A stretch of 64,000 nucleotides of DNA from Minisyncoccia bacterium. Lineage in GTDB: Bacteria > Patescibacteriota > Minisyncoccia > Phycocordibacterales > UBA918. The notes beneath the pieces are model-generated. The model was not told where the DNA came from. It saw only the letters and a program-made list of their open reading frames with translations, and ran no database searches. Where the stretch lies: NCBI GenBank assembly GCA_047639355.1, contig JBLIOC010000001.1:3215-67214 (forward strand). The letters run 5' to 3'. The translations under genes were made by a program, and so were the position numbers. Positions 1-64,000 of the stretch are shown here, piece after piece. Within the stretch, counting starts at the first letter, position 1. Every line of letters starts with the position of its first letter.

Positions 1-16
1 GGAAGTTAAATCACTA

Positions 17-43
17 AGCCGGTAATCCATACCGGCTTTTTTT
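17..43 (+). terminator. Rho-independent terminator of the upstream gene, which lies outside the window
   Basis: Hairpin AGCCGGTA-atcca-TACCGGCT at 17-37, followed by TTTTTTT at 37-43. Confidence 0.6.
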
Positions 44-56
44 ATTATCCAGGGCG

Positions 57-2099
57 GTGTATAGTACATACGTGAAATTCGAAATCTCTACAGACAAAAC
101 TCCAGCCGGCGACCAACCAGCTGCAATAAAGGCGCTGGTTGATGGCATTAAGGCTGGCAATCAAGCCCAAACTCTCTTGGGTGTTACCGGATCTGGTAAG
201 ACCTTCACCGCCGCTAATGTTATTCAGCAAATACAAAAACCAACTCTTGTTATTGCTCACAATAAGACATTAGCTGCTCAGCTGGCACAGGAATATGCTG
301 ATTTTTTTCCAAATAATGCAGTGCACTATTTTGTTTCTTACTACGACTATTATCAACCTGAGGCGTATATGCCAACTTCTGATACGTATATTGAAAAAGA
401 ATCGCAAATAAACGAAGAAATTGACAGACTCCGACATGCATCAACACAAGCACTCTTGACTCGTGAGGACGTAATTATTGTCGCTTCAGTATCTTGTATT
501 TACGGGCTAGGTTCTCCAAAGGAATATGAAAAACGACATCTAAAGATTGAGGTTGGTTATGATGCAACCAGAACAGAAATGCTCCGAACATTAATTGGAA
601 TGTATTTTGAAAGAACAAATGCAGATTTGAAGCCAGCTCAATTTCGAGCGGTAGGGAACACGATTGAAGTAATGCCCACCAACGAACGAGTTATATATAG
701 GCTGAAATTTTCCGGAAGCAAAATCACTCACATAACAAAAATTGATGAAATAACCAGAGCCATAATTGATGAGCCAGATGTGTTTTTCTTGTTCCCGGCC
801 AAGCACTTTGTGACACCTGAAGAAGTACGTAAGGTAGCAGCAGCTGATATAAAGGCTGAGCTTGATTCACAGTTACGAAAATTTAAAAAGGAAGGAAAAT
901 TACTGGAAGCGGAGAGAATAAAGCGCCGTACAGACCACGACTTGGCTCTTATTAGAGAAATGGGTTTTTGCAATGGTATAGAAAACTACTCGAGACACTT
1001 TGATCGACGTGCTCCAGGGGAAGCTCCGTACACCCTGCTTTCATATTTTCCACATACACCAGAAGGAAAACCAGACTTTTTGACTATTATTGACGAATCA
1101 CACGTTACAATTCCACAACTTAATGGAATGTATGCCGGTGACCGCTCACGCAAGGTCACGTTGGTAGACTATGGATTTAGACTTCCAAGTACCGTAGACA
1201 ACCGTCCGTTACGATTTGAGGAGTTTCAAGAAAGGGTTGGTCAACAGATATATACCACCGCAACTCCAGGCAAGTTTGAGGCAACAGCAATGAAAGCCGA
1301 AAACTTGAAACCGATTGAACAAATCATTAGACCAACTGGCTTAATAGACCCAGAAATTGAGGTACGAGGTATTGTGGAAGATGGTGCATATCCGGGCCAA
1401 GTGAAAGATTTTATTGCAGAATCAGAGAAAGTAATTGAAGGTGGAGCCAGAGTGCTGGTGACTACTTTAACTAAACGTATGGCCGAAGACTTGGCAGAAT
1501 TTTTGTCTGAAAAGAATATTAAAACCAAGTATATTCACAGTGATGTGAAAACGATGGAACGAATTGAGATCCTGACAGACTTTAGAAAAGGAATATTTGA
1601 CTGTTTGGTAGGTGTGAACCTGCTACGAGAAGGACTCGATTTACCGGAAGTTGAACTTGTAGCTATTCTTGATGCAGATAAAGCTGGATTTTTGCGTAGT
1701 GAAACAGCTCTTATTCAAACAATCGGACGAGCCGCACGAAATGTAAACGGAAGAGTAGTATTATATGCAGATGAGATGACGGTAGCCCTTGAGTATGCAA
1801 TAGGTGAAACAAATCGGAGACGAGAAAGACAAGTTATATATAACAAGAAACATGGTATTACTCCTAAAACAATCGTTAAGGAAATAAAATCAATTGCCGA
1901 TCAAATGCGATCTGAGCACGATGAAACTGTGGAAACGCTTCTTAAAGTGGATATGGAGCTATATAAAAAAAATCCCAAGAAAACTCTTAAAGATAAAAAA
2001 AGACAAATGGAAGAAGCTGTTTCATTGCTTGATTTTGAAACAGCTGCAATAATTCGAGACGAATTAAAATACCTAGAAGAATCAGAAATTGAAAAATAG
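57..2099 (+). CDS. uvrB: Excinuclease ABC subunit B (UvrB)
   Basis: The 680-aa ORF has an N-terminus typical of UvrB (GDQPAAI, LLGVTGSGKTF). It carries the FVSYYDYYQPEAY helicase motif, and a UVR domain (ETAAIIRDEL) at the C-terminus. Confidence 0.95.
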   Translation: MYSTYVKFEISTDKTPAGDQPAAIKALVDGIKAGNQAQTLLGVTGSGKTFTAANVIQQIQKPTLVIAHNKTLAAQLAQEYADFFPNNAVHYFVSYYDYYQPEAYMPTSDTYIEKESQINEEIDRLRHASTQALLTREDVIIVASVSCIYGLGSPKEYEKRHLKIEVGYDATRTEMLRTLIGMYFERTNADLKPAQFRAVGNTIEVMPTNERVIYRLKFSGSKITHITKIDEITRAIIDEPDVFFLFPAKHFVTPEEVRKVAAADIKAELDSQLRKFKKEGKLLEAERIKRRTDHDLALIREMGFCNGIENYSRHFDRRAPGEAPYTLLSYFPHTPEGKPDFLTIIDESHVTIPQLNGMYAGDRSRKVTLVDYGFRLPSTVDNRPLRFEEFQERVGQQIYTTATPGKFEATAMKAENLKPIEQIIRPTGLIDPEIEVRGIVEDGAYPGQVKDFIAESEKVIEGGARVLVTTLTKRMAEDLAEFLSEKNIKTKYIHSDVKTMERIEILTDFRKGIFDCLVGVNLLREGLDLPEVELVAILDADKAGFLRSETALIQTIGRAARNVNGRVVLYADEMTVALEYAIGETNRRRERQVIYNKKHGITPKTIVKEIKSIADQMRSEHDETVETLLKVDMELYKKNPKKTLKDKKRQMEEAVSLLDFETAAIIRDELKYLEESEIEK

Positions 2100-2153
2100 A
2101 TATTCTGTGAGTTATTATCCAGTAAAATCTGGTTTAGATGATAGTATATAGAT

Positions 2154-2960
2154 ATGTCAGTTCTCGCAGGTAAACATTTTCTAATAGTTGGTAGTGAAAA
2201 TCTTCAAATTAGGAATTTGAAAGAAACTCTACAGTCACATGGCGTAATTGCTTATGAAATGTCTTGTGACGAATTATCTCCAGAAAAGGTTCATGAATTA
2301 AATATTGATTTCATTTTTCTTAATTATTTGGACGATAGTAGGAATTGTAAGAATCTGTTAAGCATACTTAGAATGACCGACTTCAGTAAGTTAATTCCAT
2401 CTTTTATACTTGTCGATAATGTAATTTCTAGAATTGAAGAAGTTATTTCATACGGAGCAACTGATTACTTAACACCAGAAGAGTCAACTGAGACTACTCT
2501 TCAAAAAATAAGAACAATTTTTACCGAGGATAATAAATTTACAGGCAGTTCCTCAATAGATATTACTCCCATGGAAACTTCGCCTACAGCAAAAGGAACC
2601 AGAGTATACGTAGTCGAAGATGATCCTCTACTCAGAGACTTGCTTTCAATGAAATTTGTTAAATCTTCTTTTCCGTTTGCCTTTAGTAAAGATGGAAAAC
2701 AGGCCATCGCACACATAAAGCAATTTCAGCCAGATGTAGTTATTTTAGATTTAATGCTCCCAGGAGTGGACGGTTTTGATTTACTTTTTGAAATAAAAAA
2801 TGATCCATTGGTAAAAGATATACCTGTCATAATTTTCTCAAATAGAGATGTTAGTACCGATAGACAAAAAGCACAAGAAATGGGAGCTGCTGCCTTTTAC
2901 GTTAAGGCAATGACGGACCTTTCTGAACTGGTAAAGAAGATAGAGTTGCTAAAAAAGTAA
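2154..2960 (+). CDS. Response regulator made only of receiver domains (degenerate N-terminal REC plus canonical C-terminal REC), with no output domain
   Basis: The C-terminal half reads VYVVEDDPLLRDLL ... VVILDLMLPGVDGFDLL ... VIIFSNRD, the CheY-like acidic pocket. The N-terminal half is REC-like but lacks the canonical Asp pair. No DNA-binding domain follows. Confidence 0.75.
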   Translation: MSVLAGKHFLIVGSENLQIRNLKETLQSHGVIAYEMSCDELSPEKVHELNIDFIFLNYLDDSRNCKNLLSILRMTDFSKLIPSFILVDNVISRIEEVISYGATDYLTPEESTETTLQKIRTIFTEDNKFTGSSSIDITPMETSPTAKGTRVYVVEDDPLLRDLLSMKFVKSSFPFAFSKDGKQAIAHIKQFQPDVVILDLMLPGVDGFDLLFEIKNDPLVKDIPVIIFSNRDVSTDRQKAQEMGAAAFYVKAMTDLSELVKKIELLKK

Positions 2961-2977
2961 TATTATAATTTAATTCC

Positions 2978-5467
2978 ATGGCTGCTGTAAAAAAAATATT
3001 TACGAAATCAAGTACAAAGCTTGTGAAAAAAACACCAGCCCAAAAACCTGTGGCTGTTAAAACCAGCGCAAGTAAAATTTCTAATAGATCGTCTCCAGGC
3101 GCAGCCTCAGAAAGAAAGCCAGTTACAAAAAAGACCACATTAAAGAAAAAGCCTCTAAATAAGAATAGAAAAATTTCCCGCATAAAAAAAGTCGACTCTG
3201 TTTCTTTGCCTAATAATATGAGCTTACGCGCTGTCGAAAAAACTTTTGTTTTCAAGCGTGAGTTCGATAAATTTTTAAGGCAACCAATGTATAGAATTGC
3301 TTATGTAGCAGGCCTTTCTTTCGTACTCGTTGGTTCTTTTTTTGCAGTTAGTCATATTGTCCCGTCTAACTTGCCTTACTTGATGTTGGGCCAGCTAGCA
3401 ACCAATGATTCAATTGACACTACTTCTGATTCTATTTTAAATAGTAGCACGGATCTAGTAACCACTGAGGTGGCAGTTCCTAATCCAACATTTAAGTTTA
3501 TTAGTAACATTCCCGATGAAATCAGTGATGATTTACGAATGACTTTTATTGTCACGAATGCTGAAATGGTTTCTTCCAGACTTGCACGAATTGGCCATCA
3601 TGATTTTTCTAGTTTAAAAACAACTATACTTTCTGATAATAAATATCGAGTTAACATTTCCGTAGCTAATCTCCCAGACGGCATTTATAATTTGAAAATT
3701 TACGTAAAACCATTAAATGGCAACAACGGTACTGTTTTTGAATCAAGAGAATTCAGTGTGGTTAACGATTCATTCGTCGATATAGCTGACGTTTCAATCA
3801 TCTCTGGTACAGAAGATGGACAGATAAACCTAGCTACTGGCACTGAATCTACAGAAACTGGAACCACCCAATTACTTTCAATTACTCCTGATTATGTCGT
3901 CGAAAATCAAGATGTTAGTCGTCCGCCAGACAATGGCCCAACGATAGCCACAACTAATGATACTGATGATGACAGTACTACTGAAAAAGTTGTACCTCCT
4001 TCTTCCAGTGAGCGGTCAGTTACTCCGTTTGCTCTCTTCGTACCCGATGATTCAGTTTTAAATGGTGTAAAAACTGTCAAAGTGTCTGCTCTTAAAGAAT
4101 ATCTGTGGATTGAACTTTACGCTCGACCAATCAGGTCTCTTGATACGATCTTTGTAGCCCGTGCTGTAAAACGAAGCGGGGAATGGTATTTTGTGATCGA
4201 CTCAACTAATCTTCCAAACGGAAAGTATGAGTTTACAGCTAAAACTGATTTTAACAACTCAATCATTAAAACCAGACCGATTCTAGTTTTGGTAGAAAAC
4301 AGCGTGAAACCTTACGTAAAAGAAACTGTTTTGCCAGATGTTTCTGTTGATACAGAGAAGAAAGAAATTTCTGTCCGTGAACTGCCTCCCAAACTGGAAG
4401 ATCAGAATTTTGTTCCTACTGTCAACTTGGACGATGATGTGAAAAGAGAAACTGATGATCTTTTGGTAAATAACGTAGATGATTTTAATACGCTTTTTAG
4501 ACATTACGCAACAGCTCAACAGTCTGGAGATGAGATGCTCATTCGAACAGCGAAAGAAGCACTGGAAGAAAAACGCAAAGCCCTTGTAACGATTACTCTT
4601 CATAACGAAAGGCTTAGATATATATCAGATAATATTGACGAGGAACTTACCTTAAGAGTCATTGAATTGGAAGAGAAAATAAACGTCTTTGAAAAAATCC
4701 GACGTGAAAAAAGTCAAGGCAAAACCGCCATAGATACAGACAAGGACGGAATATCCGATTTTGACGAGATTCACCTATATAATACGAACCCTGAAGCTGT
4801 TGATACAGATAATGATGGTATTACCGATGGAATTGAAATCATGCGTGGTTATAACCCTAATAACGCAGCACCTGAAGCTATTGTCGAGTTTGAGTCGCCA
4901 CGTGAGACTGTAGGACTACTGCGAGATGATGTGTTAACAATGAAAGAAGTCTTGCCTGTTATACAAATAAGTGACGCAAATGATGCACAGATTGTAAAAA
5001 CTGAAATTAGAGGTAAGGGCTTACCAAACAGTTTTGTTACTTTATACATTTATAGTACACCCACTGTAGTAACAATCAGAACTGACGCTGATGGTGAATT
5101 TGTTTACACTTTCGACAAAGAGTTAGAAGACGGGCAGCATGATATCTATATTGCTATGACTGATAATGCGGGAGAAATAATAGCGCAAAGTAGTCCTTTC
5201 TCTTTCTTTAAGCAAGCGCAAGCTTTTACTGTTGTTAATGATACTGGTGCAGGTTTAGTTACTTCAGATAGTGTGAAAGAGTCTGTAAAAAGTTCTTATA
5301 GCACAGTGGTGGGTATGGGAATTTTAGCACTTGGTCTTATTCTACTTATGTTAGGCATGACTCTTCGTCCCAAAAATGATGATTTAAACGAAGACTCAGA
5401 CTATGTGTCCAATCCTAACGCTGACAGAGTTACATTTGATGATAATAAGCATCTAGAATCATCATGA
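2978..5467 (+). CDS. Large membrane-anchored surface protein with thrombospondin type-3 (Ca-binding) repeats and Ig-like domains
   Basis: 829 aa. The N-terminal ~100 aa are Lys-rich and basic (KKTPAQKPVAVK ... KKKPLNKNRK). A TM helix follows (IAYVAGLSFVLVGSFFAV). The TSP3-type repeats read DTDKDGISDFDE ... DTDNDGITDGIE. A C-terminal TM helix is present (VVGMGILALGLILLMLGM). Confidence 0.7.
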   Translation: MAAVKKIFTKSSTKLVKKTPAQKPVAVKTSASKISNRSSPGAASERKPVTKKTTLKKKPLNKNRKISRIKKVDSVSLPNNMSLRAVEKTFVFKREFDKFLRQPMYRIAYVAGLSFVLVGSFFAVSHIVPSNLPYLMLGQLATNDSIDTTSDSILNSSTDLVTTEVAVPNPTFKFISNIPDEISDDLRMTFIVTNAEMVSSRLARIGHHDFSSLKTTILSDNKYRVNISVANLPDGIYNLKIYVKPLNGNNGTVFESREFSVVNDSFVDIADVSIISGTEDGQINLATGTESTETGTTQLLSITPDYVVENQDVSRPPDNGPTIATTNDTDDDSTTEKVVPPSSSERSVTPFALFVPDDSVLNGVKTVKVSALKEYLWIELYARPIRSLDTIFVARAVKRSGEWYFVIDSTNLPNGKYEFTAKTDFNNSIIKTRPILVLVENSVKPYVKETVLPDVSVDTEKKEISVRELPPKLEDQNFVPTVNLDDDVKRETDDLLVNNVDDFNTLFRHYATAQQSGDEMLIRTAKEALEEKRKALVTITLHNERLRYISDNIDEELTLRVIELEEKINVFEKIRREKSQGKTAIDTDKDGISDFDEIHLYNTNPEAVDTDNDGITDGIEIMRGYNPNNAAPEAIVEFESPRETVGLLRDDVLTMKEVLPVIQISDANDAQIVKTEIRGKGLPNSFVTLYIYSTPTVVTIRTDADGEFVYTFDKELEDGQHDIYIAMTDNAGEIIAQSSPFSFFKQAQAFTVVNDTGAGLVTSDSVKESVKSSYSTVVGMGILALGLILLMLGMTLRPKNDDLNEDSDYVSNPNADRVTFDDNKHLESS

Positions 5468-6816
5468 TCTCTCGAGTTCTCACGGCTCTTGAAAGAGGAC
5501 TTCTCGTGATGAGACTAAATTCTCACATGTTATTGGTAGGAGCTCTAGTGTTTGTCTTTCCATTACTATTTGTGTGGGTTACAAATTCGCTTTTTGAGTT
5601 TACAAGCAGCAGTATTGATACGGCTGATAGACATCGTATTGGTGTATTGCATGACTCCATCACAGCCCTGGTGCTCTCTAATGCTCCGACCGAGATAATC
5701 CAGTCTACTATTGAATCAGTTGCTAAGAGGGTCGAGCCCGAGGATCAAATAAAAGTATCGGATATTAAATTATTCAAGGAAGTTAATGGAGAACTTGTTG
5801 TTTTAAATGCTTTCGACCGCGAAACTATCGGAACAACTACAGATTCTGGTGTAAAAATACTCAGGAAGACGCCTTTTTCAGATGTCTTCGACTTCCATAG
5901 TTCAGACTATGATATAGGTAAGAGTATTATTCGCCAATCTTACCAGCGAATCGCAACGCCAGATGGATATTTCTACCTTATGTCCGAGCACGACCGAACA
6001 TCTTTCGAATCCCTTTTGATGTCAAGAAAGCAAACGTCCTATCTCATTCTTTCAGTAATATTTTCTTTTCTTATTGCTTTGGCATACTGGCTTAATAAGC
6101 AAGTTGATTGGAAAAAGAATCATAGTGAATTAGAGGAGCAGCTAAATGAACGGGATCTTTTTTCAAATATGATTGCCCATGAATTTCGTTCCCCATTAAC
6201 TGCCATTAAAGGTTATTCTAGTTTTTTGCAAGAATCTAATAGTTTAAGTAAAGACGAATTACGTTTTGCAGCCAATATCTACAATTCGGCTGAAAGGTTA
6301 GTGGTATTGGTAAACGATTTTCTTGAAGTCTCACGCTTACATTCTGGAAAAATAAAAGTTGAAATCAGTGAGGTAGATTTACGTGACATCCTTACTTCGG
6401 TTAGCGAAGACCTTAAAGGGTTAGCTGAAGGAAAGAACCTAAGACTTGTTTATCAAAAAAGTGCAAACCAAATTTTGTTTAAAACTGACCCTGCAAGAAT
6501 GACCCAAGTTTTAATTAATATAGTTAGCAATGCCGTTAAGTATACTGATAGTGGAACGGTAGAGCTTGAGTGTTCACAGATGCCAGGTGAGGTAACGATT
6601 ACCGTCAAGGACACTGGTACGGGTATTAGTGCTGAAGATCAACAGAAACTGTTTGCCCCATTTACTAGAGTTGGGGATGTAGATGAAGGTTCTACTACTG
6701 GAACTGGTTTAGGTATGTGGATTACTAAACAGCTAGTCGCATTATTGAATGGGACTATCGGCGTCGAATCTATTAAAGGTGTTGGCACACACATTGTTAT
6801 AAGGTTTAAACAATGA
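5464..6816 (+). CDS. Sensor histidine kinase (two TM helices, HisKA plus HATPase_c)
   Basis: H-box HEFRSPLTAIKGY. N, G1 and G2 boxes are present (NAVKYT, VKDTGTGIS, GTGLGM). The start overlaps the preceding stop by 4 nt (ATGA). Confidence 0.9.
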   Translation: MISRVLTALERGLLVMRLNSHMLLVGALVFVFPLLFVWVTNSLFEFTSSSIDTADRHRIGVLHDSITALVLSNAPTEIIQSTIESVAKRVEPEDQIKVSDIKLFKEVNGELVVLNAFDRETIGTTTDSGVKILRKTPFSDVFDFHSSDYDIGKSIIRQSYQRIATPDGYFYLMSEHDRTSFESLLMSRKQTSYLILSVIFSFLIALAYWLNKQVDWKKNHSELEEQLNERDLFSNMIAHEFRSPLTAIKGYSSFLQESNSLSKDELRFAANIYNSAERLVVLVNDFLEVSRLHSGKIKVEISEVDLRDILTSVSEDLKGLAEGKNLRLVYQKSANQILFKTDPARMTQVLINIVSNAVKYTDSGTVELECSQMPGEVTITVKDTGTGISAEDQQKLFAPFTRVGDVDEGSTTGTGLGMWITKQLVALLNGTIGVESIKGVGTHIVIRFKQ

Positions 6817-6900
6817 GATTCCATCAATACTAAGACCGCGTACTACTATAAATTGAATTCTACCTTTGTACACCGTAATTTATTCGGGTAGCTTCTATAA

Positions 6901-6928
6901 TTGCGAATAAGCAGTTTATCAGTATAAT
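6901..6928 (+). promoter_or_regulatory. Candidate sigma-70 promoter upstream of uvrA
   Basis: TTGCGA, a 16-nt spacer, then TATAAT. It lies 24 nt upstream of the GTG start at 6952. Confidence 0.35.
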
Positions 6929-6951
6929 GACCACTAAATCTTCATCACCAT

Positions 6952-9645
6952 GTGGAGAGGCAAAGTAGTGTGAAATCGCTACTAATTCAAACGAAAGAAC
7001 TTATGTCAACATCAAAAAAGAAACCAATAACTGCATGGGAAGAGCCGTCAGGTGCTGAGGCACCCAAGATTATTGTTCGTGGTGCCAGGACTCATAATCT
7101 CAAAAATATTGATGTTGAGATGCCTCGCGGAAAAATGATAGCTATTACCGGCCCGTCAGGCTCTGGAAAGTCATCACTTGCCTTCGATACTATTTTCGCT
7201 GAGGGTCAACGTCGATATGTTGAGTCTCTCTCACCCTATGCCAGACAATTTTTGAATAAAATGCAAAAACCTGATGTTGATGAAATTTCAGGTCTTTCGC
7301 CAGCAATATCAATTGATCAAAAGTCTGCTTCTCGAAACCCTCGTTCTACAGTCGCTACAATTACAGAAATTTACGACTACCTACGTATTGTTTATGCCAG
7401 GATCGGACAACCGTACTGTTTAGATGTTGATGTACCAATCCAAAAGCTATCCCAAGATGAAATCCTAGGTATAATTTTAAAATCAATTGAGGACAAAGAA
7501 GTAAAAAAGGCAAAAAAACAGCAGTCAGAAAGTGTGTTAGGAATAGAACTATCAAAGGGTAGGGTTTCAATATTTTCACCTGTCGTAGTTGGCCGGAAGG
7601 GTGAGTATTATCAGATGCTCTATGATTTGCTAAACAAGGGCTACGAGGCAGTAAAAATTGACGGTAATATAAAGCAATTAAGAGAGAAAATTGTTTTAAC
7701 AAAGACTAAACGGCATGATATAGATGTACTGGTTGATGAAATATACGTAAGTGAGTTTATTAACGACCCAAAAGGTTCACGTGAACGATTGTCGGAAGCT
7801 GTTGAATTGGCTTTGGCTGAATCAAAAGGCCTTGTAAAAATTGAAAGTCCTGATGGCGCAGAGAGAACTCTTTCCGCAAAATTTATTTGCCCAATTGACG
7901 GTTCATCTTTTCCTGAAGTTGAACCTAGATTGTTTTCCTTCAATTCACCGTACGGAGCCTGTCCTGAGTGTAACGGACTTGGAGTTATAGGTATTTTTCA
8001 AAGCGATGAATGTCCAAAATGTGAAGGAGCCAGACTACGTTCTGAGGCCCTTAGGGTATATCTAGGTGGAGATGATGAACATCTTGGCACGAACATTGTT
8101 GATTTTACTCGAATGACGGTTGGCCAAGCCGCTGATTTTGTTTCTGGACTAAAGCTTTCAAAAAAAGATCATGACATAGCTTGGCCAGCTTTGCGGGAAG
8201 TTATTGAGCGTCTTGATTTTATGAAAGATGTTGGAATTGAATACCTAACTCTTGATCGTCGAGCAAATACTTTATCTGGCGGGGAAGCGCAGCGAATTAG
8301 ACTAGCTTCACAGCTGGGTTCTGGTTTAGTGGGTGCGCTGTATGTTCTTGACGAACCAACCATTGGTCTTCATCAGCGAGACAATGACAAGTTAGTTAAA
8401 ACTCTATTAGAACTGCGAGATCTAGGAAATACTATCATCGTTGTAGAACACGATGAGGACACTATTCATGCTGCTGATTATCTAATTGATATCGGACCAG
8501 GAGCTGGTGTACGCGGAGGCGAGGTTATAGTGGCTGACTACATGCAAAAACTTTTGTCTGAGAAAACGAATACTTCTGGTTCTGTCACTCTTGATTATCT
8601 TCGTGGTGACAAAAAAATTGCAGTGCCTGAGCGTCGCACTAGTGAAAAAGGGAAGATTAAAATAACTGGAGGAAAGGCTTTTAACATTAAAAATCTTAAC
8701 GTTGATATTCCACTTGGTCGGCTGATTTGTGTGACGGGCGTGTCAGGCTCTGGCAAGTCTACCTTTATGTACGAAATCCTAGACAGAAACTTGAAAGCTA
8801 GATTGGAAAAACGTCATCGTACAGCTAAGACATATAATTGTAAATCTATTACGGGCACGGAGTATCTAGGTCGGTCGGTGCTGATTAATCAGTCACCGAT
8901 TGGTCGCACTCCACGAAGTAATCCAGCTACGTACACCGGTGCCTTTACACATATTCGTGATTTATTTGCGGCCACAAGTGAAGCTAAAGCGCGGGGTTGG
9001 AAGCCGGGAAGATTTAGTTTCAATGTTAAAGGTGGACGCTGTGAAGCCTGTCAAGGAAATGGAGTCATTGCGGTGGAGATGCATTTTTTACCAACCGTCT
9101 ATGTTACATGTGATATTTGTGACGGCAGTCGTTTTACAAATGAAACACTAGAGGTGACTTTTAGAAAAAAGAATATTTATGAAGTTCTTCATTTAACTAT
9201 AGAAGATGCTCACAAATTTTTTGTTGATATACCAGCTATTCAAGAAAGATTAAAAGCAATGCTTGATGTTGGTTTAGGTTATCTAGAGCTAGGTCAAAGC
9301 GCCACCACTCTATCGGGAGGTGAAGCGCAGCGTGTAAAAATTGCTTCTGAACTGTATCGACCGCACACCCAAAAAACAATTTACCTTCTTGATGAGCCAA
9401 CTATTGGCTTACACTATGAAGACGTAAAAAAGCTTATTGAAATTTTACAGAAACTTGTGAATGCGGGGAATACTGTCATGGTTATTGAACACAATCTGGA
9501 TTTAGTCAAAAGCGCAGATTATATTATTGATATTGGTCCCGAAGGAGGACAAAAGGGCGGTCAAGTTGTAGCAAAAGGTACTCCTGAAGAAGTTGCTGAT
9601 AATCCTAAGTCATATACTGGAGCTTACCTTAAAAAAGTTCTCTGA
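6952..9645 (+). CDS. uvrA: Excinuclease ABC subunit A (UvrA)
   Basis: Two ABC ATPase modules ([22 protein letters not shown], two LSGGEAQR signatures). Zn-finger cysteines are present ([16 protein letters not shown]). The frame opens at GTG 6952; an alternative ATG start is at 7003 (MSTSKKK). Confidence 0.93.
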
Positions 9646-9684
9646 TTGACCAGCTTTCTATAAAAAGAAGTTTAAAATACTTAA

Positions 9685-10920
9685 ATGAATAAGTCTGATC
9701 TAGCAAGAAAAAAATTGCCTGACAAACCAGGTGTCTACTTCTTTCTTGGTACAAGAAAGAAAATTCTTTACATCGGAAAAGCAACTTCACTTATGAATCG
9801 TGTGCGTAGCTATTTTACGAGTGATATTAAAGAGAAACGATCCTCCTTGATTGAAAAAATGGTGCTAGAGGCAAAGACCATTGAGTACACAAAAACTGAC
9901 AGTGTTTTGGAAGCCTTAATTCTTGAGACTAATCTCATACGTACACATAAGCCCTTTTATAATACGCGAAGTAAAGATGATAAAAGTTACAATCATTTAA
10001 TTATTACAAATGAGGGATTTCCTAGAGTATTAGTGGTGAGGGGTAAGGATTTGACTGAGCAGTTTGTGGAGTCAGCTATTAAATATCACTTTGGGCCGTT
10101 TCCAAGCGGTCAATTATTTCGTGAAGCTTTAAAAATAGTTCGTAAATTATTTCAATTTTATGACACTAAAGCCCCAATTGGTGAAGAGAAAAATAAGATG
10201 GCCAAAGGAAAGATTGATTTTAATCGGCAGATCGGCCTTTATCCAGAAAAACAATCAAAGCGTGAATACAACAAGACAATTCGACACTTGCGACTATTTT
10301 TTGAAGGGAAGAAGCACCAGCTTATTAAAGAGCTAGAAATGGAGATGGTCACTTTGGCCAACGTCGAAAAATTTGAAGCTGCTAATGTGATAAAGCAACG
10401 TATATTTGCTCTTAATCATATACAAGATATTGCCCTTATAAAAGATGAATCTCGAGTCTACCGTGATGAGAAACGTGTGCGGATTGAAGCCTATGATATT
10501 GCCCACCTTCAAGGTGAAGACATGGTTGGAGTAATGACTGTTCTTGAAAGTGGGGAACCTGTCAAAAGTGAGTATCGTAAATTTAAAATTGGAAACTTCA
10601 CTAAAGCCAATGATACAGGCGCTCTAAAGGAAGTTCTCAGTCGAAGACTGAAGCACGAAGAATGGCCAATGCCACAAATTATAGTTGTGGATGGTGGTGC
10701 GGCCCAAAAGAATGCAGCTCAGCTTATTTTGAGCCAAAAAAATATGGTGATTCCGGTTGTGGCTGTCGTCAAAGACGATCGTCATAAACCAGTCCGCCTA
10801 ATCGGTCAAAAAATAATTCTCGAATTGCATAAACATTCCATTTTGTTAGCTAACGCTGAGTCACACCGTTTTGCTGTTAACTATCATCGAACTAAGAGAA
10901 GTAAGCATTTACGTGCATAA
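9685..10920 (+). CDS. uvrC: Compact UvrC (GIY-YIG, UVR and RNase H-like endonuclease domains; no C-terminal HhH2)
   Basis: GIY-YIG N-terminus (GVYFFLGTRKKILYIGKA). UVR-type helix (VTLANVEKFEAANVIKQRIFAL). C-terminal nuclease domain (RIEAYDIAHLQGEDMVGV ... VVDGGAAQ). It is 411 aa against about 600 in canonical UvrC. Confidence 0.8.
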   Translation: MNKSDLARKKLPDKPGVYFFLGTRKKILYIGKATSLMNRVRSYFTSDIKEKRSSLIEKMVLEAKTIEYTKTDSVLEALILETNLIRTHKPFYNTRSKDDKSYNHLIITNEGFPRVLVVRGKDLTEQFVESAIKYHFGPFPSGQLFREALKIVRKLFQFYDTKAPIGEEKNKMAKGKIDFNRQIGLYPEKQSKREYNKTIRHLRLFFEGKKHQLIKELEMEMVTLANVEKFEAANVIKQRIFALNHIQDIALIKDESRVYRDEKRVRIEAYDIAHLQGEDMVGVMTVLESGEPVKSEYRKFKIGNFTKANDTGALKEVLSRRLKHEEWPMPQIIVVDGGAAQKNAAQLILSQKNMVIPVVAVVKDDRHKPVRLIGQKIILELHKHSILLANAESHRFAVNYHRTKRSKHLRA

Positions 10921-11211
10921 CCTTTTAATTCTAAACAACTGACACACTATTATTCAAACAATAATCATCTCTTGAGAAGTTCAAGCAAAATCTTGATTTG
11001 CTTAAGTGGTCTATTCGGCAAATAATAAGTCCGGGATTACATTAGTGGAATATGCACACCATACCCCAAACCTTACTTAATGAACGTGGTATCATTATTA
11101 ATGATAGTTTGCTTATTAACAGTAGTTATTTACTATCTTATAGATCCTACCGATATAATTCTGCTCTATATATTCTCGCCGTATTAAACTTTTATTAAAT
11201 CAGCTCCAGTC

Positions 11212-12480
11212 ATGTTCTTCATTGCCGTATTAAACAAATCTAAAATGCTTAAAATTCACACAAAATTTTGTTACCTAGCAATCATTTCAATACTAACGGT
11301 TTTATTCTTTGCAGCTAGTCTTTCATTCATCAACACAGCTAATGCTGGTTCTGCAGACAGTCTGACTGGCTACGCCTGGAGTGATAATATTGGCTGGATA
11401 AGCTTCAATGATACAAATAATTCTGGAACGGTCAATTACGGTGTTGATGTTGCTACCGGGTCGGGTTTATTCTCTGGCTACGCCTGGAGTGATAATATTG
11501 GCTGGATATCCTTTTGGCCTGGTGACGTAATTGGTTGCCCCTCTGGTCCCGGTACTTGTAACCCTACTCTTGACTGGAACACTGGTGTAATTACCGGCTG
11601 GGCTCGTGCTTGTGCTGGAACTGCAGACGCGGCCTGTGCACTTACCTCTTCCCGAACAGACGGCTGGGACGGCTGGATTAGTCTTTCTGGAGTAGCTACC
11701 GATTCTTCAGCTTCAACGTATGGAGTTCTTGTTAATGTTACCACTGGTGCTTTTTCTGGACAAGCTTGGGGTAGCACCAATGTTGGTTGGATTTCGTTTT
11801 CAGGTACAGAAGGTACAGGATGGGGTGTTGATGGTATTCTCCCCCCTGCATCTGCAACCCTTAGTTCAGATCCAGTACCCGGCTGCATCATTCCGAATGG
11901 TGATAGTACTTGCCCTGTAGATTTAACCTGGAGTATACTATTCTCAAGTGACACAAGTGTATACAATTTCTCGCTTGGTACCACAATCTCAACCGTTGCT
12001 GCTGGTACAGAACCTTCTTACCCACTAAACCCTGGAGTAAACGTTATTGAAGCTCGAGACGGTAGTAATATCCTCAGGACTATTACTCCTACTGCTGGCT
12101 GTTCCACACCACTCGATTTCTGGGACAGTGCTGAGTGTGGTACTATACCTACTCTAGATATTACTCCCAGTCTGTCTGCTGGCTCTCAGATAATTAGATC
12201 TGGTGAATCAGCTGATGTAGAAATTGTCATTATTTCAGATTACAATTTAACTTGTCAACTGAATGGAGCAGAAATAACTCCTGTCGATCTTACTTACGAT
12301 TCTGCAACTAGTGAAATCAGAAATAGTTCAAATAGCGCCATACCTGCTACTGGTTACCCTACAAGACAACTTTATTCTAAGCAAGCTATTTCCATTGTTT
12401 GTACAGTCGACGCAGACCCAACTATCTCACTTTCAGGTGAATACATTATTGAGGTGATTGGTACCGTACAGGAGATTTAG
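11212..12480 (+). CDS. Secreted tandem-repeat protein (four GxAWSxNxGWISF repeats plus an Ig-like C-terminal region)
   Basis: Signal peptide with probable cleavage at TANA/GS; the probable start is at the internal Met near 11245. Four repeats of (G)YAWSDNIGWISF / GQAWGSTNVGWISF. An exact 35-nt DNA repeat occurs at 11366-11400 and 11474-11508. Confidence 0.6.
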   Translation: MFFIAVLNKSKMLKIHTKFCYLAIISILTVLFFAASLSFINTANAGSADSLTGYAWSDNIGWISFNDTNNSGTVNYGVDVATGSGLFSGYAWSDNIGWISFWPGDVIGCPSGPGTCNPTLDWNTGVITGWARACAGTADAACALTSSRTDGWDGWISLSGVATDSSASTYGVLVNVTTGAFSGQAWGSTNVGWISFSGTEGTGWGVDGILPPASATLSSDPVPGCIIPNGDSTCPVDLTWSILFSSDTSVYNFSLGTTISTVAAGTEPSYPLNPGVNVIEARDGSNILRTITPTAGCSTPLDFWDSAECGTIPTLDITPSLSAGSQIIRSGESADVEIVIISDYNLTCQLNGAEITPVDLTYDSATSEIRNSSNSAIPATGYPTRQLYSKQAISIVCTVDADPTISLSGEYIIEVIGTVQEI

Positions 12481-12515
12481 AGAAGAGTGATGCACATCAT
12501 GTTAAAATTCTCAGT

Positions 12516-13478
12516 ATGAACAATAAAAGGGTAGCGGTTCTACGTGGTGGTCCAAGTGAAGAGTATTCCGTATCTCTCAAGTCAGGAACAGCTGTTTTGA
12601 ATGCTCTGAAAGAACTTGATTATCCACACAAAGATATAGTTATAACCAAAAAAGGAGAGTGGTTAGAAAATGGTGTGGTGCGAAAACCAGAAATAGCACT
12701 AGAGGCTGTCGACGTAGTTTTTGTTGCTCTACATGGACATTATGGAGAAGACGGGCAGGTTCAACGAATTTTAGAGCGTAAAAATATTCCTTTTACTGGT
12801 AGCCGATCTCTTTCTTCTGCTATCGCCTTTAACAAAGAGCTAACCAAACGTACTCTTATGTCTCATAACATAAGTATGCCACGCCATCGTCGTATGGACC
12901 GTGTGGAACTGGATAGATTAGATGAAGAAATTCCTAACATTTTCTCTGAGTTGGGAAGTGAGTTATTTGTAAAGCCGTTAGATAGCGGTTCGTCTGTAGG
13001 AGCAAGATATGCCCCTAACGAGGAGACTCTGCGAATGGTTCTTGCTGAATTGCTCGAAAACTATGACCAGGTTTTAATAGAGCAATTTATTCGAGGCCGC
13101 GAAGCAACAGTTGGAGTTTTGGATAACTTTAGAAACGAACCAACTTATATATTACCCGTTATAGAAATTATTCCACCTGGTGGAGAACCTTTATTTTCGT
13201 TTGAAAATAAATACAACGGAAAAACTGAAGAGATTGTACCAGGTCGGTTTTCTTATAGAGAAAAGGCTATGTTGTCAGAAGCGGCGGCCACAATTCATAA
13301 AGTCATTGATTGTAAAAGTTATTCACGTAGTGATTTTATTGTTCGTGATGGCGAGATTTACTTCCTTGAAGTGAACACTTTGCCTGGTCTGACTCCGGAA
13401 TCACTTTTTCCGAAAGCGGCTGCAGCGATAGGTCTACAGTTTCCACATCTGATTCAACACTTAGTAGAAAACGCGTAG
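12516..13478 (+). CDS. ddl: D-alanine--D-alanine ligase
   Basis: N-terminal VAVLRGGPSEEYSVSLKSG, plus LHGHYGEDGQVQ and the ATP-grasp C-terminal E..N motif (FLEVNTLPGLT). Confidence 0.9.
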   Translation: MNNKRVAVLRGGPSEEYSVSLKSGTAVLNALKELDYPHKDIVITKKGEWLENGVVRKPEIALEAVDVVFVALHGHYGEDGQVQRILERKNIPFTGSRSLSSAIAFNKELTKRTLMSHNISMPRHRRMDRVELDRLDEEIPNIFSELGSELFVKPLDSGSSVGARYAPNEETLRMVLAELLENYDQVLIEQFIRGREATVGVLDNFRNEPTYILPVIEIIPPGGEPLFSFENKYNGKTEEIVPGRFSYREKAMLSEAAATIHKVIDCKSYSRSDFIVRDGEIYFLEVNTLPGLTPESLFPKAAAAIGLQFPHLIQHLVENA

Positions 13479-13488
13479 TTAAAAAACC

Positions 13489-13517
13489 TTGACTTCAAGA
13501 CCTGTTCACCTTATTAT
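13489..13517 (+). promoter_or_regulatory. Candidate sigma-70 promoter (TTGACT-17-TATTAT) about 100 nt upstream of tRNA-Ala
   Basis: Near-consensus -35 and -10 elements with a 17-nt spacer. Confidence 0.35.
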
Positions 13518-13618
13518 AGTGCGCACTAAGGTACTTGCCTTAATAAATTCTGGCTTAGAATAACGTTTCTAACCAAACATACTTAAAGAATAAAAGTAAA
13601 CTTTTATTTCCGTCATTC

Positions 13619-13691
13619 GGGCTCGTAGCTCATCTGGTAGAGCGCCTCATTTGCACTGAGGAGGTAGCGGGTTCAAGTCCTGTCGAGTCCA
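13619..13691 (+). tRNA. tRNA-Ala (anticodon TGC)
   Basis: Cloverleaf by eye: acceptor stem GGGCTCG/CGAGTCC with a G3:U70 wobble (the Ala identity element). D-arm GCTC-ATCTGGTA-GAGC. Anticodon arm CCTCA-TTTGCAC-TGAGG, giving TGC. T-arm GCGGG-TTCAAGT-CCTGT. Discriminator A; no encoded CCA. Confidence 0.9.
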
Positions 13692-13696
13692 CAATA

Positions 13697-13721
13697 AAAC
13701 AGCCCTCAGGGGCTGTTTTTG
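13697..13721 (+). terminator. Rho-independent terminator after tRNA-Ala
   Basis: Hairpin CAGCCC-tcag-GGGCTG followed by TTTTTG. Confidence 0.7.
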
Positions 13722-13856
13722 TGTGTGGACTCGAAGAAGAGTGCCTGCGCACTCTTCGGCAGGACTTGAACGCCGGAGTGCTGTGAGTCTGCGAACAAGT
13801 GAGGTGTGTCCCGCGGCAACTGCTAGTTTGTGACTGTAGGGAAACGAAATAGCTTG

Positions 13857-13885
13857 GTGACCGTCAGGACAAGTCCTGTCGAGTC
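13857..13885. repeat. Direct repeat of the tRNA-Ala 3' end (copy 1), a putative att-like scar
   Basis: The 16 nt CAAGTCCTGTCGAGTC at 13870-13885 are identical to tRNA positions 13674-13689. Flanking gtgaccgtcaggac resembles copy 2. Confidence 0.6.
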
Positions 13886-13955
13886 TCAAATTGACAATAA
13901 TATTTAGAGGTGGTATTTTCTGTTTAGTTATAGCAATCACTGAGGAGGTGTAGAA

Positions 13956-14180
13956 ATGAAAGATATTAAAATTGTATGGGTGTTACAGGGGATACTTATA
14001 GGTTTTATGATAGGTATTATCTTAATTACTATCAAATCTTACGTGTTCCATTCTGGAATAAGCTCAATATTAACACCTCCATATGGAGAAAATGTGCTTT
14101 TACTTATATCTCAAATACTGATGGCGGCATATTATTATCCACGTGTGTGTCGATTTAAGAGTCGTATAGCAATGTATTAG
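13956..14180 (+). CDS. Small hypothetical membrane protein (74 aa)
   Basis: Single hydrophobic helix. Its first 15 nt (atgaaagatattaaa) are identical to the start of the thioredoxin-like gene at 14803. It is followed by a terminator. It could be a remnant. Confidence 0.35.
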   Translation: MKDIKIVWVLQGILIGFMIGIILITIKSYVFHSGISSILTPPYGENVLLLISQILMAAYYYPRVCRFKSRIAMY

Positions 14181-14197
14181 CTGTAACAGAGTACGCA

Positions 14198-14223
14198 GAA
14201 AAGCTCCCAAGGGAGCTTTTTTT
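14198..14223. terminator. Bidirectional intrinsic terminator
   Basis: AAAAGCTCCC-aa-GGGAGCTTTTTTTT, with an A-tract and a T-tract, between convergent small ORFs. Confidence 0.6.
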
Positions 14224-14411
14224 ATAAGTATCCTAACATCACTGAATAATACTTGCGATCAAGAATATAAAAATTAGTCAGATTAATGCACGTCTGGAAA
14301 GGTCGGTAACAAAAACAAAGACCCAGAAGAGAATCTCCTGGGTCAGTCAATTAAAATCTTGTCTCGCTTTTTTTGCAATAGTCACACAAGTAGTTATATT
14401 AAAGTTTTTTC

Positions 14412-14654
14412 TTAACTTTTTTTGAAAATCATCATAGCTTGGCTCTTTGTAGGTTGCGACAACTTCACCCAAGAGTTTAGTACTTCTGCTTTCTTTCCAG
14501 TGCTTCCACCACGACGTTCACCATGACTTCTCTTTGAAGCAGTTTTTCTATTATTGATCTTTCGGTAAGTCTTAATTATCTCTCCAAGTTCTTGCAACTT
14601 AGGAACTTTTTTGTACACGCACCTCTCCTTTGAGATATGGTTCAAATACTCCAT
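14412..14654 (-). CDS. Small basic hypothetical protein (80 aa)
   Basis: Lys/Arg-rich ORF. Its start abuts tRNA-like repeat copy 2. No recognisable domain. Confidence 0.35.
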   Translation of the reverse strand: MEYLNHISKERCVYKKVPKLQELGEIIKTYRKINNRKTASKRSHGERRGGSTGKKAEVLNSWVKLSQPTKSQAMMIFKKS

Positions 14655-14657
14655 TAG

Positions 14658-14686
14658 TGGCCGTCAAAACAATCCTGTCGAGATGA
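14658..14686. repeat. Direct repeat of the tRNA-Ala 3' end (copy 2, degenerate)
   Basis: gtggccgtcaaaacaatcctgtcgag shares TCCTGTCGAG with the tRNA and the ccgtca...acaa...tcctgtcgag frame with copy 1. Confidence 0.5.
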
Positions 14687-14802
14687 TTTGTAGTAACTCA
14701 TTAATGTTTGATTTAGCTTTGTTTCTACAATTGGGCACAATTCGCAAATACGGACTAGTCAACTGATATAATAAAGTTATATTATTAAACGTGTAGGTTT
14801 AT

Positions 14803-15069
14803 ATGAAAGATATTAAATTAGAAGAAGTATCATCTCCTGGCTGTTCTCACTGTGCAGCTTTCAAGGAGTATTGGGAAGGTGAAGCTATAAACTGGCCCAA
14901 CGTTACCTTTAGAGAGTTGAGTCTCGTGGATCCTGAGGGGCAAGAAATGGTCCAGAAACACCAGATATTTGCTTCTCCAGGCATTATTATTAATGGGGAA
15001 TTGTTTGCTACCGGAGGTGTAGACAAGATCGCCTTCAAGAAGAAACTTCAAGAACTTTCAGAAGAATAA
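14803..15069 (+). CDS. Small thioredoxin/glutaredoxin-fold protein with a CxxC motif
   Basis: 88 aa with SSPGCSHCAAF (CxxC) near the N-terminus. It lies immediately upstream of the CcdA-MCO fusion. Confidence 0.7.
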   Translation: MKDIKLEEVSSPGCSHCAAFKEYWEGEAINWPNVTFRELSLVDPEGQEMVQKHQIFASPGIIINGELFATGGVDKIAFKKKLQELSEE

Positions 15070-15072
15070 AAT

Positions 15073-18000
15073 ATGATTGATACAAAGTCCCCAGCTCCTT
15101 CTACAACTCCAACATCAAAGTCAGCTCGATCTTGGCTTATTATGGCAGCGGTGGGTGTTTTTGCAGCTATTGCTTTCGGTGTTTTATACCTATTCGTTCT
15201 AGCCCCATCCATTCCCGACGGAAATATTGGATGGTTTTTGTTTTCATTTGCGACAGGTCTTACGATGATCGTTATGCCGTGCACACTTCCACTGGCATTT
15301 GTAATCGTTCCTCTGTCTATGGGAAAGGGTCTTATTCGCGGTATCGGAATGTCTCTTGCATTCGGTCTTGGTATAGCTGTCACTCTTTCTCTTTATGGAG
15401 TAGCGGCAGCTCTTCTTGGAGGTGTAGCTATCGACGCTCTTGGTGCTGATCTTGATTCAATTAAAAACTGGGTCTATACAGTCGCTGGTGTCTTTGCTCT
15501 CGTTTTTGCATTGAGTGAAATTGGTTTGATGAATTTTCATATGCCCACATACAAGGGTGCAGCTCCGGCTTCGATACAGAAGCATGGAGAGTTGATAAAA
15601 GCTTTTATGTTGGGGCTTTTCCTTGGAAATGTTGGAGTAGGATGTCCTCATCCAGCTACTCCACTTATTTTGATAGAAATCGCTTCAAGTGGTGACGTGT
15701 TATACGGATGGCTTCTATTCCTGACTCATGCAATCGGCCGAATACTACCGTTGCTTCTATTAGCATTTATGGCAATCATTGGTGTAAATGGACTCAACTG
15801 GCTAATGTCCCGAAAGGATGCTGTTGAACGAACAACCGGCTGGGCAATGGTTTTCGTAGCAGGCTTTATTCTTACTCTAGGATTGTTCTCTCACGATTGG
15901 TGGGTCAATTCTGGAATTCACAGCGGACTTGAGACACTTACGCAAGAAGCTAGGTTCAACGCGCTTATAAACGAAACGCTTGATACCAATGTAGCTCACG
16001 CGCACGGATTAGAAGAAGGGGCTGGTCTATTTGGGTTACCTCTGGAGTGGGGTAATTGGTTCTTAGTGACGGTTTGGCTATTGCCAATGTGGTTATGGTA
16101 TAGAAAAAAGAAGAAGGACATTGAAGAAGGAGCTGACTTGTGTCAGGAAAAAGTCTTAAAGATAAAGAGAAATTTCCTTATTGTGATTGCTATATTTATC
16201 ATAATGATATTCACGCACTTTTTACCACAGAATTTTTACCTGAATTCTATTAGTGGTGGTGGTCACGGTGAAACGACTAGCCACGATGGTGCTGACGGCC
16301 ATCATGATGAAGGTGCATCAGCTAACCCTGACGGTATCCATGCAATGCCAGACGGCACAATCATGAATGCTAATGGAGACGTGCTAAAAGGTGGACATCT
16401 AATGCCGGACGGCACAATCATGCTTGCAGACGGAACGACGATAGGAGGTACTCCTTCGAACATACCTGCAGAAGCAACGCTGTATGGAGTTGATGTAGAA
16501 GATCTTCCGTTTGCTAACGTCCCTGAGACAGTAGAATTGGTAGATGGTGATAGTTATGATATCACTGCATTCTATGTACAGAAAGAGATAGGGAACAGAA
16601 CACTTCGTATGCTCGCATACAACGGCTCGGTTCCTGGACCCTTTATTAAGGCTCCGCAAGGAGCTGAGGTGACAATCAACTTTACGAACAACACAGACTT
16701 GGACCAAACCATCCACTCACACGGTCTACGATTAGACAACAACTTTGATGGAGTACCTGGTGTAACCCAGAATGTTGTTAAGCCTGGAAATTCACACTCT
16801 TATACTATTAAGTTTGAAGATGCCGGGGTTTATTGGTATCACCCACACACTCGTGATGATTACGGACAGGAAATGGGTCTGTACGGTAACTATATTGTAG
16901 AACCAATTGATGGTTACACATCACCAGTTAATCGACAAATTCCACTGGTTATTGATGACATTCTCATTGAGAACGACAAGATCTTTGACTTCTATAAAGA
17001 AATTACAAATTTTGCTTTACTTGGTCGATTCGGAAACGAATATTTGGTAAACGGTGAACAGGATTACTCACTCGAACTAGAGAAAGGTGAAGTTGTAAGG
17101 TTCTTGGTTACAAATGTTTCAAATGCAAGATCGTACAGTCTGTCGCTGCCAGGCGCGGAAATGAAAATGGTCGGTGCTGACATTGGACACTACGAGCGAG
17201 AGGAATTTGCAGAAGATTTCTTGATTTCGCCTTCTGAGAGAATGATTGTAGAAGCTTACTTCAAAGAATCGGGTACTTATTCTTTGACTCACACCACTCC
17301 GGACGGTGAGGTCGTACTTACTGAGTTTGTGGTTGGAGAAGAGTCAGTAGATGAATCATATGCTGAAGAATTCGACATTCTAAACGAAAACCAAGACGTA
17401 ATAGAAGAGTTCAGCACTTTCCGATCATATATTAGTAAAGACGCAGATAAGAAGCTATTACTTACTGTTGACCTAGAAGGACAGGTAGATCATAGTGCCC
17501 ACGGACATGCTACTGATGATGCTGCAGTGGATCCATATGCTGGTATTCATGCAATGCCTAACGGTGACGTTATGCTCGGATCTGGAGAAGTTATAACAGG
17601 TGCTACCGTAATGGATGACGGTACGATTGTCCTTGCTGACGGTACTGTTCCTGGCGCTCCACCTGTTCCAAAGACAAGACTTGAATCACTACAATGGAAT
17701 GACGAAACAATGTCCGACAAGGTAAACACTTCAGAGAATGTTACTTGGAAGATGATCGATGAAGAGACAGGAGCAAGCAGTATGATGATTCCAATAGCTG
17801 ACTGGACTTTCGTAGAGGGAGACATTGTCAAGATCCGATTAACTAATGATTCAACAGCCGATCATGTAATGCAACATCCAATCCACCTACACGGACAACA
17901 ATTTGTTGTTCTGACTGAAAATGGAGAGATTAATGACAATATGGCATGGAAGGACACTGTATTAGTATTCCCTGGTGAAGTCGTTGAAATATTAGTAGAC

Positions 18001-18834
18001 ATGAGCAACTTAGGGGAGTGGATGAGCCACTGTCATATTTCTGAGCACTTGCATGCCGGGATGATGATGCAATTTAGGGTAGAAGATGAATCTGGTTATG
18101 CAACAGGAGATGAATTCAGGTCTACTGTAACGGCTGGAATGGTTCACAAATCAAACGCTCCTACTATAAAGAAAAGCTCACGAGAATTTACCTTTGAGTC
18201 GGAAACTTCATCATTTGGCTACACAGTTTATGCTGAAAAAACCAGGTTCAAAGTAGGTGAAAAACAAGAGATCACACTGACTTTGTTTGATCCTGAGTTA
18301 AATGGTGTTGTGTTGTCTGAGAAGTATCCCGACCCACTTGGAATAACATTTGTGAAGAGTAATAATACTCAGAACTTTTACACTTACCCTGGGAACACAA
18401 CCTTCGATGCCGTCGATCATGGAGGATCAGCTCACGACAATAGTGATGGGCATCACAACGACACGATAGCTCCCTCATCAGAGCCGGTACATGACAACAG
18501 TGACGGGCATCATGGGTTTAATCTAATACCTACAGCTCACGCGCACGGCGGCACAGATGATGGTCACGCAGATGCTACTGGTCAAGTTTACACTTATACT
18601 GTGCCTGTAGCCTTCCCGGAAATTGGTGCGTACAAAGCCTTTGTTGAATTCGTGCCAGAAGGTGTAGATAAGCCGATTATTTTGAGTATGGATATAGAAG
18701 TGATCTCCTCGAACTTCTCAGTAGACAACTATGGTTGGAGCGTAAGTATGAAGTGGTGGATATTACTCATAGCCTCCCTGATCCTGACTGTACCTTTGGT
18801 GATCGGAGTTCGTAAGTACATTAACGTTAAATAA
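15073..18834 (+). CDS. Giant fusion of a CcdA/DsbD-like thiol-disulfide transporter TM domain with a multicopper oxidase, His/Met-rich Cu-binding repeats and a C-terminal TM anchor
   Basis: The N-terminal ~340 aa are polytopic with CcdA-type Cys motifs (IVMPCTLPLAF; GVGCPHPATPL). Multicopper oxidase motifs present: HSHGLR, WYHPHT, HPIHLHGQQF, HCHISEHLHAGMMM. Repeated GIHAMP(D/N)G..M and DNSDGHH segments. Final TM WWILLIASLILTVPLVIGV. Confidence 0.8.
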   Translation: MIDTKSPAPSTTPTSKSARSWLIMAAVGVFAAIAFGVLYLFVLAPSIPDGNIGWFLFSFATGLTMIVMPCTLPLAFVIVPLSMGKGLIRGIGMSLAFGLGIAVTLSLYGVAAALLGGVAIDALGADLDSIKNWVYTVAGVFALVFALSEIGLMNFHMPTYKGAAPASIQKHGELIKAFMLGLFLGNVGVGCPHPATPLILIEIASSGDVLYGWLLFLTHAIGRILPLLLLAFMAIIGVNGLNWLMSRKDAVERTTGWAMVFVAGFILTLGLFSHDWWVNSGIHSGLETLTQEARFNALINETLDTNVAHAHGLEEGAGLFGLPLEWGNWFLVTVWLLPMWLWYRKKKKDIEEGADLCQEKVLKIKRNFLIVIAIFIIMIFTHFLPQNFYLNSISGGGHGETTSHDGADGHHDEGASANPDGIHAMPDGTIMNANGDVLKGGHLMPDGTIMLADGTTIGGTPSNIPAEATLYGVDVEDLPFANVPETVELVDGDSYDITAFYVQKEIGNRTLRMLAYNGSVPGPFIKAPQGAEVTINFTNNTDLDQTIHSHGLRLDNNFDGVPGVTQNVVKPGNSHSYTIKFEDAGVYWYHPHTRDDYGQEMGLYGNYIVEPIDGYTSPVNRQIPLVIDDILIENDKIFDFYKEITNFALLGRFGNEYLVNGEQDYSLELEKGEVVRFLVTNVSNARSYSLSLPGAEMKMVGADIGHYEREEFAEDFLISPSERMIVEAYFKESGTYSLTHTTPDGEVVLTEFVVGEESVDESYAEEFDILNENQDVIEEFSTFRSYISKDADKKLLLTVDLEGQVDHSAHGHATDDAAVDPYAGIHAMPNGDVMLGSGEVITGATVMDDGTIVLADGTVPGAPPVPKTRLESLQWNDETMSDKVNTSENVTWKMIDEETGASSMMIPIADWTFVEGDIVKIRLTNDSTADHVMQHPIHLHGQQFVVLTENGEINDNMAWKDTVLVFPGEVVEILVDMSNLGEWMSHCHISEHLHAGMMMQFRVEDESGYATGDEFRSTVTAGMVHKSNAPTIKKSSREFTFESETSSFGYTVYAEKTRFKVGEKQEITLTLFDPELNGVVLSEKYPDPLGITFVKSNNTQNFYTYPGNTTFDAVDHGGSAHDNSDGHHNDTIAPSSEPVHDNSDGHHGFNLIPTAHAHGGTDDGHADATGQVYTYTVPVAFPEIGAYKAFVEFVPEGVDKPIILSMDIEVISSNFSVDNYGWSVSMKWWILLIASLILTVPLVIGVRKYINVK

Positions 18835-18835
18835 T

Positions 18836-19333
18836 ATGAATAAGTTTGCAGTTCTTGGGATCGTACTAGTACTCATCTTAGTTGGTGGGGTAGCTTACAA
18901 GCAGCTTGTCGGTAGTGCTGACGCGCCAGTTGAGACAGGGATAGTGAAAGAATACACAATTATTTCTAAGAAACTTGAGTGGAGATTTGAACCGGAATCT
19001 ATCGAGGTCGAGCAAGGAGACAGAATTATCGCAACAGTTATCAACGAAGATAATTTTGATCACGGTTTTGCTATTGACGCCTTCGGTATTAGTCAAAGAC
19101 TTCCGGCTAACGGGACGATTGTAGTGGAGTTCGTAGCGACTAAGTCTGGAGAGTTTCCTTTCTACTGTTCTGTTTCCTGTAGTAGTAGTGATAACCCCAC
19201 TTTTGATTTACTAAATGGCGAAGTGCAGACTGGTCCATACGCAGGCACATTTCAGGGTCACTTCGAACACGTAGGTAGGTTTGTTGTTAAAATGTTGCTA
19301 ACGGCAGGGATTCTGAACGAAGAAGAAAATTAG
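18836..19333 (+). CDS. Membrane-anchored cupredoxin-like (CuA-type?) protein
   Basis: N-terminal TM helix, beta-rich domain with HGFAIDAFG ... FYCSVSC ... H..M spacing reminiscent of CuA/cupredoxin ligands. Its position in the copper cluster supports the call. Confidence 0.45.
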   Translation: MNKFAVLGIVLVLILVGGVAYKQLVGSADAPVETGIVKEYTIISKKLEWRFEPESIEVEQGDRIIATVINEDNFDHGFAIDAFGISQRLPANGTIVVEFVATKSGEFPFYCSVSCSSSDNPTFDLLNGEVQTGPYAGTFQGHFEHVGRFVVKMLLTAGILNEEEN

Positions 19334-19368
19334 AACAAAGAAGCACATTAAAAATTTATCTATAAAAT

Positions 19369-21729
19369 ATGACAAAACTCGTACTTAAAGTAAAAGGGAT
19401 GCATTGCGCTTCTTGTTCGATACTTATAGACAAATTGCTTAAGAAACAAGAGGGTGTAATTAATTCTGCAACAAGTTACGGAGCTCAGAAAGTAGCTTTA
19501 GAATTTGATGAATCAATAATTACACTTGAAAAAATTGATGAGTTTGTAAACAAGCTTGGTTATGACGTCATCCGACCTGACGAGGACACTGGTTCATTAG
19601 AAGAAGCAGAAGCTGCTGAAGAAAAGGAACGTTTGGTTGCAAAGAAGAGAGTTATTGCTTCGTTTGCAATAGCGTCACCAATCATTGCCTACTACATGGG
19701 TGTTCACATGTTCAACTTACCTCACATTCACCAACTGTGGGGGATTGATCTTAACTACTTCTATTGGGCTCTTTCGACTCCTATTCAATTTGTAATAGGG
19801 TGGACATTCTACAGAAATGCTTGGGCGGCTGTGCGTATTGGCTCTGCTAATATGGACGTACTCGTAGTATTAGGAACTAGTGCTGCTTACTTCTACAGTA
19901 TGATCGGTTTCTTGTGGTTCAACATCGATCATCCTTTCTGGGAGAGTTCCGCCGCACTTATTTCATTTATTCTTCTTGGACGCTACGTGGAAGTAGTGGC
20001 TAAAGGCAAGGCTAGTAGTGCCATCAAGGAACTACTTAAACTTGAAGCAAAGGAAGCTAATGTCATTCGAGATGGCACTGAAGTCACTATCCCACTAAGC
20101 GACCTTGTCGAAGGTGATGTTATTGTAGTGAAGCCGGGAGGTAAGATTCCAGTTGATGGAATTATCGTTGATGGGGAAACTCATATTGATGAAAAGGTTG
20201 TTACAGGTGAATCGTTTCCAGTTAAAAGAGTTAAAGGAGATGAGGTTATTGGAGCAACCGTAAACTTAGAAGGAAGATTTAAATTTAGAGCAACAAAAGT
20301 TGGTAAAGACACACTGCTCAATCAGATCATAACCATGGTTGAGGAAGCTCAAGCTTCACGTGCTCCGGTTCAAGACTTGGTAGATAAGGTAAGTGAGTAC
20401 TTTGTACCCGCTGTAATTGTTATTTCTGTAATTACTTTTGTCGGCTGGGTATTCATTGCAGAACTACCAGTTAGAGCCGGAGTTCTAAGAATGATTGCCG
20501 TATTGGTTATCTCATGCCCGTGCGCCATGGGACTTGCTACACCAACCGCTTTAGTTGTAGGTATTGGACAAGCTGCAAAATATGGAATTATCCTCAAAGG
20601 AGGAGAGGCTTTGGAGAAAGCTTACAAGATTACAGCCATCTGCTTAGATAAAACAGGGACACTAACAATCGGAAAGCCAATCGTTACAGACTTCGTTCTT
20701 GTATCTAAAATGACAGAGTCTGATGCCTCCATTCTCGCAGCGTCAGCTGAAATGGGGTCTGAACACCCACTAGCTCGAGCCGTGATAGAGCATGCAAAGG
20801 ACTTTGGAAAGACTACGGAACCTAAAAACTTCGAAGCTGTTCAAGGTATGGGTCTAAAAGCAACGATAAAACTTAAAGGTAAGGATCATCAGGTTGCAAT
20901 TGGAAATCCTAAGTTTATGGAGAAACTTAAAAAAGACATAACTTCATATAAATCAGAATTAGATAGACTACAATCAGAGGCAAAAACAACTGTATTCCTA
21001 GTTGTAGATGGCAAGATAGTTGCTTTGATAGCAATGGCTGATGCATTAAAGCCTTTTGCAAAAGAAGCAATCACAGCTATGCGTAACATGAACAAGGAGG
21101 TTATCATGATTACTGGTGACAACCAAAAAACGGCTGACGCTATAGCTAAAGAAGTTGGTATTGAGAGGGTGCTTGCAGAAGTATTACCACAAGACAAAGC
21201 AGCAATGGTGAAAAAGTTGCAAAGTGAGGGAATGAATGTTGCGATGGTAGGGGATGGTATAAATGACTCACCAGCGCTAGCTCAGTCGAATCTAGGTATA
21301 GCAATTGGTTCAGGTACAGACGTAGCGATAGAGACTGGAGATGTTGTTCTTGTTAAAGATGACTTAAGAGACGTAGTTACTGCAATACAGCTTTCTAGTA
21401 AGACAATCAAGAAAATTTGGCAGAACTTGTTTTGGGCATTCTTCTACAACGTTGCAGCAATCCCTATTGCAGCTGGTGGTCATTTATTGTTTACTCAAGA
21501 ATCGTTTGGTATTGCAGCTGGGTGGGTGGTAGCTATACAAGATAAGTTTGGTTCAGCTGGACAGATTTTCTTCAACCTTTCACAAGCGACACTACGTCCA
21601 GAAATTGCCGGGTTTGCAATGGCGTTTAGCTCGGTATCAGTGGTTGTAAACTCGATGGTACTGCGGTTGTACACACCACCAATGGAAAAACTATCAAACG
21701 CTCAAGATAAAAAAAAGCAAGTCAAATAA
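19369..21729 (+). CDS. copA: Copper-translocating P1B-type ATPase
   Basis: N-terminal HMA domain (GMHCASCS), TM CPC motif (SCPCAMGLATP), DKTGTLT phosphorylation site, hinge GDGINDSPAL. Confidence 0.93.
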   Translation: MTKLVLKVKGMHCASCSILIDKLLKKQEGVINSATSYGAQKVALEFDESIITLEKIDEFVNKLGYDVIRPDEDTGSLEEAEAAEEKERLVAKKRVIASFAIASPIIAYYMGVHMFNLPHIHQLWGIDLNYFYWALSTPIQFVIGWTFYRNAWAAVRIGSANMDVLVVLGTSAAYFYSMIGFLWFNIDHPFWESSAALISFILLGRYVEVVAKGKASSAIKELLKLEAKEANVIRDGTEVTIPLSDLVEGDVIVVKPGGKIPVDGIIVDGETHIDEKVVTGESFPVKRVKGDEVIGATVNLEGRFKFRATKVGKDTLLNQIITMVEEAQASRAPVQDLVDKVSEYFVPAVIVISVITFVGWVFIAELPVRAGVLRMIAVLVISCPCAMGLATPTALVVGIGQAAKYGIILKGGEALEKAYKITAICLDKTGTLTIGKPIVTDFVLVSKMTESDASILAASAEMGSEHPLARAVIEHAKDFGKTTEPKNFEAVQGMGLKATIKLKGKDHQVAIGNPKFMEKLKKDITSYKSELDRLQSEAKTTVFLVVDGKIVALIAMADALKPFAKEAITAMRNMNKEVIMITGDNQKTADAIAKEVGIERVLAEVLPQDKAAMVKKLQSEGMNVAMVGDGINDSPALAQSNLGIAIGSGTDVAIETGDVVLVKDDLRDVVTAIQLSSKTIKKIWQNLFWAFFYNVAAIPIAAGGHLLFTQESFGIAAGWVVAIQDKFGSAGQIFFNLSQATLRPEIAGFAMAFSSVSVVVNSMVLRLYTPPMEKLSNAQDKKKQVK

Positions 21730-21820
21730 CCTAGCAGATAAGAAGAGTCGCGGACTTATTGTTCTCGGCTCTTTCTGTGTATTGCAATAAAAGACACGCA
21801 ACCAGTGATATACTTACAGT

Positions 21821-22036
21821 ATGCAAAAAATAGAATTAAATATAGAAGGGATGCACTGCGGTGGATGTTCCACAGGAATACAGATGGTTACAGAAATGCT
21901 AGACGGGGTAACTTCATCATTTGTTGATTTAGATGCCAAGAAGGGAACTTTCGAGCTTGATGGAACTGGTGCCAAAGTAGAAGATATTATTGGAGAAATC
22001 ACTAAACTAGGTTACACAGCAACAGTCATTGAGTAA
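21821..22036 (+). CDS. copZ: Copper chaperone, HMA domain
   Basis: 71 aa with the GMHCGGCS metal-binding motif. Confidence 0.85.
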   Translation: MQKIELNIEGMHCGGCSTGIQMVTEMLDGVTSSFVDLDAKKGTFELDGTGAKVEDIIGEITKLGYTATVIE

Positions 22037-22038
22037 TT

Positions 22039-22557
22039 ATGGATATTTTCACCTTACTTATTATTGGTCACCTGGTTGGGACTGTTTTAGGAGTCGGTGG
22101 AGCAACGATGATTGAGTTTCATCTAAATAAAGCTTTGAGTGACGGAAATATGTCTTTGGACGAACGTAGTATGCTCGGTCTAAACTTTGTAGTTTTGAGG
22201 ATAGGTTTAGTTTTAGCTTTAGTAACCGGCTTTGGTTTTCTTGTGTATTACGTCACACATGGTCAAGCGTTCCGTCTTCAAAACCCTGTGCTATGGGCAA
22301 AACTGTTTATGGTTGTGATTGTTGGTGTAAATGCTCTGTTACTTCAATCACATAAGATTGGGTTGTACTGGGGGAGCGCTCTATCATTTGTTACTTGGTG
22401 GGCGACCATGATTTTAGGAATATTCTTAACCAACAACGTCCGGTTTGATTTTATTACAATAATGATTGGTTACTTACTAGCAGTTGTGGCCGGAGCATTT
22501 ATACTCCACAAGATACGCGATTACGTTAAATTAAGATATAAAGCGAAAAATGCCTGA
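22039..22557 (+). CDS. Small polytopic membrane protein, paralog A
   Basis: 172 aa with 4-5 TM helices. Clear similarity to the ORF at 24339-24860: LGVGGATMIEF ... DERSMLGLNFVVLRIGLVLALVTG versus LGVGSSTLAIV ... ETERRMMGVVYVVLRVATLMILLTTG. Confidence 0.6.
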   Translation: MDIFTLLIIGHLVGTVLGVGGATMIEFHLNKALSDGNMSLDERSMLGLNFVVLRIGLVLALVTGFGFLVYYVTHGQAFRLQNPVLWAKLFMVVIVGVNALLLQSHKIGLYWGSALSFVTWWATMILGIFLTNNVRFDFITIMIGYLLAVVAGAFILHKIRDYVKLRYKAKNA

Positions 22558-22948
22558 TATTACTTTCCCAATACAAATATTTTCCTCAGTAACAGCTCTT
22601 ATTTCTTCTTATGCTTTCCTAATGGCTGTTCTCAACAGGGAACCAAAGACTGTATGGTTAAGAGGCGCGTCATCACTGATGCTCCTTTCTAGCGGTATCT
22701 CATTTGCTCTTTACTATAGTAATTTATTTAGTTCAGACGCATATCTAGCCTTTGGCTCGGCAGCCTTTCTTTTGCTGACAGTATTGATTAGCTTAGGCAT
22801 TGCTGTAGTACACTGGTACGAAATGAGAAGCGATACCCTTAACTATCCACAAAACCTCTTGCTAACCACAAAAGTAGTTGCCGTTACTAGCTTTACAACT
22901 ATTACAATTCACTTACTGCTACAAATCGCATCTCTTGGTTGGGGGTAG
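22550..22948 (+). CDS. Hypothetical membrane protein
   Basis: 132 aa, hydrophobic, overlaps the upstream gene by 8 nt (operonic). Confidence 0.5.
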   Translation: MPDITFPIQIFSSVTALISSYAFLMAVLNREPKTVWLRGASSLMLLSSGISFALYYSNLFSSDAYLAFGSAAFLLLTVLISLGIAVVHWYEMRSDTLNYPQNLLLTTKVVAVTSFTTITIHLLLQIASLGWG

Positions 22949-23552
22949 CGAAATTATTTTTTTCTCCTTACATTTTTCTAAACCATGAAGATCTTCACTC
23001 ATTTGTTAGTCACGGTGCATTGTTCGTAACATGGTGTTAAATTTTTATTACTGTACTTTCTATATAAAAGTTCTAACGCAGTATTAACCCAAAAAGGGGA
23101 TGCCTGGGAACGTATCAACAGGAATGTGTTTCTAACTGCACAACAGTCAAATAAAGTTAGCAACATGCTGAAATATATTTACTGCGTCGCAGCTGGACAA
23201 AATCAGATATTTTACATGTTGGAAAACTAGGAGAGGCTACAGAACTAATTCTTGTTGAGCTGTACAAAATAATCCTAATTAAAAGTGTTTTTATTACTCA
23301 GGATTCCTCTCGATCTATAACTCATGCAGAGGTTAGTGTTAATCTTCCGTAAACAATATTGGAGTAAACTGCAATCATGTTGATTGGTCGACTTCTCGCC
23401 TTTTTGAAAACGTAGACAAAAACTTTAGTTGCCCGTATACACCTTTAAGTCCATATATGAAATTCGTAACAACGGCTCTATATTGTCACAGTCTTGTTGG
23501 GTAGCTGTTCAGCGAGCATGGTGTTAGTTAAGTTAGAAACTTGAAACCTGTA

Positions 23553-24263
23553 TTAGAAAAGCAATTTTATAAGTTTTTTGTAGGTGTCGTTGTGGTCATC
23601 TACTGCTATCGTTTCGATTACACCAATTACCGCTTCGTCGTTGCCTCCAGGGTATAGAGCATCACCAAAGTAAACACATTCTTCTTTATTCCAACCTTTT
23701 AGGTCGATGAGTTTTTGTACGTTGGTCCCCTTATGTCTGTCTTTATGTATGTAATCAAGGCTGGTTGAACCACCTATTTTTACAACTAGTTCTTCAGAAT
23801 TAAAGGGAACCTTTTCCATAAGGTACTCACGCTTCTTTCTGTTAGGATCGTATTTTTTTTTGGCTTCTACTGGGGCTGTGTTACCGATTGGGCTAAAGGT
23901 AATTTGTGAACCTCTGTCCTCTACTGGATTCCAGTCGGGATTCGGCTCGTGGTCAATTATTTCAACTATGGCTTTAATGTGTGACAAAATTTCTTGCCTA
24001 TGATGATTGTCGAGAGGAATGTTCCATAGCTCCTCATTTTCAACATTTGTAGCATGATTACCGTTTTGTCCAAGTGTGTAGGCTGGCAAATTACTGATCT
24101 GCCACCCAATTTTTGAAACTTCCTGTCCAGACACGATTATAACGTCGTGGTCAAGGGAGTCTAGTAGGTCATACATTTCTCTCAAAATGGGCTGCCTAGA
24201 GGGAGCAACGGTCTGATCCATGTCAAAAAATAAGTGTTTGTATTCTTTCATGTTTAGTAGCAT
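23553..24263 (-). CDS. HAD-superfamily hydrolase (subfamily IIB-like)
   Basis: N-terminal FFDMDQT (DxD motif) and C-terminal GD..N acidic motif (YFGDALYPGGNDEAV). The start codon is ambiguous: Met at 24338, 24263 or 24251. Confidence 0.65.
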   Translation of the reverse strand: MLLNMKEYKHLFFDMDQTVAPSRQPILREMYDLLDSLDHDVIIVSGQEVSKIGWQISNLPAYTLGQNGNHATNVENEELWNIPLDNHHRQEILSHIKAIVEIIDHEPNPDWNPVEDRGSQITFSPIGNTAPVEAKKKYDPNRKKREYLMEKVPFNSEELVVKIGGSTSLDYIHKDRHKGTNVQKLIDLKGWNKEECVYFGDALYPGGNDEAVIGVIETIAVDDHNDTYKKLIKLLF

Positions 24264-24338
24264 AAACCTATTCGCTCTTCCTGTAAATCCACAACTCTGT
24301 AATTTTTTTTTGTAAATAATACTGCTATCATATACCAT

Positions 24339-24860
24339 ATGACACTTTTTATTACTCTAGTTGCAATCTTGCAGCCATTTTCAATTTCACTTGGGGTTGG
24401 TTCCTCTACCTTAGCTATTGTAAATTTTTTCGTGACTATTGCAGATGGAGCTATAGATGAAACAGAACGAAGGATGATGGGAGTTGTTTACGTCGTACTG
24501 CGCGTAGCAACGTTGATGATCCTCCTTACTACTGGTGCACTAGTCTCAATTGAGTTTACAAACGGAGGCATCGTTGGATTCTCTACTATTATTTACGCAC
24601 AACTACTAACTCTCATTATGCTGTTTGTAAATGCTTCACTTATGACTGCTCGAGTGATGCCCAGCACCTATGGTCCAGCATTGCAGGCAGGGAGCTGGTA
24701 TACACTAGGCACACTTTCAGCATTACAGATTGTTGGGATTGTAAACTTTAGTTTCTTAAACTTCTTGTTTGGATATATTACTTGGCTGATATTAGCAGTT
24801 GCAATAGTAAATGGGATCATGTCAGTTCTAGCTGCTAGAAGAAAAGGAAAGTTACATTAA
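24339..24860 (+). CDS. Small polytopic membrane protein, paralog B
   Basis: 173 aa, homologous to the ORF at 22039-22557 (see that entry). Confidence 0.6.
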   Translation: MTLFITLVAILQPFSISLGVGSSTLAIVNFFVTIADGAIDETERRMMGVVYVVLRVATLMILLTTGALVSIEFTNGGIVGFSTIIYAQLLTLIMLFVNASLMTARVMPSTYGPALQAGSWYTLGTLSALQIVGIVNFSFLNFLFGYITWLILAVAIVNGIMSVLAARRKGKLH

Positions 24861-24871
24861 AAGTAGATTCT

Positions 24872-24901
24872 AAAAAACACCTCAATATGAGGTGTTTTTT
24901 C
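24872..24901. terminator. Bidirectional intrinsic terminator between convergent genes
   Basis: AAAAAA-CACCTCA-ata-TGAGGTG-TTTTTT. Confidence 0.7.
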
Positions 24902-24908
24902 ATTGCTT

Positions 24909-27900
24909 TTATTTTTCCACTTCTCCTGGTCGTCGACTGTATGTGATTGGGATAAGTACTAGGGTAATTATTACTGAGAATACTAATCCAAACATCACTG
25001 AATACGCAAGGGGAGCCCATAGATCTCCTGCATAGGTAAGAGGTACCATGCCGAACACTGTAGTGATGGTTGTCAGCAGAATCGGTCGTAGGCGGTTTGC
25101 TGCTGCATCTAATACAACTTCTCTCACTGGCTTACTCGGATTTGCTTTTCGCATTTTGTTCATCATGTCTATCAAGAGGATAGAGTTATTTACTACAATT
25201 CCAGACAGAGCTATGAATCCCATCATTGAAGGGAAAGAAAGTGTGCTTTGTGTAATCGCAAGACCTGACAAAATACCAATCAATGAGTACGGCAAAATAG
25301 AAAGCACGTACCGCATGTGCAAGTAGGAGTTAAATTGTAAAGTAAGAATACAGACCATCAATGCGATGCCGACAATTAACGCCAAGCCCATTTCGATGAA
25401 CGCCCGGTTTGAATCTTCTGTTTCACCACCACCCGTACTGATTATTACATCAGCTGGTACATTAAGCTCTTCTTCAATTTGAACCAATGCTGCTGCTTGG
25501 ATTTCTCGAGCATTTCCCTGCGCGGAAGCATCAGCTGATATTGTCACCACCCGCTTGCTGTCCTCGTGATTAATGACCGAACTAGACTCTCTTAAAGCAA
25601 CTGTTGCTAATGTTGAAAGTGGTACCTGTCCAGACTGAGTAGGGATTATTATCGAACTCAACGCATTTATTGATGTAATTTTCGTACTTTCTGCTGTTGG
25701 ATTATCTACGTTGTCTACGTTTAATTTAACAATCACATCAATGTCTTCATCGAGAGTAGTGAGTGAAGTCGCTTCTGTCCCAAAGAGGGCAGTACGGGCG
25801 ATCTGTGAGACTACTAGAGGACTAACACCGAGTGCAGCTGCTTTATCTCTATTTAGTTCTAGTACGAACTCAGTACTGTTGTTATTAGTACTCGTTTCAA
25901 CATTAACGGTGTTTGAGATATTTTTGAAGATTTTTGCTACACCATTTGCTAAGGTAGTAAGTTCTGTAAGATCATCACCCAAGAACTTTACTATGATCGC
26001 TGCTCCGGTCGGAGGACCATCACTTGGCTGATTGACAGTGACTTTGATGTCATTTAAGACTAAAAACTTTCGTCTCAAGTCGTCAACAATTACTGTACTA
26101 GTACGTTCACGCTCAAGATCAAGGTTTACAAAGATATTGGCAAACTTTTCACCGGTACCCCCAGATCCAAACTGACTACCACTTCCAACTGTGACAGTAA
26201 ATGAGTCAATCTCTGATTCTGCATATAGAATTTCCTCTACACGCCTAACGGAAATATCGGTCACTTCTTTAGTCGTCCCCTCAGGCTCTTCAATTTCAAT
26301 GATAACGAAATCGATATTGCTTTGTTCGAAAAAGATAACCTTTACTAGACTAGTAGAAGGGAGAAGTATTCCTGCTACAAACACAGACAACATGATAGTA
26401 ATGATTGTGGTTGGAATCCAAGCAAGCTTTCTCTTAAAGTCTGACCACCCTCGTTTTTTCTTAATAGTATGTGATTTGAGTGATACAAAGTATACAAGTG
26501 GTGCTGCAATAAGACCTGCGAAGACATTGACTGGAAGGAAGATAGAGAACAGAAGTAGTGAAAAGATGGCGGAAAGGAATTTATTCTCCCTGTCTTGATT
26601 ACCAACAATTAATTCCATTTTGCCTCGGTACCAATCGGCGAACTTGTTTGCAAACACTGCTTGTTTTTCTTCAAGTACTGATTCGTTTCTCCGCTTTAAG
26701 AACGTAGAGGCAATCAAAGGCAAAATAGCAAGTGCCACAAAGAGTGATGCAAAGAGTAGGAAGATAAGTGTAAATGGAATACTGGCAATAAATTGTCCTG
26801 TTACTCCTGACACAATAAAAAGACCAACGAACATCGATACGGTAGTGAGTGTACCGGCAATAAGTGGTGCTTTGAATTCTCGAATGGTGGTAATAGCCGC
26901 TTCTCGTTTGTCTATAGTTGGTTCGTCTTTCATTTTCTTGTTGATACCTTCAATCATCACAATTGCCGAGTCCACAAGAATTCCAATACCGAGAATAAGT
27001 GAAAACAGACTCAGGAAGTTAATTGTATTGCCTGAAAAGTACAAACCAATAAACCCAAACAAAAATGAAAGGGGAATAGCCGCTCCAGCCAGTAACCCCT
27101 CTCTCCAGCCGATCGCGAGCATTAGAAGCAACACCACTAGGATGACTGTCTGCAAACCAGATGTGGATAGCTGTACAAGATCATTTCTTATGTCCTTTCC
27201 CGCATCTAATACTGTTACTGCAGTGACTCCATCAAGTAGCTCATCTTGAACACTTAGTGCAGTTACGCGCTTATTTACTGCTGCTGCAATAGTTGTGATG
27301 TCTCCACCAGATTGCTTATATACGTTTATAGTTACTGAGTTTAGAGAGGGTTCTCCATCAACACTTAGTCTTGAAAGTAATGTGGATACAGCTAAGCCAT
27401 CTTCTACTGTAGCTAAGTCTTTAATATAAATTGGTTGTCCTCCTCGATTTGTAATACCAATATTTTTGATTTGTGTTGAGTCCTCGATGTCTCCTTCAAA
27501 GGCGACGTTGTATGAAACTCCGTTGTTTACAATCTGTCCGATTGGAAAAGTAAGATTGGCACTTGAGATTGCATTAGTTATTTCAGATAGTGAAATGTTA
27601 AACCGTTGTAGTGACACCTGGTCTACGATCACTGTTACTTCTCGGTCACGAATACCACTAAGCTCAACACGTGATACTCCAGCAACAGATTCAAGCTCGC
27701 GCTGAACATCGTCGGACAACTGGGTGAACGCAAAGTCTGAGATGTCAGCTGAAAGCGCAATGGTAAGGATTGGTTGATTTACAAAATCAACTTCCAAGAC
27801 AACAGGCTCTGTTGCATCGGTTGGTAAATCTGTCTTTATCTTATCAACCTGGTCTTTGAGGTCTGCGATTGATTTGTCTAGATCTGCACTGGCATCAAAT

Positions 27901-28175
27901 TCAATCATTACACTTGACACACTCTCGCGCGAAGTTGAAGTAATCTTTTTTACGTTTTCTAGACTCGTTAATCCACGCTCTATCTCGTTAGTAATGAGAG
28001 ATTCTATATCTGCAGCCGGCGCACCGGGCAAAGAAATTGAGACTACTCCAATCGGCACTACCACTTCTGGTGCTGATTCTTTTGGAATAGAGATGAGACT
28101 GTAGCTACCGATGCCAATCAAGGCTATGAGGAATAAGTAGGCGAACTTACTGTTTTTTATGAAGAATTCCCACAT
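24909..28175 (-). CDS. RND-family efflux transporter (AcrB/CusA/CzcA-like inner-membrane pump)
   Basis: 1088 aa with 12 TM helices, two large extracytoplasmic loops and an AcrB-like N-terminus (MWEFFIKNSKFAYLFLIALIGIGSYSL). Confidence 0.9.
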   Translation of the reverse strand: MWEFFIKNSKFAYLFLIALIGIGSYSLISIPKESAPEVVVPIGVVSISLPGAPAADIESLITNEIERGLTSLENVKKITSTSRESVSSVMIEFDASADLDKSIADLKDQVDKIKTDLPTDATEPVVLEVDFVNQPILTIALSADISDFAFTQLSDDVQRELESVAGVSRVELSGIRDREVTVIVDQVSLQRFNISLSEITNAISSANLTFPIGQIVNNGVSYNVAFEGDIEDSTQIKNIGITNRGGQPIYIKDLATVEDGLAVSTLLSRLSVDGEPSLNSVTINVYKQSGGDITTIAAAVNKRVTALSVQDELLDGVTAVTVLDAGKDIRNDLVQLSTSGLQTVILVVLLLMLAIGWREGLLAGAAIPLSFLFGFIGLYFSGNTINFLSLFSLILGIGILVDSAIVMIEGINKKMKDEPTIDKREAAITTIREFKAPLIAGTLTTVSMFVGLFIVSGVTGQFIASIPFTLIFLLFASLFVALAILPLIASTFLKRRNESVLEEKQAVFANKFADWYRGKMELIVGNQDRENKFLSAIFSLLLFSIFLPVNVFAGLIAAPLVYFVSLKSHTIKKKRGWSDFKRKLAWIPTTIITIMLSVFVAGILLPSTSLVKVIFFEQSNIDFVIIEIEEPEGTTKEVTDISVRRVEEILYAESEIDSFTVTVGSGSQFGSGGTGEKFANIFVNLDLERERTSTVIVDDLRRKFLVLNDIKVTVNQPSDGPPTGAAIIVKFLGDDLTELTTLANGVAKIFKNISNTVNVETSTNNNSTEFVLELNRDKAAALGVSPLVVSQIARTALFGTEATSLTTLDEDIDVIVKLNVDNVDNPTAESTKITSINALSSIIIPTQSGQVPLSTLATVALRESSSVINHEDSKRVVTISADASAQGNAREIQAAALVQIEEELNVPADVIISTGGGETEDSNRAFIEMGLALIVGIALMVCILTLQFNSYLHMRYVLSILPYSLIGILSGLAITQSTLSFPSMMGFIALSGIVVNNSILLIDMMNKMRKANPSKPVREVVLDAAANRLRPILLTTITTVFGMVPLTYAGDLWAPLAYSVMFGLVFSVIITLVLIPITYSRRPGEVEK

Positions 28176-28179
28176 AAGA

Positions 28180-29733
28180 TTATTCGCTAACTTCTACTTC
28201 GTCTCCTTCGACTAAGCCCCGTGCATCAATAACGAAAGCATCATCTTTTGCAATACCTTTCATTACTTCAACAGAGCCTCCAAGAATATTACCCAGAGAA
28301 ACAGATTTACTTACTAATTTGCCATCTTCTACAATAAATACAGAGCCGTTACTTCGGTCAAACTTCACGGCAGTGAGTGGTACCTGGATGGTGTCAGTAG
28401 ATGTTATCTCAGCATCAAACTGCTTTGTTATCCGGACGGTGTCACCGTTTGTCAGATTTGCATCTTCTGTTGCAATTCTAACTTCAGTCTTCCTGGTAAC
28501 AGAATCCACCGCTGGTGCGATTTCTGTGACTGTTCCGACAATTGTTCCTTCCACTAATACTGAATCTCCTTTAGCTAAAAGATTTTTTTCCGAGTCACTA
28601 ATATAGGTGATTACTTCCAACGCATTGTTGTTGGCTACTATAGCTACTTCTGCAAAAGAATTAATGAAGTCACCGGTTCGGATAGGCAGAGCATTTACTG
28701 TTCCACTGATTGGTGTTCGTAAAATAGTTTTTGCTAGGTTAGCTTGTGCTGCCCCAAGGGCTCCAAGTGCTTGTTTTACTTGAGCATCAGCAACAGATAT
28801 GACTCCACCGACAGCCGCTAGTTCAGCACGACGTACTCCGTCAGCAGATGACGAAAGACCAGTTAATGAAGTATCAAGGCTAGATTGTGTTTCGATTAAA
28901 GTTGATCGTAAATTTGTAAAAGAATTACTAAAACCTTGCAATTCAGTATCAGTATATCGTTTTGAATTATCATGTTGATTAAAAATTTCCAGAAATGTAT
29001 CTATGAAATTAATTGTGCGCTCAACATTTTGCTTTGCATAACCTAACTCTGTTTCTAAGTTAGAGTTGCTAGATATTACGTTGACTTGATTTTGCCATGT
29101 TGGTAAAAGTGTTTGATAAGCAACTCGTTCATCATTTAATTCACTCGTAAAACCTCTCCCACTTATTCGTAAGCCAGGAATTCTACTATTAGGATTTGCA
29201 AAAAAGGAATCAATTGAATTTACTACTACCCCGTTAGTTGTGTTGTAGGCAGACTTAAATGCTGAAACAGCCGTGTCTTGTGTTCGTTTTAGTGAATTTT
29301 TTGCTTCGTCTAAACCAACTCCACTTTGGGCTGCTGCAGCGACCGCAGCGTCATATATTCCTTCTGCTTGAAGTACAGAAGCACGTTCAGAGGCATTTTC
29401 AAGTGTTGCAAGAATTGTGCCGGCAGGTATTTGCTGACCTAGATTGACGTTCACAGCAGTCAAGCTCCCAGCTCGTTCAGAAGTAACTTCAGCTTCGGAG
29501 AATGCGCGTACATTTCCAATCAAAGAAATTGACTGACCCCCAGAATATTTTATGGGTGTAGTTAGGGTCACTATTGGCTTTTGTTGGACAACCAAGTCAT
29601 TTTTTGCAATAGGGTCACCTTTTAAAATCACTATTAACACAACGATTCCCAAAAAAACCACAGCTCCGTGTATTGTTTTACGGTTAATAAATAATTTAAG
29701 TCGTTCTGTTATTTTCATAAGATTTTGTTTCAA
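28180..29733 (-). CDS. Efflux periplasmic adaptor (membrane fusion protein, HlyD/RND-MFP family)
   Basis: 517 aa: N-terminal TM anchor, long coiled-coil, and barrel-sandwich/beta-barrel C-terminus. The stop is 5 nt from the start of the RND gene. Confidence 0.85.
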   Translation of the reverse strand: MKQNLMKITERLKLFINRKTIHGAVVFLGIVVLIVILKGDPIAKNDLVVQQKPIVTLTTPIKYSGGQSISLIGNVRAFSEAEVTSERAGSLTAVNVNLGQQIPAGTILATLENASERASVLQAEGIYDAAVAAAAQSGVGLDEAKNSLKRTQDTAVSAFKSAYNTTNGVVVNSIDSFFANPNSRIPGLRISGRGFTSELNDERVAYQTLLPTWQNQVNVISSNSNLETELGYAKQNVERTINFIDTFLEIFNQHDNSKRYTDTELQGFSNSFTNLRSTLIETQSSLDTSLTGLSSSADGVRRAELAAVGGVISVADAQVKQALGALGAAQANLAKTILRTPISGTVNALPIRTGDFINSFAEVAIVANNNALEVITYISDSEKNLLAKGDSVLVEGTIVGTVTEIAPAVDSVTRKTEVRIATEDANLTNGDTVRITKQFDAEITSTDTIQVPLTAVKFDRSNGSVFIVEDGKLVSKSVSLGNILGGSVEVMKGIAKDDAFVIDARGLVEGDEVEVSE

Positions 29734-29826
29734 GCGGGTTATTTTCGATGGAAATTACCATAAAAAATTCTTTTTGTATATAACCCTCAGGGGTTTTAAC
29801 TCTAGTACGCACTGTATGGTACAATC

Positions 29827-30150
29827 TTGCACATGTTTGGAAAAATTAAAAACTTTGCGATGAAGAAGATTCTTCAGAAGCAAATGAAAAATGTACCAGA
29901 GGACCAGCAAAAGATGATAATGGAAATGTTGGAAAAAGATCCAGTTTTGTTCGAGAAGATTGCCAAAGAAATGCAAGTAGAACTCAAGGCTAATGGTAAT
30001 AATCAAATGGCTGCTGCTACCAAAGTTTTGCCAAAGCACCAAAAAGAAATTATGGCCGTTATGAGTCCTGAAATGAAGGAAAAGTTGATGAAAATGCAAG
30101 GTGGCGGAGGAGCTGGACAATTTAATCCCAATGGAAGCATTCGTAGGTAA
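29827..30150 (+). CDS. Small Met/Lys-rich hypothetical protein
   Basis: 107 aa with repeated MxxM-like spacing (MKEKLMKMQ, MIMEML), a GGGGAG tail and no signal peptide. Divergent from the RND operon. Confidence 0.4.
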   Translation: MHMFGKIKNFAMKKILQKQMKNVPEDQQKMIMEMLEKDPVLFEKIAKEMQVELKANGNNQMAAATKVLPKHQKEIMAVMSPEMKEKLMKMQGGGGAGQFNPNGSIRR

Positions 30151-30233
30151 GGTCCAAAATAGACAACTAAACTCGTCTAGTAATCAACAGGGTGCGGGCT
30201 TTGCTCGCGCCTTTCTGAGTTATAATATTTAAC

Positions 30234-30815
30234 ATGCAACCAAAAAAGATTGTGATTATTTGCGGTCATCCAGACGCGGATACTTTTACTGGCGGATTAT
30301 TAGACCACTACCAAGCTGCTGCTGAGGAGGCGGGTCACGAAGTAAAGCGTTTTAACTTAGGAGAACTACAATTCGACCCAATTCTTCATAAGGGTTATAA
30401 AGAAATTCAATACCTTGAACCGGACTTAATAACACTGCAAGATGCAATTCGTGAATGCGAACATCTAGTGATTGGTTACCCTAACTGGTGGTGCACAATG
30501 CCAGCTATTCTCAAAGGACTGTTTGACCGTTTCTGGTTACCAGGTTTTGCCTTCAACTGCAATAAGGAAACAAATAAAATTGATAAACATTTAAAAGACA
30601 AAACAGCACGTGTTTATAGTCTGTCTGGGTCTAACAGTCCCTTCTATACTTGGTGGCGTTTTGGTGATTATACTAACGAAATTCAGTACGGTATCCTTGA
30701 ATTCGCAGGCATTAAAACTACCGTCACAACTTACGGCCCTACAGAAAAAGTCACTGATAAACAACGTACGACTTGGTTAAAGCAAGTTGACTGTCACGGG
30801 AAGCGGGGTATCTAG
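30234..30815 (+). CDS. Flavodoxin-like fold NAD(P)H:quinone oxidoreductase-family protein
   Basis: N-terminal KIVIICGHPDADTFTGGL resembles the Flavodoxin_2/NQO family. Confidence 0.65.
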   Translation: MQPKKIVIICGHPDADTFTGGLLDHYQAAAEEAGHEVKRFNLGELQFDPILHKGYKEIQYLEPDLITLQDAIRECEHLVIGYPNWWCTMPAILKGLFDRFWLPGFAFNCNKETNKIDKHLKDKTARVYSLSGSNSPFYTWWRFGDYTNEIQYGILEFAGIKTTVTTYGPTEKVTDKQRTTWLKQVDCHGKRGI

Positions 30816-30912
30816 CTTGACATCAACTGTATTTAGTGTATATAAATCAAGGTAAAGTTCAGTATCTTGCTGAGCTTCTGTAATTTAACATACACAACCG
30901 TGGGAGGTTGCT

Positions 30913-31248
30913 ATGGGTACTAAAAAAACTTTAGGTTTAATTCTTTTGCTCGGATTACTGTTACAAATCGGATGCGCTGTTCTTCCGCTACATAGCACAA
31001 ACCAAACTGGTGTGCAGCAAAAACAACGTTCTAATGCTCACGCACAGGTCGCGGGTGAAGCGCATATCATAGCAGTCGGCGTTCTCGCACGAAAACTTCA
31101 GAGTGAGCAGCTCTGTATTGGTGGTCTTACTGAAAAGAGTAGTGATCCAAAAGTCAACATCAGTATGGGTATTACCGATGATGCTGGTAACGTTACCTGG
31201 CTTAGCAGCAGCAGTACTAGTCGTGAAACTACATGTTCATTTAAGTAA
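30913..31248 (+). CDS. Small lipoprotein
   Basis: Signal peptide with lipobox LQIGC; strong SD GGGAGG 8 nt upstream. Confidence 0.55.
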   Translation: MGTKKTLGLILLLGLLLQIGCAVLPLHSTNQTGVQQKQRSNAHAQVAGEAHIIAVGVLARKLQSEQLCIGGLTEKSSDPKVNISMGITDDAGNVTWLSSSSTSRETTCSFK

Positions 31249-31260
31249 TCGGGAGGATGC

Positions 31261-31510
31261 TATGAAGCTTGAAATGTTTCTGTTAGCAGTTCTACTCCTG
31301 ACAGGCTGTGCCAGTCAGGGGGCGTATTTCGAAAGCGATATTCCTGGACTAGCGACAGTAATGATGAATGGCTACAATGTTCCTTTAGCCAAATGTGGAC
31401 CTGGTGAAACCGCAACGTTATCTGGAGATGTTACTTCTAAAAAAACCCGGATTAATCTTAATAGAGAGAGATTGGAGTATCATATTATTTGCCGATCTAC
31501 AAGCAAATGA
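31261..31510 (+). CDS. Small lipoprotein
   Basis: MKLEMFLLAVLLLTGC lipobox; SD GGGAGG. The ORF track extends to 31103, but the SD-preceded Met at 31261 is the likely start. Confidence 0.55.
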
Positions 31511-31542
31511 GCGCTGTATACATAATATACAGCGTTCTTTTT
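31510..31542 (+). terminator. Rho-independent terminator
   Basis: GCGCTGTATA-cataa-TATACAGCGT followed by TCTTTTTT. Confidence 0.75.
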
Positions 31543-31591
31543 TATATCCAACTTTTTCCCGTTTGGTCTAGCGTGTTATTATCTTTAAATT

Positions 31592-32431
31592 ATGCAAAAA
31601 TCTTTTTTACGAGAAACAGCAGGTGTGATTATGCGCGCTGCAGTAGTAGTTCTAACAATCGTAGTTGTACTTCTTTCAATTTCTGCCCTCTATGAAGTTG
31701 AGCTTGGCATTAGTGATGGTAGCTGTAACATTGCCGTTTTACCGATAGAGGGAGCAATTCTCCCGTACCACGGTTTAGCTGGTTACGATTTGGTAATATC
31801 ACCAGAAGCGGTGGGATCATTCATGGCTACAGTAGAAGAAGACGGAAATATTCACGGAGTGATGATTGAAATTAATTCGCCCGGTGGTACCCCAGTTGCT
31901 TCAGAAAGGATTGCTGAACGTTTACGAAATAGTCCCCTCCCAGTTGTTGGACTTGTTGGAGACATTGCTGCTTCTGGTGGGTACATGGTGGCGGCCGCGA
32001 GCGACTATTTGATTGCATCACCAATGTCAGACATTGGAAGTATAGGTGTCACGATGTCATATATTGAAGAGTCTAAAAAGAATGAAGAGGAAGGACTTAC
32101 GTACGTCCAGTTAACAACTGGGGAGTATAAAGACATTGGAAGCCCAAACCGTCCAATTACAGATAGTGAACGAGAACTTTTGCAGACTGACTTAGAAACC
32201 ATACATGATGAATTTGTGAGTATAGTGGCTGAATATCGAGATATGGAAGTATCGGAGGTTGATGCACTTGCGGACGGATCTACTATGCTAGGGCAACGGG
32301 CGGTTGATGCAGGATTGATTGACTCACTTGGTAGTCGAGCAGAGGCGAAGTCTATTTTTGCTGAAATTCTGGAAACAGACATTGAGAATATTAGTTTCTG
32401 TGAGTATAAAAATTCATTTTTACCCTTTTAG
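31592..32431 (+). CDS. sppA: Signal peptide peptidase SppA (S49 family, 36K type)
   Basis: N-terminal TM helix and the S49 active-site region GDIAASGGYMVAAASDYLIASPMSDIGSIGV. Confidence 0.85.
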   Translation: MQKSFLRETAGVIMRAAVVVLTIVVVLLSISALYEVELGISDGSCNIAVLPIEGAILPYHGLAGYDLVISPEAVGSFMATVEEDGNIHGVMIEINSPGGTPVASERIAERLRNSPLPVVGLVGDIAASGGYMVAAASDYLIASPMSDIGSIGVTMSYIEESKKNEEEGLTYVQLTTGEYKDIGSPNRPITDSERELLQTDLETIHDEFVSIVAEYRDMEVSEVDALADGSTMLGQRAVDAGLIDSLGSRAEAKSIFAEILETDIENISFCEYKNSFLPF

Positions 32432-32622
32432 TGAACATAGTGTACAAACTCAGAAAAAATGGTATATTCATTGGGTGAGGGGTGACCAACACATGTGCAG
32501 ATTATCTTGTCTTAGCTCCCGCACCCACTAGGCTAATACATAACCTCTGGTAATATGCCCATACTGGCATCCCTCACACATGACCCGCTTTTTGTCGGGT
32601 CTTAATTTTAATAATTCATTAT

Positions 32623-33723
32623 ATGTCATTATCTGTCGGTATTGTAGGACTTCCTAATGTTGGTAAGTCAACGCTTTTTAATGCTCTTACCAAAAATTCA
32701 GTGCCGATGGAAAATTACCCGTTTTGTACAATTGACCCAACTGTTGGAGTAGTAGCGGTACCCGATGCCCGACTAGCCACTCTGTCAGCTATTTCTGCCT
32801 CAAAAGAAATTTTGCCAGCCATAGTAGAGTTTGTAGATATCGCAGGTCTTGTGAAAGGCGCGTCGACTGGAGAAGGTTTAGGTAATAAATTCCTCGCAAA
32901 TATTCGTGAAACCAACATGATTGCCGAAGTGGTGCGTATTTTTGAAGACGGAGATATTCACCACGTATCTGGCGGAGTTGATCCGATGGGAGACATTGAA
33001 GTAATTAACTTGGAGTTAATAATGGCTGATGGTGAGACTGTGTCCAAGCGCCTTAACAGTGTCGAGAAAGAAGTTAAGCGTGGCGATAAGACTGCATTAG
33101 ACGAAAAGGAGGCATTAGAAAAATTGCTAACACACTTAGAGGCGGGACAGCTTGCTAACAGTCTTGAGCTAACCGACGAAGAGAGTGTGTTGCTAAAAGG
33201 CCTTCATTTGCTTACGATAAAACCTTTTCTATATATCTGCAACAAAAAGCAAGACTCGTTTAATCTAGATGAACAGGACGATGAGCGTTGGCATAAACTG
33301 CTCGAATTCTTTGAAAAGAGCGGTTCCGAATATGTGATGGTTGATGCTGGCATGGAACACGAACTAAAAGATCTGCACGATGATGAGAAGAATGAATTTC
33401 GCCGCGAGTACGGAGCGCAAGGCAGTGGGGTAGAGTCGCTTATTCGAGCTTGTTATAACCGACTTGGTTTAATGAGTTATTTTACAACTGGAGAAGAAGA
33501 GACTCGTGCTTGGACCGTACCGATTGGTAGTACTGGCCCAGAAGCTGGTGCGGCAATTCATAGTGATTTCCAAACTAAATATATACGTGCCCAAGTTGTA
33601 ACTTTTGAGGACCTAGTAGCAGCTGGCTCAAGGTCTGTTGCTCGAGACCAGGGAAAATTGCGCACTGAAGGGAAGGGGTATACCGTTCAAGACGGAGACG
33701 TAATTGAATTTATGCATTCGTAA
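32623..33723 (+). CDS. ychF: Ribosome-binding ATPase YchF (Obg-family GTPase)
   Basis: GIVGLPNVGKSTLFNALT P-loop, and a TGS-like C-terminal domain. Confidence 0.92.
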   Translation: MSLSVGIVGLPNVGKSTLFNALTKNSVPMENYPFCTIDPTVGVVAVPDARLATLSAISASKEILPAIVEFVDIAGLVKGASTGEGLGNKFLANIRETNMIAEVVRIFEDGDIHHVSGGVDPMGDIEVINLELIMADGETVSKRLNSVEKEVKRGDKTALDEKEALEKLLTHLEAGQLANSLELTDEESVLLKGLHLLTIKPFLYICNKKQDSFNLDEQDDERWHKLLEFFEKSGSEYVMVDAGMEHELKDLHDDEKNEFRREYGAQGSGVESLIRACYNRLGLMSYFTTGEEETRAWTVPIGSTGPEAGAAIHSDFQTKYIRAQVVTFEDLVAAGSRSVARDQGKLRTEGKGYTVQDGDVIEFMHS

Positions 33724-33944
33724 CACCGGAGGTCACAAGTGGCTGCAAGGTTATCGAAAGTTTTAAGTAAACGCTTTTTTGATTGGCGTGACGGAATACT
33801 CATCCCTAAAGGGTGACCAGGTTGCTTATATGGCATTGGGTGCCTTGGCAACGATGGAATACGTAAGGATCAAGAAATTACTTTCATTCCGAAAGTGAAA
33901 AAGTAATTAAACCCTGATTTGCGCAAGCAAGTAAGGGTTTTTAG

Positions 33945-34244
33945 CTAACTCAATTCTCCTGGAGGGTTGACTCTCTGTACTGGGCTGACAATATTAGGAT
34001 CCCATTTAGCGTCAATTTCTCCGTGCTTAGTTTCAAATTCCTTAACTTGATGAGACAGGTACTGTTCCAAACGCTTTGCGTGTTGCGGAGTAAGGGTATA
34101 AATAGAGCCTTGGTTACCAGAAGTTAAACCAACAACAAAGTATTCAGGGGTAAAGGCAACGTTAATACTTTCACAGAACAGCTTTGGAGCTTTTTTCAAA
34201 TCTTCTTGTTTCATTAATGTAGTATACAACAAATCTATTTTCAA
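33945..34244 (-). CDS. DUF3467-like small protein
   Basis: 99 aa. The segment TPQHAKRLEQYLSHQVKEFETKHGEI matches the conserved core of DUF3467 as recalled from memory (no search was run). Confidence 0.5.
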   Translation of the reverse strand: MKIDLLYTTLMKQEDLKKAPKLFCESINVAFTPEYFVVGLTSGNQGSIYTLTPQHAKRLEQYLSHQVKEFETKHGEIDAKWDPNIVSPVQRVNPPGELS

Positions 34245-34320
34245 ACTAGATTACTGCACAGAAAGTTTACACATCCTGAAATCAATGGCAAAATAAGGTC
34301 TTATTCGTTGGTAAATTTAG

Positions 34321-37170
34321 ATGTTTATGCATAAGCGTTTTAAGCACAATGAAATAGAGGAGAAGTGGCAGACTAAGTGGAAAACTGACAAACTTTACCG
34401 AACCACAAACAACTCTGCCAAGCCAAAAGCTTATGTGCTTGACATGTTCCCGTACCCATCTGGTGAAGGTCTACATGTAGGACACCCTAAGGGATATATC
34501 GCCACCGACATCTATTCCCGGTTCAAGCGCATGACTGGCCACGAAGTTCTTCACCCAATGGGTTTTGATGCTTTCGGCTTACCGGCTGAAAACTATGCGA
34601 TTAAAAACAAAGTGCACCCACGAGAGGCAGTAGAAACAAATGTTGCTCGTTTTAAGGAACAGCTTGAGGTTCTAGGTTTTGATTATGATTGGGATAGAGA
34701 AGTAAACACCACTGACCCTGAATACTACAAGTGGACACAGTGGATTTTCATACAGCTTTTCAAAAAAGGATTGGCATACGAAAGTTATGAGCCAATCAAC
34801 TGGTGCCCCGGCTGTCAGACTGGCTTGGCAAACGAAGACTTGGAAGCAGACGGCACTTGTGAGCGTTGTGACTCAGTTGTAGAAAAACGACCGATGAGAC
34901 AATGGGTTTTAAAGATTCGCGAGTATGCTGACCGAATGCTTGAGGATTTAAACACGTTAGACTGGCCTGAACATATAAAAGAGGCCCAGCGCAACTGGAT
35001 AGGGCGCTCTGAAGGCGCAGAAATCGACTTTGAGCTGTCTGTAGGTGAAAAGCTATCAGTATTCACAACCAGACCAGATACTCTCTACGGAGCGACTTAC
35101 ATGGTAATTGCTCCAGAGCATAAGCTTGTTCAAAAATACAAAGAACAAATCACTAACTGGACGGAAGTCGATACCTACATCACAGAGGTGAAAGACAAGA
35201 AAGAGATGGACAGACTGGATGACACTAAGGAAAAGACAGGGGTAAAACTAGAAGGAATCACAGCAACAAACCCAGCTAGCGGAGAAGAGATTCCTGTATA
35301 CATCGCAGACTACGTACTAGCAAGCTACGGAACAGGAGCGATTATGGCTGTTCCTGCCCATGATGAGAGAGATAATGCTTTCGCTAAGAAGTTTGGGATT
35401 CATATCAAACAAGTCGTAACTACAATTTTTAACCATAATTCTGAACGTGATGAAAAGGTAAGACGTGGTGTATATGCACTACTTGAGAATGATGATGATG
35501 AGTATTTGATTCAACAAATTACCCTGCCTGCAAAGAATGGTGATGGTGCTTTCTATTGGCTACCTGGAGGAGGTGTAAACGAAGGTGAAAATGATACGGA
35601 TACTCTAAAAAGAGAAGTTTTGGAAGAAACAGGATATCTTGATTTTTGTGTCAAAGAAAAAATTACTAGGGTTCTATATGACTACTCCGATGGAGCACCA
35701 AGACAAGGTAGAAAGGTTGTTGACGTTTACCATGTAAAACTAAAAAGTGAGAAGAGGGAAGAAATTCAATTAGACGAAGACGAAATTAAATGGGGTCTCG
35801 AATCACAATGGGTTAAAAAAAGTGATCTGCAAAGCACTCTAAAAAATGGATCTCCCGAACGATCAAAATTGATACAGTTTGTTGTTGATGTACACAACGG
35901 TCTGGTTTCTACACAATCTGGAGAACTAATGAACTCAGAAAAATTTGATGAAATGACTTCTAAAGAAGCAGGCAAAGCCATTGTAGAAAAAGTTGGTGGA
36001 CGAATGACTACTACTTATAAGATTAAAGACTGGGTATTTTCTAGACAACGTTATTGGGGAGAACCGATTCCAATAATTCACTGTGAGAAGTGTGGACCTG
36101 TTGCTGTGCCAGAAAGTGAACTTCCTCTCGTCCTGCCTGAGGTTGAGAACTACGAGCCAGCTGGTGACGGACAATCTCCTCTCTCCAACATTGATGAGTG
36201 GGTAAACACTACTTGTCCGGCTTGTAACGAACCTGCAAAACGAGAAACCAACACCATGCCACAATGGGCGGGTTCTTCGTGGTACTACTTGCGATACATG
36301 GATCCTAACAATGATAAGGCGTTAGTTTCGAAGGAAAATGAAAAGTATTGGGCACCAGTTGATGTCTATGTAGGAGGTGATCACGCTGTTCGTCATCTTA
36401 TTTATGCTCGTTTCTGGCACAAATTTCTTTACGATATTAATGTCGTAAGTACTATCGAACCGTTTCAACGACTCGAATTTCTAGGTTTCATTCTCGCTGA
36501 AGACGGACGAAAAATGAGTAAGCGGTGGGGTAACGTAATCAACCCGGACGACATTGTAAAATTAGTTGGAGCTGATACGTTGCGCGTTTATGAAATGTTC
36601 ATGGGACCGTTCGAGAACGTTATCGCATGGAGTCAGGACGGTTTGGCTGGTTCTCGCCGCTTCTTAGAACGAGTGTATGGTTTGTCGCAACATATTCAGG
36701 ATGAAGAGCCAAAGGAAGTGACAACTCTACTGCACAAGACAATAAAGAAGGTTACAGATGATATTGAAGGTTTTAAGTTCAATACTGCAATTAGTGCGAT
36801 GATGATATTACTTAATCAGGCTGAAAAGACAGGTATTAGTAAGGAAGGGTACAGGTCATTTCTTAAATTTTTGGCCCCTTTCGCTCCGCATCTAACTGAG
36901 GAGTTGTGGGCGGAAAATGGAAATATGACCAGTGTTCATACAGACGACTGGCCAGTTTACATCTCTAGTTTGGCCCAAGATGATGTGGTAACTATTGGCG
37001 TCCAGATCAATGGCAAAATGCGTGGAGAAATTTCTATTTCCCCAAAAGCAACACAGGTAGAAGCAATGGAAGAAGTTGGTGGAAATCAGTCTCTTTTGGC
37101 AAAGTTTGATAGCGCTAAAATTAAAAAAATAATCTATGTTCAGGGTAGAATCATCAATCTCATAATTTAG
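34321..37170 (+). CDS. leuS: Leucyl-tRNA synthetase carrying an inserted NUDIX hydrolase domain
   Basis: HIGH motif (HVGHPKGY), CP1 editing motifs (TTRPDT; GTGAIMAVPAHDERD), KMSKS (RKMSKR). An inserted ~150-aa domain at about nt 35440-35905 carries a perfect Nudix box (GGVNEGENDTDTLKREVLEETGY). Confidence 0.93.
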   Translation: MFMHKRFKHNEIEEKWQTKWKTDKLYRTTNNSAKPKAYVLDMFPYPSGEGLHVGHPKGYIATDIYSRFKRMTGHEVLHPMGFDAFGLPAENYAIKNKVHPREAVETNVARFKEQLEVLGFDYDWDREVNTTDPEYYKWTQWIFIQLFKKGLAYESYEPINWCPGCQTGLANEDLEADGTCERCDSVVEKRPMRQWVLKIREYADRMLEDLNTLDWPEHIKEAQRNWIGRSEGAEIDFELSVGEKLSVFTTRPDTLYGATYMVIAPEHKLVQKYKEQITNWTEVDTYITEVKDKKEMDRLDDTKEKTGVKLEGITATNPASGEEIPVYIADYVLASYGTGAIMAVPAHDERDNAFAKKFGIHIKQVVTTIFNHNSERDEKVRRGVYALLENDDDEYLIQQITLPAKNGDGAFYWLPGGGVNEGENDTDTLKREVLEETGYLDFCVKEKITRVLYDYSDGAPRQGRKVVDVYHVKLKSEKREEIQLDEDEIKWGLESQWVKKSDLQSTLKNGSPERSKLIQFVVDVHNGLVSTQSGELMNSEKFDEMTSKEAGKAIVEKVGGRMTTTYKIKDWVFSRQRYWGEPIPIIHCEKCGPVAVPESELPLVLPEVENYEPAGDGQSPLSNIDEWVNTTCPACNEPAKRETNTMPQWAGSSWYYLRYMDPNNDKALVSKENEKYWAPVDVYVGGDHAVRHLIYARFWHKFLYDINVVSTIEPFQRLEFLGFILAEDGRKMSKRWGNVINPDDIVKLVGADTLRVYEMFMGPFENVIAWSQDGLAGSRRFLERVYGLSQHIQDEEPKEVTTLLHKTIKKVTDDIEGFKFNTAISAMMILLNQAEKTGISKEGYRSFLKFLAPFAPHLTEELWAENGNMTSVHTDDWPVYISSLAQDDVVTIGVQINGKMRGEISISPKATQVEAMEEVGGNQSLLAKFDSAKIKKIIYVQGRIINLII

Positions 37171-37241
37171 AAAAATGTGGTATACTCAAAACATTGACCG
37201 ATTTAGGCTGATATGTTATAAACTAGGCCACGCATTGAAGA

Positions 37242-38300
37242 TTGAGCAATCAAACCCAACCTTCTAATATTAATATGATTTCATTTAAGCCTAAACAAAT
37301 AAGTAAGACATTGCTTGAAGTTCTCCCTGAAAGAGCTTGTGACGTACTCGAAAAACGCTATGGTCTTGGTAAAGATGGTGAGACATTCACACTTGAAGCT
37401 ATTGGCCAGTCTTACGGGATTACACGTGAGCGTGTTCGTCAGATTGAGAATTACGGTATCCAGTCAATTCAAAAGTCTGAAGTTTATAAAAAGAGTTGTG
37501 ATCTTTTTTTAGAAATGCAAAAACTCATTGACCAACTTGGTGGAGGACTTATAGCCGAACACGTTTTGCTGGATGAACTTAGTGATGACCCAATTACACG
37601 TAACCACCTCTACTTTATTTTGATAGTAGGCGATCCTTTCTACAAAAGTAAGGAGAACCCTCATTATACTCATCGATGGTTTACAGAACGAAAGACAGCT
37701 GACTCTGTAGAAAAAGCACTCAAAAATGTTTATAAAAATCTTAATCGCGACGAGTTAGTCAGCGAGATCGATATTATAAGTCGCTTCAGAACAGAATTGG
37801 TCGAATTGTCAGATAGTCACGACGATCAAGTGTTAAGACGCTGGTTGCAAATCTCTAAACAGATCGGCTGTAACCCGTTAGGTGACTGGGGTCCTGCAGA
37901 AAGTCCAAATATTCGCGTTAAGGGAATTCGTGACTACGCTTATTTGTCAGTTAAACGTCATGGTTCTCCAATGCACTTCCGTGAAGTGGCAAATACTATC
38001 AACGACCTTTTTGATCATCAGGCTCATGTTGCAACGACTCATAATGAGCTAATTAAGGACTCACGTTTTGTATTGGTTGGACGAGGGCTATACGCTCTAA
38101 CTGAATGGGGATACACAGCTGGTGTAGTAAAAGATGTCCTTCACGGAGTTCTAGAACAAGAGGGTCCACTTTCCCGTGAAGAACTAATCGATAAAGTTCG
38201 TAAGGAGCGATACGTGAAGGACAATACTATTCTTGTTAACCTACAGGACACCAGTCTATTCAGAAAACTTGCAAACGGTACTTATACATTAGCTGAATAA
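37242..38300 (+). CDS. Hypothetical protein with an N-terminal sigma-70 region-4-like HTH and a C-terminal HARE-HTH-like winged helix
   Basis: N-terminal LEAIGQSYGITRERVRQIENYGIQSI (sigma r4 signature). C-terminal MHFREVANTIN ... SRFVLVGRGLYALTEWGY resembles the RNAP-delta/HARE-HTH motif (..F..VGRGLFGLREW). Confidence 0.55.
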   Translation: MSNQTQPSNINMISFKPKQISKTLLEVLPERACDVLEKRYGLGKDGETFTLEAIGQSYGITRERVRQIENYGIQSIQKSEVYKKSCDLFLEMQKLIDQLGGGLIAEHVLLDELSDDPITRNHLYFILIVGDPFYKSKENPHYTHRWFTERKTADSVEKALKNVYKNLNRDELVSEIDIISRFRTELVELSDSHDDQVLRRWLQISKQIGCNPLGDWGPAESPNIRVKGIRDYAYLSVKRHGSPMHFREVANTINDLFDHQAHVATTHNELIKDSRFVLVGRGLYALTEWGYTAGVVKDVLHGVLEQEGPLSREELIDKVRKERYVKDNTILVNLQDTSLFRKLANGTYTLAE

Positions 38301-38336
38301 GTTTCTTGTAGAGTAAGATCATAACTTCTGCTTGTT

Positions 38337-38375
38337 AAACGAGCGACTGGACATCTGTCTAGTCGCTCGTTTTTC
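38337..38375 (+). terminator. Rho-independent terminator
   Basis: 11-bp stem AACGAGCGACT / AGTCGCTCGTT, followed by TTTTT. Confidence 0.75.
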
Positions 38376-38395
38376 ATGGTGTACAATACTAATAT

Positions 38396-39715
38396 ATGAA
38401 GGATTCGTATAAATCTTTAATAGTAAATCTAGCAGCCCCATTTTTTCTACTGATTGCCTTTTGGGTAATGTATGAAGCCTTTACTTTACTGCAGGTTGAT
38501 TTAAAACCAATTCTAGCTATAGTTTTGACACTGTCGCCAGTCTGGCTACCTATATTGTTGTTTTATATTTTATTTGATATGTGGTCCTGGTTTATACACT
38601 TAAAGTTTCAAGTAGAAAATGGAAGAACAACACTTCGTATCAAACTTCCTCAGGAAGTTTTCAAATCACCAGAAGCCATGGAAAGTGTTTTTTCACAAAT
38701 TCACAACTCGGGTCGGGCTGATAACCTTATGCAAACATATCTAGACGGTAGGCATGCACTTATAAATAGCTTTGAACTTGTCTCGATCGGGGGAGATGTT
38801 CGTTTCTACGTTAATGTTCCCACCAAAAAAATAAAAAACACCGTAGAGGCACAGCTCTATGCTCAATATCCTGGCATTGAAGTGGTGGAAGAACCGGTAG
38901 ACTACACTTCCGAAGTTGTTTGGGATCCAAAAATATGGGATTTCATTTCTTTTCATTTGGTAAAGAAGGATGAAAGTTTGTTTCCAATCAAAACGTACGT
39001 TGACTTCGGTATGGATAAGCTTCCGAAGGAAGAGTTAAAATTCGAACCAATGGCGGCGTTAATAGAACATCTCGGTAAAGTAAAACCGCACGAGCGGATT
39101 TGGGTACAAATATTGATGACGGCGCACGACAAAGAATCGTTCACCACTGGAAGTTTAAAAACTGTTCCGACTTGGGAAGGAAAAGCGTACTCTAAAATTA
39201 ATGAGATTATGAAACGGGATCAGTCTCATTTGGGTGCTGAGGAAACAGAAAGCAGGCCAGTTCTTACAATGTCAGAGCGAGACACTATCGCTGCGATAGA
39301 GCGTAACGTATCGAAACATGCTTACAATGTATCAATTAGAGCGATGTACATAACCGAAACAGGAAAATTCGACGCTGATATGATTAGTCCGTTGCTGAGA
39401 TCATTTTCGCAGTACGATGTTATTGGTAGGTCCGGTATCGGTGTACGGTGGCGAACTGATTTTAACTATAATTTTATTTCTGATTACTCTGGACGAAGAA
39501 AATACTTTATGAAAAAAAATGAACTTGAATCATACAAAGCTCGATTTTACATACCTGGTGATAAGAAGAAAGGGGCAGATGCTATGAAAGTTATGTCCGT
39601 TGAAGAATTAGCTACTATTTACCATATTCCAGGTACTTCAGTTGTGACTCCTAATCTCTCTCGAGTTGAATCAAATCGAAAAGAAGCGCCACCTAACCTA
39701 CCTATTGAACAATAA
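38396..39715 (+). CDS. Hypothetical membrane protein (2 N-terminal TM helices plus a ~370-aa soluble domain)
   Basis: Hydrophobic N-terminus. No P-loop or other recognised motif. C-terminal SVEELATIYHIPG. Confidence 0.5.
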   Translation: MKDSYKSLIVNLAAPFFLLIAFWVMYEAFTLLQVDLKPILAIVLTLSPVWLPILLFYILFDMWSWFIHLKFQVENGRTTLRIKLPQEVFKSPEAMESVFSQIHNSGRADNLMQTYLDGRHALINSFELVSIGGDVRFYVNVPTKKIKNTVEAQLYAQYPGIEVVEEPVDYTSEVVWDPKIWDFISFHLVKKDESLFPIKTYVDFGMDKLPKEELKFEPMAALIEHLGKVKPHERIWVQILMTAHDKESFTTGSLKTVPTWEGKAYSKINEIMKRDQSHLGAEETESRPVLTMSERDTIAAIERNVSKHAYNVSIRAMYITETGKFDADMISPLLRSFSQYDVIGRSGIGVRWRTDFNYNFISDYSGRRKYFMKKNELESYKARFYIPGDKKKGADAMKVMSVEELATIYHIPGTSVVTPNLSRVESNRKEAPPNLPIEQ

Positions 39716-39727
39716 ACTTACTCTTGT

Positions 39728-40759
39728 ATGACTGACGAACCGTTTCAATTCACACCTGAGTGCCGTAATAAAAACAAACATAAGAAAAGTTCTTATGTTG
39801 GCAAAGTACTGAGCTTGACTGCTGCATTAATATTCGTTGCAATTATTTTATTAGGTGTATCATATTGGTACGCAAGTGTATTAAATGAACCTCCGGCAAA
39901 TTTTCCTGTCAATAAATCAATCATTATAGAAAAAGGGACTGATGTTATGGAAATCACTGAAATACTTGAACAGGAGGGTGTGGTCAGGTCTAGTGTATTA
40001 TTGTATTACACTTTAGTTTTATTTCATGATTCAACTGACGTTAAGGCCAGCTCCTATGTTTTTGAAAACCCACTCTCAGCTTTTGCTGTAGCAGAACGTC
40101 TGACTCAGGGAGATTTCGACACAGACTTAATACGCTTTACTCACTTTGAAGGAGAAAGGGTGACGATATTGGCCAAGAGAGCAGAACAAGCTCTGCCCAA
40201 CTTTGATGTAAAAGCATTCATAGCAAGTTCCACACCGCATGAAGGTAAGTTGTTTCCTGACACATACTTCATTCCAACTGAATATAATGACGCTGAGCTG
40301 CTGATTTTACTGTTAGATACTTTTGAACAAAAAATTGCAGGATTTGACGAGCAGATTCAAGTATCGGATTTAACTCTAGATGAAATACTAGTTCTAGCTT
40401 CCATTATCGAACGCGAGGCTAACACAGCTGAATCTAAAAAGGCAATTTCAGGAGTCTTCAAAAACCGAATGAACATCGGTATGGCGCTACAAGCTGATGC
40501 TTCAATTGAATATATTTTAGACAAGCCGTTATCAGAACTTACCCCTGACGACTTAGAAATTGATTCCCCTTATAATACTTACCTCTACCTCGATCTACCT
40601 CCGACCCCAATTGGAAATCCTGGCTTCGATGCAATTGACGCTGTTCTTAACCCTACAGAATCTGAATATTACTATTACATAACTGATAATGACGGAGTCT
40701 TTCATTACTCCAAAACATATTCCGAGCATCTACGTAATATTGAGTTGTATTTACGGTAA
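39728..40759 (+). CDS. mltG: Endolytic murein transglycosylase MltG (YceG family)
   Basis: N-terminal TM helix; YceG core (LASIIEREANTAESKKAISGVFKNRMNIGMALQADAS ... PPTPIGNPG). Confidence 0.85.
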   Translation: MTDEPFQFTPECRNKNKHKKSSYVGKVLSLTAALIFVAIILLGVSYWYASVLNEPPANFPVNKSIIIEKGTDVMEITEILEQEGVVRSSVLLYYTLVLFHDSTDVKASSYVFENPLSAFAVAERLTQGDFDTDLIRFTHFEGERVTILAKRAEQALPNFDVKAFIASSTPHEGKLFPDTYFIPTEYNDAELLILLLDTFEQKIAGFDEQIQVSDLTLDEILVLASIIEREANTAESKKAISGVFKNRMNIGMALQADASIEYILDKPLSELTPDDLEIDSPYNTYLYLDLPPTPIGNPGFDAIDAVLNPTESEYYYYITDNDGVFHYSKTYSEHLRNIELYLR

Positions 40760-40785
40760 GTAAAACACGTGATAGCGTAACCATT

Positions 40786-41847
40786 ATGAATCAAGAGCAG
40801 ACAGTTTTTGTCGGTCTATCGGGGGGAGTAGATTCTTCCGTAGCGGCCCTTCGTTTAAAAAAACAAGGCTTCAATGTCGTTGGTGTTTTTATTAAAGTCT
40901 GGCACCCAAATTTTATGCCATGTAACTGGGAAGGTGAGCGGCTAGATGCAATGCGTGTAGCTGCTCATCTTAACATACCCTTTTTGACGTGTGACGCGGA
41001 GAGAGAGTACCTTGATGACGTAGCAAAGTATTTTATTTCAGAATATAAAGCAGGACGTACACCAAACCCAGATGTCATGTGTAACCAACATGTTAAATTC
41101 GGCGCTTTTCTACGTTTTGCAAAATCCCGCGGAGCTGATTTTATTGCTACTGGCCACTATGCACAAAGAGTAGAAAGTGAGAAGGGTCTAGAACTTCATC
41201 GTGGTATAGACGACAATAAAGACCAGACGTATTTCCTGTGGACATTATCAAAGGAGCAGTTAGAAGCTACTTTATTTCCAATTGGCAATACATCGAAAGA
41301 CAAAATTCGTACTGAAGCTGATGTTGCAAGAATACCAACTGCGCAAAAAAAAGACAGCCAAGGAATTTGCTTCTTGGGACATGTAGACATTCCAGAATTT
41401 CTTTCACACTACATTGAACTAGTTCCAGGCCCAGTTCTCGATGATGAGAATAATGTTATTGGTCGACACGTAGGAACTTTGGTATATACAATAGGACAGC
41501 GCCATGGTTTCACTTTAGATACACAAAATACTGAACGCCAAGCCATGTATGTAGTACATAAAGACAGTATTAATAATACAATAACTGTTTCATCAAAAAA
41601 GCCGACACTCAATAGTTTAGAATTAATAACCTTAGAAAATTTTGTACTTAGACAACTAATTAAGCCGGGTGACACTTTTGAGGCCCAGGCTCGTTACCGG
41701 CAAACGGCATTTGAAGTTTGTGTTGTTAATATCGACAACAGCCAGCTATGTCTTGAGTCAAGAGAAAAAACCGAACAACCAGCTGTAGGGCAGTCATGTG
41801 TACTATATAGGGGAACGGAATGCATTGGAGGTGGTATAGTTGTATGA
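40786..41847 (+). CDS. mnmA: tRNA-specific 2-thiouridylase MnmA
   Basis: PP-loop VGLSGGVDSSVAA, catalytic Cys region (DSQGICFLG) and a C-terminal beta-barrel. Confidence 0.9.
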   Translation: MNQEQTVFVGLSGGVDSSVAALRLKKQGFNVVGVFIKVWHPNFMPCNWEGERLDAMRVAAHLNIPFLTCDAEREYLDDVAKYFISEYKAGRTPNPDVMCNQHVKFGAFLRFAKSRGADFIATGHYAQRVESEKGLELHRGIDDNKDQTYFLWTLSKEQLEATLFPIGNTSKDKIRTEADVARIPTAQKKDSQGICFLGHVDIPEFLSHYIELVPGPVLDDENNVIGRHVGTLVYTIGQRHGFTLDTQNTERQAMYVVHKDSINNTITVSSKKPTLNSLELITLENFVLRQLIKPGDTFEAQARYRQTAFEVCVVNIDNSQLCLESREKTEQPAVGQSCVLYRGTECIGGGIVV

Positions 41848-41921
41848 ACAAAGGAGTGTAAACAATTATTATGAAGTTTGTCAGTAATGTGCTCTTGTTG
41901 AAGCTAGAGTTATAACCATAT

Positions 41922-42800
41922 TTGTTAAAAAGCCTCTCTTGTAGAAACCCCATTTTCATACCCATGCCAATCAAAATTAAAAAAGCCGATGGAAAATTAG
42001 AGTTTTTTAAAGTAGAGAAACTCAGACGTTCTCTTCGTCGAGCCGGTGCAGGTCCAGATGAAATAAATGAAATTGTAAGTAATGTTGATAATACGCTTTA
42101 CGACGGTATTCAAACTCAAGAAATCTACAGAAATGCTTTCAATTTACTCACTCATAGCCGTTCGCCAGCAGCAGCTCGTTATTCACTGCGACGTGCTCTT
42201 TTTAACCTAGGTCCGACCGGATTTCCCTTTGAAAAATTTTTAGCCCGGCTTTTCCAGGAAGATGGCTATTCAACACGGACAGGAATCATGCTTCAAGGTA
42301 ATTGTGCACCTCATGAAATAGACGTTGCTGCCTACACTGAGAACCATAGTTTTATCGGTGAAGCTAAATTCCATTCTAGACCTGGTATTAAGTCTGATCT
42401 TCAAGTAGCAATGTACTCGTACGCTCGTTTTCTCGACCTTCGTGACCAAAAAATTTGCCATGAGGATATTTGTGGAATAAAGGAATTTTGGCTAATTACT
42501 AACACAAAGTTTACTAGTACTGCTCAAGACTATGGTAATTGTGTCGGCTTAAATATGCTAAGTTGGGATTACCCAAAACGAAATAATCTACACGATCGGA
42601 TACAGCGTAGTGGAATTTACCCCATTACAGTCCTTCAAAATATTTCTTCGTCCCAAGCTGAGACTTTAATTGCTAGAGACATTATTCTTTGCCGTGACAT
42701 TGTTGATCAAGAGCATGTACTGAGACACCTCCATCTGTCCAAACCAAAGCAAGAAGCTTTGATGCAAGAGGCTCGTGAAATATCCAAGTTCCGATCATAA
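41922..42800 (+). CDS. ATP-cone domain fused to an Mrr-type (PD-(D/E)XK) restriction endonuclease-like domain
   Basis: ATP-cone (IKIKKADGKLEFFKVEKLRRSLRRAG ... TQEIYRNAF). Mrr_cat-like core with D...EAK (HEIDVAAYTENHSFIGEAKFHS). The probable start is the internal Met near 41964. Confidence 0.65.
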   Translation: MLKSLSCRNPIFIPMPIKIKKADGKLEFFKVEKLRRSLRRAGAGPDEINEIVSNVDNTLYDGIQTQEIYRNAFNLLTHSRSPAAARYSLRRALFNLGPTGFPFEKFLARLFQEDGYSTRTGIMLQGNCAPHEIDVAAYTENHSFIGEAKFHSRPGIKSDLQVAMYSYARFLDLRDQKICHEDICGIKEFWLITNTKFTSTAQDYGNCVGLNMLSWDYPKRNNLHDRIQRSGIYPITVLQNISSSQAETLIARDIILCRDIVDQEHVLRHLHLSKPKQEALMQEAREISKFRS

Positions 42801-42893
42801 GCAGTTAAAACTACCATTCTGTCAATGTTTCCGCTGTTTTTTCCTGTGATATACTCTCAATATTACTTAATCAACAAATCATAATCTTTACGT

Positions 42894-43448
42894 ATGGTAG
42901 AAGAAACACAGGACGTGCAGAAGACACTAGTAGCATTTGCCGTCGGACTCCTTATTGGTGGAATGTTGGTATGGGCATTCTCTGGACCAACAGTCAATGC
43001 ACCAGAGGCAACCAATGAAGACGAAGCTGAAGATGTGAACGCTCAAGTAAGAGATACAGACTCACTTATCTCATCTGAAGCAATTGAGTCCGAAGACACA
43101 AAGGCGGAAGAAGTTCCAAAAACGGAACTTAAGGTTGGTAAGGGTAACGTAGTTGTACCAGACCAGAAAGCAAGCGCATCTGTCAAACTGGACAGTGCAA
43201 CTTTCCCTGTCAGTGAAGGTTGGATTGGGATTCGTGAATATGACAATGATCAGCTGGGATATATCCTGGGTGTAGTTCGTTTTAGTGAATCACAAGATCT
43301 GGTTCCTTCCACAATAACTCTCCAGAGGCCAACCTCAGTAGGTAGTCGTTATGCGGTCGTTGTCTTTACTGAAGACGGAGATTTTGCCTTCAATCTAGCC
43401 GGTGACGTACAAATTGACACAATTTTTGATACTTTTGTAGCAAAATAA
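42894..43448 (+). CDS. Membrane-anchored acidic extracytoplasmic protein
   Basis: N-terminal TM helix (LVAFAVGLLIGGMLVWAF), then a Glu/Asp-rich linker and a beta-rich domain. Confidence 0.5.
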   Translation: MVEETQDVQKTLVAFAVGLLIGGMLVWAFSGPTVNAPEATNEDEAEDVNAQVRDTDSLISSEAIESEDTKAEEVPKTELKVGKGNVVVPDQKASASVKLDSATFPVSEGWIGIREYDNDQLGYILGVVRFSESQDLVPSTITLQRPTSVGSRYAVVVFTEDGDFAFNLAGDVQIDTIFDTFVAK

Positions 43449-43530
43449 CTAGTGTTCGAACTTAAGGTTGAAAAGAGCTGGCTTTAGGTCAGCTTTTTCT
43501 TGTCTCCTGTCATAATGCTATACTACAAAC

Positions 43531-44316
43531 ATGGCAGAATATACATACAAATATAATCCAAACAGAAGTGCCGAATGGAACTATGGAGGTGCAAAGTGGA
43601 AGCTTTCGCGCTCCAAAATAGATTTTTTCTTTGAGTGTCCACGATGCTTCTATTTAGATAATGTACTAGGTACAAAACGTCCTGGATTCCCTTCCTTTAA
43701 TCTTAATATTGCTGTCGATGAGCTTTTCAAAAAGGAGTTTGATGTCCATCGTGAAGGACAAACAAAGCACCCGATAATGGATGAGTACGGTATAGACGCT
43801 GTACCATTTCAACATGAAATGATCGACACGTGGCGCGATCCATTTGTCGCGATAACTACAACTCACGAACCAACCGGCTTAACGGTTAGTGGAGGAGTCG
43901 ACGACATCTGGGTAACACCAGAAAAGAAGCTTATAATTATCGACTACAAAGCAACATCTAAAAACGGTAAAATTGATAAGCTCGGTGACAGTCCATGGGA
44001 ACTACAGTATGCAAGACAACTCGGTGTGTACAGATGGCTTTTAGAGCAAAACGGCTTTACAGTCGAAGATACTGGCTATCTTGTCTACGCTAATGCGAGC
44101 AAGGATGAACCAGGGTTTGATAACAAGCTTGTCTTTGAAACTACATTAGTGTCAGTTGAGACAGATGTTGACTGGATCGAACCAGCAATCTACGATATTA
44201 AAAACTGCCTAGATCAAAAAGATTTACCTAAAATTGGCGAAAAATGTGAATTCTGTCCCTACCGTGAAGCCTCAGGAAAGAAGCTCCAGGCTGTTCACTT
44301 TGCTAACAAAAAGTGA
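43531..44316 (+). CDS. Cas4-like Fe-S PD-(D/E)XK nuclease (DUF83/RecB-nuclease family), stand-alone
   Basis: N-terminal ECPRCFYL (compare Cas4 YCPRKFYL). Nuclease motifs GGVDDIW ... IIIDYK and QYARQLGVY. C-terminal CEFCPYRE. Four Cys bracket the nuclease core. Confidence 0.65.
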   Translation: MAEYTYKYNPNRSAEWNYGGAKWKLSRSKIDFFFECPRCFYLDNVLGTKRPGFPSFNLNIAVDELFKKEFDVHREGQTKHPIMDEYGIDAVPFQHEMIDTWRDPFVAITTTHEPTGLTVSGGVDDIWVTPEKKLIIIDYKATSKNGKIDKLGDSPWELQYARQLGVYRWLLEQNGFTVEDTGYLVYANASKDEPGFDNKLVFETTLVSVETDVDWIEPAIYDIKNCLDQKDLPKIGEKCEFCPYREASGKKLQAVHFANKK

Positions 44317-44366
44317 TAAATTAAAATCCTAACAGGAAAAATAAAATCAATATTACTTTTTAAATT

Positions 44367-45140
44367 TTACCTGCGAAAATTCCATCTATTGAAAGCTAGA
44401 AGCAAAAGCGATAACAGTAATCCAAAGAAAAATACACCTCCTCCATCACCCCATAGTCCAAAGCCATTTACGAATAACACAAACAGTACGATTGTGACCA
44501 GAAGCTGGACAGTTACATATTTTTGTCTGAATACAGTTTTTCTAGTTTTGGGTGCATACGCTAAAGCAGTCGGTAACAAGGTAAATAAGAATACAATTGA
44601 GAACATTGCAAAAACTGATTTTTTATAAGAAAAATGACTACTTACAGCAAGTATTTCTTGATCAGCTCTAATTTCTTGATACTTATTAATATCTCCGTCA
44701 GAAATATATTTTGCCATTGAAACAACCTTCTGCACATCCCCATCACATCCTTTAAAATAGTCAGAATCAAGTTCTGCTGAACATCGATTAGATGCTCCTT
44801 GGAGTGAAATGCGCCCACTGATTACGTAAATACCATCAATAGTAAAAACCGAGCTTGTTGCCTGAACCATAGAGACAAATTCTACGCTCAAAGTATTTTC
44901 TCTCATCTCATCATAAGAAGATCCGCAATTCTCGCCATTTGGTCTAGGAACAATCGAAAACGAATCAACACATACGCTGTCTTTACAATACACGTACGAC
45001 TCCTGATGCAGGTTGCCACACCTATACGCTTCAGTATTTGAGGGGTAAGAAAGTACAATTAAACAAGCAAAGGACAAACAAGCAAAAAGATTTTTCATAA
45101 ATAAATGGTACCATGACAGCATGAATGATTTTACACTCAC
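44367..45140 (-). CDS. Secreted Cys-rich protein with C-terminal TM helices
   Basis: Signal peptide (ACLIVLSYPSNTEA), 10 Cys in the ectodomain, two C-terminal hydrophobic helices. Confidence 0.5.
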   Translation of the reverse strand: MSVKSFMLSWYHLFMKNLFACLSFACLIVLSYPSNTEAYRCGNLHQESYVYCKDSVCVDSFSIVPRPNGENCGSSYDEMRENTLSVEFVSMVQATSSVFTIDGIYVISGRISLQGASNRCSAELDSDYFKGCDGDVQKVVSMAKYISDGDINKYQEIRADQEILAVSSHFSYKKSVFAMFSIVFLFTLLPTALAYAPKTRKTVFRQKYVTVQLLVTIVLFVLFVNGFGLWGDGGGVFFFGLLLSLLLLAFNRWNFRR

Positions 45141-45378
45141 GGTTCGCGAAGTGGTCCGTAAAATCCCTAGGGGGAAAGTTATGACCTATTCTGAGGTCGC
45201 CAAAGCAGCTCGAAATCCTAAGGCAGCGCGGGCAGTGGCTAATGTTATGGCTAAGAATTTTGACGAAGGTGTACCTTGTCATCGAGTTATTAGGAGTGAT
45301 GGTAAACTCGGAGGCTACAACAGAGGAGGGGAGGCTGTTAAAAGAAGTTTGTTACTAGCCGAGGGTGCTGTATTATGA
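45121..45378 (+). CDS. Mini O6-alkylguanine-DNA alkyltransferase-family protein (C-terminal DNA-binding/active-site domain only)
   Basis: 85 aa carrying VPCHRVIRSDGKLGGY (the PCHRV active-site motif of the MGMT/Ogt family). Confidence 0.7.
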   Translation: MNDFTLTVREVVRKIPRGKVMTYSEVAKAARNPKAARAVANVMAKNFDEGVPCHRVIRSDGKLGGYNRGGEAVKRSLLLAEGAVL

Positions 45379-45405
45379 TGTTATTAATTTCTTGAACTAA
45401 AATTA

Positions 45406-46008
45406 TTGCGTATGTATACATATAAATTAGAACAAGCTATTAAGGCGGCGGGAATCTTACATCAAGACCAGTTACGAAAAGGCTCTGTACCTTTGCCATA
45501 CATAACGCACCTGATGGCCGTTATGCTTATTTTACGTGATTACACTTCCGAGGAAGACACGCTAGTTGCCGCCCTCCTCCATGACACACTAGAAGACACT
45601 GACTACACAGCTGAAGAATTAAAGGTTGATTTTGGTGAAAATGTAGCTGTTCTAGTTCAAACTTTGACCGAACCGAAAGTTAGGAATGGAGTAGAGGTTC
45701 CCTGGTTGGAGAAAAAAAAGGAATATGCTAAACAACTTCGTAAGGGGAGAATAGAAGCAGTAATGATAGCTGCGGCAGACAAGGCTCATAATTTTCGCTC
45801 ATTAGTAGAGGAATACTACGAAGACCACAACAGATTTCTGCAAGATTTTGGACCACATTTAAGCGATAGGCTAGAAGCGTACCAGACCATATCTAATGCC
45901 ATTAACAGCCGCTTGCCAGATGGTATAGTACATGAGTTCAACAACACTTTTCAAGAATATAAAAATTTCATTTACGATGTCCAAAAATCCCTCACTAAAA
46001 CTGACTAA
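45406..46008 (+). CDS. HD-domain protein, Rel/Spo-type (p)ppGpp hydrolase-like (small alarmone hydrolase)
   Basis: HLMAVMLIL ... VAALLHDTLEDT matches the Rel/SpoT HD_4 signature; 200 aa. Confidence 0.7.
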   Translation: MRMYTYKLEQAIKAAGILHQDQLRKGSVPLPYITHLMAVMLILRDYTSEEDTLVAALLHDTLEDTDYTAEELKVDFGENVAVLVQTLTEPKVRNGVEVPWLEKKKEYAKQLRKGRIEAVMIAAADKAHNFRSLVEEYYEDHNRFLQDFGPHLSDRLEAYQTISNAINSRLPDGIVHEFNNTFQEYKNFIYDVQKSLTKTD

Positions 46009-47299
46009 AAAGAATTTGTTTCCAGGCTTTGTCTTCGTATCGAGCGCTGCTGGAGTTAAAGAATATCTGCTAAAATCAAACGGTCTAAGGGTTTTATACT
46101 TCCATCGGCCTGACACTGGAGTCATTACTACTAATATCACCTACTTGGTTGGAGCTAGAGACGAAGCTCGGGGCGAAACTGGGCTGGCTCATATGCTTGA
46201 GCATATGCTCTTTAAGCCAACGACTTTTGATGTGGCAAATGGTGTCGCGGCCGGTGGAGCGATGCAGTTTGAACGAGAAACTGGTTGTATCCTAAACGCC
46301 AACACTTGGACAGACCGCACTACTTACTTTTTTAATTATCCGGTAGAGTATTTAGCTAACGCTCTTCGAATTGAGTCAGAACGTATGGTTGGTACAATCT
46401 TAACTGACAAAGAACTTAAGCCCGAACAAGGAAATGTGCTGAGTGAATTTGATATGTACAATGGTGACCCTTATTTTGCTCTAGATGTGCAAATGATTAG
46501 TGCTGCTTTTCAGTCGCATCCTTATGGACACGAAACAATAGGCTTCCGTGAAGATATTGAGGATTATAATGCTGAAAAACTGGGTCGATTTTATCGAGAC
46601 TACTACCGACCCGACAACGCTATAATGATGGTCATCGGTGACGTTGATTTAGAGACAGCTCTTAAGTCTGTAAAAAAAGAGTTTAGCTCTATCAAAAAGC
46701 CCTCTTCACCAATTCCACGATTCTCTATTCGTGAGCCCAAACAGGAAGGTTTGCGCCGGGTTGAAATAGAGCGCAATTCAAGTACTAATGTTGTGTCGAT
46801 AGGCTTCAAAAGTGCCCCGTTCCCCTCAAAGGAGTGGTTTATAGCCGGCATAATGTCGGACGTTTTAACCATGGGTCCAGAAAGTATTCTTCATAAATTA
46901 CTAGTTGATACTGGTAAAGCGTCAAGTGTGACTAGCTCTGTAGGGCCTTGCTCTGAAGAATACTTAGTACAAATTATTATTACTTTGGCAACAGATCAGA
47001 ATCATAGAGAAATAGAAGAGTTAACTCTTAATGAAATTAAGACACTGACTTCTAAAACCCTCACTTCATTGGTAAAAAAAGTTAAAGCCAAGATGGTTAC
47101 CGATGAACTCTTTGGACGTTCCCGGTCACTCAGTATTGCTCAAGAACTTACAGAGTACGTAGCTTCGGGAAATTGGGAAATGTACGCCAAAACACCAGAA
47201 ATGCTGGCGAACATCACTGTCAAAGAGGTTGTAGACTGTGTAAAAATGAGTTTCACGAACACTCAGATGACTATTGGCTACTTTAAAGGAATATCTTAA
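45977..47299 (+). CDS. M16 (pitrilysin/insulinase) family zinc peptidase, active subunit
   Basis: Inverted zinc motif HMLEHMLF ... E. The start is chosen at MSKNPSL, giving a 32-nt overlap with the upstream gene. Confidence 0.8.
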   Translation: MSKNPSLKLTKKNLFPGFVFVSSAAGVKEYLLKSNGLRVLYFHRPDTGVITTNITYLVGARDEARGETGLAHMLEHMLFKPTTFDVANGVAAGGAMQFERETGCILNANTWTDRTTYFFNYPVEYLANALRIESERMVGTILTDKELKPEQGNVLSEFDMYNGDPYFALDVQMISAAFQSHPYGHETIGFREDIEDYNAEKLGRFYRDYYRPDNAIMMVIGDVDLETALKSVKKEFSSIKKPSSPIPRFSIREPKQEGLRRVEIERNSSTNVVSIGFKSAPFPSKEWFIAGIMSDVLTMGPESILHKLLVDTGKASSVTSSVGPCSEEYLVQIIITLATDQNHREIEELTLNEIKTLTSKTLTSLVKKVKAKMVTDELFGRSRSLSIAQELTEYVASGNWEMYAKTPEMLANITVKEVVDCVKMSFTNTQMTIGYFKGIS

Positions 47300-47301
47300 A
47301 T

Positions 47302-48588
47302 ATGAAATACCAAATTGACGACAAGGAATCATATTCCTTTGCTAGTATCACGCAAAATAAATCACCAATTGTAACCGCATACTTAACGGTAGATATACAT
47401 AAAGAAAGGACTGTCATCGAACAGGCTGTGCAACAGATGTACTCAGACGCTCTTTTATCGGGTGCTGGAAAGTACACTAGAGACGAATTCTTGAGTGCTG
47501 TTAACTTATTAGGTGCCGGGTTGAGTATATCTATTTCTGATAGCGTACTTACAATTAAGCTAATGTCGACTCTTGCAGAATTTAGTAAATTGCTAAAACT
47601 CACTGAGCTTATGCTTGCCCAACCTAGTTTTCCCAAAGCTCAACTAAATCGGATAAAGAGCACTACGGTTAATCAGCTACAAGAGTCAAAAGAAGACAGT
47701 AAGACGATTGCTATGCAAAAATTACGTAATAATATTTATGGTCAAAATGACCGAAAATACTCATCTGAAACTGATGTGGTTATTTCGACAATCGAGTCGG
47801 TAACAGTGGGTCATTTTAAAAGTTTACATAAGACCGTCTTAGCACAACCTTGGACCTGCTCAATTACTGGTGAGTCCGACGCTGTTAAAGCTTTTGAGCA
47901 AGTTGTCGCTAGACTTAAAAAAATTAAAGGGGGGAGTGTTCCTTTTGTTGGTGTCCACCAGCAAAAACCACCACGACATACCGTAGAAATTAAAAACATT
48001 CCCAGTCGCCACAATATTGATTTCGTTATCGGAGCACCACTACCAATCACACTTCACCATCCAGACCTCATTCCTCTAAGTTTTGCTATTGCGGTACTTG
48101 GAAAGTGGGGAGGTTTTACCGGTAGGCTAATGAGTACTGTGCGTGAACTTGAAGGCCTCACCTACGGTATCTACGGCCGCCCAGAGGGCTTCTCTGGTAC
48201 CGAGCAGGGGTACTGGCAAATTACTACTTTTTTTGCACCAGAGAAAGCTTTACAGGGACTCACTTCGACATTTCGCGAGATTACAAAACTTTACAAAAGC
48301 GGTATTACTGAAGAAGAGTTGGTTAAGTTTAAAACCATCTTGCTGACGCAGCAAACACTTTTAAATGATTCTGCCAGTAGCCTATTGTCTAATTTGCACA
48401 CCTACCATTGCCAAAAATTCACTTTGGAGGAAATGATTACCCATAAGGCGCGCATATCTACAGTTACTCTTGATGAGGTAAATGAAACAATTAAAACTTA
48501 TCTAGATCCAGCAACCCTCACCATCAGCGCAGCTGGTCCGGTTGGCACTGTTAAAAAAGACATCCAAAATTTTATTAATAGTGTGTAA
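47302..48588 (+). CDS. M16 family peptidase, second (probably non-catalytic) subunit
   Basis: Length and position fit an M16B pair; it lacks the HxxEH motif. It starts 3 nt after the partner's stop. Confidence 0.7.
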   Translation: MKYQIDDKESYSFASITQNKSPIVTAYLTVDIHKERTVIEQAVQQMYSDALLSGAGKYTRDEFLSAVNLLGAGLSISISDSVLTIKLMSTLAEFSKLLKLTELMLAQPSFPKAQLNRIKSTTVNQLQESKEDSKTIAMQKLRNNIYGQNDRKYSSETDVVISTIESVTVGHFKSLHKTVLAQPWTCSITGESDAVKAFEQVVARLKKIKGGSVPFVGVHQQKPPRHTVEIKNIPSRHNIDFVIGAPLPITLHHPDLIPLSFAIAVLGKWGGFTGRLMSTVRELEGLTYGIYGRPEGFSGTEQGYWQITTFFAPEKALQGLTSTFREITKLYKSGITEEELVKFKTILLTQQTLLNDSASSLLSNLHTYHCQKFTLEEMITHKARISTVTLDEVNETIKTYLDPATLTISAAGPVGTVKKDIQNFINSV

Positions 48589-48598
48589 TAATACTTAT

Positions 48599-48874
48599 AT
48601 GAATTTACTATTTTGGGGGTTGACTATAAGTATGCTGGGGAAAGTTATGCTCGCAGTTGGTGTATTAATTGCCCACACAGAGTTAGCTCATGAACGAAAA
48701 ATTGACCAACTCGTATTAAAAAGCTTTAGGATTGAGCACACACTAACTATTGCGGGTCTAGCTTTGATTGTGACCGGTTACGCAATGGAGGTTTATTTTT
48801 ATGATTTTGTGTCCATGCTTACTTGTTTTGGTGACGAGTGTGCACTAGCTGCTTCTGCAATTCTCTCACAGTAA
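48599..48874 (+). CDS. Small membrane protein
   Basis: Three hydrophobic helices. The ATG at 48599 is preferred over the overlapping upstream extension. Confidence 0.45.
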   Translation: MNLLFWGLTISMLGKVMLAVGVLIAHTELAHERKIDQLVLKSFRIEHTLTIAGLALIVTGYAMEVYFYDFVSMLTCFGDECALAASAILSQ

Positions 48875-48971
48875 TTACAGAATAAATGAAGAAGTGCTGT
48901 AAATTTCTACGGTTCCTCTAGACGTACTTGGTTAATTTGTATATATTCAAGTACTTAATTGGTAAAAATAC

Positions 48972-50912
48972 ATGACAGGCAACGACATTCGAAAAAAGTA
49001 TCTAGATTACATGGCCGAAAATGGTCATGCTGTTATACCGTCGGCAGCCCTTGTTCCAGACAATGATCCGACTACACTTTTTACTGGTAGCGGTATGCAG
49101 CCGCTTGTACCATATCTGATGGGCGAGACTCATCCTAAAGGGACTCGGCTAACTGATTCACAGAAGTGTTTCCGCGCTGAGGACATTGAAGAGGTGGGCG
49201 ATAATCGTCACACAACTTTCTTTGAGATGCTTGGTAACTGGTCACTTGGTGACTATTTTAAAGCTGAGCAAATACCCTGGTTCTATTCATTCCTAGTAGA
49301 CAAAGTTGGACTAGATCCGGAAAGAATCTACGTAACAGCCTTTATTGGAGACGAAACAGCCAATGTCCCAAAAGACAAAGAGGCGGTAGAAATTTGGCAA
49401 AGACTCTTTGCTGAAAAAAACGTTTCTAGTGAAGTGGTTGAAATAGGTACGGAAGAACAGGGAGGTGAAAGGGGAATGAAAGATGGTGAACGTATCTTTT
49501 ACTACGACGCTGCTAAAAACTGGTGGACCAGGGCCGGTAAAATTGAAAATATGCCCGTCGGTGAAATTGGTGGCCCGGACAGCGAGGTGTTTTACGATTT
49601 CGGTACCGAACACGATCCCAAGTTTGGTCAACATTGCCACCCTAATTGTGACTGTGGCAGATTTCTTGAGATCGGAAACTCAGTCTTCATGGAATACGTC
49701 AAAACTGAAGATGGTTTTGAAAAGATGCCAAAACAAAACGTCGACTTCGGCGGGGGACTAGAACGTATCTCTGCTGCCGCTAATAACAGCGGTGACATGT
49801 TCAAAATTGATTTACTCTGGAATGTTATTGAGCAAATTCAGACTATTTCGGGTAAAAAATACGAAGAAAACTTAGAGGCTTTTAGGGTCATTACCGATCA
49901 CATTCGTGGTGCTGTATTTATGATTGGTGACAATATTCACCCGGGTAACACAGAACAGGGTTATTTTGTACGCCGTCTATTACGCCGAGCTGTACGTTAC
50001 GCAGATATTTTGGAAATTCCAGCCGGTGAACTTAAAAACTTGGCTGAGAGTGTAATTTCCACCTATGAAGACCACTATGGTAACCTAGCTGAAAAGCGTG
50101 GAGAGATTAAAACTGCTATTACAACCGAGGAGGAACAGTTTCGTAGAACTCTTGAGAATGGCTTGAAACAATTTAATAAAATTTCTCTTCAGGTTCATGT
50201 CGAAACAATAGAAGTTGATGGTAAAAAAGTTATAGATAAAAACAAAGCACCGGTTACAAAAAAAGCCATTAGTGCGCAAAATGCATTTGACCTGTTCACT
50301 ACATACGGGTTTCCAATTGAGTTAACTGTAGAGATTGCCACTGAAAAGGGTTTATTGGTTGATCGACCAGGTTTTGAAAAATTAATGGTGGAACATCGCG
50401 AAAAATCTCGAGCCGGAGCTGAGCATAAATTTAAGGGTGGCTTGGCAGATCATTCAGATAAAGTTGTCGAGTACCATACCACTACACATCTTTTGCTAGC
50501 CGCTCTTCGTCATTTTGTTGGTGACCATGTTCACCAAGCTGGATCAAACATAACAGGGGAAAGATTACGGTTTGATTTTACACATACAGAAAAAGTTGAC
50601 CGTGATACGTTAAATAAAATTGAAGAATGGGTAAATACAGCGATTAAAGCAGGTGGTGATGTGAACTTCGACACAATGACTAAAGAAAACGCAGAGACAG
50701 ACTCAACTATAGAGGGTAGTTTTTGGGACAGATATCCAGATGAAGTGAAGGTCTATACAGTTAAAGGAAAAGACGGTACTGTATTTTCTCGAGAACTTTG
50801 TGGTGGACCACATGTAAGTAAAGTAGACAATATAGCCGGAGTCTTTAAGATTAAGAAAGAGGAGTCATCATCAGCTGGTGTCAGGCGTATTAAAGCAATC
50901 TTACAAGAATAG
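48972..50912 (+). CDS. alaS: Alanyl-tRNA synthetase, short form (646 aa, lacks the C-Ala domain)
   Basis: Class II AlaRS N-terminus (FTGSGMQPLVPY, FRAEDIEEVGDNRHTTFFEMLGNWSLGDYFK). The editing-domain HTTTHLL motif is present. Confidence 0.9.
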   Translation: MTGNDIRKKYLDYMAENGHAVIPSAALVPDNDPTTLFTGSGMQPLVPYLMGETHPKGTRLTDSQKCFRAEDIEEVGDNRHTTFFEMLGNWSLGDYFKAEQIPWFYSFLVDKVGLDPERIYVTAFIGDETANVPKDKEAVEIWQRLFAEKNVSSEVVEIGTEEQGGERGMKDGERIFYYDAAKNWWTRAGKIENMPVGEIGGPDSEVFYDFGTEHDPKFGQHCHPNCDCGRFLEIGNSVFMEYVKTEDGFEKMPKQNVDFGGGLERISAAANNSGDMFKIDLLWNVIEQIQTISGKKYEENLEAFRVITDHIRGAVFMIGDNIHPGNTEQGYFVRRLLRRAVRYADILEIPAGELKNLAESVISTYEDHYGNLAEKRGEIKTAITTEEEQFRRTLENGLKQFNKISLQVHVETIEVDGKKVIDKNKAPVTKKAISAQNAFDLFTTYGFPIELTVEIATEKGLLVDRPGFEKLMVEHREKSRAGAEHKFKGGLADHSDKVVEYHTTTHLLLAALRHFVGDHVHQAGSNITGERLRFDFTHTEKVDRDTLNKIEEWVNTAIKAGGDVNFDTMTKENAETDSTIEGSFWDRYPDEVKVYTVKGKDGTVFSRELCGGPHVSKVDNIAGVFKIKKEESSSAGVRRIKAILQE

Positions 50913-50973
50913 GTATCCACGATAAAATACATTTTGAATCTATCAGAGGGACTGACACTGCTATAATAAACAC

Positions 50974-52206
50974 ATGTCGCTATTTCAATTAGGGAAAACT
51001 ACCTGTCACTATGGTGTGGTAGTTGATATTGGTTCTGGCAGCGTTTTGGCTGCAATAGTAAAATCTGCACCTGAAGAAAAATACCCACACATTGTTTGGT
51101 CTTATCGTCAACATGCATCATTAAGCAACATAGATTCATTAGAGAAGAGCGCTAAGGCTGTTATGGCAGCCTTAGTGACAGTGCTGATGAAGCTTGATGC
51201 AGAAGGAAGGAAAGTGTTGTACGACCATGACAAGAAAGCAAAATTGACAGATATGCAATGCACTATTTCTGCACCTTGGTCATATACGGTAACTAAAACT
51301 ATTAGTTACAAGCAGGAGAGTGAGTTTATTGTTACAAAGGGTTTGATTGATGAACTAACAACTACAATACAAGAAAAAGTGCAGGCTGATCTAAAAGAAA
51401 ATGAGGTACTTCAGGAGCTGGGACTTAGTACTATAACTCGAGCGACTTTAGGAATGATGTCCAACGGTTATAGTGTTAAACACCCCGAAGGTCAAAAGGC
51501 TAGCAAATTAGCCATTTCACATACAACGGTCGTAACGCACAAATATTTAGTTGATGCCATAGATGAAATGCATGAAAAACTATTTGTTCAATCTGAATTG
51601 AAAAAAGTTTCTTTTATTCTTCTACTTTTCTGCATTACCCGTGAATTACTTTCAAAAAAACATGACGTTTGTCTAGTTGATATCACTTATGAAGCTACTG
51701 AAATTGGCGTGATCAGAGATGGTATTTTAAAGTATAGTACACACACACCGTTCGGTTCATTTTCTTTGGCTCGAGAAATTTCAAGTATTACTGGGGCACC
51801 ACTAATTGAAGCTTTTGGCTATCTGCATACTGAAAAACCGTACTCCTTTACAAAGACTCTAACTGAGTCAAAAAAGAAAGCTATCGACACTATTTTTGAA
51901 GCATATATTGACAGAGTGGCAAGTCTATTTCGTGAAACTGGAGATTCTCTATCTATACCAAGAAGAATATCTCTTCACGCAGACCTAAATAGTGAAATGC
52001 TATTTCTTGATTTAATTGAAAAAGCTGCAAAAAGAAGCACTAAAGTAGCACCGAATATTACACTTATTTCAAACGAACTTATTAATCAAACGCATGATTT
52101 GACAAAAAATAATACAAAAGATATCTCCTCAACAGACACTGCGTTGCTGCTCTCGGCACAGTTTTTCCACATACAATCAAAACATCAAACATTTGATTAC
52201 TTATAA
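50974..52206 (+). CDS. Actin-like (ASKHA) ATPase of the FtsA/PilM family
   Basis: Phosphate-1 VVVDIGSGSVLAAIV and phosphate-2/adenosine CLVDITYEATEIGVIRDG ... GSFSLAREIS align to FtsA/PilM motifs. Confidence 0.55.
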   Translation: MSLFQLGKTTCHYGVVVDIGSGSVLAAIVKSAPEEKYPHIVWSYRQHASLSNIDSLEKSAKAVMAALVTVLMKLDAEGRKVLYDHDKKAKLTDMQCTISAPWSYTVTKTISYKQESEFIVTKGLIDELTTTIQEKVQADLKENEVLQELGLSTITRATLGMMSNGYSVKHPEGQKASKLAISHTTVVTHKYLVDAIDEMHEKLFVQSELKKVSFILLLFCITRELLSKKHDVCLVDITYEATEIGVIRDGILKYSTHTPFGSFSLAREISSITGAPLIEAFGYLHTEKPYSFTKTLTESKKKAIDTIFEAYIDRVASLFRETGDSLSIPRRISLHADLNSEMLFLDLIEKAAKRSTKVAPNITLISNELINQTHDLTKNNTKDISSTDTALLLSAQFFHIQSKHQTFDYL

Positions 52207-52230
52207 AGAGCTATACTGTACAATATACAT

Positions 52231-53556
52231 ATGACACAAAAATGGAATCTTCAGGACATTAGACCTGCCACACCACGTAAACGGCGACCAATCCAACCCC
52301 AAGAGATGAACTATTCTCTTGAGCAGTCAAAAAATACTCTTATGCAGAGAGAAGAGATTCCTAATATTGTCATCGAAAATGGTTCCAAAAAAGGAACTAG
52401 TCGTTTGCTGATTTCGATTGTTTTGTTCGTTACTATTGTTGGAGGTGCTGTTGGACTTAGTGCACTGACAGGAAAAACAGAGCTTACAATTTATCCGGAC
52501 CACCGTGAACCAAACATTAGTGCTGAATTCACAGCCTATCCAGACAAAAGGGAGGACTCCCTAAGCTACGAAATAATGACACTGGAGTCGACCAATGAAA
52601 GTCAGGTTAAAGCCACTGGTCAAATTCAAGTCGAAGTACAGGCTATTGGAACAATTGAGATAATAAAGACTTCTCCCGGAGCAGAGAGACTAATTAAAAA
52701 TACTCGTTTCAGAACCCCTAGCGGCCTTGTCTATCGTATTCAGGAATCTGTAGTTGTGCCAGGATCAGTTAAAGATGGCGAGGGCACTCTTTTGGCAGGT
52801 ACTATACGAGCCGAAGTATTTGCGGACGAAACGGGGGATAAATATAACATTCCTGCTGGTACAGCTTTTGATATCCCCGGCTTTAAAGAAGGTGGCTTTA
52901 CAGACCTTTACGATGATATTACAGCACGCAATCCAGAGTCAATAAATGGAGGTTTTTCCGGGCCGCAGTTTGAGATTAACGAAGATGAACTCAGTACCGC
53001 CAAGCAAGCGCTTGAAGTCCAATTGAGAGAAACTCTTTTGGCCCGTATCGAGAATGAGAAACCAGCTGGTTTTGTTATATTTGAAGGAGCGGTTAGTATT
53101 GTTTACAACGAACTTCCAGCTATAGAGTATGGTCAAGATTTAGTAACAATTCGCGAACAAGCTGTTTTACAAATCCCCCTCTTTAAGGCAACTGAGCTCG
53201 GTTCATTTCTTGCCAAGGAGGCAATTGCAACTTACGACAGAGGTCCTGTTAGAATCGATGATCCAAGTGTTCTAACTTTTAGATACACCTCGGCAACAAC
53301 TAGTTTCAGCGTTATTGCAAACGAACCTTCCTTAAGCTTTAGTTTAAATGGTAAACCTTTACTTATCTGGGAATATGACATAGATAAACTTACAGCAGAC
53401 CTGGCAGGGTTGCCAAAAACAGCTATTAATAACGCTGTTTTAGCCTATCCAGGTATAGACGGAGCACGGGCTCACATAACTCCTTTCTGGAAAAGAAATT
53501 TTCCAGAAGATGAGAAAGATATTATCTTCATTGAAGAATTAAAAGAATTAGAATAA
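52231..53556 (+). CDS. Hypothetical single-pass membrane protein (441 aa)
   Basis: One TM helix (LLISIVLFVTIVGGAVGL) near residue 60 and a large extracytoplasmic domain. Operonic with the FtsA/PilM-like gene. Confidence 0.5.
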   Translation: MTQKWNLQDIRPATPRKRRPIQPQEMNYSLEQSKNTLMQREEIPNIVIENGSKKGTSRLLISIVLFVTIVGGAVGLSALTGKTELTIYPDHREPNISAEFTAYPDKREDSLSYEIMTLESTNESQVKATGQIQVEVQAIGTIEIIKTSPGAERLIKNTRFRTPSGLVYRIQESVVVPGSVKDGEGTLLAGTIRAEVFADETGDKYNIPAGTAFDIPGFKEGGFTDLYDDITARNPESINGGFSGPQFEINEDELSTAKQALEVQLRETLLARIENEKPAGFVIFEGAVSIVYNELPAIEYGQDLVTIREQAVLQIPLFKATELGSFLAKEAIATYDRGPVRIDDPSVLTFRYTSATTSFSVIANEPSLSFSLNGKPLLIWEYDIDKLTADLAGLPKTAINNAVLAYPGIDGARAHITPFWKRNFPEDEKDIIFIEELKELE

Positions 53557-53622
53557 TATGAACAGTCAGGATAGAGAATCAGTTGACTCTTTCATGTTAT
53601 TTGTTATACTCACCCTCGTTTA

Positions 53623-53850
53623 ATGGATCAAGAGACATCAGCGGTTAAAGACGAACTTGTATACGGCATAGTAGAGGAAGCTCTACCTAATGCTATGTTT
53701 CGTGTGACTCTAGAAGAGTCCGACGAAACGATACTAGCGTACCTAGCAGGCAGAATGCGACGTTTTCGTATTCGTGTTCTAGTAGGAGACAAAGTCGGGA
53801 TGGTTACTGACCCTTACGGAGGAAAAGCAAGAATCACAAAGCGTCTCTAA
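53623..53850 (+). CDS. infA: Translation initiation factor IF-1
   Basis: S1-like [35 protein letters not shown]. Confidence 0.93.
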
Positions 53851-53861
53851 AACAAGTATTT

Positions 53862-53978
53862 ATGAAAGTTCGATCATCAGTTAAAAAAATGAGTCCAGAT
53901 GACAAAATCGTCAAACGACGAGGTGTCGTATTTGTCATCAATAAAAAGAAGCCGCGACATAAACAAAGACAAGGTTAA
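53862..53978 (+). CDS. rpmJ: 50S ribosomal protein L36
   Basis: 38-aa [41 protein letters not shown], not in the supplied ORF track (it is under 60 aa). Conserved infA-rpmJ-rpsM order. Confidence 0.85.
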
Positions 53979-53983
53979 AACAT

Positions 53984-54361
53984 ATGAGAATCTCTGGTAT
54001 TACAATCCCCGACGAAAAACAACTCCCGTACGCACTTACCGCGGTGTACGGTATTGGTCTACCTCGTTCAAGGGAAATCCTCGATGAACTATCTATCGAG
54101 CACACTAAAAAAGCAGTCGACCTTTCGACAGATGAAGAAATCGCTATTCGAGAAAAAATAGAAGTTTTCACCACTGAAGGTGAGTTAAAGCGTCTTGTAG
54201 CAGGTAACATAAAACGTCTTAAAGACATTAGCTCATATCGCGGCTCACGTCACACCAAGCGACTCCCTGCACGCGGACAGCGTACTAAAACTAACTCACG
54301 TACACTCAAGGGTGCCAAGAAGACTATGGGTAGTGGGCGACGTAAGTTAGAAAAGACTTAA
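53984..54361 (+). CDS. rpsM: 30S ribosomal protein S13
   Basis: MRISGITIPDEKQLPYALTAVYGIG. Confidence 0.95.
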   Translation: MRISGITIPDEKQLPYALTAVYGIGLPRSREILDELSIEHTKKAVDLSTDEEIAIREKIEVFTTEGELKRLVAGNIKRLKDISSYRGSRHTKRLPARGQRTKTNSRTLKGAKKTMGSGRRKLEKT

Positions 54362-54393
54362 AATTTTATTAATCATTCATTATCGTACGACAT

Positions 54394-54825
54394 ATGGGTA
54401 AGAAACGTATCATGAAAAAAAGCGGAGGGTCAGATGTGGCTGGCACATCACGAGCTCTAAACCGCATTCCAAAACGAAAGCTTCTGTCAGGAAAACTGAA
54501 CATCTTGGCAACTTTCAATAACACTCTCGTCACTTTATGCGACAGTAAAGGTAATTCTGTAATGGCCGCATCTAGCGGGGCACTTGGTTTTAAAGGTTCT
54601 CGTAAGAGCACTCCTTTTGCTGCTGCGAAAGTAGGTGAAATCATTGGTGAAAAAGCTCAGCAGATGGGCATGAAAGAAGCTGAAGTAATCGTTCGTGGTG
54701 TTGGAGCTGGTCGAGAATCAGCCCTTAGAGCTTTTTCTGGAATGGGAATTAACGTGACCAAAATTTCTGATAAAACACCTATGCCGTTTAATGGACCGAA
54801 GCAACCTAAGCCTCGTCGAGTATAG
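54394..54825 (+). CDS. rpsK: 30S ribosomal protein S11
   Basis: ATFNNTLVTLCDSKGNSV ... SGALGFKGSRKSTPFAA. Confidence 0.95.
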   Translation: MGKKRIMKKSGGSDVAGTSRALNRIPKRKLLSGKLNILATFNNTLVTLCDSKGNSVMAASSGALGFKGSRKSTPFAAAKVGEIIGEKAQQMGMKEAEVIVRGVGAGRESALRAFSGMGINVTKISDKTPMPFNGPKQPKPRRV

Positions 54826-54835
54826 TTTTTAGTAT

Positions 54836-55447
54836 ATGAAAATAGGACCAAAATTTAAAATCGCAAAACGTCTTGGAGCACCAATCTTCGAGAAGACACA
54901 AACGGTGAAGTTTGAACAATCTGTTGCTCGTCGTGCCAACCAGCGAACAACGCGTCGCCCAGGGCAAATGAGTGACTATAAGCGTCAGTTGATAGAAAAG
55001 CAAAAGATGCGCTTTAGTTATGGCATTACTGAGAAGCAGCTCCGGCGTTACGTAGATGAAGCAGTAGAAAAAAGTAATCAGCCAGTTGCTCTACTTATGA
55101 ATCGTCTTGAGTCAAGACTAGATAACGTTATTTACCGAATGGGATTAGCAAAAACTCGACGTTTGGCTCGTCAAATCGCTTCACATGGACATATTTGTGT
55201 AAATGGAAAGAAAATGACAATCCCGTCACATAGAGTCAAAATTGGTGACATTTTATCTATCCGTGAGGGTAGTCGTCAGACAGGTCTCTTTATTACTTTG
55301 GGCGAGACTCATGAAGCAGCAGGTCTACCAGGTTGGGTAACCTACGATGTTAAGAAGATGGAAGGAGAAATGAAAGGGGATCCAATTTACAATCCAGCCG
55401 AAACCCTGTTCGATCCTGAACAAGTGATGGAATACTACAGTCGATAG
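54836..55447 (+). CDS. rpsD: 30S ribosomal protein S4
   Basis: N-terminal KIGPKFKIAKRLG and the S4 domain (LESRLDNVIYRMGLAKTRRLARQIASHGHICVNGK). Confidence 0.95.
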   Translation: MKIGPKFKIAKRLGAPIFEKTQTVKFEQSVARRANQRTTRRPGQMSDYKRQLIEKQKMRFSYGITEKQLRRYVDEAVEKSNQPVALLMNRLESRLDNVIYRMGLAKTRRLARQIASHGHICVNGKKMTIPSHRVKIGDILSIREGSRQTGLFITLGETHEAAGLPGWVTYDVKKMEGEMKGDPIYNPAETLFDPEQVMEYYSR

Positions 55448-55487
55448 AATTAGAGGTTTACGAAAAATAATAAGTTCAAAACAATTT

Positions 55488-56450
55488 ATGTTAGAAACAA
55501 ATGTAACTCTCCCGTCAAAGCCACGTGTTGTATCTGAAGAAGGTAACCGCGGAATCTTTGAAATAGATGGGCTCTATCCAGGCTATGGACACACACTTGG
55601 TAATTCATTACGACGTATCATCCTTTCCTCATTGCCAGGAGCTGCTATTACTCAAGTTAAAATTGATGGGGTTGAACACGAATTCTCAACCCTGGATGGA
55701 GTGCAAGAAGATGTAATCACTATCCTTCTCAATTTGCGCCGAGTTCGGTTACACATGTTTTCGGATGAGCCAATGACTATTTCTCTTAAGAAGAGTGGAG
55801 TCGGCCCTGTGACAGCTGCAGATATTGAAGCTCCGACTCAAGTTGAAATCTTAAATGGTGACCAGCATATTGCTGAAATAACTAACAAAACTGCTAAGTT
55901 GAACATTGAAATTACAGTTGAGCAAGGTCTTGGCTATATTCCGCGCGAAGTTCACCAGAAAGATAAAATGGAAATTGGAGCGATTGCCCTTGATGCAGTA
56001 TTTACACCAATAAGAAGAGCTAACTATGAGGTTGAAAACATGCGAGTAGGAGACCGCACAGACTATAACCGTCTTCGTGTTGTCATCGAAACTGACGGAA
56101 CCTATACGGCCCGGGAAGCTCTTGAGAAATCAATCGAAATAATGATTCATCAGTTAAAATCTATTATTGGTTTCCAGGAACAACACACAGAAGAAGTATC
56201 TGTAAAAACTACTGATGAAGTAAAAGAAGTGAATGATGAGCCTGACCAAGAAGTGCTGAAAACTAGAATTGAAACAGTTGATCTAACCAGTCGAACATTA
56301 CAATCACTTGAGGAAGCGAGTATTAGAACTATAGGAGGCCTTGTGCGAAAGAAAAAAGATGATATTCTAGCGCTCGATGGTATTGGGCCAAAAGGACTAG
56401 AAGAAATAGAGGCACTCCTTGCCAAAATTAGCCTCAAGCTAGAAGAATAA
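55488..56450 (+). CDS. rpoA: DNA-directed RNA polymerase subunit alpha
   Basis: N-terminal dimerisation domain (GYGHTLGNSLRRILLSS-like) and C-terminal alpha-CTD (DLTSRTLQSLEEASIRTIGGL). Confidence 0.95.
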   Translation: MLETNVTLPSKPRVVSEEGNRGIFEIDGLYPGYGHTLGNSLRRIILSSLPGAAITQVKIDGVEHEFSTLDGVQEDVITILLNLRRVRLHMFSDEPMTISLKKSGVGPVTAADIEAPTQVEILNGDQHIAEITNKTAKLNIEITVEQGLGYIPREVHQKDKMEIGAIALDAVFTPIRRANYEVENMRVGDRTDYNRLRVVIETDGTYTAREALEKSIEIMIHQLKSIIGFQEQHTEEVSVKTTDEVKEVNDEPDQEVLKTRIETVDLTSRTLQSLEEASIRTIGGLVRKKKDDILALDGIGPKGLEEIEALLAKISLKLEE

Positions 56451-56459
56451 GAATGAATT

Positions 56460-56816
56460 ATGAGACACGCAAATAACAAACGAACCCTAAGCAGAAGCCG
56501 TAGCCAACGAACCGCCTTGATACGTGGTTTGGCAGTGTCTCTTATTCGGGACGGGCACATTAAGACTACTCTAGCTAAAGCCAAGGAGCTTCAACCAAAC
56601 ATTGAACGTCTGATCACTCATGCAAAAATTGATTCAATTCAATCCCGCCGGCTAGTTGCATCTAGACTAGGTGAACCGAAGGACGTAACAATCCAAAAGC
56701 TTTTTTCAGATATTGCGCCAAAGTTTAAAGAACGAAACGGTGGCTACACTAGAGTTGTAAAACTCGGTCGAACATCACCTGGTCGCGATGAAGCTATAAT
56801 CGCTTTTGTTGAATAA
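56460..56816 (+). CDS. rplQ: 50S ribosomal protein L17
   Basis: MRHANNKRTLSRSRSQRTALIRGLAVSLI. Confidence 0.95.
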   Translation: MRHANNKRTLSRSRSQRTALIRGLAVSLIRDGHIKTTLAKAKELQPNIERLITHAKIDSIQSRRLVASRLGEPKDVTIQKLFSDIAPKFKERNGGYTRVVKLGRTSPGRDEAIIAFVE

Positions 56817-56821
56817 ATATT

Positions 56822-57184
56822 ATGACTACTGAAACTACAACAAGATCCTACACAATCGACGCAACAGGGAAGCGTCTTGGAAAGGTTGCGACTGAGGCTG
56901 CCTCTTTACTAATCGGAAAGAACGACCCAAATTTTGCTAAGCACATCATGGCAGATGTTAATGTAATAATTAACAACGTTAGCAAACTTGATGTTCCCGA
57001 CAAAAAGGAAGGTGAGATTTATCAAAGATACACTGGCTACCCCGGAGGCCGTCGAACTGAAACCCTAATTCACCTTGCTGAACGGCGGGGCTACGAGGAG
57101 GTGGTCCGTCGTACCATTGGAGGGATGCTTCCAAATAATAAGCACAAGAAGCCTCTGTTAGCCAAATTAACCATCACTGAATAA
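56822..57184 (+). CDS. rplM: 50S ribosomal protein L13
   Basis: YTIDATGKRLGKVATEAASLLIGKN, 120 aa. Confidence 0.9.
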   Translation: MTTETTTRSYTIDATGKRLGKVATEAASLLIGKNDPNFAKHIMADVNVIINNVSKLDVPDKKEGEIYQRYTGYPGGRRTETLIHLAERRGYEEVVRRTIGGMLPNNKHKKPLLAKLTITE

Positions 57185-57191
57185 TTCTCGT

Positions 57192-57602
57192 ATGTCTGCA
57201 ACTAAAAAAACAACCTACGTAGAAGGAATCGGACGACGAAAAACATCGTCTGCACGAGTTCGTCTTACTCCAGCAACAAAGACTGAAATTACTGTTAATG
57301 GTAAGCCATTACTAGAATATTTCACTAATCTTTCGCACCAGAAAGACGTTCAGTCTGTATTAGATACTAAAGAAGCTGGTATTGAGGACTACACAATTAC
57401 AGCTAAGGTAGTTGGTGGTGGTATCTCATCACAAGCTGAGGCTATTCGTCTTGGAATTGCTCGCGCTCTGGTAAAAGAGAAAGCTGACCGACGTAGCCCA
57501 CTTAAAGCTGAAGGATTCCTTAAACGTGATCCTCGTTCAGTCGAACGAAAGAAGTTTGGTCTTAGGAAGGCTCGAAAACGACCAGCCTGGTCTAAGCGTT
57601 AA
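57192..57602 (+). CDS. rpsI: 30S ribosomal protein S9
   Basis: GGGISSQAEAIRLGIARAL ... C-terminal KFGLRKARKRPAWSKR. Confidence 0.95.
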   Translation: MSATKKTTYVEGIGRRKTSSARVRLTPATKTEITVNGKPLLEYFTNLSHQKDVQSVLDTKEAGIEDYTITAKVVGGGISSQAEAIRLGIARALVKEKADRRSPLKAEGFLKRDPRSVERKKFGLRKARKRPAWSKR

Positions 57603-57610
57603 TTATAAAA

Positions 57611-57645
57611 TAACCCCATATAATATTGGGGTTATTTTATTTTGA
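57611..57645 (+). terminator. Rho-independent terminator after rpsI
   Basis: AACCCCA-tataatat-TGGGGTT followed by ATTTTATTTT. Confidence 0.7.
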
Positions 57646-57670
57646 CATTATCCGTTTATAGCTTTATAAT
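57642..57670 (+). promoter_or_regulatory. Consensus sigma-70 promoter for grpE-dnaK-dnaJ
   Basis: Perfect TTGACA, a 17-nt spacer, perfect TATAAT. The -10 ends 9 nt before the grpE start, so the transcript would be nearly leaderless. No CIRCE inverted repeat was seen. Confidence 0.55.
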
Positions 57671-57679
57671 ACGATCCCT

Positions 57680-58282
57680 ATGGTGAATATGAACAACGAT
57701 CAGGCTGACACAGAGTTAGATGTCACCAAACACGAAGATTTGGAAATAGATGAAACTGAAGTAGTGGACATCGAAGAGAACAGTGGTGCCAAGCTTAAAA
57801 AAATGCGTGAGAAGTTGGCTCGCTGTGAAGAAGAAAAGAAACAGATTCTGGACGAATCTCAGAGAACACGCGCTGACTTTTTAAATGCTCGTAAGAGACT
57901 TGAGGAGGAGAGGACTAGAGATAGAGCCAGGCACCAGCAGCAACACATAATGGAATTACTACCACTTTGTGATAGCTTCCAAATGGCTATGAACAATACT
58001 GAGGCTTGGGAGAAGGCTGACAAAGCCTGGCGAACTGGCGTGGAAGGAATCAGTACACAGCTATTAAACATTCTAGAATCATATGGTGTCAAAGCTGTAG
58101 ACCCTCAGGGGGAACACTTTAATCCACATCGTGATGAAGCCATAGGAACCGAAGATGTTGATGACAAAAAATTTGTTGATACCGTTGTCACGGTTATACA
58201 GCGAGGGTACGAGATGAAAACAACCGACTCTTCAGAAATTATCCGTCACGCACGTGTCACAACTGGAAAATTGAAAGAATAA
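57680..58282 (+). CDS. grpE: Nucleotide exchange factor GrpE
   Basis: Long coiled-coil N-terminus and a C-terminal beta-domain. It sits in a grpE-dnaK-dnaJ operon. Confidence 0.88.
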   Translation: MVNMNNDQADTELDVTKHEDLEIDETEVVDIEENSGAKLKKMREKLARCEEEKKQILDESQRTRADFLNARKRLEEERTRDRARHQQQHIMELLPLCDSFQMAMNNTEAWEKADKAWRTGVEGISTQLLNILESYGVKAVDPQGEHFNPHRDEAIGTEDVDDKKFVDTVVTVIQRGYEMKTTDSSEIIRHARVTTGKLKE

Positions 58283-58304
58283 ATTTGAAAATTAATAAAT
58301 CACT

Positions 58305-60215
58305 ATGGCAAAAATAATTGGAATTGACTTAGGAACAACTAACTGTGCCGTGGCCATCATCGAAGCTGGTGAACCTGTCATTATAGAAAATAGTGAAGGT
58401 ACGCGAACCACACCTTCAGTTGTAGCTATTTCAAAAACTAACGAAAGACTAGTCGGACAAATTGCAAAAAGACAAGCTGTTACCAACCCAACAAATACCA
58501 TTTATGGTATTAAGCGCTTCATGGGTCATAATTTTGAAGATGAAGTAGTACAAAAGGACAAAGATATTGTTCCGTATATAATCAAAAAGGGGACAGATGG
58601 TGGCGTTGTTGTAGTTTTAGATGATAAAGATTATCGCCCGGAAGAAATTTCTGCGATGATTTTGAGCAAGATTAAGACTGATGTTGAAGCGAAGCTTGGT
58701 GAAAGAATCACAGAGGCTGTTATTACTGTGCCAGCATACTTTGACGATTCCCAACGAAAAGCTACTCAGGACGCAGGAAAAATTGCTGGACTTGAGGTTA
58801 AGCGAATTATTAATGAACCCACGGCAGCAGCTTTAGCGTACGGTTTTAACAAAAAGAACGATGAGAAGATCGTAGTTTATGACTTTGGCGGAGGAACTTT
58901 TGACGTGACCGTACTTGAAGTTGGTGACGGTGTTGTGGAAGTTCAGTCAACTGATGGAAATGCGCACATGGGCGGGCGTGACATCGATCAGGGAATTGTT
59001 CGATTCTTGATTGAAGAATTCAAAAAATCATCTGGTGTCGATTTAGGTAAAGACAAGCTAGCTCTACAACGACTCGATGAGTCTGCCGAGAAGGCAAAGC
59101 TTGAACTATCGTCAACCCCAGAAACTAGCATCAACATTCCTTTTATTTCTCAAGGGTCAGATGGGCCACTACACATGGACGAAAAGCTTACACGTACTAA
59201 GCTTGAAGAAATTGCACACGAGTATGTTGATAAATCAATTGAAATAACCAAGCGTGCATTGGAAGCTTCTGGTTTTAAAAAAGAAGATATTGATGAAATT
59301 ATTCTAGTTGGTGGCCAGACAAGAATGCCAGCTATTCAAAACGCAGTAAAAGAACTGTTCGGCAAGGAACCAAACCGTACTATTAACCCAGATGAAGTTG
59401 TGGCTCTTGGTGCCGCTATCCAGGCTGGGATCTTTCAGGGAGACGTGCAAGACATAACTCTAGTAGATGTAATCCCACTCTCTTTAGGTATAGAGACAAT
59501 GGGAACCGTAAATACTAAAGTTATTGAAAAAAATACTCATATTCCAACTAAGAAACAACAGGTTTTCTCAACAGCAGCTGATAATCAAACTTCGACTGAA
59601 ATTCACATTGTCCAAGGAGAGCGGCCAATGGCAAACGACAATAAATCCCTTGGAAAATTTGTTCTCGACGGAATTCCCCCAGCTCCGCGTGGAGTCCCTC
59701 AGGTAGAAGTTACTTTTGATGTCGACAGTAACGGAGTACTAAACGTAACTGCTAAAGACAAATCTACTGGTAAAGAACAATCTATCCGAATAGAAGCTAA
59801 CTCTGGACTCACAGAAGAAGACATTGAACGTATGAAGAAAGAGGCGGAGGAGCACGCAGGGGAAGATGAAAAAAAGAAAGAACTTATTGAAGCTAAGAAC
59901 CAAGCTGAACAAATGGTTTACACAGCGGAAAAGTCTCTTAAGGATCATGAGAAGGAGGTCCCAGAAGACGTCAAGACTGAAATTAACGAGAAAATAAAAA
60001 ACGTTAATGAAGTTAAAGACAAAGACGACAGAGATGAAATTCAAAAAGTTGTGGAGGAGTTAACTACTTCACTACAAAAAATTGGTGAGATTATGCAAAA
60101 GGCAGCTGAGGAAGCTAAGAAAACAGGTGATGAAAATCCGGCTGAACAAAAAGAAGATGAGCCGGTCGTTCATGATGCTGAAGAATCCGAAAAAAAAGAC
60201 GTCGATAGCAAATAG
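58305..60215 (+). CDS. dnaK: Chaperone DnaK (Hsp70)
   Basis: [21 protein letters not shown] and [11 protein letters not shown] motifs. Confidence 0.97.
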
Positions 60216-60292
60216 CTAAAACATCTTGACCAAGTTCTATTCGTAGACTCCTTACGCACTTGAGAAAGACAGCTTAATTATCAAATTCACTT

Positions 60293-61348
60293 ATGAAAGA
60301 CTATTACGAAATACTAGGCTTAGAGAAAGGTGTTCCAAAAGACGAGGTGAAAAAGGCTTTCCGTAAATTGGCTGCAAAGTATCATCCTGACAAGAAGACC
60401 GGTGACGAAGATAAATATAAAGAAATCACTGAGGCCTATGCTGTTCTTGGTGATGAAAAGAAAAAGGCTGAGTATGACACCTACGGACACTCCTTTAGTG
60501 GCGGAGGGCAGGGAGGCGGCGGGTTTAATTGGCAAGATTTTCAAGGTCAAGGCGGTGGACAGAGTTTTGAATTTGACCTCAACGATATATTTCAAAACTT
60601 TGGCTTTGGCGGCGAACGTCAGCAACCAGCTCGTGGCCGTGATGTTTCAATCGACATTAATCTTAAGTTTGATGAGTCAATTTTCGGAGTCACTCGTAAA
60701 GTTCTTATTACCAAAAATAATACCTGTAAAGAGTGCACTGGGAGCGGTGCTAAAAAAGGTACTAGTCTTGATACTTGCAATACATGTAACGGTCAGGGAA
60801 AAATTCGAGAAAACCGTCAAAGTGTCATGGGTAGTTTTTCTACAGTACGCGAATGTTCTACTTGTCGCGGAACTGGAAAAATTCCAAAGAATCGCTGTTC
60901 CACTTGTGTGGGTGCCGGTGTAGCCAGAACAGAAGAAGAAATTTCTATCAATGTTCCAGCCGGGATTCAAAATGGAGAAGTAATCCGTATGACAGGACAA
61001 GGCGAAGCGACACCAGGAGGTCAACCTGGTGACATGTACATAAAAGTCCATGTAGAATCTCATCAGACAATTAAACGTGAAGGTTCAACACTTACCACCA
61101 AGCTACCAATCAAACTCACTGACGCTCTTCTGGGAGCTACCTACACGGTTGAAACTCTTGACGAGACAGTTAATATTAAAATCCCTGCAGGAATAACTCA
61201 CGGGGAGCTAATTCGTATTAAAGAAAAAGGGGTCCCGGTTGAACGCGGCAGGGGGGACTTCATGGTAAAAATCTCTATTGAGACTCCAAAAAAACTATCA
61301 AAAAAGGCGCAAAAATTAGTGGAGGACCTACAGGGAGAAGGAATTTAG
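60293..61348 (+). CDS. dnaJ: Chaperone DnaJ
   Basis: J-domain with HPD (KYHPDK), G/F-rich linker and four CxxCxGxG zinc-finger repeats. Confidence 0.95.
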   Translation: MKDYYEILGLEKGVPKDEVKKAFRKLAAKYHPDKKTGDEDKYKEITEAYAVLGDEKKKAEYDTYGHSFSGGGQGGGGFNWQDFQGQGGGQSFEFDLNDIFQNFGFGGERQQPARGRDVSIDINLKFDESIFGVTRKVLITKNNTCKECTGSGAKKGTSLDTCNTCNGQGKIRENRQSVMGSFSTVRECSTCRGTGKIPKNRCSTCVGAGVARTEEEISINVPAGIQNGEVIRMTGQGEATPGGQPGDMYIKVHVESHQTIKREGSTLTTKLPIKLTDALLGATYTVETLDETVNIKIPAGITHGELIRIKEKGVPVERGRGDFMVKISIETPKKLSKKAQKLVEDLQGEGI

Positions 61349-61370
61349 CACAACCTCTAGAACTTTTTAG

Positions 61371-61411
61371 AAATAGCTCATTAGTAATCTGTTACAAATG
61401 AGCTATTTTTG
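61371..61411 (+). terminator. Rho-independent terminator after dnaJ
   Basis: 11-bp stem AATAGCTCATT / AATGAGCTATT followed by TTTTT. Confidence 0.75.
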
Positions 61412-61488
61412 TGATTGCCGTTCATAGTTATGTCAATACTTAACTATTTATAAGTCTGCGCACTTTAAAAGTTTGATACTATGGAAGT

Positions 61489-61905
61489 ATGCCTCAACAA
61501 TCTACGCGATTTGATTTTGAAAATAAGAAGATTCCACTGAGTAGTTTTGCTTTGCACGAACAGATAATCGAAGATAGGGGCAGCCAGTACTCGGTGAGTT
61601 TTGGGTTAGTAAAAGGAAGGGAAGACATCAAACTATTCATAAAGCAGCTAAAGAAAAACAAGAAATATGCTAAAGCCACCCACAATAGTTGGGCAGCAAG
61701 AATTTCAAACGAAGGTGCGATTTACGAAACTAAATCAGACGATGGTGAGACAGGCTCAGGGATGGTTATCTTAAGGATAATGCAAAAAGAAGAAGTGAGT
61801 GACTGTGTGATTTGCGTTACACGATGGTTCGGAGGAGTTAAACTAATGGGAGACAGATTCAAGCATGTCCAAGACGCCACCAAATATGCAATTGCACAGA
61901 TGTAA
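61489..61905 (+). CDS. IMPACT/YigZ-family (UPF0029) protein, N-terminal domain only
   Basis: Conserved ATHNSWAAR motif; 138 aa. Confidence 0.7.
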   Translation: MPQQSTRFDFENKKIPLSSFALHEQIIEDRGSQYSVSFGLVKGREDIKLFIKQLKKNKKYAKATHNSWAARISNEGAIYETKSDDGETGSGMVILRIMQKEEVSDCVICVTRWFGGVKLMGDRFKHVQDATKYAIAQM

Positions 61906-61941
61906 ACAAATTGTTTAAAGTATTGATTTTTTAATCGAAAG

Positions 61942-62445
61942 ATGCACTATAATAGATATATGGACTGGGGATACATATTAAACTTCTTATATGAAATTGC
62001 ATATCTACTTGGAGTCTTTGGATTTTTTTTGTTTTTTTCAATATTTAAAGGTAGGCAGGCAATAATAAATGTTACTGTTGGTTTGTATTTAGCCCTATTG
62101 ATTTCAATAGAATTTCCAGGTTACGATGTGATTTTTAGAAGTATAGAAAGTACAGCATCATTAGCTGCAGCAAAATTAACTTTTTTTGCTCTCATAACAC
62201 TCCTCACTACAATTCTTTGTTACCGAATCATGCCTGATGAATTTAGAGAAGAAAATTTTGAAAGCCTGGGTAAAAAATTACTACTAGCGGCTGGTGCTTC
62301 TATTCTAGTGATGACTTTTAGTTTCAACGTCCTTCCAGTGACAGAATTCCTCACCCCTGGCACTCCACTCCAATTAATCTTTGCTCCCGAAACCTACTAC
62401 TTCTGGTGGCTCCTAGTACCACTAGTAATTTTGTATGTTGTATAA
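61942..62445 (+). CDS. Hypothetical membrane protein
   Basis: 167 aa with 4 hydrophobic helices. Confidence 0.45.
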   Translation: MHYNRYMDWGYILNFLYEIAYLLGVFGFFLFFSIFKGRQAIINVTVGLYLALLISIEFPGYDVIFRSIESTASLAAAKLTFFALITLLTTILCYRIMPDEFREENFESLGKKLLLAAGASILVMTFSFNVLPVTEFLTPGTPLQLIFAPETYYFWWLLVPLVILYVV

Positions 62446-62574
62446 TGGAAGTATACCTATTTACACTTAGTGAATATAAATTGTAATTAAATCAATAATA
62501 TATCTCGGTATTGTTCAAAAGTAAATTTGTTATCGATATAATATGTTATAATATTCTAAATAATTTTTTTATAT

Positions 62575-62970
62575 ATGAAAACAGTACAATTCGGCTTGCA
62601 TTATATGCTTGATGGATACGGAGCATCTCGCGAGCTTCTTAAAGACAAAGATGCATTACTTAATATTCTAAAGACTTTACCTACTGAAATGGGGATGCAT
62701 ACTATTTGTGAACCAGTGGTAGTTGAAGTTGGTCCAAAAAACGATAAAGACCCAGGAGGGTTAAGCGGCTTTGTTTTGATTGCCGAGAGTCACATAAGTT
62801 TTCACACATTTCCAAATCGTGGTTTTGTCACAATTGACGTTTATACATGTCAAAATGAACTTGATACTGATAAATTGACGAAGAAATTTACTGAAGCTTT
62901 TCAACTTACAGAAGTTGACGAATCAGTTATGGCAAGGGGAACAAAGTACCCTATAGATAACATTTACTAA
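62575..62970 (+). CDS. speH: S-adenosylmethionine decarboxylase proenzyme (class 1B, SpeH type)
   Basis: LIAESHISFHTFPNRGFVTIDVYTC, including the self-cleavage ES dipeptide context. Confidence 0.8.
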   Translation: MKTVQFGLHYMLDGYGASRELLKDKDALLNILKTLPTEMGMHTICEPVVVEVGPKNDKDPGGLSGFVLIAESHISFHTFPNRGFVTIDVYTCQNELDTDKLTKKFTEAFQLTEVDESVMARGTKYPIDNIY

Positions 62971-62985
62971 TATTTAGTCACACTT

Positions 62986-64000
62986 ATGAAATTAAATAAA
63001 AAACAAAAAACGCAGAAGGCAGATTTGCTTTCGAGAGCAGTTGGTCATTTTGATATAAAAAAACACGATACGCGAGATATTGTAAAAGCAATGGCAAAGA
63101 TGTCCTTTTCTGCCCGTGATCTATCGCGAGCATGTGAAATATACGATTTAATGCTTCGAGATAACAACTCTGCCGTTATTCTTTCCCTAGCTGGTAGCAC
63201 TAGTGCTGCGGGATGTCTTGATGTTTACACTGAAATGGTAGAAAGCAATATGGTAGACGCTATTGTGGCAACAGGAGCTTCCATAATTGACATGGACTTT
63301 TTCGAAGCACTCGGCTTTAAGCATTATCAAGGTAGTTCTAAAGAGGACGATGCAAAACTTAGAGAGTTGTATATAGACCGAATTTATGACACCTACATTG
63401 ACGAAGTTGAACTACAAGAAGTAGATTTAACAATAAAGGAAATTGCTGATAGTCTAGAAAAACGACCTTACTCCTCACAAGAATTTATTTGGGAGATGGG
63501 TAAGTGGATGTCAAAAAATCCAAAAAGGGTTAAAAAATCTGGATCACTTATTGAATTAGCTTACAAATACAATGTACCTATTTTCTGTCCAGCATTCTCT
63601 GATTGTAGTGCCGGGTTTGGTCTAGTGGCACATCAGGTAGAGAATCCAGACTCGTACTTATCAATTGACTCTGTAAAAGATTTTCACGATTTAACAAAAA
63701 TAAAGCTAGATTCAGGTAACACTGGGGTAGTGTACATTGGAGGAGGGGTACCCAAAAACTTTACTAACGATATAGTTATATGTGCTGAAATCTTGGGTAC
63801 AAACGTACCAATGCACAAGTACACTATCCAATTAACCGTTGCGGACGAACGAGATGGTGCGCTGTCAGGATCAACCCTAAAAGAAGCTCATTCCTGGGGT
63901 AAGGTTGGTCTAACTTACGAGCAGATGGTGTTCTCAGAAGCAACGATTTCGCTTCCAATCTTAGCCGGACACGCTTATCATTCTGGAGGATGGAAACGAC
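62986..64000 (+). CDS. Deoxyhypusine synthase-like protein (DHS/homospermidine synthase family), 3'-truncated by the window edge
   Basis: NAD-binding Rossmann-like SLAGSTSAAG ... ATGASIIDMD and overall DHS-like order. The ORF runs off the end of the window. Confidence 0.6.
   Translation, partial: MKLNKKQKTQKADLLSRAVGHFDIKKHDTRDIVKAMAKMSFSARDLSRACEIYDLMLRDNNSAVILSLAGSTSAAGCLDVYTEMVESNMVDAIVATGASIIDMDFFEALGFKHYQGSSKEDDAKLRELYIDRIYDTYIDEVELQEVDLTIKEIADSLEKRPYSSQEFIWEMGKWMSKNPKRVKKSGSLIELAYKYNVPIFCPAFSDCSAGFGLVAHQVENPDSYLSIDSVKDFHDLTKIKLDSGNTGVVYIGGGVPKNFTNDIVICAEILGTNVPMHKYTIQLTVADERDGALSGSTLKEAHSWGKVGLTYEQMVFSEATISLPILAGHAYHSGGWKR

Follow-up and report, generated by a model that had tools for sequence, protein, structure and literature searches.

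In the systems closest to the one described here, QseE/QseG/QseF, LiaF/LiaS/LiaR and WalK-YycH/YycI, the operon of a sensor kinase and its response regulator (RR) also encodes a third, extracytoplasmic or membrane protein. YycH and YycI are accessory proteins of WalK, and the accessory gene of qseEGF is flanked by the genes of its kinase and RR. QseG is reported to activate QseE (PMC6075780, PMC12691602), LiaF is described as a negative regulator of LiaRS (PMC3543457), and the accessory gene cbrX, which shares an operon with cbrA, is reported to be translationally coupled to it (PMC6591292). A described counterpart on the RR side is DrdR of Xanthomonas campestris, which is presented as an inactive N-terminal pseudo-receiver followed by a functional C-terminal receiver (key residues D148, D198, T231 and K253) with no output domain, and which is said to exert its output by binding PilB and PilT (PMC13507683).

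We analysed a locus in a 64-kb stretch of DNA (hereafter the window) in which an RR, an 829-aa protein that we term X and a histidine kinase are encoded by three consecutive genes, flanked by uvrB upstream and by uvrA, then uvrC, downstream (Table 1). The ORF coordinates confirm an earlier note on this DNA, which had described three tightly packed genes with ATGA coupling between uvrB and uvrA: the TGA stop codon of X (5465-5467) and the ATG of the kinase gene (5464-5466) form an exact ATGA overlap. As in the Qse, Lia and Wal systems, a third extracytoplasmic or membrane protein thus accompanies a kinase and an RR, and its gene is placed between theirs as in qseEGF. However, X resembles none of QseG, LiaF and YycH/YycI in sequence or domains and has no NCBIfam or Pfam match to them; it is much larger, is predicted to be anchored at both ends, features Ig-like, TSP3 and Big_13 domains, and would interact with its kinase by a contact that we propose from gene organization and domain conservation. 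The RR likewise differs from the regulators of these three systems in being devoid of a DNA-binding output domain.

Table 1. Positions of the module, its predicted domains and the flanking uvr genes in the window
Feature	Position	Strand	Basis
uvrB (flank, outside the module)	57-2099	+	Pfam UvrB, UvrB_inter, Helicase_C
RR, 268 aa: pseudo-receiver and canonical receiver, without output domain	2154-2960	+	ORF, Pfam, AF2, Foldseek
RR residues 8-124: degenerate (aspartate-less) receiver	2175-2525	+	Weak Response_reg match, AF2, N57/G13
RR residues 151-267: canonical receiver	2604-2954	+	Invariant E155 D156 D157, D199, S229, K251
X, 829 aa: two predicted TM anchors and large ectodomain	2978-5467	+	Single ORF, homologues, AF2, Pfam
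X residues 1-76: disordered Lys-rich tail, predicted cytoplasmic	2978-3205	+	pLDDT below 50, composition
X residues 73-128: juxtamembrane helix (LPNNMSxRAxEK motif) and TM1	3194-3361	+	Model, hydropathy, invariance
X residues 167-440: two Ig-like beta-sandwiches (167-262, 348-440)	3476-4297	+	AF2, Pfam Y_Y_Y
X residues 486-580: helical bundle or coiled coil	4433-4717	+	AF2 helices 486-578, pLDDT 80-91
X residues 581-632: two TSP3-type predicted calcium loops (D586-E597, D609-E620)	4718-4873	+	Pfam, motifs
X residues 654-746: Big_13 Ig-like domain	4937-5215	+	Pfam Big_13, model beta-sandwich 654-745
X residues 772-797: C-terminal TM anchor, glycine-rich helix ending in LR	5291-5368	+	Hydropathy, helix 772-795
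Sensor histidine kinase, 450 aa: TM1, ~150-aa extracytoplasmic domain, TM2, HisKA, HATPase_c	5464-6816	+	Pfam, hydropathy
Kinase residues 41-191: extracytoplasmic sensor domain	5584-6036	+	Aligns across 17 X-linked kinases
uvrA and uvrC (flank, outside the module)	6952-10920; uvrC 9685-10920	+	Pfam, homologue alignments

X is encoded by one uninterrupted ORF, and no frameshift splits its Lys-rich N-terminus from the ectodomain because full-length homologues of 762-840 aa exist; the single-protein reading of the earlier note therefore stands. Its proposal of two TM anchors, TSP3 repeats and Ig-like domains is likewise matched, at the level of prediction, by hydropathy (hydrophobic segments at 110-128 and 776-794), Pfam and AF2. 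Hydropathy and charge fit a predicted topology with a cytoplasmic N-terminus, a large ectodomain and a cytoplasmic C-terminus. The first 100 residues hold 28 K+R against 5 D+E, and the net charge of the tail remains between +14 and +32 in 12/12 long-form homologues at a sequence identity of only 26%. For residues 1-104 neither Pfam (E<=0.01) nor NCBIfam gives a match, so of the label 'histone-like' the Lys-rich composition holds and the family assignment does not; a histone H1/Hc1-like tail was accordingly rejected as a likeness of composition only. The tail is followed by a modelled helix (83-127) spanning the juxtamembrane segment and TM1, with invariant L77, P78, R84, V110, F115 and G119. 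The strands of the two Ig-like domains (171-261 and 364-439; pLDDT about 78-88 in the AF2 model) are separated by a disordered Ser/Thr/Asp-rich linker, and Pfam Y_Y_Y matches at 220-252. No Pfam family matches the helical region at E<=10. C-terminal to it, DxDxD motifs at 586 and 609 mark the two TSP3 loops: TSP3_bac (PF18884) matches 609-630 (27.3 bits against a cutoff of 25), and the loop 586-597 was identified by motif and invariance. Big_13 (PF19077) is recognized at 675-742 (48.9 bits against a cutoff of 27; E 1e-12) and carries the motif PNSFVTLYIYS, a family signature that is kept in distant short forms. TM2 is present in every long and short form examined, with G786, L789, L792, G793, L796 and R797 invariant.

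The AF2 model of whole X is poor (pLDDT 57.6, pTM 0.25), and the arrangement of its domains is not readable from it. Foldseek against the PDB matched X to nothing beyond generic tandem Ig/FN3 folds, at low TM-scores and without a functional lead, the top match being SiiE (E 1.3e-5; TM-scores 0.1-0.25), and a profile search of PDB sequences gave nothing significant. SiiE, the Ca_tandemer/Blp2 adhesins and CglD/MtsD resemble X in combining Ig-like beta-sandwiches with calcium-binding acidic loops. Unlike X, these proteins carry tens of repeats, reach far greater sizes and are either secreted or anchored by lipid, and the NCBIfam matches of X to Blp2, Ca_tandemer, MtsD and CglD lie far below the cutoffs (e.g., 29 bits against 750). 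Having 829 aa, three Ig-like domains, two TSP3 loops and two predicted TM anchors, X is not the 'giant' or 'huge' protein of the earlier note, and we rejected its placement among giant calcium-binding repeat adhesins of the SiiE, RTX or Bap type. Type I secretion system genes are also absent next to the module.

X comes in long and short forms, which share only the C-terminal TSP3-Big_13-TM2 module; the Lys-rich tail is confined to the long form. This module is also where conservation peaks, with mean pairwise identities of 59% for TSP3, 59% for Big_13 and 48% for TM2, against 15-29% for the distal domains and linkers (15-28% for the Ig-like domains and 29% for the helical bundle). All Asp, Gly and Glu positions of both DxDxDGxxDxxE loops are invariant in long forms; short forms keep the first loop, and the second is degenerate in several of them (L018, L016 and L014). 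When homologues of X are reduced to representatives at 50% identity, 2032 are found at E<=1e-30, a count that also takes in unrelated large TSP3-repeat proteins, and at least 140 of the top 150 are long forms. A search with the C-terminal module gave 384 matches, mostly short-form.

The kinase matches HisKA (57.2 bits) and HATPase_c (93.7 bits) above cutoff, and its boxes (H239 in HEFRSPL, N-box at 356, G1 at 383, F at 397 and G2 at 413) make it a class-I HisKA kinase. Hydropathy predicts hydrophobic segments at about 22-40 and 192-210, which bracket the sensor domain; no HAMP or PAS domain was detected in the protein, and the sensor domain has no Pfam match at E<=10 and no match in a profile search of PDB sequences. 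The kinases linked to X (n=17; 439-460 aa) align across their sensor domains in 17/17 cases, with identities to the window kinase that are mostly 18-38% in the sensor region (87% in one close relative) and 38-85% in the catalytic core. The X-linked kinases are one family.

In the RR, the C-terminal domain is a canonical receiver: Pfam Response_reg matches 151-263 (E 5.9e-25, 88 bits), the acidic, acceptor, Ser and Lys positions of Table 1 are all invariant in the homologue alignment, and among PDB sequences it is closest to RR468, to CheY and to the first of the PleD receiver (REC) domains. The N-terminal half aligns to Response_reg only weakly (E 0.048), over profile positions 2-109 of 111, and AF2 models the protein as two (beta-alpha)5 domains (pLDDT 81.7; about 65-91 across b1-a5 of the N-terminal half). 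We classify this half as a pseudo-receiver because it retains the receiver fold and has lost the acceptor Asp and the acidic pocket, with N57 at the acceptor position and G13 at the acidic pair, both invariant or nearly so in 36 homologues. It is otherwise strongly conserved (K7, G13, L26, P82, G101, D104 and Y105 are invariant). Of the 'output-less double-REC' regulator of the earlier note, the lack of output and the canonical second receiver are thus retained, and the first receiver proves degenerate. Neither Pfam nor the AF2 model reveals a DNA-binding or other output domain. The homologue search gave 344 matches, and the 120 listed are mostly 256-295 aa long with near-full coverage; the clade thus holds at least 120 listed homologues, and the 3/3 that were looked up lie between uvrB and uvrA, one of them in a closed 0.99-Mb genome.

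The two RR domains together are best matched by the PleD and ShkA tandems (Foldseek E 2e-12 to 4e-10 over ~270-280 columns), along with the tandem-receiver proteins 3mf4/3luf. PleD, however, bears a GGDEF output and has the order receiver then pseudo-receiver, and ShkA is a hybrid kinase; the RR has neither an output nor a kinase domain. As far as the published description of DrdR extends, the RR is like it in architecture and domain order and close to it in size and key positions (D156/D157, D199, S229 and K251), and it belongs with DrdR-type regulators by architecture, a likeness set by description and not by sequence. The RR departs from that description in its pseudo-receiver, which is modelled as a complete (beta-alpha)5 fold, and in the linkage of its gene to a kinase. 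Compared with the PilB/PilT output given for DrdR, there are no pilus genes among the window ORFs scanned. Pfam scans of ~25 larger window ORFs recovered housekeeping, metal and efflux genes and a few ORFs without a Pfam match; none of those scanned encodes a DNA-binding RR output, an Hpt protein or a type IV pilus component. Searches of the 64 kb by phmmer, using REC and kinase-core queries, brought up no further REC or kinase. The search for Hpt or output partners urged by the earlier note was thus carried out within the window. With no output domain in the RR and no such partner among the window ORFs scanned, the note's suggestion of protein-protein or phosphorelay output rather than transcription is a fair inference.

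We surveyed gene adjacency in about 25 loci and measured intergenic distances in 16 of them. The gap between X and the kinase gene ranges from -4 to +21 nt in 16/16 measured loci, with an ATGA overlap in seven; X is thus an accessory gene conserved in a putative operon with a kinase across several genomic contexts. The two genes are adjacent in every long-form locus examined (the window, L001-L012 and L089-L091), and the pair also occurs in short-form loci that have nothing to do with uvr: beside tRNAs, a phosphoribosyltransferase and a CCA enzyme in L013, in reversed order next to Fic in L018, next to transketolase in L092, L093, L096 and L097, and in L014. L095, where X has a signal peptide and no Lys-rich tail, likewise has the pair. 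Adjacency holds down to about 38% kinase-core identity, in at least five genomic contexts and in both gene orders. An X relative has no kinase beside it in L015, and a site-2-protease-type gene lies downstream of another in L094, a locus truncated on its upstream side by the end of the contig; a kinase is therefore not an obligatory companion of the TSP3-Big_13-TM module. The RR is more restricted: it is missing beside the pair in long-form L011 and L012, and tblastn found none in 7/7 short-form loci (L013, L014, L018, L092, L093, L095 and L096). In L013 a 230-aa ORF upstream is not a recognizable RR because it has no meaningful Pfam match at E<=10. X and the kinase are thus an old, tightly coupled gene pair that forms the conserved core, and the RR, the Lys-rich tail and the position between uvrB and uvrA are features of one clade. 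This does not support the image of a two-component operon wrapped around a giant adhesin. The condition under which the earlier note would have given up a functional unit, relatives with the genes at unrelated loci, turns out in favour of one, because X and the kinase remain adjacent at such loci.

Taking these observations together, we consider it an even bet that the locus encodes a Patescibacteria-specific, three-component signalling module in which X is a co-sensor and the RR acts by protein-protein contact. Its old core would be the class-I membrane kinase and X. Anchored by its C-terminal TM helix, and in the clade of the window also by the N-terminal one, X would display outside the membrane a calcium-stabilized TSP3/Big_13 stalk and variable Ig-like domains. 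As the accessory co-sensor of the kinase, it may touch the TM helices or the ~150-aa extracytoplasmic domain of the latter through its conserved TSP3, Big_13 and TM2 segments, while the fast-evolving distal Ig-like domains would meet the cue, possibly a cell surface, the state of the envelope or Ca2+. Surface contact or host attachment, the signal suggested in the earlier note, would be compatible with these observations. In the next step the kinase would determine whether D199, in the C-terminal receiver of the RR, is phosphorylated, and the RR, lacking a DNA-binding domain, would use its conserved pseudo-receiver half to act on another protein. We infer the contact of X and kinase, the direction and nature of the signal, and the target of the RR; the adjacency of the genes suggests that the RR is the partner of the kinase. 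Judged by their residues, the kinase (H, N, G1, F and G2 boxes) and the RR (DD-D-S-K set) both appear competent. Several points weigh against the co-sensor model: X relatives lack an adjacent kinase in L015 and have a site-2-protease-type gene instead in L094, short-form lineages and L011/L012 have no RR next to the pair, tight gene coupling is equally expected for a co-expressed protein without a part in signalling, and the model has no role for the Lys-rich tail.

Patescibacteria (CPR) have genomes of about 1 Mb with very few signalling genes, and a kinase kept across them, consistently paired with the same uncharacterized surface protein, likely matters for the perception of their surroundings or host. 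All NCBIfam matches of the three proteins lie far short of the cutoffs, and none of the proteins reaches a curated family beyond generic domains; a search of the published literature, covering two-component systems in Patescibacteria/CPR and, in Parcubacteria, Ig-like or calcium-binding proteins linked with a kinase, found no description of the module. Kinase accessory proteins and output-less tandem receivers are both known concepts; what is new here is the family and the combination rather than the principle. In this reduced-genome member of the Paceibacteria (candidate phyla radiation), the module is a probable three-part surface-sensing switch. The series from pair to pair with tail to pair with tail and RR illustrates how a two-component system gathers parts, and the contrast of a conserved TSP3-Big_13-TM module with variable distal domains offers a clear division of X into constructs.

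X could instead be a surface protein with a structural or adhesive role that shares a transcript with the kinase and nothing more, or the regulated product of the system, with the kinase sensing alone through its own extracytoplasmic domain and X having no part in signalling. We regard this as possible, though on the doubtful side. That domain, of about 150 aa, is kept across the kinase family; Ig-like, TSP3 and Big_13 domains such as those of X are typical of adhesins, as reflected in the weak NCBIfam matches; an X relative exists without a kinase; and the distal domains evolve fast, like exposed surface proteins. Nevertheless, a coupling that persists through changes of context, gene order and kinase sequence is unusual for mere cargo, conservation in X is highest in the membrane-proximal module with its TM helix rather than at the distal, putatively binding end, and an RR without a DNA-binding domain could not directly control transcription of X. 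It is unlikely, in our view, that the module is a Ca2+ sensor in which calcium in the TSP3 loops makes the X stalk more or less rigid and the kinase responds to that change, a variant of the co-sensor model: the invariant loops of long forms, the first loop kept in short forms and the high identity of TSP3 speak for it, while the degenerate second loop of several short forms speaks against it, and TSP3 loops elsewhere are usually structural calcium sites, not sensors.

The co-sensor model also has to be set against readings that start from the uvr flanks. The order uvrB-[RR]-X-HK-uvrA, on one strand, is kept in every long-form locus with recovered flanks, as shown by the comparative synteny that the earlier note had proposed as a check; the window gaps are short, no terminator was predicted in a scan of 1900-7200, and a distant lineage (UvrA 41-47% identical) has uvrC-uvrA-X-HK, a different order. 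Together with the conserved charge of the tail, these points could suggest that the module is co-transcribed with uvrB/uvrA/uvrC and tied to nucleotide excision repair or DNA, the tail binding DNA at the membrane. We find this improbable: X-kinase pairs occur away from uvr (L013, L018 and the four transketolase loci), the X of L095 does without the tail, the tail matches no DNA-binding family, and the RR could not directly regulate transcription. Moreover, genome-wide collinearity of the clade explains much of the uvr linkage because the upstream genes AI-2E, PGA_cap, FKBP and TGT are also conserved. Promoter-like sites before the RR (2089-2118) and uvrA (6901-6928) are compatible with separate transcription units, although the total in the same scan, 16 against a shuffled expectation of 16.1, is not above chance. 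A Patescibacteria-wide contact sensor by which these reduced and probably symbiotic cells detect the surface of a partner cell, and whose signal the Lys-rich tail of this clade couples to the nucleoid or DNA handling, would explain the pair beside uvrA in two very distant lineages; we offer it as a long shot.

The block was described as inserted between uvrB and uvrA, and it does interrupt an apparent uvrB-uvrA-uvrC series with a slightly lower GC (0.372 against 0.402 for the window). The position is correct, but a recently acquired mobile insertion has a negligible chance of being the explanation and is effectively refuted by conserved synteny and similar composition: the same arrangement, old and fixed across the clade, is seen in every relative sampled, including the closed genome; identity is down to about 30% for X, against 74-95% for UvrB/UvrA; no recombinase or mobility gene occurs among the neighbouring called genes; and the GC difference falls inside the window's own variation. 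As for the downstream flank, the ATG at 7003 is a more probable start of uvrA than the GTG at 6952, because the homologue alignments begin at residues 9-29.

Between uvrB and uvrA we recover, as the earlier note had it, a block of three genes coding for a tandem-receiver response regulator (RR), a membrane protein with Ig-like, TSP3 (calcium-loop) and Big_13 domains (X) and a histidine kinase (HK), in which a single ATGA (5464-5467) both terminates X and starts HK. An identical copy of X from a Candidatus Paceibacteria MAG is annotated by NCBI as a hypothetical protein, which places the organism in the candidate phyla radiation (CPR). The module and the window differ little in GC content (0.372 versus 0.402). 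The listed uvrA ORF begins at a GTG; homologue alignments set in at residues 9-29, and the relatives' lengths are 878-896 aa. The ATG at 7003 (MSTSKKKP...) is the probable true start, giving an HK-uvrA gap of ~186 nt.

Features of the window, segments of X in its AlphaFold2 (AF2) model, and relatives' loci (handles beginning with L)
Feature	Position	Strand	Description
uvrB	57-2099		upstream flank of module
RR	2154-2960	+	ORF, 268 aa
RR pseudo-receiver	2175-2525		
X	2978-5467	+	ORF, 829 aa
HK	5464-6816	+	ORF, 450 aa
uvrA	6952-9645		downstream flank of module (listed ORF)
uvrC	9685-10920		after uvrA
422-aa protein	11212-12480		between uvrC and ddl
Metal and efflux cluster	15070-29754		
HMA-domain P-type ATPase	19366-21729		in metal and efflux cluster
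AcrB-type RND pump	24909-28193	-	
HlyD-type adaptor	28180-29754	-	
Leucyl-tRNA synthetase	34321-37170		949 aa
Sigma70 region 4 + HARE-HTH protein	37239-38300		
X disordered tail	residues 1-76		
X long helix	residues 83-127		includes TM1
X Ig-like sandwich, first	residues 167-262		
X disordered linker	residues 265-347		Ser/Thr/Asp-rich
X Ig-like sandwich, second	residues 348-440		
X helical bundle	residues 486-578		
X TSP3 loops	residues 586-630		
X Big_13 sandwich	residues 654-745		
X TM2	residues 772-795		
L011	5882-11803		uvrB-X-HK-uvrA
L012	5859-12061		uvrB-X-HK-uvrA
L013			X-HK, ATGA overlap; among tRNAs, phosphoribosyltransferase, CCA enzyme
L014			X-HK
L018			HK-X; adjoins Fic gene
L092, L093, L096, L097			X-HK; downstream of transketolase
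L094, region with short-form X	1-2109		at contig end
L094, Sigma70_r4/HARE-HTH protein	4161-5192		
L095	985-7467		uvrC-uvrA-X-HK
L095, X	4107-6134		real ORF, 675 aa

To collect relatives of X, proteins were searched and GTDB species genomes scanned. The order uvrB-RR-X-HK-uvrA(-uvrC) recurs in all of the loci L001-L008 and L010; L009, a 3.5-kb contig, leaves the X-HK pair alone visible. The same uvrB-RR-X-HK-uvrA arrangement is seen in L089-L091, which were picked via RR homologues 43-53% identical and include the closed 994,774-bp genome CP060229.1. A recent mobile insertion between uvrB and uvrA is rejected, since the arrangement is conserved across the relatives sampled. Within this clade UvrB and UvrA are 74-95% identical to those of the window, whereas RR, X and the kinase fall to 39%, 30% and 35%, respectively, so that the module evolves much faster than its neighbours. 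The upstream synteny (AI-2E transporter, PGA_cap, FKBP and TGT) is conserved as well, and the uvr position is therefore partly a matter of general collinearity. RR is absent from L011 and L012, both of this clade, in which X keeps its Lys-rich N-terminal tail; this tail is thus independent of RR being encoded alongside.

More distant Patescibacteria feature short forms of X (~430-675 aa), which start with a signal peptide or N-terminal anchor, are devoid of the Lys-rich tail, and display the same helical-TSP3-Big_13-TM end as the long form of the window's clade. In L013, L014, L018, L092, L093 and L095-L097 each of these adjoins a kinase of the same family, and no receiver gene was found at E<=1e-3 in the seven short-form loci searched (L013, L014, L018, L092, L093, L095 and L096). 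The adjacency of X and kinase is based on about 25 loci; the gap between them is -4 to +21 nt (16 loci), and the X-linked kinases (439-460 aa) have sensor domains that are alignable throughout. One X-like gene (L015) is without a kinase. By the earlier note, a dispersal of the three genes to unrelated loci would argue against a functional unit; the outcome favours one, because X and the kinase stay adjacent at such loci, and the unit is accordingly X plus kinase, with RR outside it. RR, the Lys-rich tail and the uvr position were added to this pair later and are specific to the one clade. At least 140 of the best 150 50%-identity representatives are long forms; the 2032 representatives at E<=1e-30 include unrelated large TSP3-repeat proteins, and a profile of the C-terminal module gives 384 matches, mostly short forms.

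Two of the short-form loci show further peculiarities. L095, a distant contig whose UvrA is 41-47% identical to the window's, is a second instance of the pair adjoining uvrA, in a different order; its X is truncated to 377 aa in the database annotation, and the real ORF encodes a signal peptide and three Cys-containing ~60-70-aa repeats before the Ig, TSP3 and Big_13 part. In L094, where the upstream side is missing, X is directly followed by a Peptidase_M50 (site-2 protease type), then BipA, then a Sigma70_r4/HARE-HTH protein. This single case may point to the C-terminally anchored X being a substrate of regulated intramembrane proteolysis in certain lineages.

X of the window is a single protein free of frameshifts, being one ORF with full-length homologues. 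Its hydropathy profile has TM segments at 110-128 and 776-794; residues 1-100 include 28 K+R versus 5 D+E, the ectodomain has an acidic composition, and TM2 is followed by R797 and K799. Together these fit a predicted N-in, C-in topology with ~640 extracytoplasmic residues. The AF2 model is poor as a whole (pLDDT 57.6) and confident inside individual domains; it retrieves only generic tandem Ig/FN3 folds with Foldseek, and the Pfam matches above cutoffs are Y_Y_Y, TSP3_bac and Big_13. The two TM anchors, TSP3 and Ig-like domains of the earlier note agree with hydropathy, Pfam and the model. Its "histone-like" N-terminus holds as Lys-rich composition only, since the tail matches no family in Pfam or NCBIfam, and its giant, adhesin-like calcium-binding protein, at 829 aa with three Ig-like domains and two calcium loops, is no giant adhesin. 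Apart from this wording and the exaggerated size its observations stand; its interpretation is partly supported, in the functional unit and the output-less RR, and surface contact or host attachment may be the signal. Across 12 long forms, pairwise identity averages 59% in the TSP3 loops and in Big_13 and 48% in TM2, against 15-29% in the distal Ig domains, linkers and helical region; the tail, at 26% identity, has a net charge between +14 and +32 throughout. To judge by these alignments, constraint falls on the membrane-proximal module, the same stretch that recurs in the short forms.

HK combines HisKA and HATPase_c domains, all catalytic boxes being kept, with two TM segments that flank a ~150-aa domain for which no relative was found in Pfam or among PDB sequences; no HAMP or PAS domain was detected in the protein. 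The sole Pfam receiver match in RR covers residues 151-263, and its N-terminal half, scanned separately, matches Response_reg weakly (E 0.048) but over the full length of the profile. The AF2 model of RR (36 homologues, pLDDT 81.7) displays two complete (beta-alpha)5 domains, 8-124 and 151-267, with a disordered linker between them, and the best Foldseek matches over both are the tandem-receiver proteins PleD, ShkA and 3mf4/3luf. In the family alignment E155, D156, D157, D199, S229 and K251 of the C-terminal domain are invariant, whereas in the N-terminal domain G13 and a nearly invariant N57 replace the acidic pair and the acceptor Asp, respectively, which makes it a pseudo-receiver, i.e., an aspartate-less receiver. 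The folds and the alignment thus confirm the output-less double receiver proposed previously and refine it in its first domain. C38 and C65 of the pseudo-receiver are nearly invariant among the 36 homologues, an unusual feature in receiver domains; they may conceivably serve in redox chemistry or metal binding.

We posit, with middling confidence, a three-component system in which X serves as an accessory co-sensor: through its conserved TSP3-Big_13-TM2 module it would touch the kinase, with the variable distal domains exposed to the environment. Phosphorylation of RR at D199 would be under the kinase's control, and the conserved pseudo-receiver would be the part by which RR acts on a protein target. 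This mechanism is the most economical one. QseG-QseE (PMC6075780, PMC12691602) and LiaF-LiaS (PMC3543457) offer precedents for the same accessory-protein logic, although X is unrelated to those accessory proteins, and CbrX-CbrA (PMC6591292) is a precedent for a kinase that is translationally coupled to the gene before it. DrdR of Xanthomonas, which binds the pilus ATPases PilB and PilT (PMC13507683), was recently described with the architecture and domain order of RR, a likeness that we take as an analogy. No other two-component genes were found within the 64-kb window, nor any pilus or Hpt genes among its scanned ORFs.

The main rival, in which X is merely a surface protein co-expressed with the kinase, strikes us as rather unlikely given that the pair is kept at unrelated loci. 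A variant of the co-sensor model in which calcium is sensed is improbable, and a functional link of the module to excision repair is more doubtful still: the pair does lie beside uvrA in two lineages that share only 41-47% UvrA identity, but it also occurs at transketolase, Fic and tRNA loci, and the L095 X has no tail. Under the co-sensor reading, X and its kinase represent a widespread, uncharacterised candidate variant of accessory-protein two-component signalling in Patescibacteria.

Several other genes of the window deserve mention. The 422-aa protein combines an N-terminal TM with a series of GYAWSDNIGWISF motifs and is without a Pfam match; relatives L002 and L005 carry a UDP-glucose dehydrogenase gene at the same place, which in this lineage has been replaced by this uncharacterised surface-repeat protein. 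The metal and efflux cluster includes a 1254-aa DsbD_TM and multicopper-oxidase fusion. The lineage is generally regarded as being without an outer membrane, which makes the RND pump and its adaptor unexpected. The leucyl-tRNA synthetase is an unusual fusion, with a NUDIX hydrolase domain inserted at residues 381-517 (E 5.6e-13), just after the editing domain. The Sigma70 region 4 and HARE-HTH protein, shared with the unrelated Nomurabacteria contig L094, may be a conserved CPR transcription factor.

Follow-up and report, generated by a model that had tools for sequence, protein, structure and literature searches.

The window, i.e., the whole 64,000-nucleotide stretch of Minisyncoccia DNA that was analyzed, carries a tRNA-Ala(UGC) gene on the plus strand at 13619..13692 (ARAGORN; Rfam tRNA model, 63.3 bits), with a G3:U70 pair and an incompletely encoded CCA end. 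A promoter-like site, TTGACT-17-TATTAT, lies 5′ of the gene at 13489..13517 (+) and was assigned by consensus match only. The last part of the gene, X1 (13674..13692, +; sequence and repeat search), comprises tRNA residues C56–C74, that is, the 3′ half of the T-loop, the 3′ strands of the T-stem and the acceptor stem, A73, and C74, and is the segment copied downstream. At 13700..13720 (+) follows a terminator-like hairpin, CAGCCC-TCAG-GGGCTG, and then TTTTT; this GC-rich hairpin (13700-13715) with its T run has the makeup of an intrinsic terminator for tRNA-Ala, and was read from the sequence and its inverted repeats, not being listed by a simple terminator scan. The same hairpin forms the center of a longer palindrome, 13683-13734, that includes the acceptor 3′ strand of the tRNA. 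The first-pass annotation of this DNA described two sense repeats of the tRNA tail and missed an inverted copy, which consists of 13724-13734, a 25-nt segment (13735-13759) that holds a 22-nt hairpin (13736-13757), and 13760-13771.

These sequences are parts of a tRNA-tail-copy element of class I, ~165 nt in length (13724..13888, +), defined by the covariance model R1 and a centroid fold. R1 matched 13759-13890 over its full model length (59.8 bits, E 1.5e-13), beginning 67 nt after tRNA-Ala on the same strand, and the centroid fold pairs the 5′ end of the element with its 3′ end. Its 5′ part is an antisense tRNA tail interrupted by a 9-bp hairpin; a conserved three-way-junction core comes next, and the 3′ part repeats tRNA positions 56-72 in sense orientation. 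Part a of the antisense copy (TGTGGACTCGA, 13724..13734, +; inverted repeat, centroid fold) complements the acceptor 3′ strand together with the trailer, and its positions 13727-13734 can pair with 13879-13886. Hairpin H1 (13736..13757, +; sequence and fold), with a 9-bp stem and a CTGC loop, sits at the junction of the acceptor and T parts of the antisense copy; it recurs with compensatory changes in the related sequences L004, L005, L020-L022, L203, and L206, CUGC being the most frequent loop. Part b (CAGGACTTGAAC, 13760..13771, +; inverted repeats, model alignment), the complement of the T-loop and T-stem 3′ strand, supplies the 5′ strand of helix P1. The conserved core (13772..13869, +; alignment to R1, covariation) holds helix Pa (13772-13805; GCC/GG(U), a GGA/GA internal loop, and a hairpin) and helix Pb with its hairpin (13808-13870), C13870 doubling as the first base of X2. 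X2 (13870..13886, +; repeat search, model alignment) repeats tRNA C56-U72 in sense orientation, provides the 3′ strand of P1, and corresponds to the first repeat of the first-pass annotation; it is identical to tRNA-Ala at 16/16 positions, then has T against C72 of the tRNA. In the window, P1 thus comprises 13760-13768 paired with 13870-13878 and 13727-13734 paired with 13879-13886, and either the tRNA tail or X2 can serve as the pairing partner of the antisense segment, X′ (inverted repeats I2 versus I4). The class I core motifs GAA-N3-CGGA, GAG, and GUGAC are present together with Pa and Pb, and the window and L004 form a variant subtype in which GAGGUGUGUCCC replaces GAGGCGGGGUCG. Repeat searches and the R1 model found no second intact element and no further tail copy in the 64-kb window.

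The 16-mer CAAGTCCTGTCGAGTC occurs at 13674-13689 within tRNA-Ala and again, exactly, at 13870-13885, as had been claimed. Its inner string TCCTGTCGAG occurs three times in the 64 kb (13678, 13874, and 14673), compared with 0.10 expected, and a count of three was reached in 0/100 shuffles. Chance similarity is contradicted by shuffle tests on both repeats; an assembly artifact is contradicted by an identical arrangement in an independent JGI contig (L001) and by homologous elements in many independent assemblies, so that we give either explanation virtually no credence. The second repeat had been described as a degraded tail copy at 14673-14682; this copy is real, yet it is longer (X3, 14657..14682, +; repeat search) and copies the element, not just the tRNA. 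X3, GTGGCCGTCAAAACAATCCTGTCGAG, matches 23/26 positions of 13857-13883, the 3′ end of the element itself, when the best score for a match of this type in 100 random 64-kb sequences was 19; it matches the GTGACCGTCAGGACAAGTCCTGTCGAG of the element, including bases absent from the tRNA. The covariance model with filters off found no core upstream of X3. Because X3 copies the element rather than the tRNA, its sequence marks it as the relic 3′ end of a second element and not as attR of a copper island; the window holds one intact element and the last 26 nt of another. X2 and X3 bracket 0.8 kb with two small ORFs. This interval includes, at 13891..14226 (+), a promoter-like site (13891-13919), a 74-aa membrane-like ORF (13956-14180), and a terminator-like hairpin with a T run (14199-14220), and, at 14347..14654 (−), two overlapping small ORFs of 80 aa and 41 aa that resemble one frameshifted gene. 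No homologues of the 74-aa and 80-aa ORFs were found in Pfam, PHROGs, or the fetched loci, and the 41-aa ORF gave no family match.

Beyond X3 lies a seven-gene copper module (14803..22948, +), recognized by Pfam domains and conserved as a block in L203, L204, and L205. Its genes encode a thioredoxin-like protein, a DsbD_TM-multicopper oxidase fusion, a cupredoxin, a CopA P-type ATPase, a CopZ-like HMA protein, a DUF2214-like membrane protein, and a 132-aa ORF; the short contig L206 shows only the first three (thioredoxin-like, multicopper oxidase, cupredoxin) and ends within the cupredoxin gene. Comparison with relatives places the module inside a 9.6-kb segment (13.9-23.5 kb) that is absent from the ddl–tRNA-Ala locus of L003, L004, L006, and L008, with a non-coding right junction at 22949..23552 (no strand assigned), next to a conserved minus-strand PMM-like gene that starts at 23553. 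The copper module constitutes accessory DNA distinct from the elements and distal to them, in a region that varies between genomes. The first-pass annotation had proposed that the repeats were att-type scars of serial integrase-mediated integrations into tRNA-Ala, which delivered the metal genes, the integrase being lost later. The part of this model that holds is that the closest relatives lack the DNA that contains the copper genes; the module also follows tRNA-Ala(UGC) and element arrays in L203 and L206, and integrase-type elements do use tRNA tails in these organisms (a serine recombinase beside tRNA-Ser in L083). The repeats, however, do not bracket the module: a search of the whole window for further tail copies placed them only at 13870 and 14673, proximal to the copper genes, and none at the distal border (22.9-23.6 kb), where the only tail-like string in the right junction is a weak CAGGATTCCTCTCGATC at ~23297-23313. 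Relatives expected to show an empty tRNA-Ala site (L003, L004, L006, L008) instead keep the first repeat and the whole element without the island. This repeat, moreover, belongs to a conserved, covarying structure, an outcome that the annotation itself had named as speaking against it, which refutes the model for repeat 1, and the second repeat derives from the element, not the tRNA. The island had been drawn to 30.2 kb; the insertion ends near 23.5 kb, and relatives share synteny across the RND pump genes at 24.9-29.7 kb. GC content stays at 0.36-0.44 across the region and does not jump at either 13.9 or 23.5 kb. Compared with L203, the module shows 78-90% identity and the flanking UvrA and UvrC show 82% and 69%, values close enough that recent transfer is not required. 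The reported lack of an integrase was confirmed: no integrase, transposase, or reverse transcriptase Pfam domain was found in window ORFs of ≥140 aa, nor any integrase/recombinase domain, as a remnant, in the small ORFs at 13.9-14.7 kb. We consider the integration model very unlikely.

The first repeat is part of a conserved covarying structure, not the att scar that it had been taken for. Among 14 MAFFT-aligned sequences, 85.9% of cells were paired, compared with 67.4% after shuffling, and covariation was 0.575, compared with 0.227 shuffled and ≤0.137 in slid controls. In 113 model-aligned sequences, paired cells reached 89.9% (70.8% shuffled) and covariation 0.447 (0.136 shuffled; slid controls ≤0.10), the pairing being inflated by the fitting of this alignment to the covariance model. 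The P1 position that faces a variable T-loop base was AU in 36, UA in 31, CG in 18, and unpaired in 5 cases, P1 pairing shifting in step with the identity of the upstream tRNA, and RNAalifold alone recovered 12 pairs, 10 of them with compensatory changes. Paired cells contained more G.U than A.C (90 versus 42); this strand bias does not prove an RNA, because G.T is also tolerated in folded single-stranded DNA. The GGA/GA internal loop resembles the protein-binding tandem G.A motif.

At the ddl–tRNA-Ala locus, L003, L004, and L006, which do not have the copper genes, carry the identical 16-mer twice, and the first repeat keeps the same spacing in relatives without the island; copies in L005, L008, L014, and L017 track their own diverged tRNA tails. 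The core at this locus is of class III in L005 and L006 and of class I in the window, L003, L004, and L008. Elements of the same type occur behind tRNA-Val, -Arg, -Pro, and -Ala(CGC/GGC) as well, and a pattern scan of metagenomes gave at least 120 matches. Among the matches listed, 85 follow a tRNA on the same strand of their contig, in nearly all cases at a distance of no more than ~200 nt; these tRNAs represent 18 amino-acid specificities, and in 50/85 the identity to the upstream tRNA tail was 17/17. Among the 113 family matches listed, 77 had a same-strand tRNA 15-160 nt upstream. Each related element copies its own tRNA at a spacing of 15-160 nt, more than 30 different tRNAs being matched across the family. 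On carrier contigs, 60/188 tRNAs (~1/3) have a copy. Location, strand, and core sequence are kept across distant lineages, and extra hairpins enter helix junctions with the frame preserved. No copies were found in 2.9 million viral contigs, a phage collection, or a plasmid collection, and the literature searched contained no description of tRNA-tail-copy elements. In Patescibacteria, the elements form a large family that follows tRNA genes of almost all kinds and is apparently undescribed.

At an orthologous tRNA-Pro site, L019 lacks the element, whereas L021 and L022 have it. Insertion there is precise, at the C74|C75 step, and duplicates 19 nt, the second copy being followed by the original trailer; the duplication length is fixed at the tRNA 3′ end, at 19 or 22 nt. 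The assumption that repeats of a tRNA 3′ end signal insertion stands insofar as the tail duplication marks insertion at a tRNA 3′ end in this lineage; it fails for the first repeat, which does not border an island. The set of tRNAs that bear the element varies among close relatives; tandem, truncated, and fused copies occur, the latter two commonly, and identical cores with different X2 are seen within one contig. Deletion and gene conversion can suffice for these presence/absence differences and identical cores without transposition. The tRNA-Val copies of L019 and L022 differ by ~8%, close to the flanking spacer, which suggests that individual copies may be unconstrained. The large inserts found in L083, L190, and L186 are distinct elements that entered between the tRNA and the tRNA-tail-copy element; the displaced tRNA fragment has decayed there, and X2 has not. 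In L166, a tRNA-Ser(UGA) gene is itself interrupted by the element. In L025, tail-copy arrays separate single genes (an NYN nuclease and a membrane protein). No recombinases were found in the variable regions behind tRNA-Ala of L003, L025, and L203, and none adjoined any array examined.

Several known systems share features with the element. In tRNA-gene islands and integrative elements, attL/attR correspond to the tRNA 3′ end (Islander, PMC4383910; tycheposons, bioRxiv 10.1101/2020.12.28.424599). As in those islands, the block from T-loop to 3′ end is duplicated, the tRNA is left intact, the original trailer follows the distal copy, and tandem copies occur. Unlike islands, the element has only 110-200 nt between copies, with no genes and no integrase; its insert includes a reverse-complement copy of the repeat besides a conserved, covarying core; and it uses more than 30 tRNAs, each perfectly matched, for which a separate attP each would be needed. 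The integron attC and the attP hairpin of CTX phage are folded single-stranded recombination sites. With these the element shares a one-strand bias and inverted site copies ~100 nt apart that fold to rebuild the target duplex, stem structure rather than sequence being conserved; its spacer, in contrast, is a sequence-conserved three-way junction, it always lies in tRNA orientation with copies inside tRNA operons, and it has neither integron core motifs nor an integrase: judged by eye, its junctions CTTGAAC and GTTCAAG do not fit RYYYAAC/GTTRRRY, and no integrase is encoded in the window. In casposons and CRISPR spacer integration, Cas1-type integrases produce long duplications of the target, which is often a tRNA 3′ end (PMC4779613, PMC6614799). 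A fixed-length long duplication (19 or 22 nt) at tRNA 3′ ends is likewise found here, and repeated insertion at the proximal copy would give repeat-insert-repeat arrays; the element, however, is a tiny structured unit without Cas1 or polymerase and with no terminal inverted repeats noticed on reading, and target duplication leaves its internal antisense copy unexplained. IS200/IS605 elements are single-strand transposons with miniature derivatives that use 4-5-nt guides and a Y1 transposase and make no target duplication. Hairpin ends, strand specificity, and recognition of the flanking target by base pairing with an internal guide are common features; the element differs in its 9-23 nt of complementarity, its 19-22-nt duplication, and the lack of a transposase. 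By the usual marks of MITEs and insertion sequences, filled sites show a 19-nt duplication, no terminal inverted repeats were noticed by eye, and the inverted repeat that is present relates an internal segment to the flanking target.

Site-specific elements in structural RNA genes include R2 and its non-autonomous derivatives (PMC3414825) and Dada transposons in tRNA/snRNA genes (PMC8869645). These too reside in or at RNA genes, leave the host gene functional, are expected to be co-transcribed, and have non-autonomous structured copies, but they are eukaryotic and need an element-encoded reverse transcriptase or transposase, none being known for the present element. The tmRNA and the sRNAs from 3′ external transcribed spacers are tRNA mimics or tRNA-trailer RNAs. 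Further tRNA mimics are the bacterial Y RNA YrlA (bioRxiv 10.1101/312249) and viral tRNA-like structures (PMC7749636). All are non-coding RNAs that reuse acceptor/T-arm features or derive from tRNA precursors; they imitate general tRNA shape, whereas the element copies the exact last 19-22 nt of the neighboring tRNA and pairs the copy with an antisense strand, making T-loop bases helical. In the same phylum, Patescibacteria, group II introns are reported absent, and group I introns, longer and self-splicing, occupy position 35/36 of the anticodon loop of tRNA genes (PMC13011429); the latter are likewise structured RNAs tied to tRNA genes, but the element follows an intact tRNA and has no Rfam group I match. 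Of the Rfam 15 families, which include tmRNA, permuted tmRNA, Y RNA, 6S, SRP, RNase P, group I/II introns, and ribozymes, only tRNA exceeded its threshold, and nothing credible appeared over 13724-13888 at E up to 10, where all scores fell far short of gathering level: permuted tmRNA (13667-13735; 12.7 bits, E 5.7), SNORA74 (13683-13799; 15.4 bits, E 0.32), and an RNAI match that touches the element by its last base were, like all sub-gathering matches, read as noise, and canonical copies in L022 gave no Rfam match either.

Other candidate identities were rejected. A tmRNA or two-piece tmRNA, suggested by the tRNA-Ala-like 3′ end, was not found by ARAGORN and gave only the 12.7-bit noise match in Rfam, and relatives differ in the hairpin that occupies the supposed tag region. 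Charging by AlaRS as a tRNA-like minihelix is contradicted by A3-U70, not G3:U70, in most copies and by a helix that extends past the discriminator. The antisense segment is not a primer-binding site for mature tRNA, matching gene plus trailer (CACA) and not CCA; nor is X2 copied from mature tRNA, for where X2 has CCA the empty site encodes CCA too, which places the insertion point C74|C75 in DNA. That the antisense segment is a sense T-arm copy is ruled out by non-palindromic T-loops (UUCAAGU here) and P1 covariation. A group I intron or known ribozyme gave no Rfam signal, and a phage or plasmid origin is rejected by the zero matches in the viral, phage, and plasmid sets. Cargo elements that use the unit as their own att arm are rejected by the separate decayed tRNA fragment before the element in L083, L190, and L186.

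We interpret 13724-13888 as one copy of a family of small non-coding elements, located directly behind Patescibacteria tRNA genes, that is selfish or near-neutral, a reading to which we give roughly an even chance; our best guess from sequence comparison is a co-transcribed, insertion-derived RNA element. Its folded form would be RNA, transcribed with the tRNA by read-through or within tRNA operons. In the window and many other copies, a strong terminator stands between tRNA and element with no room for a promoter, so that transcription would depend on read-through. X2 would have begun as a duplicated insertion target and been retained as one strand of the closing helix; copies would arise through a trans-acting mechanism, disappear through X1-to-X2 deletion, multiply in tandem, and become homogenized by gene conversion, and the element would behave as a tRNA-trailer element, not as a gene-island border. 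Against this interpretation, no mechanism accounts for X′ and X2 both matching more than 30 different tRNAs. A bolder form, improbable in our judgment, is a new kind of bacterial mobile element: a ~100-170-nt structured RNA-coding unit without a protein gene that homes to the 3′ end of essentially any tRNA gene. Homing would proceed by pairing of the antisense segment with the near-universal T-loop sequence, insertion at C74|C75 with tail duplication would leave the tRNA intact and the element transcribed with it, and the chemistry would be supplied by a host or trans-acting enzyme.

Conservation of location, strand, and core across distant lineages would also be expected of a vertically kept functional RNA that serves the host, with its own tRNA or the enzymes that handle tRNAs as the target. 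Such an RNA could imitate the acceptor/T-arm 3′ strand or compete with it, form a module for precursor processing or stability, or work as a switch in which X′ chooses X1 or X2. The ability of X′ to pair with either partner, the persistence of a tRNA-matched X2 while displaced tRNA fragments decay, the placement of extra hairpins at helix junctions with the frame kept, and the likeness of the GGA/GA loop to a protein-binding motif all agree with such a role. We nevertheless regard it as unlikely, since only 60/188 tRNAs on carrier contigs have a copy, close relatives differ in their carrier tRNAs and have different core classes at the same tRNA-Ala locus, truncated and fused copies are common, and copies diverge about as fast as spacer DNA. 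A further alternative is a recombination site in folded single-stranded DNA, in which X′, core, and X2 rebuild a double-stranded tRNA tail and a recombinase encoded elsewhere inserts cassettes behind tRNAs, copies without cargo being empty cassettes; we think this quite unlikely. Precise insertion with duplication from the T-loop to the tRNA 3′ end, tandem arrays, the arrays of L025 around single genes, the small ORFs between X2 and X3, and a conserved structure with one-strand bias are consistent with it. However, no recombinase lies beside any array examined, integron core sites are absent by eye, the invariant core sequence far exceeds the needs of a variable attC loop, GUGAC replaces the tyrosine-recombinase half-site expected left of X2, viral, phage, and plasmid sequences contain no copies, and the large inserts of L083, L190, and L186 are separate elements.

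If the selfish or near-neutral reading is true, Patescibacteria, with genomes among the smallest known, abound in structured elements that follow a considerable share of their tRNA genes and that Rfam and the searched literature do not include. Tail repeats behind their tRNA genes should not be taken as island borders, and the elements will mislead island finders and tRNA annotators. How each copy gains both sense and antisense of its own tRNA tail is a puzzle whose answer could reveal a new tRNA-linked RNA function or a new targeting/insertion mechanism; were the mobile-element reading true, it would amount to RNA-guided insertion that is programmable by nature, in organisms whose genomes are very small. 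The family is testable, offering hundreds of natural variants, natural empty and filled sites, and a compact conserved core.

Among the matches listed, a T run was present in 48/77 spacers between tRNA and element. In L022, the tRNA cluster with the order tRNA-Val, element, tRNA-Pro, element, tRNA-Ala, tRNA-Arg is devoid of promoter-like sites on both strands and of terminator-like sites on that of the tRNAs.

We found that the ~165-nt unit behind tRNA-Ala(UGC) in the window (13724-13888, +), hereafter the element, is a member of a widespread, structured family of tRNA-gene companions that copy the tail of their own tRNA in both orientations. The tRNA gene, at 13619-13692 (Rfam, 63.3 bits), is the only one in the window. 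The 16-mer CAAGTCCTGTCGAGTC, spanning T-loop C56 to acceptor position 71 (13674-13689), recurs exactly at 13870-13885, as the first-pass annotation had observed, and the 64 kb contain three occurrences of TCCTGTCGAG, where 0.10 would be expected (0 of 100 shuffles gave three). The third copy noted there (X3) is also present, and its extent had been drawn too short: it covers 14657-14682 and matches 13857-13883 at 23 of 26 positions, compared with 19 in the best of 100 random 64-kb sequences. Because this match takes in GTGACCGTCA..AC, which is non-tRNA sequence, X3 descends from the second copy (X2, 13870-13886) and not from the tRNA tail (X1, C56-C74, 13674-13692). Between the two direct copies lies a reverse complement of the tail (X'), absent from that annotation, which inverted-repeat search placed in two parts (TGTGGACTCGA, 13724-13734; CAGGACTTGAAC, 13760-13771) flanking a hairpin (H1, 13736-13757; 9-bp stem, CTGC loop). 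In the centroid fold of 13722-13895 (MFE -65.1 kcal/mol, z -2.5), the antisense 5' part pairs with the direct copy at 13870-13886 and encloses a GC-rich interior. A separate 12-nt exact repeat, CACTGAGGAGGT, shared by the tRNA anticodon stem/variable region (13654-13665) and the ribosome-binding site of a 74-aa ORF (13938-13949), may be due to chance (rough estimate, 0.08 expected in 1.6 kb).

The same arrangement was found behind tRNA-Val, tRNA-Arg, tRNA-Pro, tRNA-Ala(CGC), and tRNA-Ala(GGC) in the fetched loci. Its common plan comprises, in order, a terminator or AT hairpin; an optional complement of the acceptor 3' strand; H1, likewise optional (in 33 of 111 copies, most commonly with a CUGC loop); the antisense segment NNGGAnUCGAA; a core; and a sense copy that begins at C56, or at G53 in another class, and ends at C74. 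There are at least three core classes. The window copy belongs to class I, whose motifs are GAA-N3-CGGA, GAG, and GUGAC. A metagenome scan with the sequence pattern of the commonest class I variant returned at least 120 matching stretches; among the 120 matches listed, 85 lie downstream of a tRNA on the same strand of their contig, in nearly all cases by no more than ~200 nt, and the tRNAs upstream of these 85 represent 18 amino-acid specificities. X2 is identical to the upstream tRNA tail (17/17) in 50 of these 85 listed matches, and on carrier contigs 60 of the 188 tRNAs are accompanied, no more than 450 nt away, by a copy of their tail that is perfect or nearly so. The family is apparently undescribed. 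Neither the window copy nor canonical copies match any Rfam 15 family, no match turned up in the viral contigs, phage genomes, and plasmids searched, and the family was not found in the literature searched, the nearest report there being of group I introns in anticodon loops of Patescibacteria tRNAs (PMC13011429). In six loci (L091, L098, L106, L119, L127, and L133), class I variants have a small conserved hairpin (e.g., AAGCGUACUCGC) that splits the tail copy directly after CGA; the L133 copy lacks an upstream tRNA and sits behind a ribosomal L7/L12-like gene.

For class I, we propose a structure with a closing helix P1 (X' with X2), a helix Pa with a GGA/GA internal loop, and a helix Pb. Across 14 MAFFT-aligned class I sequences, 85.9% of cells were paired versus 67.4% after shuffling, and covariation was 0.575 versus 0.227, with values of at most 0.137 when partners were slid by 1-3 columns. 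RNAalifold, unaided, recovered 12 of the proposed pairs, 10 with compensatory changes. The covariance model made from this alignment (R1) gave the window copy a score of 59.8 bits (E 1.5e-13) and, also with its filters disabled, detected none besides it in the window. For 113 copies aligned by the model, and hence biased towards it, pairing was 89.9% versus 70.8% and covariation 0.447 versus 0.136. The P1 pair opposite a variable T-loop base is AU in 36 copies, UA in 31, CG in 18, and unpaired in 5, which indicates that the antisense segment follows each tRNA. Among pairs, 90 G.U against 42 A.C fits folding of the tRNA-sense strand.

The first-pass annotation had suggested that the repeats are attL/attR-type traces of integrations that delivered a metal island, and had named as refutation either the same repeats and downstream genes across all related lineages or repeats that belong to a conserved structured RNA. 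Relatives with the first repeat and no copper genes exist. The identical 16-mer occurs twice, 133-198 nt apart, in the related loci L003, L004, and L006 (ddl identity, 69-74%). In L005, L008, L014, and L017, some with two or three tandem units, the tRNA-Ala tails differ and the downstream copies mirror those differences exactly. Copper genes are absent from the tRNA-Ala locus of L003, L004, L006, and L008, where the unit is followed, often via tRNA-Ala(GGC), by homologues of the window genes at 23553-24338 (-), 24339-24860, 24909-28175 (-), and onward. The first repeat is therefore older than, and independent of, the copper insertion, and its interpretation as an att scar is refuted by the annotation's own test.

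Insertion of the copper segment is supported, with borders other than those originally drawn. A conserved block of seven genes (14803-22948), encoding a thioredoxin-like protein, a DsbD_TM-multicopper oxidase fusion, a cupredoxin, a CopA ATPase, a CopZ-like protein, and two membrane ORFs, forms together with a 0.8-kb segment a 9.6-kb insertion relative to L003, L004, L006, and L008, and stands in place of tRNA-Ala(GGC); the RND pump genes at 24.9-29.7 kb, previously counted with the island, are conserved backbone. No tail copy was found at the right end of this module, and no recombinase or GC shift was found at the module. In the contig L206, tRNA-Ala(UGC) is followed by two or three whole or truncated elements and the module's first three genes (the contig stops inside the cupredoxin gene); in L203, three tandem elements and a desaturase gene precede the module; and in L204 and L205 the module lies elsewhere, adjoining ATP synthase genes. 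The region behind tRNA-Ala elements is clearly variable among genomes. Identity to L203 is 78-90% for the module, 82% for the flanking UvrA, and 69% for UvrC, values with which recent transfer of the module is possible and not required. The L203 ddl (3179-4150) is 50% identical to that of the window, against 69-90% for UvrA, UvrC, and the copper genes, and may be a different paralogue or an exchanged gene. L204 (1-17700) carries the module twice, inverted, flanking two adenine glycosylase genes, an arrangement due either to inverted duplication or to misassembly. The module's 172-aa DUF2214-like membrane ORF (22039-22557) and the conserved 173-aa ORF just outside the insertion (24339-24860) are distant paralogues (25-31% identity to relatives' copies of the latter).

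The window X2 ends early, after position 71-72, and is directly followed by a promoter-like site, the 74-aa ORF, a terminator, a frameshifted minus-strand ORF, and X3. We read X3 as what is left, at the 3' end, of a second element after replacement of its body. An exact 15-nt repeat, ATGAAAGATATTAAA, lies at the starts of the 74-aa ORF (13956-13970) and the thioredoxin gene (14803-14817), both with GTGTAG upstream, and the former opens with the first five codons of the latter. This shared start points to a putative recombination or duplication junction.

At tRNA-Pro, an empty site (L019) has CATAGAGG... directly after the tRNA and then the next tRNA, and filled sites (L021 and L022) have the element, X2, and the same trailer. 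By this comparison, the filled sites probably arose by insertion exactly at the C74/C75 boundary, with 19 nt duplicated; since deletion between X1 and X2 would leave the same empty site, the direction of change is not proven. The choice of tRNAs with a copy differs between related genomes, tandem, truncated, and fused copies exist, and a single tRNA-Ala locus holds class III cores in L005 and L006 and class I cores elsewhere, all of which point to element turnover. The L021 tRNA-Pro element is a mosaic, with its left part as in L022 and its core as in an L020 tRNA-Arg element, and two L166 cores are 100% identical with tails from two different tRNA-Ser genes. Gene conversion among dispersed copies can explain such cores, so they do not prove transposition. 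Of the two L166 copies (class I; minus strand, 3340-3510 and 4270-4533), one lies behind intact tRNA-Ser(CGA). In the other, the acceptor, D, and anticodon arms of tRNA-Ser(UGA) are joined to the element, which ends in the 3' tail of that same tRNA; this copy is either a tRNA gene interrupted in the T-arm region or a deletion product. Behind tRNA-Ala, L025 (11111-12970) has what looks like a cassette array: an element and then a fragment of one, a minus-strand NYN-domain gene, a further element whose tail copy is truncated, a minus-strand membrane-protein gene, and one more tail copy.

Three metagenome loci have 1.3-9 kb between tRNA and element: L083 (964-10047; large serine recombinase, rolling-circle Rep, Ltp-like lipoprotein, GIY-YIG protein), L190 (HNH nuclease, DUF4145), and L186. 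In all three, a separate decayed tRNA-tail copy and a terminator immediately precede the element, and its X2 still agrees with the tRNA at 18-22 positions, which argues that ordinary mobile elements landed between the tRNA and a pre-existing element. At these three loci, the separate decayed copy speaks against the element as an arm of larger integrating elements. An intact X2 beside a decayed displaced fragment suggests that X2 may be maintained.

We favour the inference that the element acts as RNA. Its orientation is always that of the tRNA, it occurs within tRNA clusters, its structure tolerates G.U pairs, P1 has tandem G.A mismatches, and small hairpins are inserted at helix junctions. 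In the L022 cluster (tRNA-Val, element, tRNA-Pro, element, tRNA-Ala, tRNA-Arg), neither strand has a promoter-like site, and the tRNA strand lacks terminator-like sites. Against this, a strong terminator separates tRNA and element in the window and many other loci, and folded single-stranded DNA would be expected to give a similar pattern; a folded-DNA recombination site is improbable in our estimate. The best account, to which we give about an even chance, would be an insertion-derived element, co-transcribed as RNA and selfish or neutral in behaviour. A tRNA-linked RNA that serves the host is unlikely, and integrase att scars of the copper island, although the repeats themselves are real, are highly improbable given the relatives lacking the island.

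The closest relatives of the tRNA-adjacent ddl come from Paceibacteria/Nomurabacteria-type Patescibacteria MAGs, and the window multicopper oxidase is deposited under Candidatus Paceibacteria. Window GC is ~0.40 throughout, with no step. The order uvrA, uvrC, ddl, tRNA-Ala(UGC) is widely kept among relatives; in nearly all fetched Patescibacteria loci (L003-L022), tRNA-Ala(UGC) comes next after D-Ala-D-Ala ligase (ddl), a conserved linkage; in L018 and L020-L022 the tRNA lies on the other strand. The window alanyl-tRNA synthetase (48972-50912, +) has only 646 aa, with catalytic and SAD domains and no C-terminal C-Ala domain detected. The leucyl-tRNA synthetase (949 aa; 34321-37170, +) contains, beside its editing domain, a NUDIX hydrolase domain (residues 381-517, E 5.6e-13), which is an unusual fusion.

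Follow-up and report, generated by a model that had tools for sequence, protein, structure and literature searches.

A divergent CcdA-like membrane module fused to a multicopper oxidase in a modular copper cassette of Paceibacteria

The reductant transporters DsbD, CcdA, and ScsB carry electrons from cytoplasmic thioredoxin across the membrane via two membrane cysteines, and ScsB is linked to copper (PMC3322552, PMC10907172). Every characterised member of the DsbD family passes electrons to an exported thioredoxin-fold acceptor (PMC3322552). The gene for a secreted multicopper oxidase (MCO), copO, is paired with tlpA in the copper-induced operon cg3286-cg3289 of the C. glutamicum CopRS regulon, where the genes are separate and no CcdA is encoded (PMC3140484).

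In the 64-kb stretch of DNA analysed here (the window), a single gene joins a CcdA-like module to a three-domain MCO (Table 1). The original prediction had read this domain composition from a 1253-aa ORF, and a Pfam search for DsbD_TM and Cu-oxidase 1/2/3 bore it out; likewise, a literature search found no characterisation of a CcdA-MCO fusion. The fusion gene is real and is present in many Paceibacteria (Patescibacteria/CPR). Its architecture is common to approximately 90 protein clusters with 42-87% identity from independent Patescibacteria assemblies (NCBI, JGI, ENA, and Logan), and the reading frame is uninterrupted throughout, as expected of a genuine and recurrent fusion. Conservation in 72 full-length homologues runs on through the module-MCO junction, and an ORF of more than 900 aa was found in 12 of 80 species-level loci.

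Table 1. Features of the copper cassette (positions counted from the first nucleotide of the window)
Feature	Coordinates	Strand	Basis or remarks
Thioredoxin_3 protein, 88 aa, predicted cytoplasmic	14803..15069	+	Pfam PF13192, orthologue alignment
Fusion protein, 1253 aa	15073..18834	+	CcdA-like module, linker, three-domain MCO, Ig-like domain, TM anchor
Membrane module, aa 1-392	15073..16248	+	Pfam DsbD_TM, hydropathy, loop charges, AF2 model
TM1 motif PCTLP with Cys70	15277..15291	+	Invariant in 72/72 full-length and 38/38 module sequences
TM4 motif GCPHPATP with Cys191	15640..15663	+	Invariant in 72/72
TM6-TM7 loop with His cluster, predicted extracytoplasmic	15889..16047	+	Invariant columns; net negative charge
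Acidic His/Met-rich low-complexity linker	16249..16512	+	Composition, motifs GIHAMPDGTIM and HLMPDGTIM
Three-domain MCO	16513..18108	+	Pfam, NCBIfam, PDB, ligand motifs, Cys census
Ig-like beta-sandwich domain with His-rich disordered insert	18109..18753	+	No Pfam family
C-terminal TM anchor and basic tail (RKYINVK)	18754..18810	+	aa 1228-1246 form the TM helix
CuA-like cupredoxin, membrane-anchored, 165 aa	18836..19333	+	Pfam Cupredoxin_1, PDB matches
CopA-type P1B copper ATPase with N-terminal HMA domain	19369..21729	+	TIGR01511, 587 bits
CopZ-like HMA copper chaperone, 71 aa	21821..22036	+	Pfam, NCBIfam
Membrane protein, 172 aa, weak DUF2214 match	22039..22557	+	Pfam E=3.6e-5, below gathering score

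The module matches DsbD_TM (PF02683) at residues 57-234 with 42.5 bits, above the gathering cut-off of 27.1, whereas two NCBIfam models, DsbD at 41.9 bits and TsoB at 41.6 bits, score far under their cut-offs and indicate similarity only. Hydropathy gives nine TM helices rather than six, and the module continues to about residue 392 (nt 16248), past nt 16100, its previously suggested approximate end. It consists of TM0, a six-TM DsbD_TM/CcdA-like core, TM7, a Lys-rich cytoplasmic loop, and TM8; the AF2 model is all-helical (pLDDT 83.9). Where module and partner are unfused, TM8 has its counterpart in the signal-anchor of the partner, and the separate partner genes keep this equivalent anchor helix (FVYYLPxRF). 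A stand-alone module gene (~350 aa) is found in many genomes, and in the full-length homologues the module is the best-conserved segment of the whole fusion protein.

The module shares several traits with CcdA-class proteins such as those of R. capsulatus and B. subtilis: it matches Pfam significantly, its six-TM core carries single cysteines in TM1 (PCxxP) and TM4, periplasmic alpha and gamma domains are missing, and it has a partner gene for a cytoplasmic-side thioredoxin-fold protein. The anticipated motifs PC..P and GCP were located at residues 69 and 190, and both Cys70 and Cys191 are invariant in the full-length homologues and in the 38 module sequences. Unlike CcdA, the module has additional TM helices on both sides of the core, and its TM4 motif is GCP(H/N)P, with GCPNP in place of GCPHP in distant family members, whereas the canonical CcdA motif in TM4 is PCxxP. 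Further differences are the fusion to copper proteins, a dedicated Thioredoxin_3 (Trx_3) donor instead of housekeeping TrxA, and an invariant external His cluster comprising H274, H283, H309, and H311 (motifs HDWWVNSGIH and AHAHG in the module alignment). Neither an ORF for an exported CxxC thioredoxin-like protein nor cytochrome c maturation genes were found in the conserved cassette or across the 64-kb window.

The profile of the module family has only 551 matches among 1.84 billion representatives, which is too few to contain the bulk of mainstream CcdA/DsbD proteins. No solved CcdA is among these matches, and CcdA was not recovered by fold searches. The module is a sharply divergent branch of the DsbD superfamily. 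Because of this divergence, the invariant outer His cluster, and the lack of an exported thioredoxin-fold acceptor nearby, its chemistry may be non-canonical relative to that of CcdA. As with ScsB/ScsC/ScsD, the suppressor of copper sensitivity system, and with DsbD (cutA2) in copper tolerance, both connected to copper stress (PMC3322552, PMC10907172), a reductant transporter of the DsbD family is genetically linked to copper here. ScsB contains periplasmic alpha and gamma domains, and its substrates are the exported thioredoxin-like proteins ScsC and ScsD; all of these are absent here according to the Pfam/NCBIfam scans and the gene neighbours. The module also differs from ScsB in having an oxidase or Ig-like copper domain as its fusion partner, in its taxon (Patescibacteria), and in its operon (CopA, CopZ, and cupredoxin).

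The positive-inside rule is satisfied at every loop across the 72 homologues, and the predicted topology places the MCO outside the membrane and the thioredoxin inside. The outside location of the MCO agrees with the original prediction; the two module cysteines are positioned mid-membrane and therefore on neither face. The upstream thioredoxin-fold protein, correctly foreseen as a CxxC mini-protein 3 nt ahead of the fusion ORF, matches PF13192 with 28.2 bits (cut-off 24.8). It has a PGCSHC sequence at residues 12-17, with the CxxC at 14-17, and a cis-Pro motif (IFASPGI); PGCxxC, WPNV, and IFASPGI are conserved among 75 orthologues. Because it has no signal peptide, it is presumed to be a cytoplasmic electron donor to the module rather than an extracytoplasmic client. 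This role has genomic support, as 70 of the 76 loci with room for one carry a signal-less, same-strand CxxC Trx_3 gene directly upstream. In contrast, TlpA of C. glutamicum, "thioredoxin-like" in the paper (PMC3140484), would be an exported protein by its name.

The MCO part contains Cu-oxidase_3 (residues 510-611, 103 bits), Cu-oxidase (655-740, 39 bits), and Cu-oxidase_2 (907-1006, 109 bits) domains, all above the Pfam gathering scores. The four predicted copper-site motifs are present, namely HSHG at residue 548, WYHPH at 588, HPIHLHG at 935, and HCHISEHLHAGM at 986, and H548, H550, H938, H986, C987, H988, H992, and M997 are invariant in the full-length homologues. Such invariance of cysteines and copper ligands is not due to chance. 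PDB matches include a bacterial laccase (4f7k, 1e-45) and CueO (~1e-31). Like CueO and PcoA, the MCO has three cupredoxin domains, complete T1 and trinuclear ligands, His/Met-rich segments (one at residues ~800-870, ahead of domain 3), and co-occurrence with CopA. Unlike them, it has neither a signal peptide nor a Tat signal; following TM8, it forms an extracytoplasmic loop with membrane tethers on both sides, in a protein of 10 TM helices. Its similarity to the NCBIfam CueO and CopA models is below cut-off (far below it for NF008205 CueO, at 151 bits versus 525), and its inserts are rich in His and Asp and contain just 4-5 Met, whereas a CueO/PcoA equivalog reaches the equivalog score, is exported via Tat, and has T1 covered by a Met-rich lid. 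Therefore, a cuprous-oxidase activity is suggested by the context.

The linker sequence is poorly conserved in the full-length homologues. GIHAMPDGTIM, thought to be repeated, occurs exactly once (residue 421), with the variants HLMPDGTIM (442) and GIHAMPNGDVM (824), whereas DNSDGHH does occur twice (1122 and 1141). The Ig-like domain insert also contains AHAHGG, and the best structural match of this domain is the copper-resistance protein CrdA. The C-terminal anchor is located as predicted. In the MCO and C-terminal domain, the T1 ligand C987 is the only cysteine. Therefore, the MCO cannot be the thiol substrate of the module, and the proposal of a conduit maintaining the oxidase is not supported, since the oxidase offers nothing for a thiol-disulfide conduit to maintain.

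As expected from the proposed copper context, cupredoxin, CopA, and CopZ genes follow directly, and the cupredoxin start codon lies 1 nt past the stop of the fusion ORF. In 74 cupredoxin orthologues, H76, C111-x3-C115, and H142 are conserved (99% for the Cys pair). The protein matches nitrosocyanin (1e-9), the T. thermophilus CuA domain (2.6e-8), and NosZ (3e-5) in the PDB, and H76, C111, and C115 align to CuA ligands, the Cys pair to the CuA cysteines. Unlike true CuA (H...C-x3-C-x3-H-x2-M), it lacks the distal His/Met: SSSDNPTF replaces the distal H-x2-M, and a conserved His follows 27 residues later. Its Cys pair is the sole conserved one among the presumed extracytoplasmic proteins of the cassette, and it resembles TlpA-reduced CuA/Sco proteins as a cupredoxin-fold protein whose metal-binding Cys pair must be reduced. 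The flanking charges leave the cupredoxin topology ambiguous. S. pneumoniae CupA is also a membrane-anchored cupredoxin encoded beside copA; however, CupA faces the cytoplasm and partners a cupredoxin-type CopA domain, whereas the CopA here bears an HMA domain and is accompanied by CopZ. The two cupredoxins show no significant similarity (E=0.36).

The fusion represents one form of a modular, Paceibacteria-specific copper cassette. The conserved gene order is Trx_3, (DoxX-like), CcdA-like module with or without the MCO and the Ig-like His-rich domain, CuA-like cupredoxin, CopA, and CopZ, and the same parts recurrently fuse and split. The constant core consists of Trx_3, the module, cupredoxin, and CopA/CopZ; cupredoxin is encoded in 71, CopA in 63, and CopZ in 54 of the 80 species-level loci. 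The MCO is an optional insert (16/80). Therefore, the description of the module as hard-wired to a cuprous oxidase applies to a subset only, and the earlier interpretation as a whole is partly supported. Two loci (L005/L006) encode Trx_3, a 358-aa module, and a separate two-domain MCO with stop/start overlap, and no cupredoxin gene lies within 7 kb of this trio. The module and the Ig-like domain are separate genes in at least nine loci, one protein (P0281) has the Ig-like domain ahead of the module, and another (P0257) is a DoxX-like::module fusion. A module-cupredoxin fusion was never seen in the loci and protein matches examined. NirK-like genes adjoin the cassette in L033 and L035. DsbB genes in related genomes (L089/L090) point to an oxidising envelope, which would need a reductive counter-pathway.

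The best reading of these data, to which we give an even chance, is a thioredoxin-fed conduit of reductant serving surface copper proteins. The cytoplasmic thioredoxin-fold protein would reduce Cys70 and Cys191, and the reducing equivalents would cross the membrane via the module to its outer face, where they would serve copper-handling proteins fused to or encoded beside it. The most conservative choice of acceptor would be the CxxxC pair of the adjacent cupredoxin, which would have to stay reduced for Cu(I) binding in an oxidising, copper-laden exterior. Cu(I) would leave the cell via CopZ and CopA, and the fused oxidase, with its two membrane tethers and His/Met-rich arms, would convert Cu(I) to Cu(II). 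If so, these tiny bacteria link cytoplasmic reducing power directly to surface copper proteins. Sequence alone does not separate detoxification from maturation as the likely purpose.

Several observations run against the conduit. No exported thioredoxin-fold acceptor occurs in the cassette or the window, the fusion partners of the module (MCO and Ig-like domain) are Cys-free as thiol substrates and, in the loci and proteins examined, never the cupredoxin, and the L005/L006 trio has no cupredoxin. Cys-less relatives exist as a side branch of distant family members; one of them, a degenerate module, remains part of an MCO fusion (P0356), and another still adjoins a CxxC Trx_3 (L089). The ambiguous cupredoxin topology and the profile and fold searches without CcdA belong to the same list.

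An unlikely alternative is that copper itself is the substrate of the module, with the Cys pair and outer His cluster forming a thioredoxin-fuelled transmembrane cupric reductase or a site that handles Cu(I). Copper on the His/Met-rich arms and Ig-like domain would be reduced or loaded there, and the Sec-exported MCO and cupredoxin would thereby be metallated with Cu(I). The Cys-free, His/Met-rich copper-binding partners, the missing thiol protein and thioredoxin-fold acceptor, the cupredoxin-less trio, the invariant outer histidines, and the CrdA match of the Ig-like domain all agree with this, and thiol-based Cu(II) reduction by CupA is an in vitro precedent (PMC7558416). In 42 representative clusters, uncorrected for phylogeny, the His cluster and the Cys pair vary together: at least two cluster histidines are present in 28 of 34 representatives with both cysteines, and at most one in all six Cys-less representatives. 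However, this count ignores kinship, and the Cys-less proteins may represent one clade. Moreover, direct action on metal ions is known for no member of the DsbD superfamily, H193 of the CPH sequence is not kept in distant members (CPN), and, if detoxification is the purpose, there seems little point in reducing Cu(II) next to an oxidase that generates it.

The same redox relay might instead serve cuproprotein biogenesis, which we consider rather improbable. A putative CopA2/CcoI-like CopA would supply Cu(I), and the cupredoxin would act as a thiol-based chaperone. The module would keep it in the reduced state, comparable to TlpA acting on ScoI and CoxB, whose Cys pairs are reduced by TlpA before metallation. 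The client would be the MCO and, in some genomes, NirK. The Cys pair retained in the CuA-derived cupredoxin, the adjoining NirK-like genes, and the export of the MCO as an unfolded part of a membrane protein, which requires metallation outside, are consistent with this idea. TlpA and the copper chaperones ScoI and PcuC all figure in part of the literature on CuA assembly (PMC6669012). However, CopZ, CopA, and MCO genes form the classic detoxification set (PMC7558416), and 64 of the 80 cassettes lack a fused MCO, most of them also lacking an adjacent cuproenzyme.

It is more doubtful still that the module mainly anchors or scaffolds surface copper proteins, with cysteines that are structural or belong to an unrelated thiol pathway. 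The MCO on a Cys-less module (P0356) and the conserved anchor helix of separate partners, suggesting intramembrane docking, fit such a role, but neither the rank of the module as the best-conserved part, with invariant Cys, Pro, and His, nor the dedicated thioredoxin gene kept in so many loci would be expected of a simple anchor, and the fusion already carries its own C-terminal anchor. Finally, although separate module and MCO genes are known from some genomes, an assembly or frameshift artefact uniting two genes has practically no chance of being correct, as it is ruled out by the independent uninterrupted clusters from four assembly sources, the conserved junction, and the long ORFs in the 80-locus survey.

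The DUF2214-like gene follows CopZ in 11 closely related loci and may belong to the cassette as an accessory gene.

Both ORFs of the original prediction, a small Thioredoxin_3 protein (Trx_3) and the fusion downstream of it, were found where they had been placed. The fusion comprises a CcdA-like membrane module (residues 1–392), a linker, a three-domain multicopper oxidase (MCO), an Ig-like domain, and a transmembrane (TM) anchor. Its Pfam DsbD_TM match scores 42.5 bits against a cut-off of 27.1, and its closest NCBIfam models (CueO/CopA-type oxidases, DsbD, and TsoB) score far under their equivalog cut-offs, that of CueO for the fused MCO included. All of the sequence motifs described previously were recovered, with the difference that GIHAMPDGTIM, said to occur twice, is present as one exact copy and two variants. 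The fusion has only four cysteines. The deposited name of the fusion protein is "suppressor of ftsI" in a Candidatus Paceibacteria MAG, and no record came up when the window's own protein was looked up by exact sequence.

Features of the window, of the fusion protein, and of related loci (L) and related proteins (P)
Source	Position	Strand	Size	Feature
Window	11212-12480		422 aa	Secreted protein, GYAWS(D/T)N(I/V)GWISF three times, 11 Cys
Window	13619-13692			tRNA-Ala
Window	13693-14802		~1.1 kb	tRNA-Ala to operon, convincing gene absent
Window	14344-14320		11-bp stem	Strong terminator-like hairpin after 80-aa ORF
Window	14412-14654	-	80 aa	Basic ORF, divergent from operon start
Window	14803-15069	+	88 aa	Thioredoxin_3 (Pfam), PGCSHC at residues 12-17
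Window	15073-18834	+	1253 aa	Fusion, 3-nt gap after Trx_3 ORF
Window	18109-18753			Ig-like region compared with P0098
Window	18836-19333	+	165 aa	CuA-like cupredoxin
Window	22039-22557			Membrane protein, directly after CopZ
Window	24339-24860			Paralogous membrane protein
Window	24909-28175	-	1088 aa	AcrB/RND-family transporter, ACR_tran 556 bits
Window	28180-29733	-	517 aa	Membrane-anchored protein, precedes RND transporter
Fusion	aa 57-234			DsbD_TM (Pfam)
Fusion	C70			TM1, PCTLP
Fusion	C191			TM4, GCPHP
Fusion	C357			Cytoplasmic loop, not conserved
Fusion	aa 510-611			Cu-oxidase_3 (Pfam)
Fusion	aa 655-740			Cu-oxidase (Pfam)
Fusion	aa 907-1006			Cu-oxidase_2 (Pfam)
Fusion	C987			T1 copper ligand of MCO
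P0098	aa ~590-800			Ig-like region of MCO-less paralogue
L064	7583-8005			DoxX-like gene
L066	7574-7963			DoxX-like gene
L033	7613-8038			DoxX-like gene
L033	4169-5296	-		NirK-like copper protein
L035	5197-6426			NirK-like copper protein
L089	4138-5505			Cys-less module paralogue P0252
L090	714-2042			Cys-less module paralogue P0261

A search of 5.8 billion proteins returned ~90 clusters with PF02683 and Cu-oxidase domains (42–87% identity, mostly 1000–1400 aa), drawn from NCBI, JGI, ENA, and Logan assemblies, and every named cluster is from Paceibacteria, Parcubacteria, or Patescibacteria. In 72 full-length homologues, C70, C191, C987, and all tabulated copper-ligand positions are invariant, and the membrane module is the best-conserved segment. 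Because the clusters recur across assemblies and these residues are invariant, the idea that the long ORF is an assembly or frameshift artefact is refuted, and the fusion is one real gene, as had been proposed. All genomes compared are MAGs, and related contigs carry the labels Acidimicrobiales (one), Azotimanducaceae (one), and "Saccharibacteria" (many), which are probably binning or labelling errors. Fusion copies of 62–85% identity lie on JBLHGD010000007.1 and JBLIMJ010000027.1 (L010 and L015), deposited under Azotimanducaceae and Acidimicrobiales MAGs; both are probably mis-binned Paceibacteria contigs.

Hydropathy places ten TM helices in the fusion (TM0, a six-helix CcdA-like core, TM7, TM8, and the C-terminal anchor), with a Lys-rich loop between TM7 and TM8 and ~840 extracytoplasmic residues from TM8 to the anchor. 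Across the 72 homologues, the predicted cytoplasmic loops contain 2–3 Lys/Arg each, and the predicted external loops 0–1 each with a net acidic charge. From this pattern the oxidase faces outward, consistent with the extracytoplasmic location originally assigned to it. The N-terminus of the CcdA core would face out, as the domain order of DsbD requires (PMC3322552). Trx_3 has no hydrophobic N-terminus and is therefore cytoplasmic; since a signal peptide is absent, it was rejected as an exported client.

Characterised DsbD, CcdA, and ScsB proteins all pass electrons to a thioredoxin-fold protein (PMC3322552). Such an exported acceptor, a defining feature of CcdA, was not found in the cassette of the fusion, and the 64-kb window contains no exported CxxC thioredoxin-like ORF. 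Membership of the module in the CcdA class is favoured by the Pfam score and by the single Cys in each of TM1 and TM4. Out of 1.84 billion representative proteins, a profile of the module retrieved 551 at E ≤ 1e-3, and a threshold of E ≤ 1e-30 left 99. The module matched no CcdA of solved structure in single-sequence and profile searches of PDB sequences, and a Foldseek search of its model against the PDB gave no significant match. Judged by its small profile yield and by the failure to match a solved CcdA, the module is a sharply separate branch of the DsbD superfamily. Features specific to this family are H219 and an external cluster of invariant His (H274, H283, H309, and H311). Of 42 full-length representatives, 34 have both Cys, and 28 of these keep two or more of the four outer His (21 keep all four), whereas none of the six Cys-less relatives has more than one. 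The correlation is uncorrected for phylogeny. The "CPH" sequence was rejected as a CPx metal site of the P1B-ATPase type because distant members that contain the Cys have Asn in place of His193.

The Cys-less paralogues in L089 and L090 (~440–455 aa) also lack the His cluster and stand outside copper contexts. With respect to joint loss of Trx_3 and the Cys pair the two differ: a Trx_3 with an intact CVSC lies directly upstream of the module in L089, and no CxxC Trx_3 was found upstream in L090. A DsbB gene is near both paralogues, preceded in L089 only by a weak Thioredoxin-family gene.

The module alone matches hundreds of Patescibacteria proteins at 55–77% identity, and when one genome per species was scanned, a relative turned up in at least 197 species-level genomes. 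Module proteins fall into size classes of ~350 aa (stand-alone, stopping after TM7), ~510 aa, 650–870 aa (module, one or two His-motif Ig-like domains, and anchor), and ~1250 aa (MCO inserted). Of the 76 loci with room for Trx_3, 70 encode it upstream in the same orientation; the cupredoxin, CopA, and CopZ occur in 71, 63, and 54 of 80 loci, respectively. A fused MCO was found in 16/80, and MCO fusions are over-represented because these 80 are the loci closest to the query. Between Trx_3 and the module, 50 of 88 fetched loci (three in the table and 47 others) contain a DoxX-like four-TM gene (~130–147 aa; Pfam DoxX/DoxD at E = 0.04 only), which is absent from the window and is fused through residues 1–~115 onto the module N-terminus in P0257.

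The same parts also occur unfused or permuted. In L005/L006, the start of a separate two-domain MCO gene overlaps the stop of a 358-aa module preceded by Trx_3, with neither CopA nor cupredoxin found near this trio. In several loci the module and an Ig-like protein of ~400 aa are neighbouring genes, and in P0281 the Ig-like domains are N-terminal to the module. The separate partner genes start with an anchor helix, FVYYLPxRF, that corresponds to TM8 of the fusion. In the window ORF, a conserved gene pair is thus joined into a Rosetta-stone fusion. Trx_3, the module, the cupredoxin, and CopA/CopZ make up the constant part of the cassette, in which the MCO is inserted only optionally.

The MCO resembles bacterial three-domain MCOs (laccase 4f7k, 1e-45; CueO, ~1e-31) and carries His/Asp/Met-rich inserts. 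It was rejected as a thiol-disulfide substrate because its sole Cys, as in the separate partner MCOs, is the T1 ligand; the C-terminal domain adds none. This Ig-like domain matched no Pfam family, even at E ≤ 1, and no PDB sequence, and AF2 models it as a beta-sandwich that contains a disordered His-rich insert. MCO-less paralogues conserve in it MHLxxIKDDLxEYVHTHPG, likely a metal site. Every MCO fusion has xxTFVKSDxxxxxxTYPG in these columns, so insertion of the oxidase went with loss of the His. Of the presumed external cassette proteins, the cupredoxin alone has a conserved Cys pair, C111-x3-C115, which matches the CuA cysteines when aligned to cytochrome oxidase subunit II and NosZ; the distal His and Met of CuA are missing. 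The flanking charges of this membrane-anchored protein are ambiguous on its orientation, and homology to cupredoxins known only from outside the cytoplasm favours the outside. Equivalence to S. pneumoniae CupA was rejected (E = 0.36).

The most likely mechanism, to which we give about an even chance, is a Trx_3-fed conduit serving the copper proteins of the cassette. Cytoplasmic Trx_3 would reduce the C70/C191 pair, and the module would move the reducing equivalents outward across the membrane for use by the copper proteins. We infer the cupredoxin Cys pair as the most conservative acceptor; kept reduced, it could hold Cu(I). Cu(I) exported by CopZ and CopA would be oxidised by the tethered MCO. 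The data establish the domain identities, the conservation, the topology, the joining and splitting of the parts, and the synteny; the electron transfers, their acceptor, the substrate of the oxidase, and the physiological role are inferred. In its working, the fusion would resemble a CueO-like oxidase linked to a reductant conduit of the CcdA/ScsB type. Related genomes encode DsbB, which implies an oxidising envelope that would require a reductive branch. TlpA reportedly reduces CuA/Sco cysteines. Parallels are the DsbD-DsbC and ScsB-ScsC pairs under copper stress (PMC3322552; PMC10907172), the C. glutamicum copO-tlpA operon, which copper induces (PMC3140484), and a role of TlpA in CuA assembly (PMC6669012).

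The strongest competitor, though unlikely, takes copper itself as the substrate, the Cys pair and His cluster forming a thioredoxin-fuelled cupric reductase or loader. In its favour are the minimal Trx_3-module-MCO trio, the lack of a thioredoxin-fold acceptor, the joining of the module to copper domains without Cys, and the co-variation of Cys and His. Against it, the DsbD superfamily has no known precedent, and Cu reduction beside an oxidase seems futile. Its fullest form, which we regard as a long shot, has the module repurposed as a transmembrane cupric reductase whose Cu(I) the MCO would re-oxidise with O2, making the fusion a copper-mediated thioredoxin:O2 oxidoreductase. This could provide a surface O2-scavenging or electron-disposal route in CPR bacteria, which are not known to have a respiratory chain, and the fusion could also act as a self-metallating oxidase. 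It is improbable that the relay of the preferred conduit serves cuproprotein maturation instead of detoxification. Some genomes have genes for NirK-like two-domain copper proteins (375–409 aa, single Cys) at a distance of a few kb from the cassette, which hints at a link to cuproenzyme supply. That the module is chiefly a scaffold agrees with P0356, in which a degenerate Cys-less module is still fused to an MCO, but is very improbable given the extreme conservation of the module and its dedicated thioredoxin.

The present annotations of the cassette genes, "suppressor of ftsI" or "cytochrome c biogenesis protein", are wrong, and the domain pair already appears in automatic annotation ([quoted passage not shown]). 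Literature searches found no paper on CcdA/DsbD-MCO fusions and nothing relevant on Patescibacteria, Parcubacteria, or CPR with multicopper oxidase or copper, in agreement with the initial impression of an uncharacterised architecture. The parts and copper context are familiar; the fusion is real, lineage-wide, and mechanistically puzzling. Its module branch has a private cytoplasmic thioredoxin, apparently no thioredoxin-fold acceptor, and Cys-free copper proteins joined to it. The fusion is a natural clue to the coupling of thiol redox and copper handling at the cell surface, a single-polypeptide system tractable for asking whether a CcdA-type conduit serves a non-thioredoxin substrate or metal, and part of a conserved envelope copper system in Paceibacteria/CPR, a lineage of largely unknown physiology.

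Elsewhere in the window, the 80-aa ORF upstream of the operon could be a small regulator or spurious; none of the 88 related loci contains a homologue. The 422-aa secreted protein belongs to no Pfam family. An RND-family transporter lies close to the copper operon in what is presumably a single-membrane CPR bacterium. The two paralogous membrane proteins share 27% identity, the first having a weak DUF2214 match under the gathering score. Homologues of both occur in the ~10–11 closest loci, where the first again directly follows CopZ.
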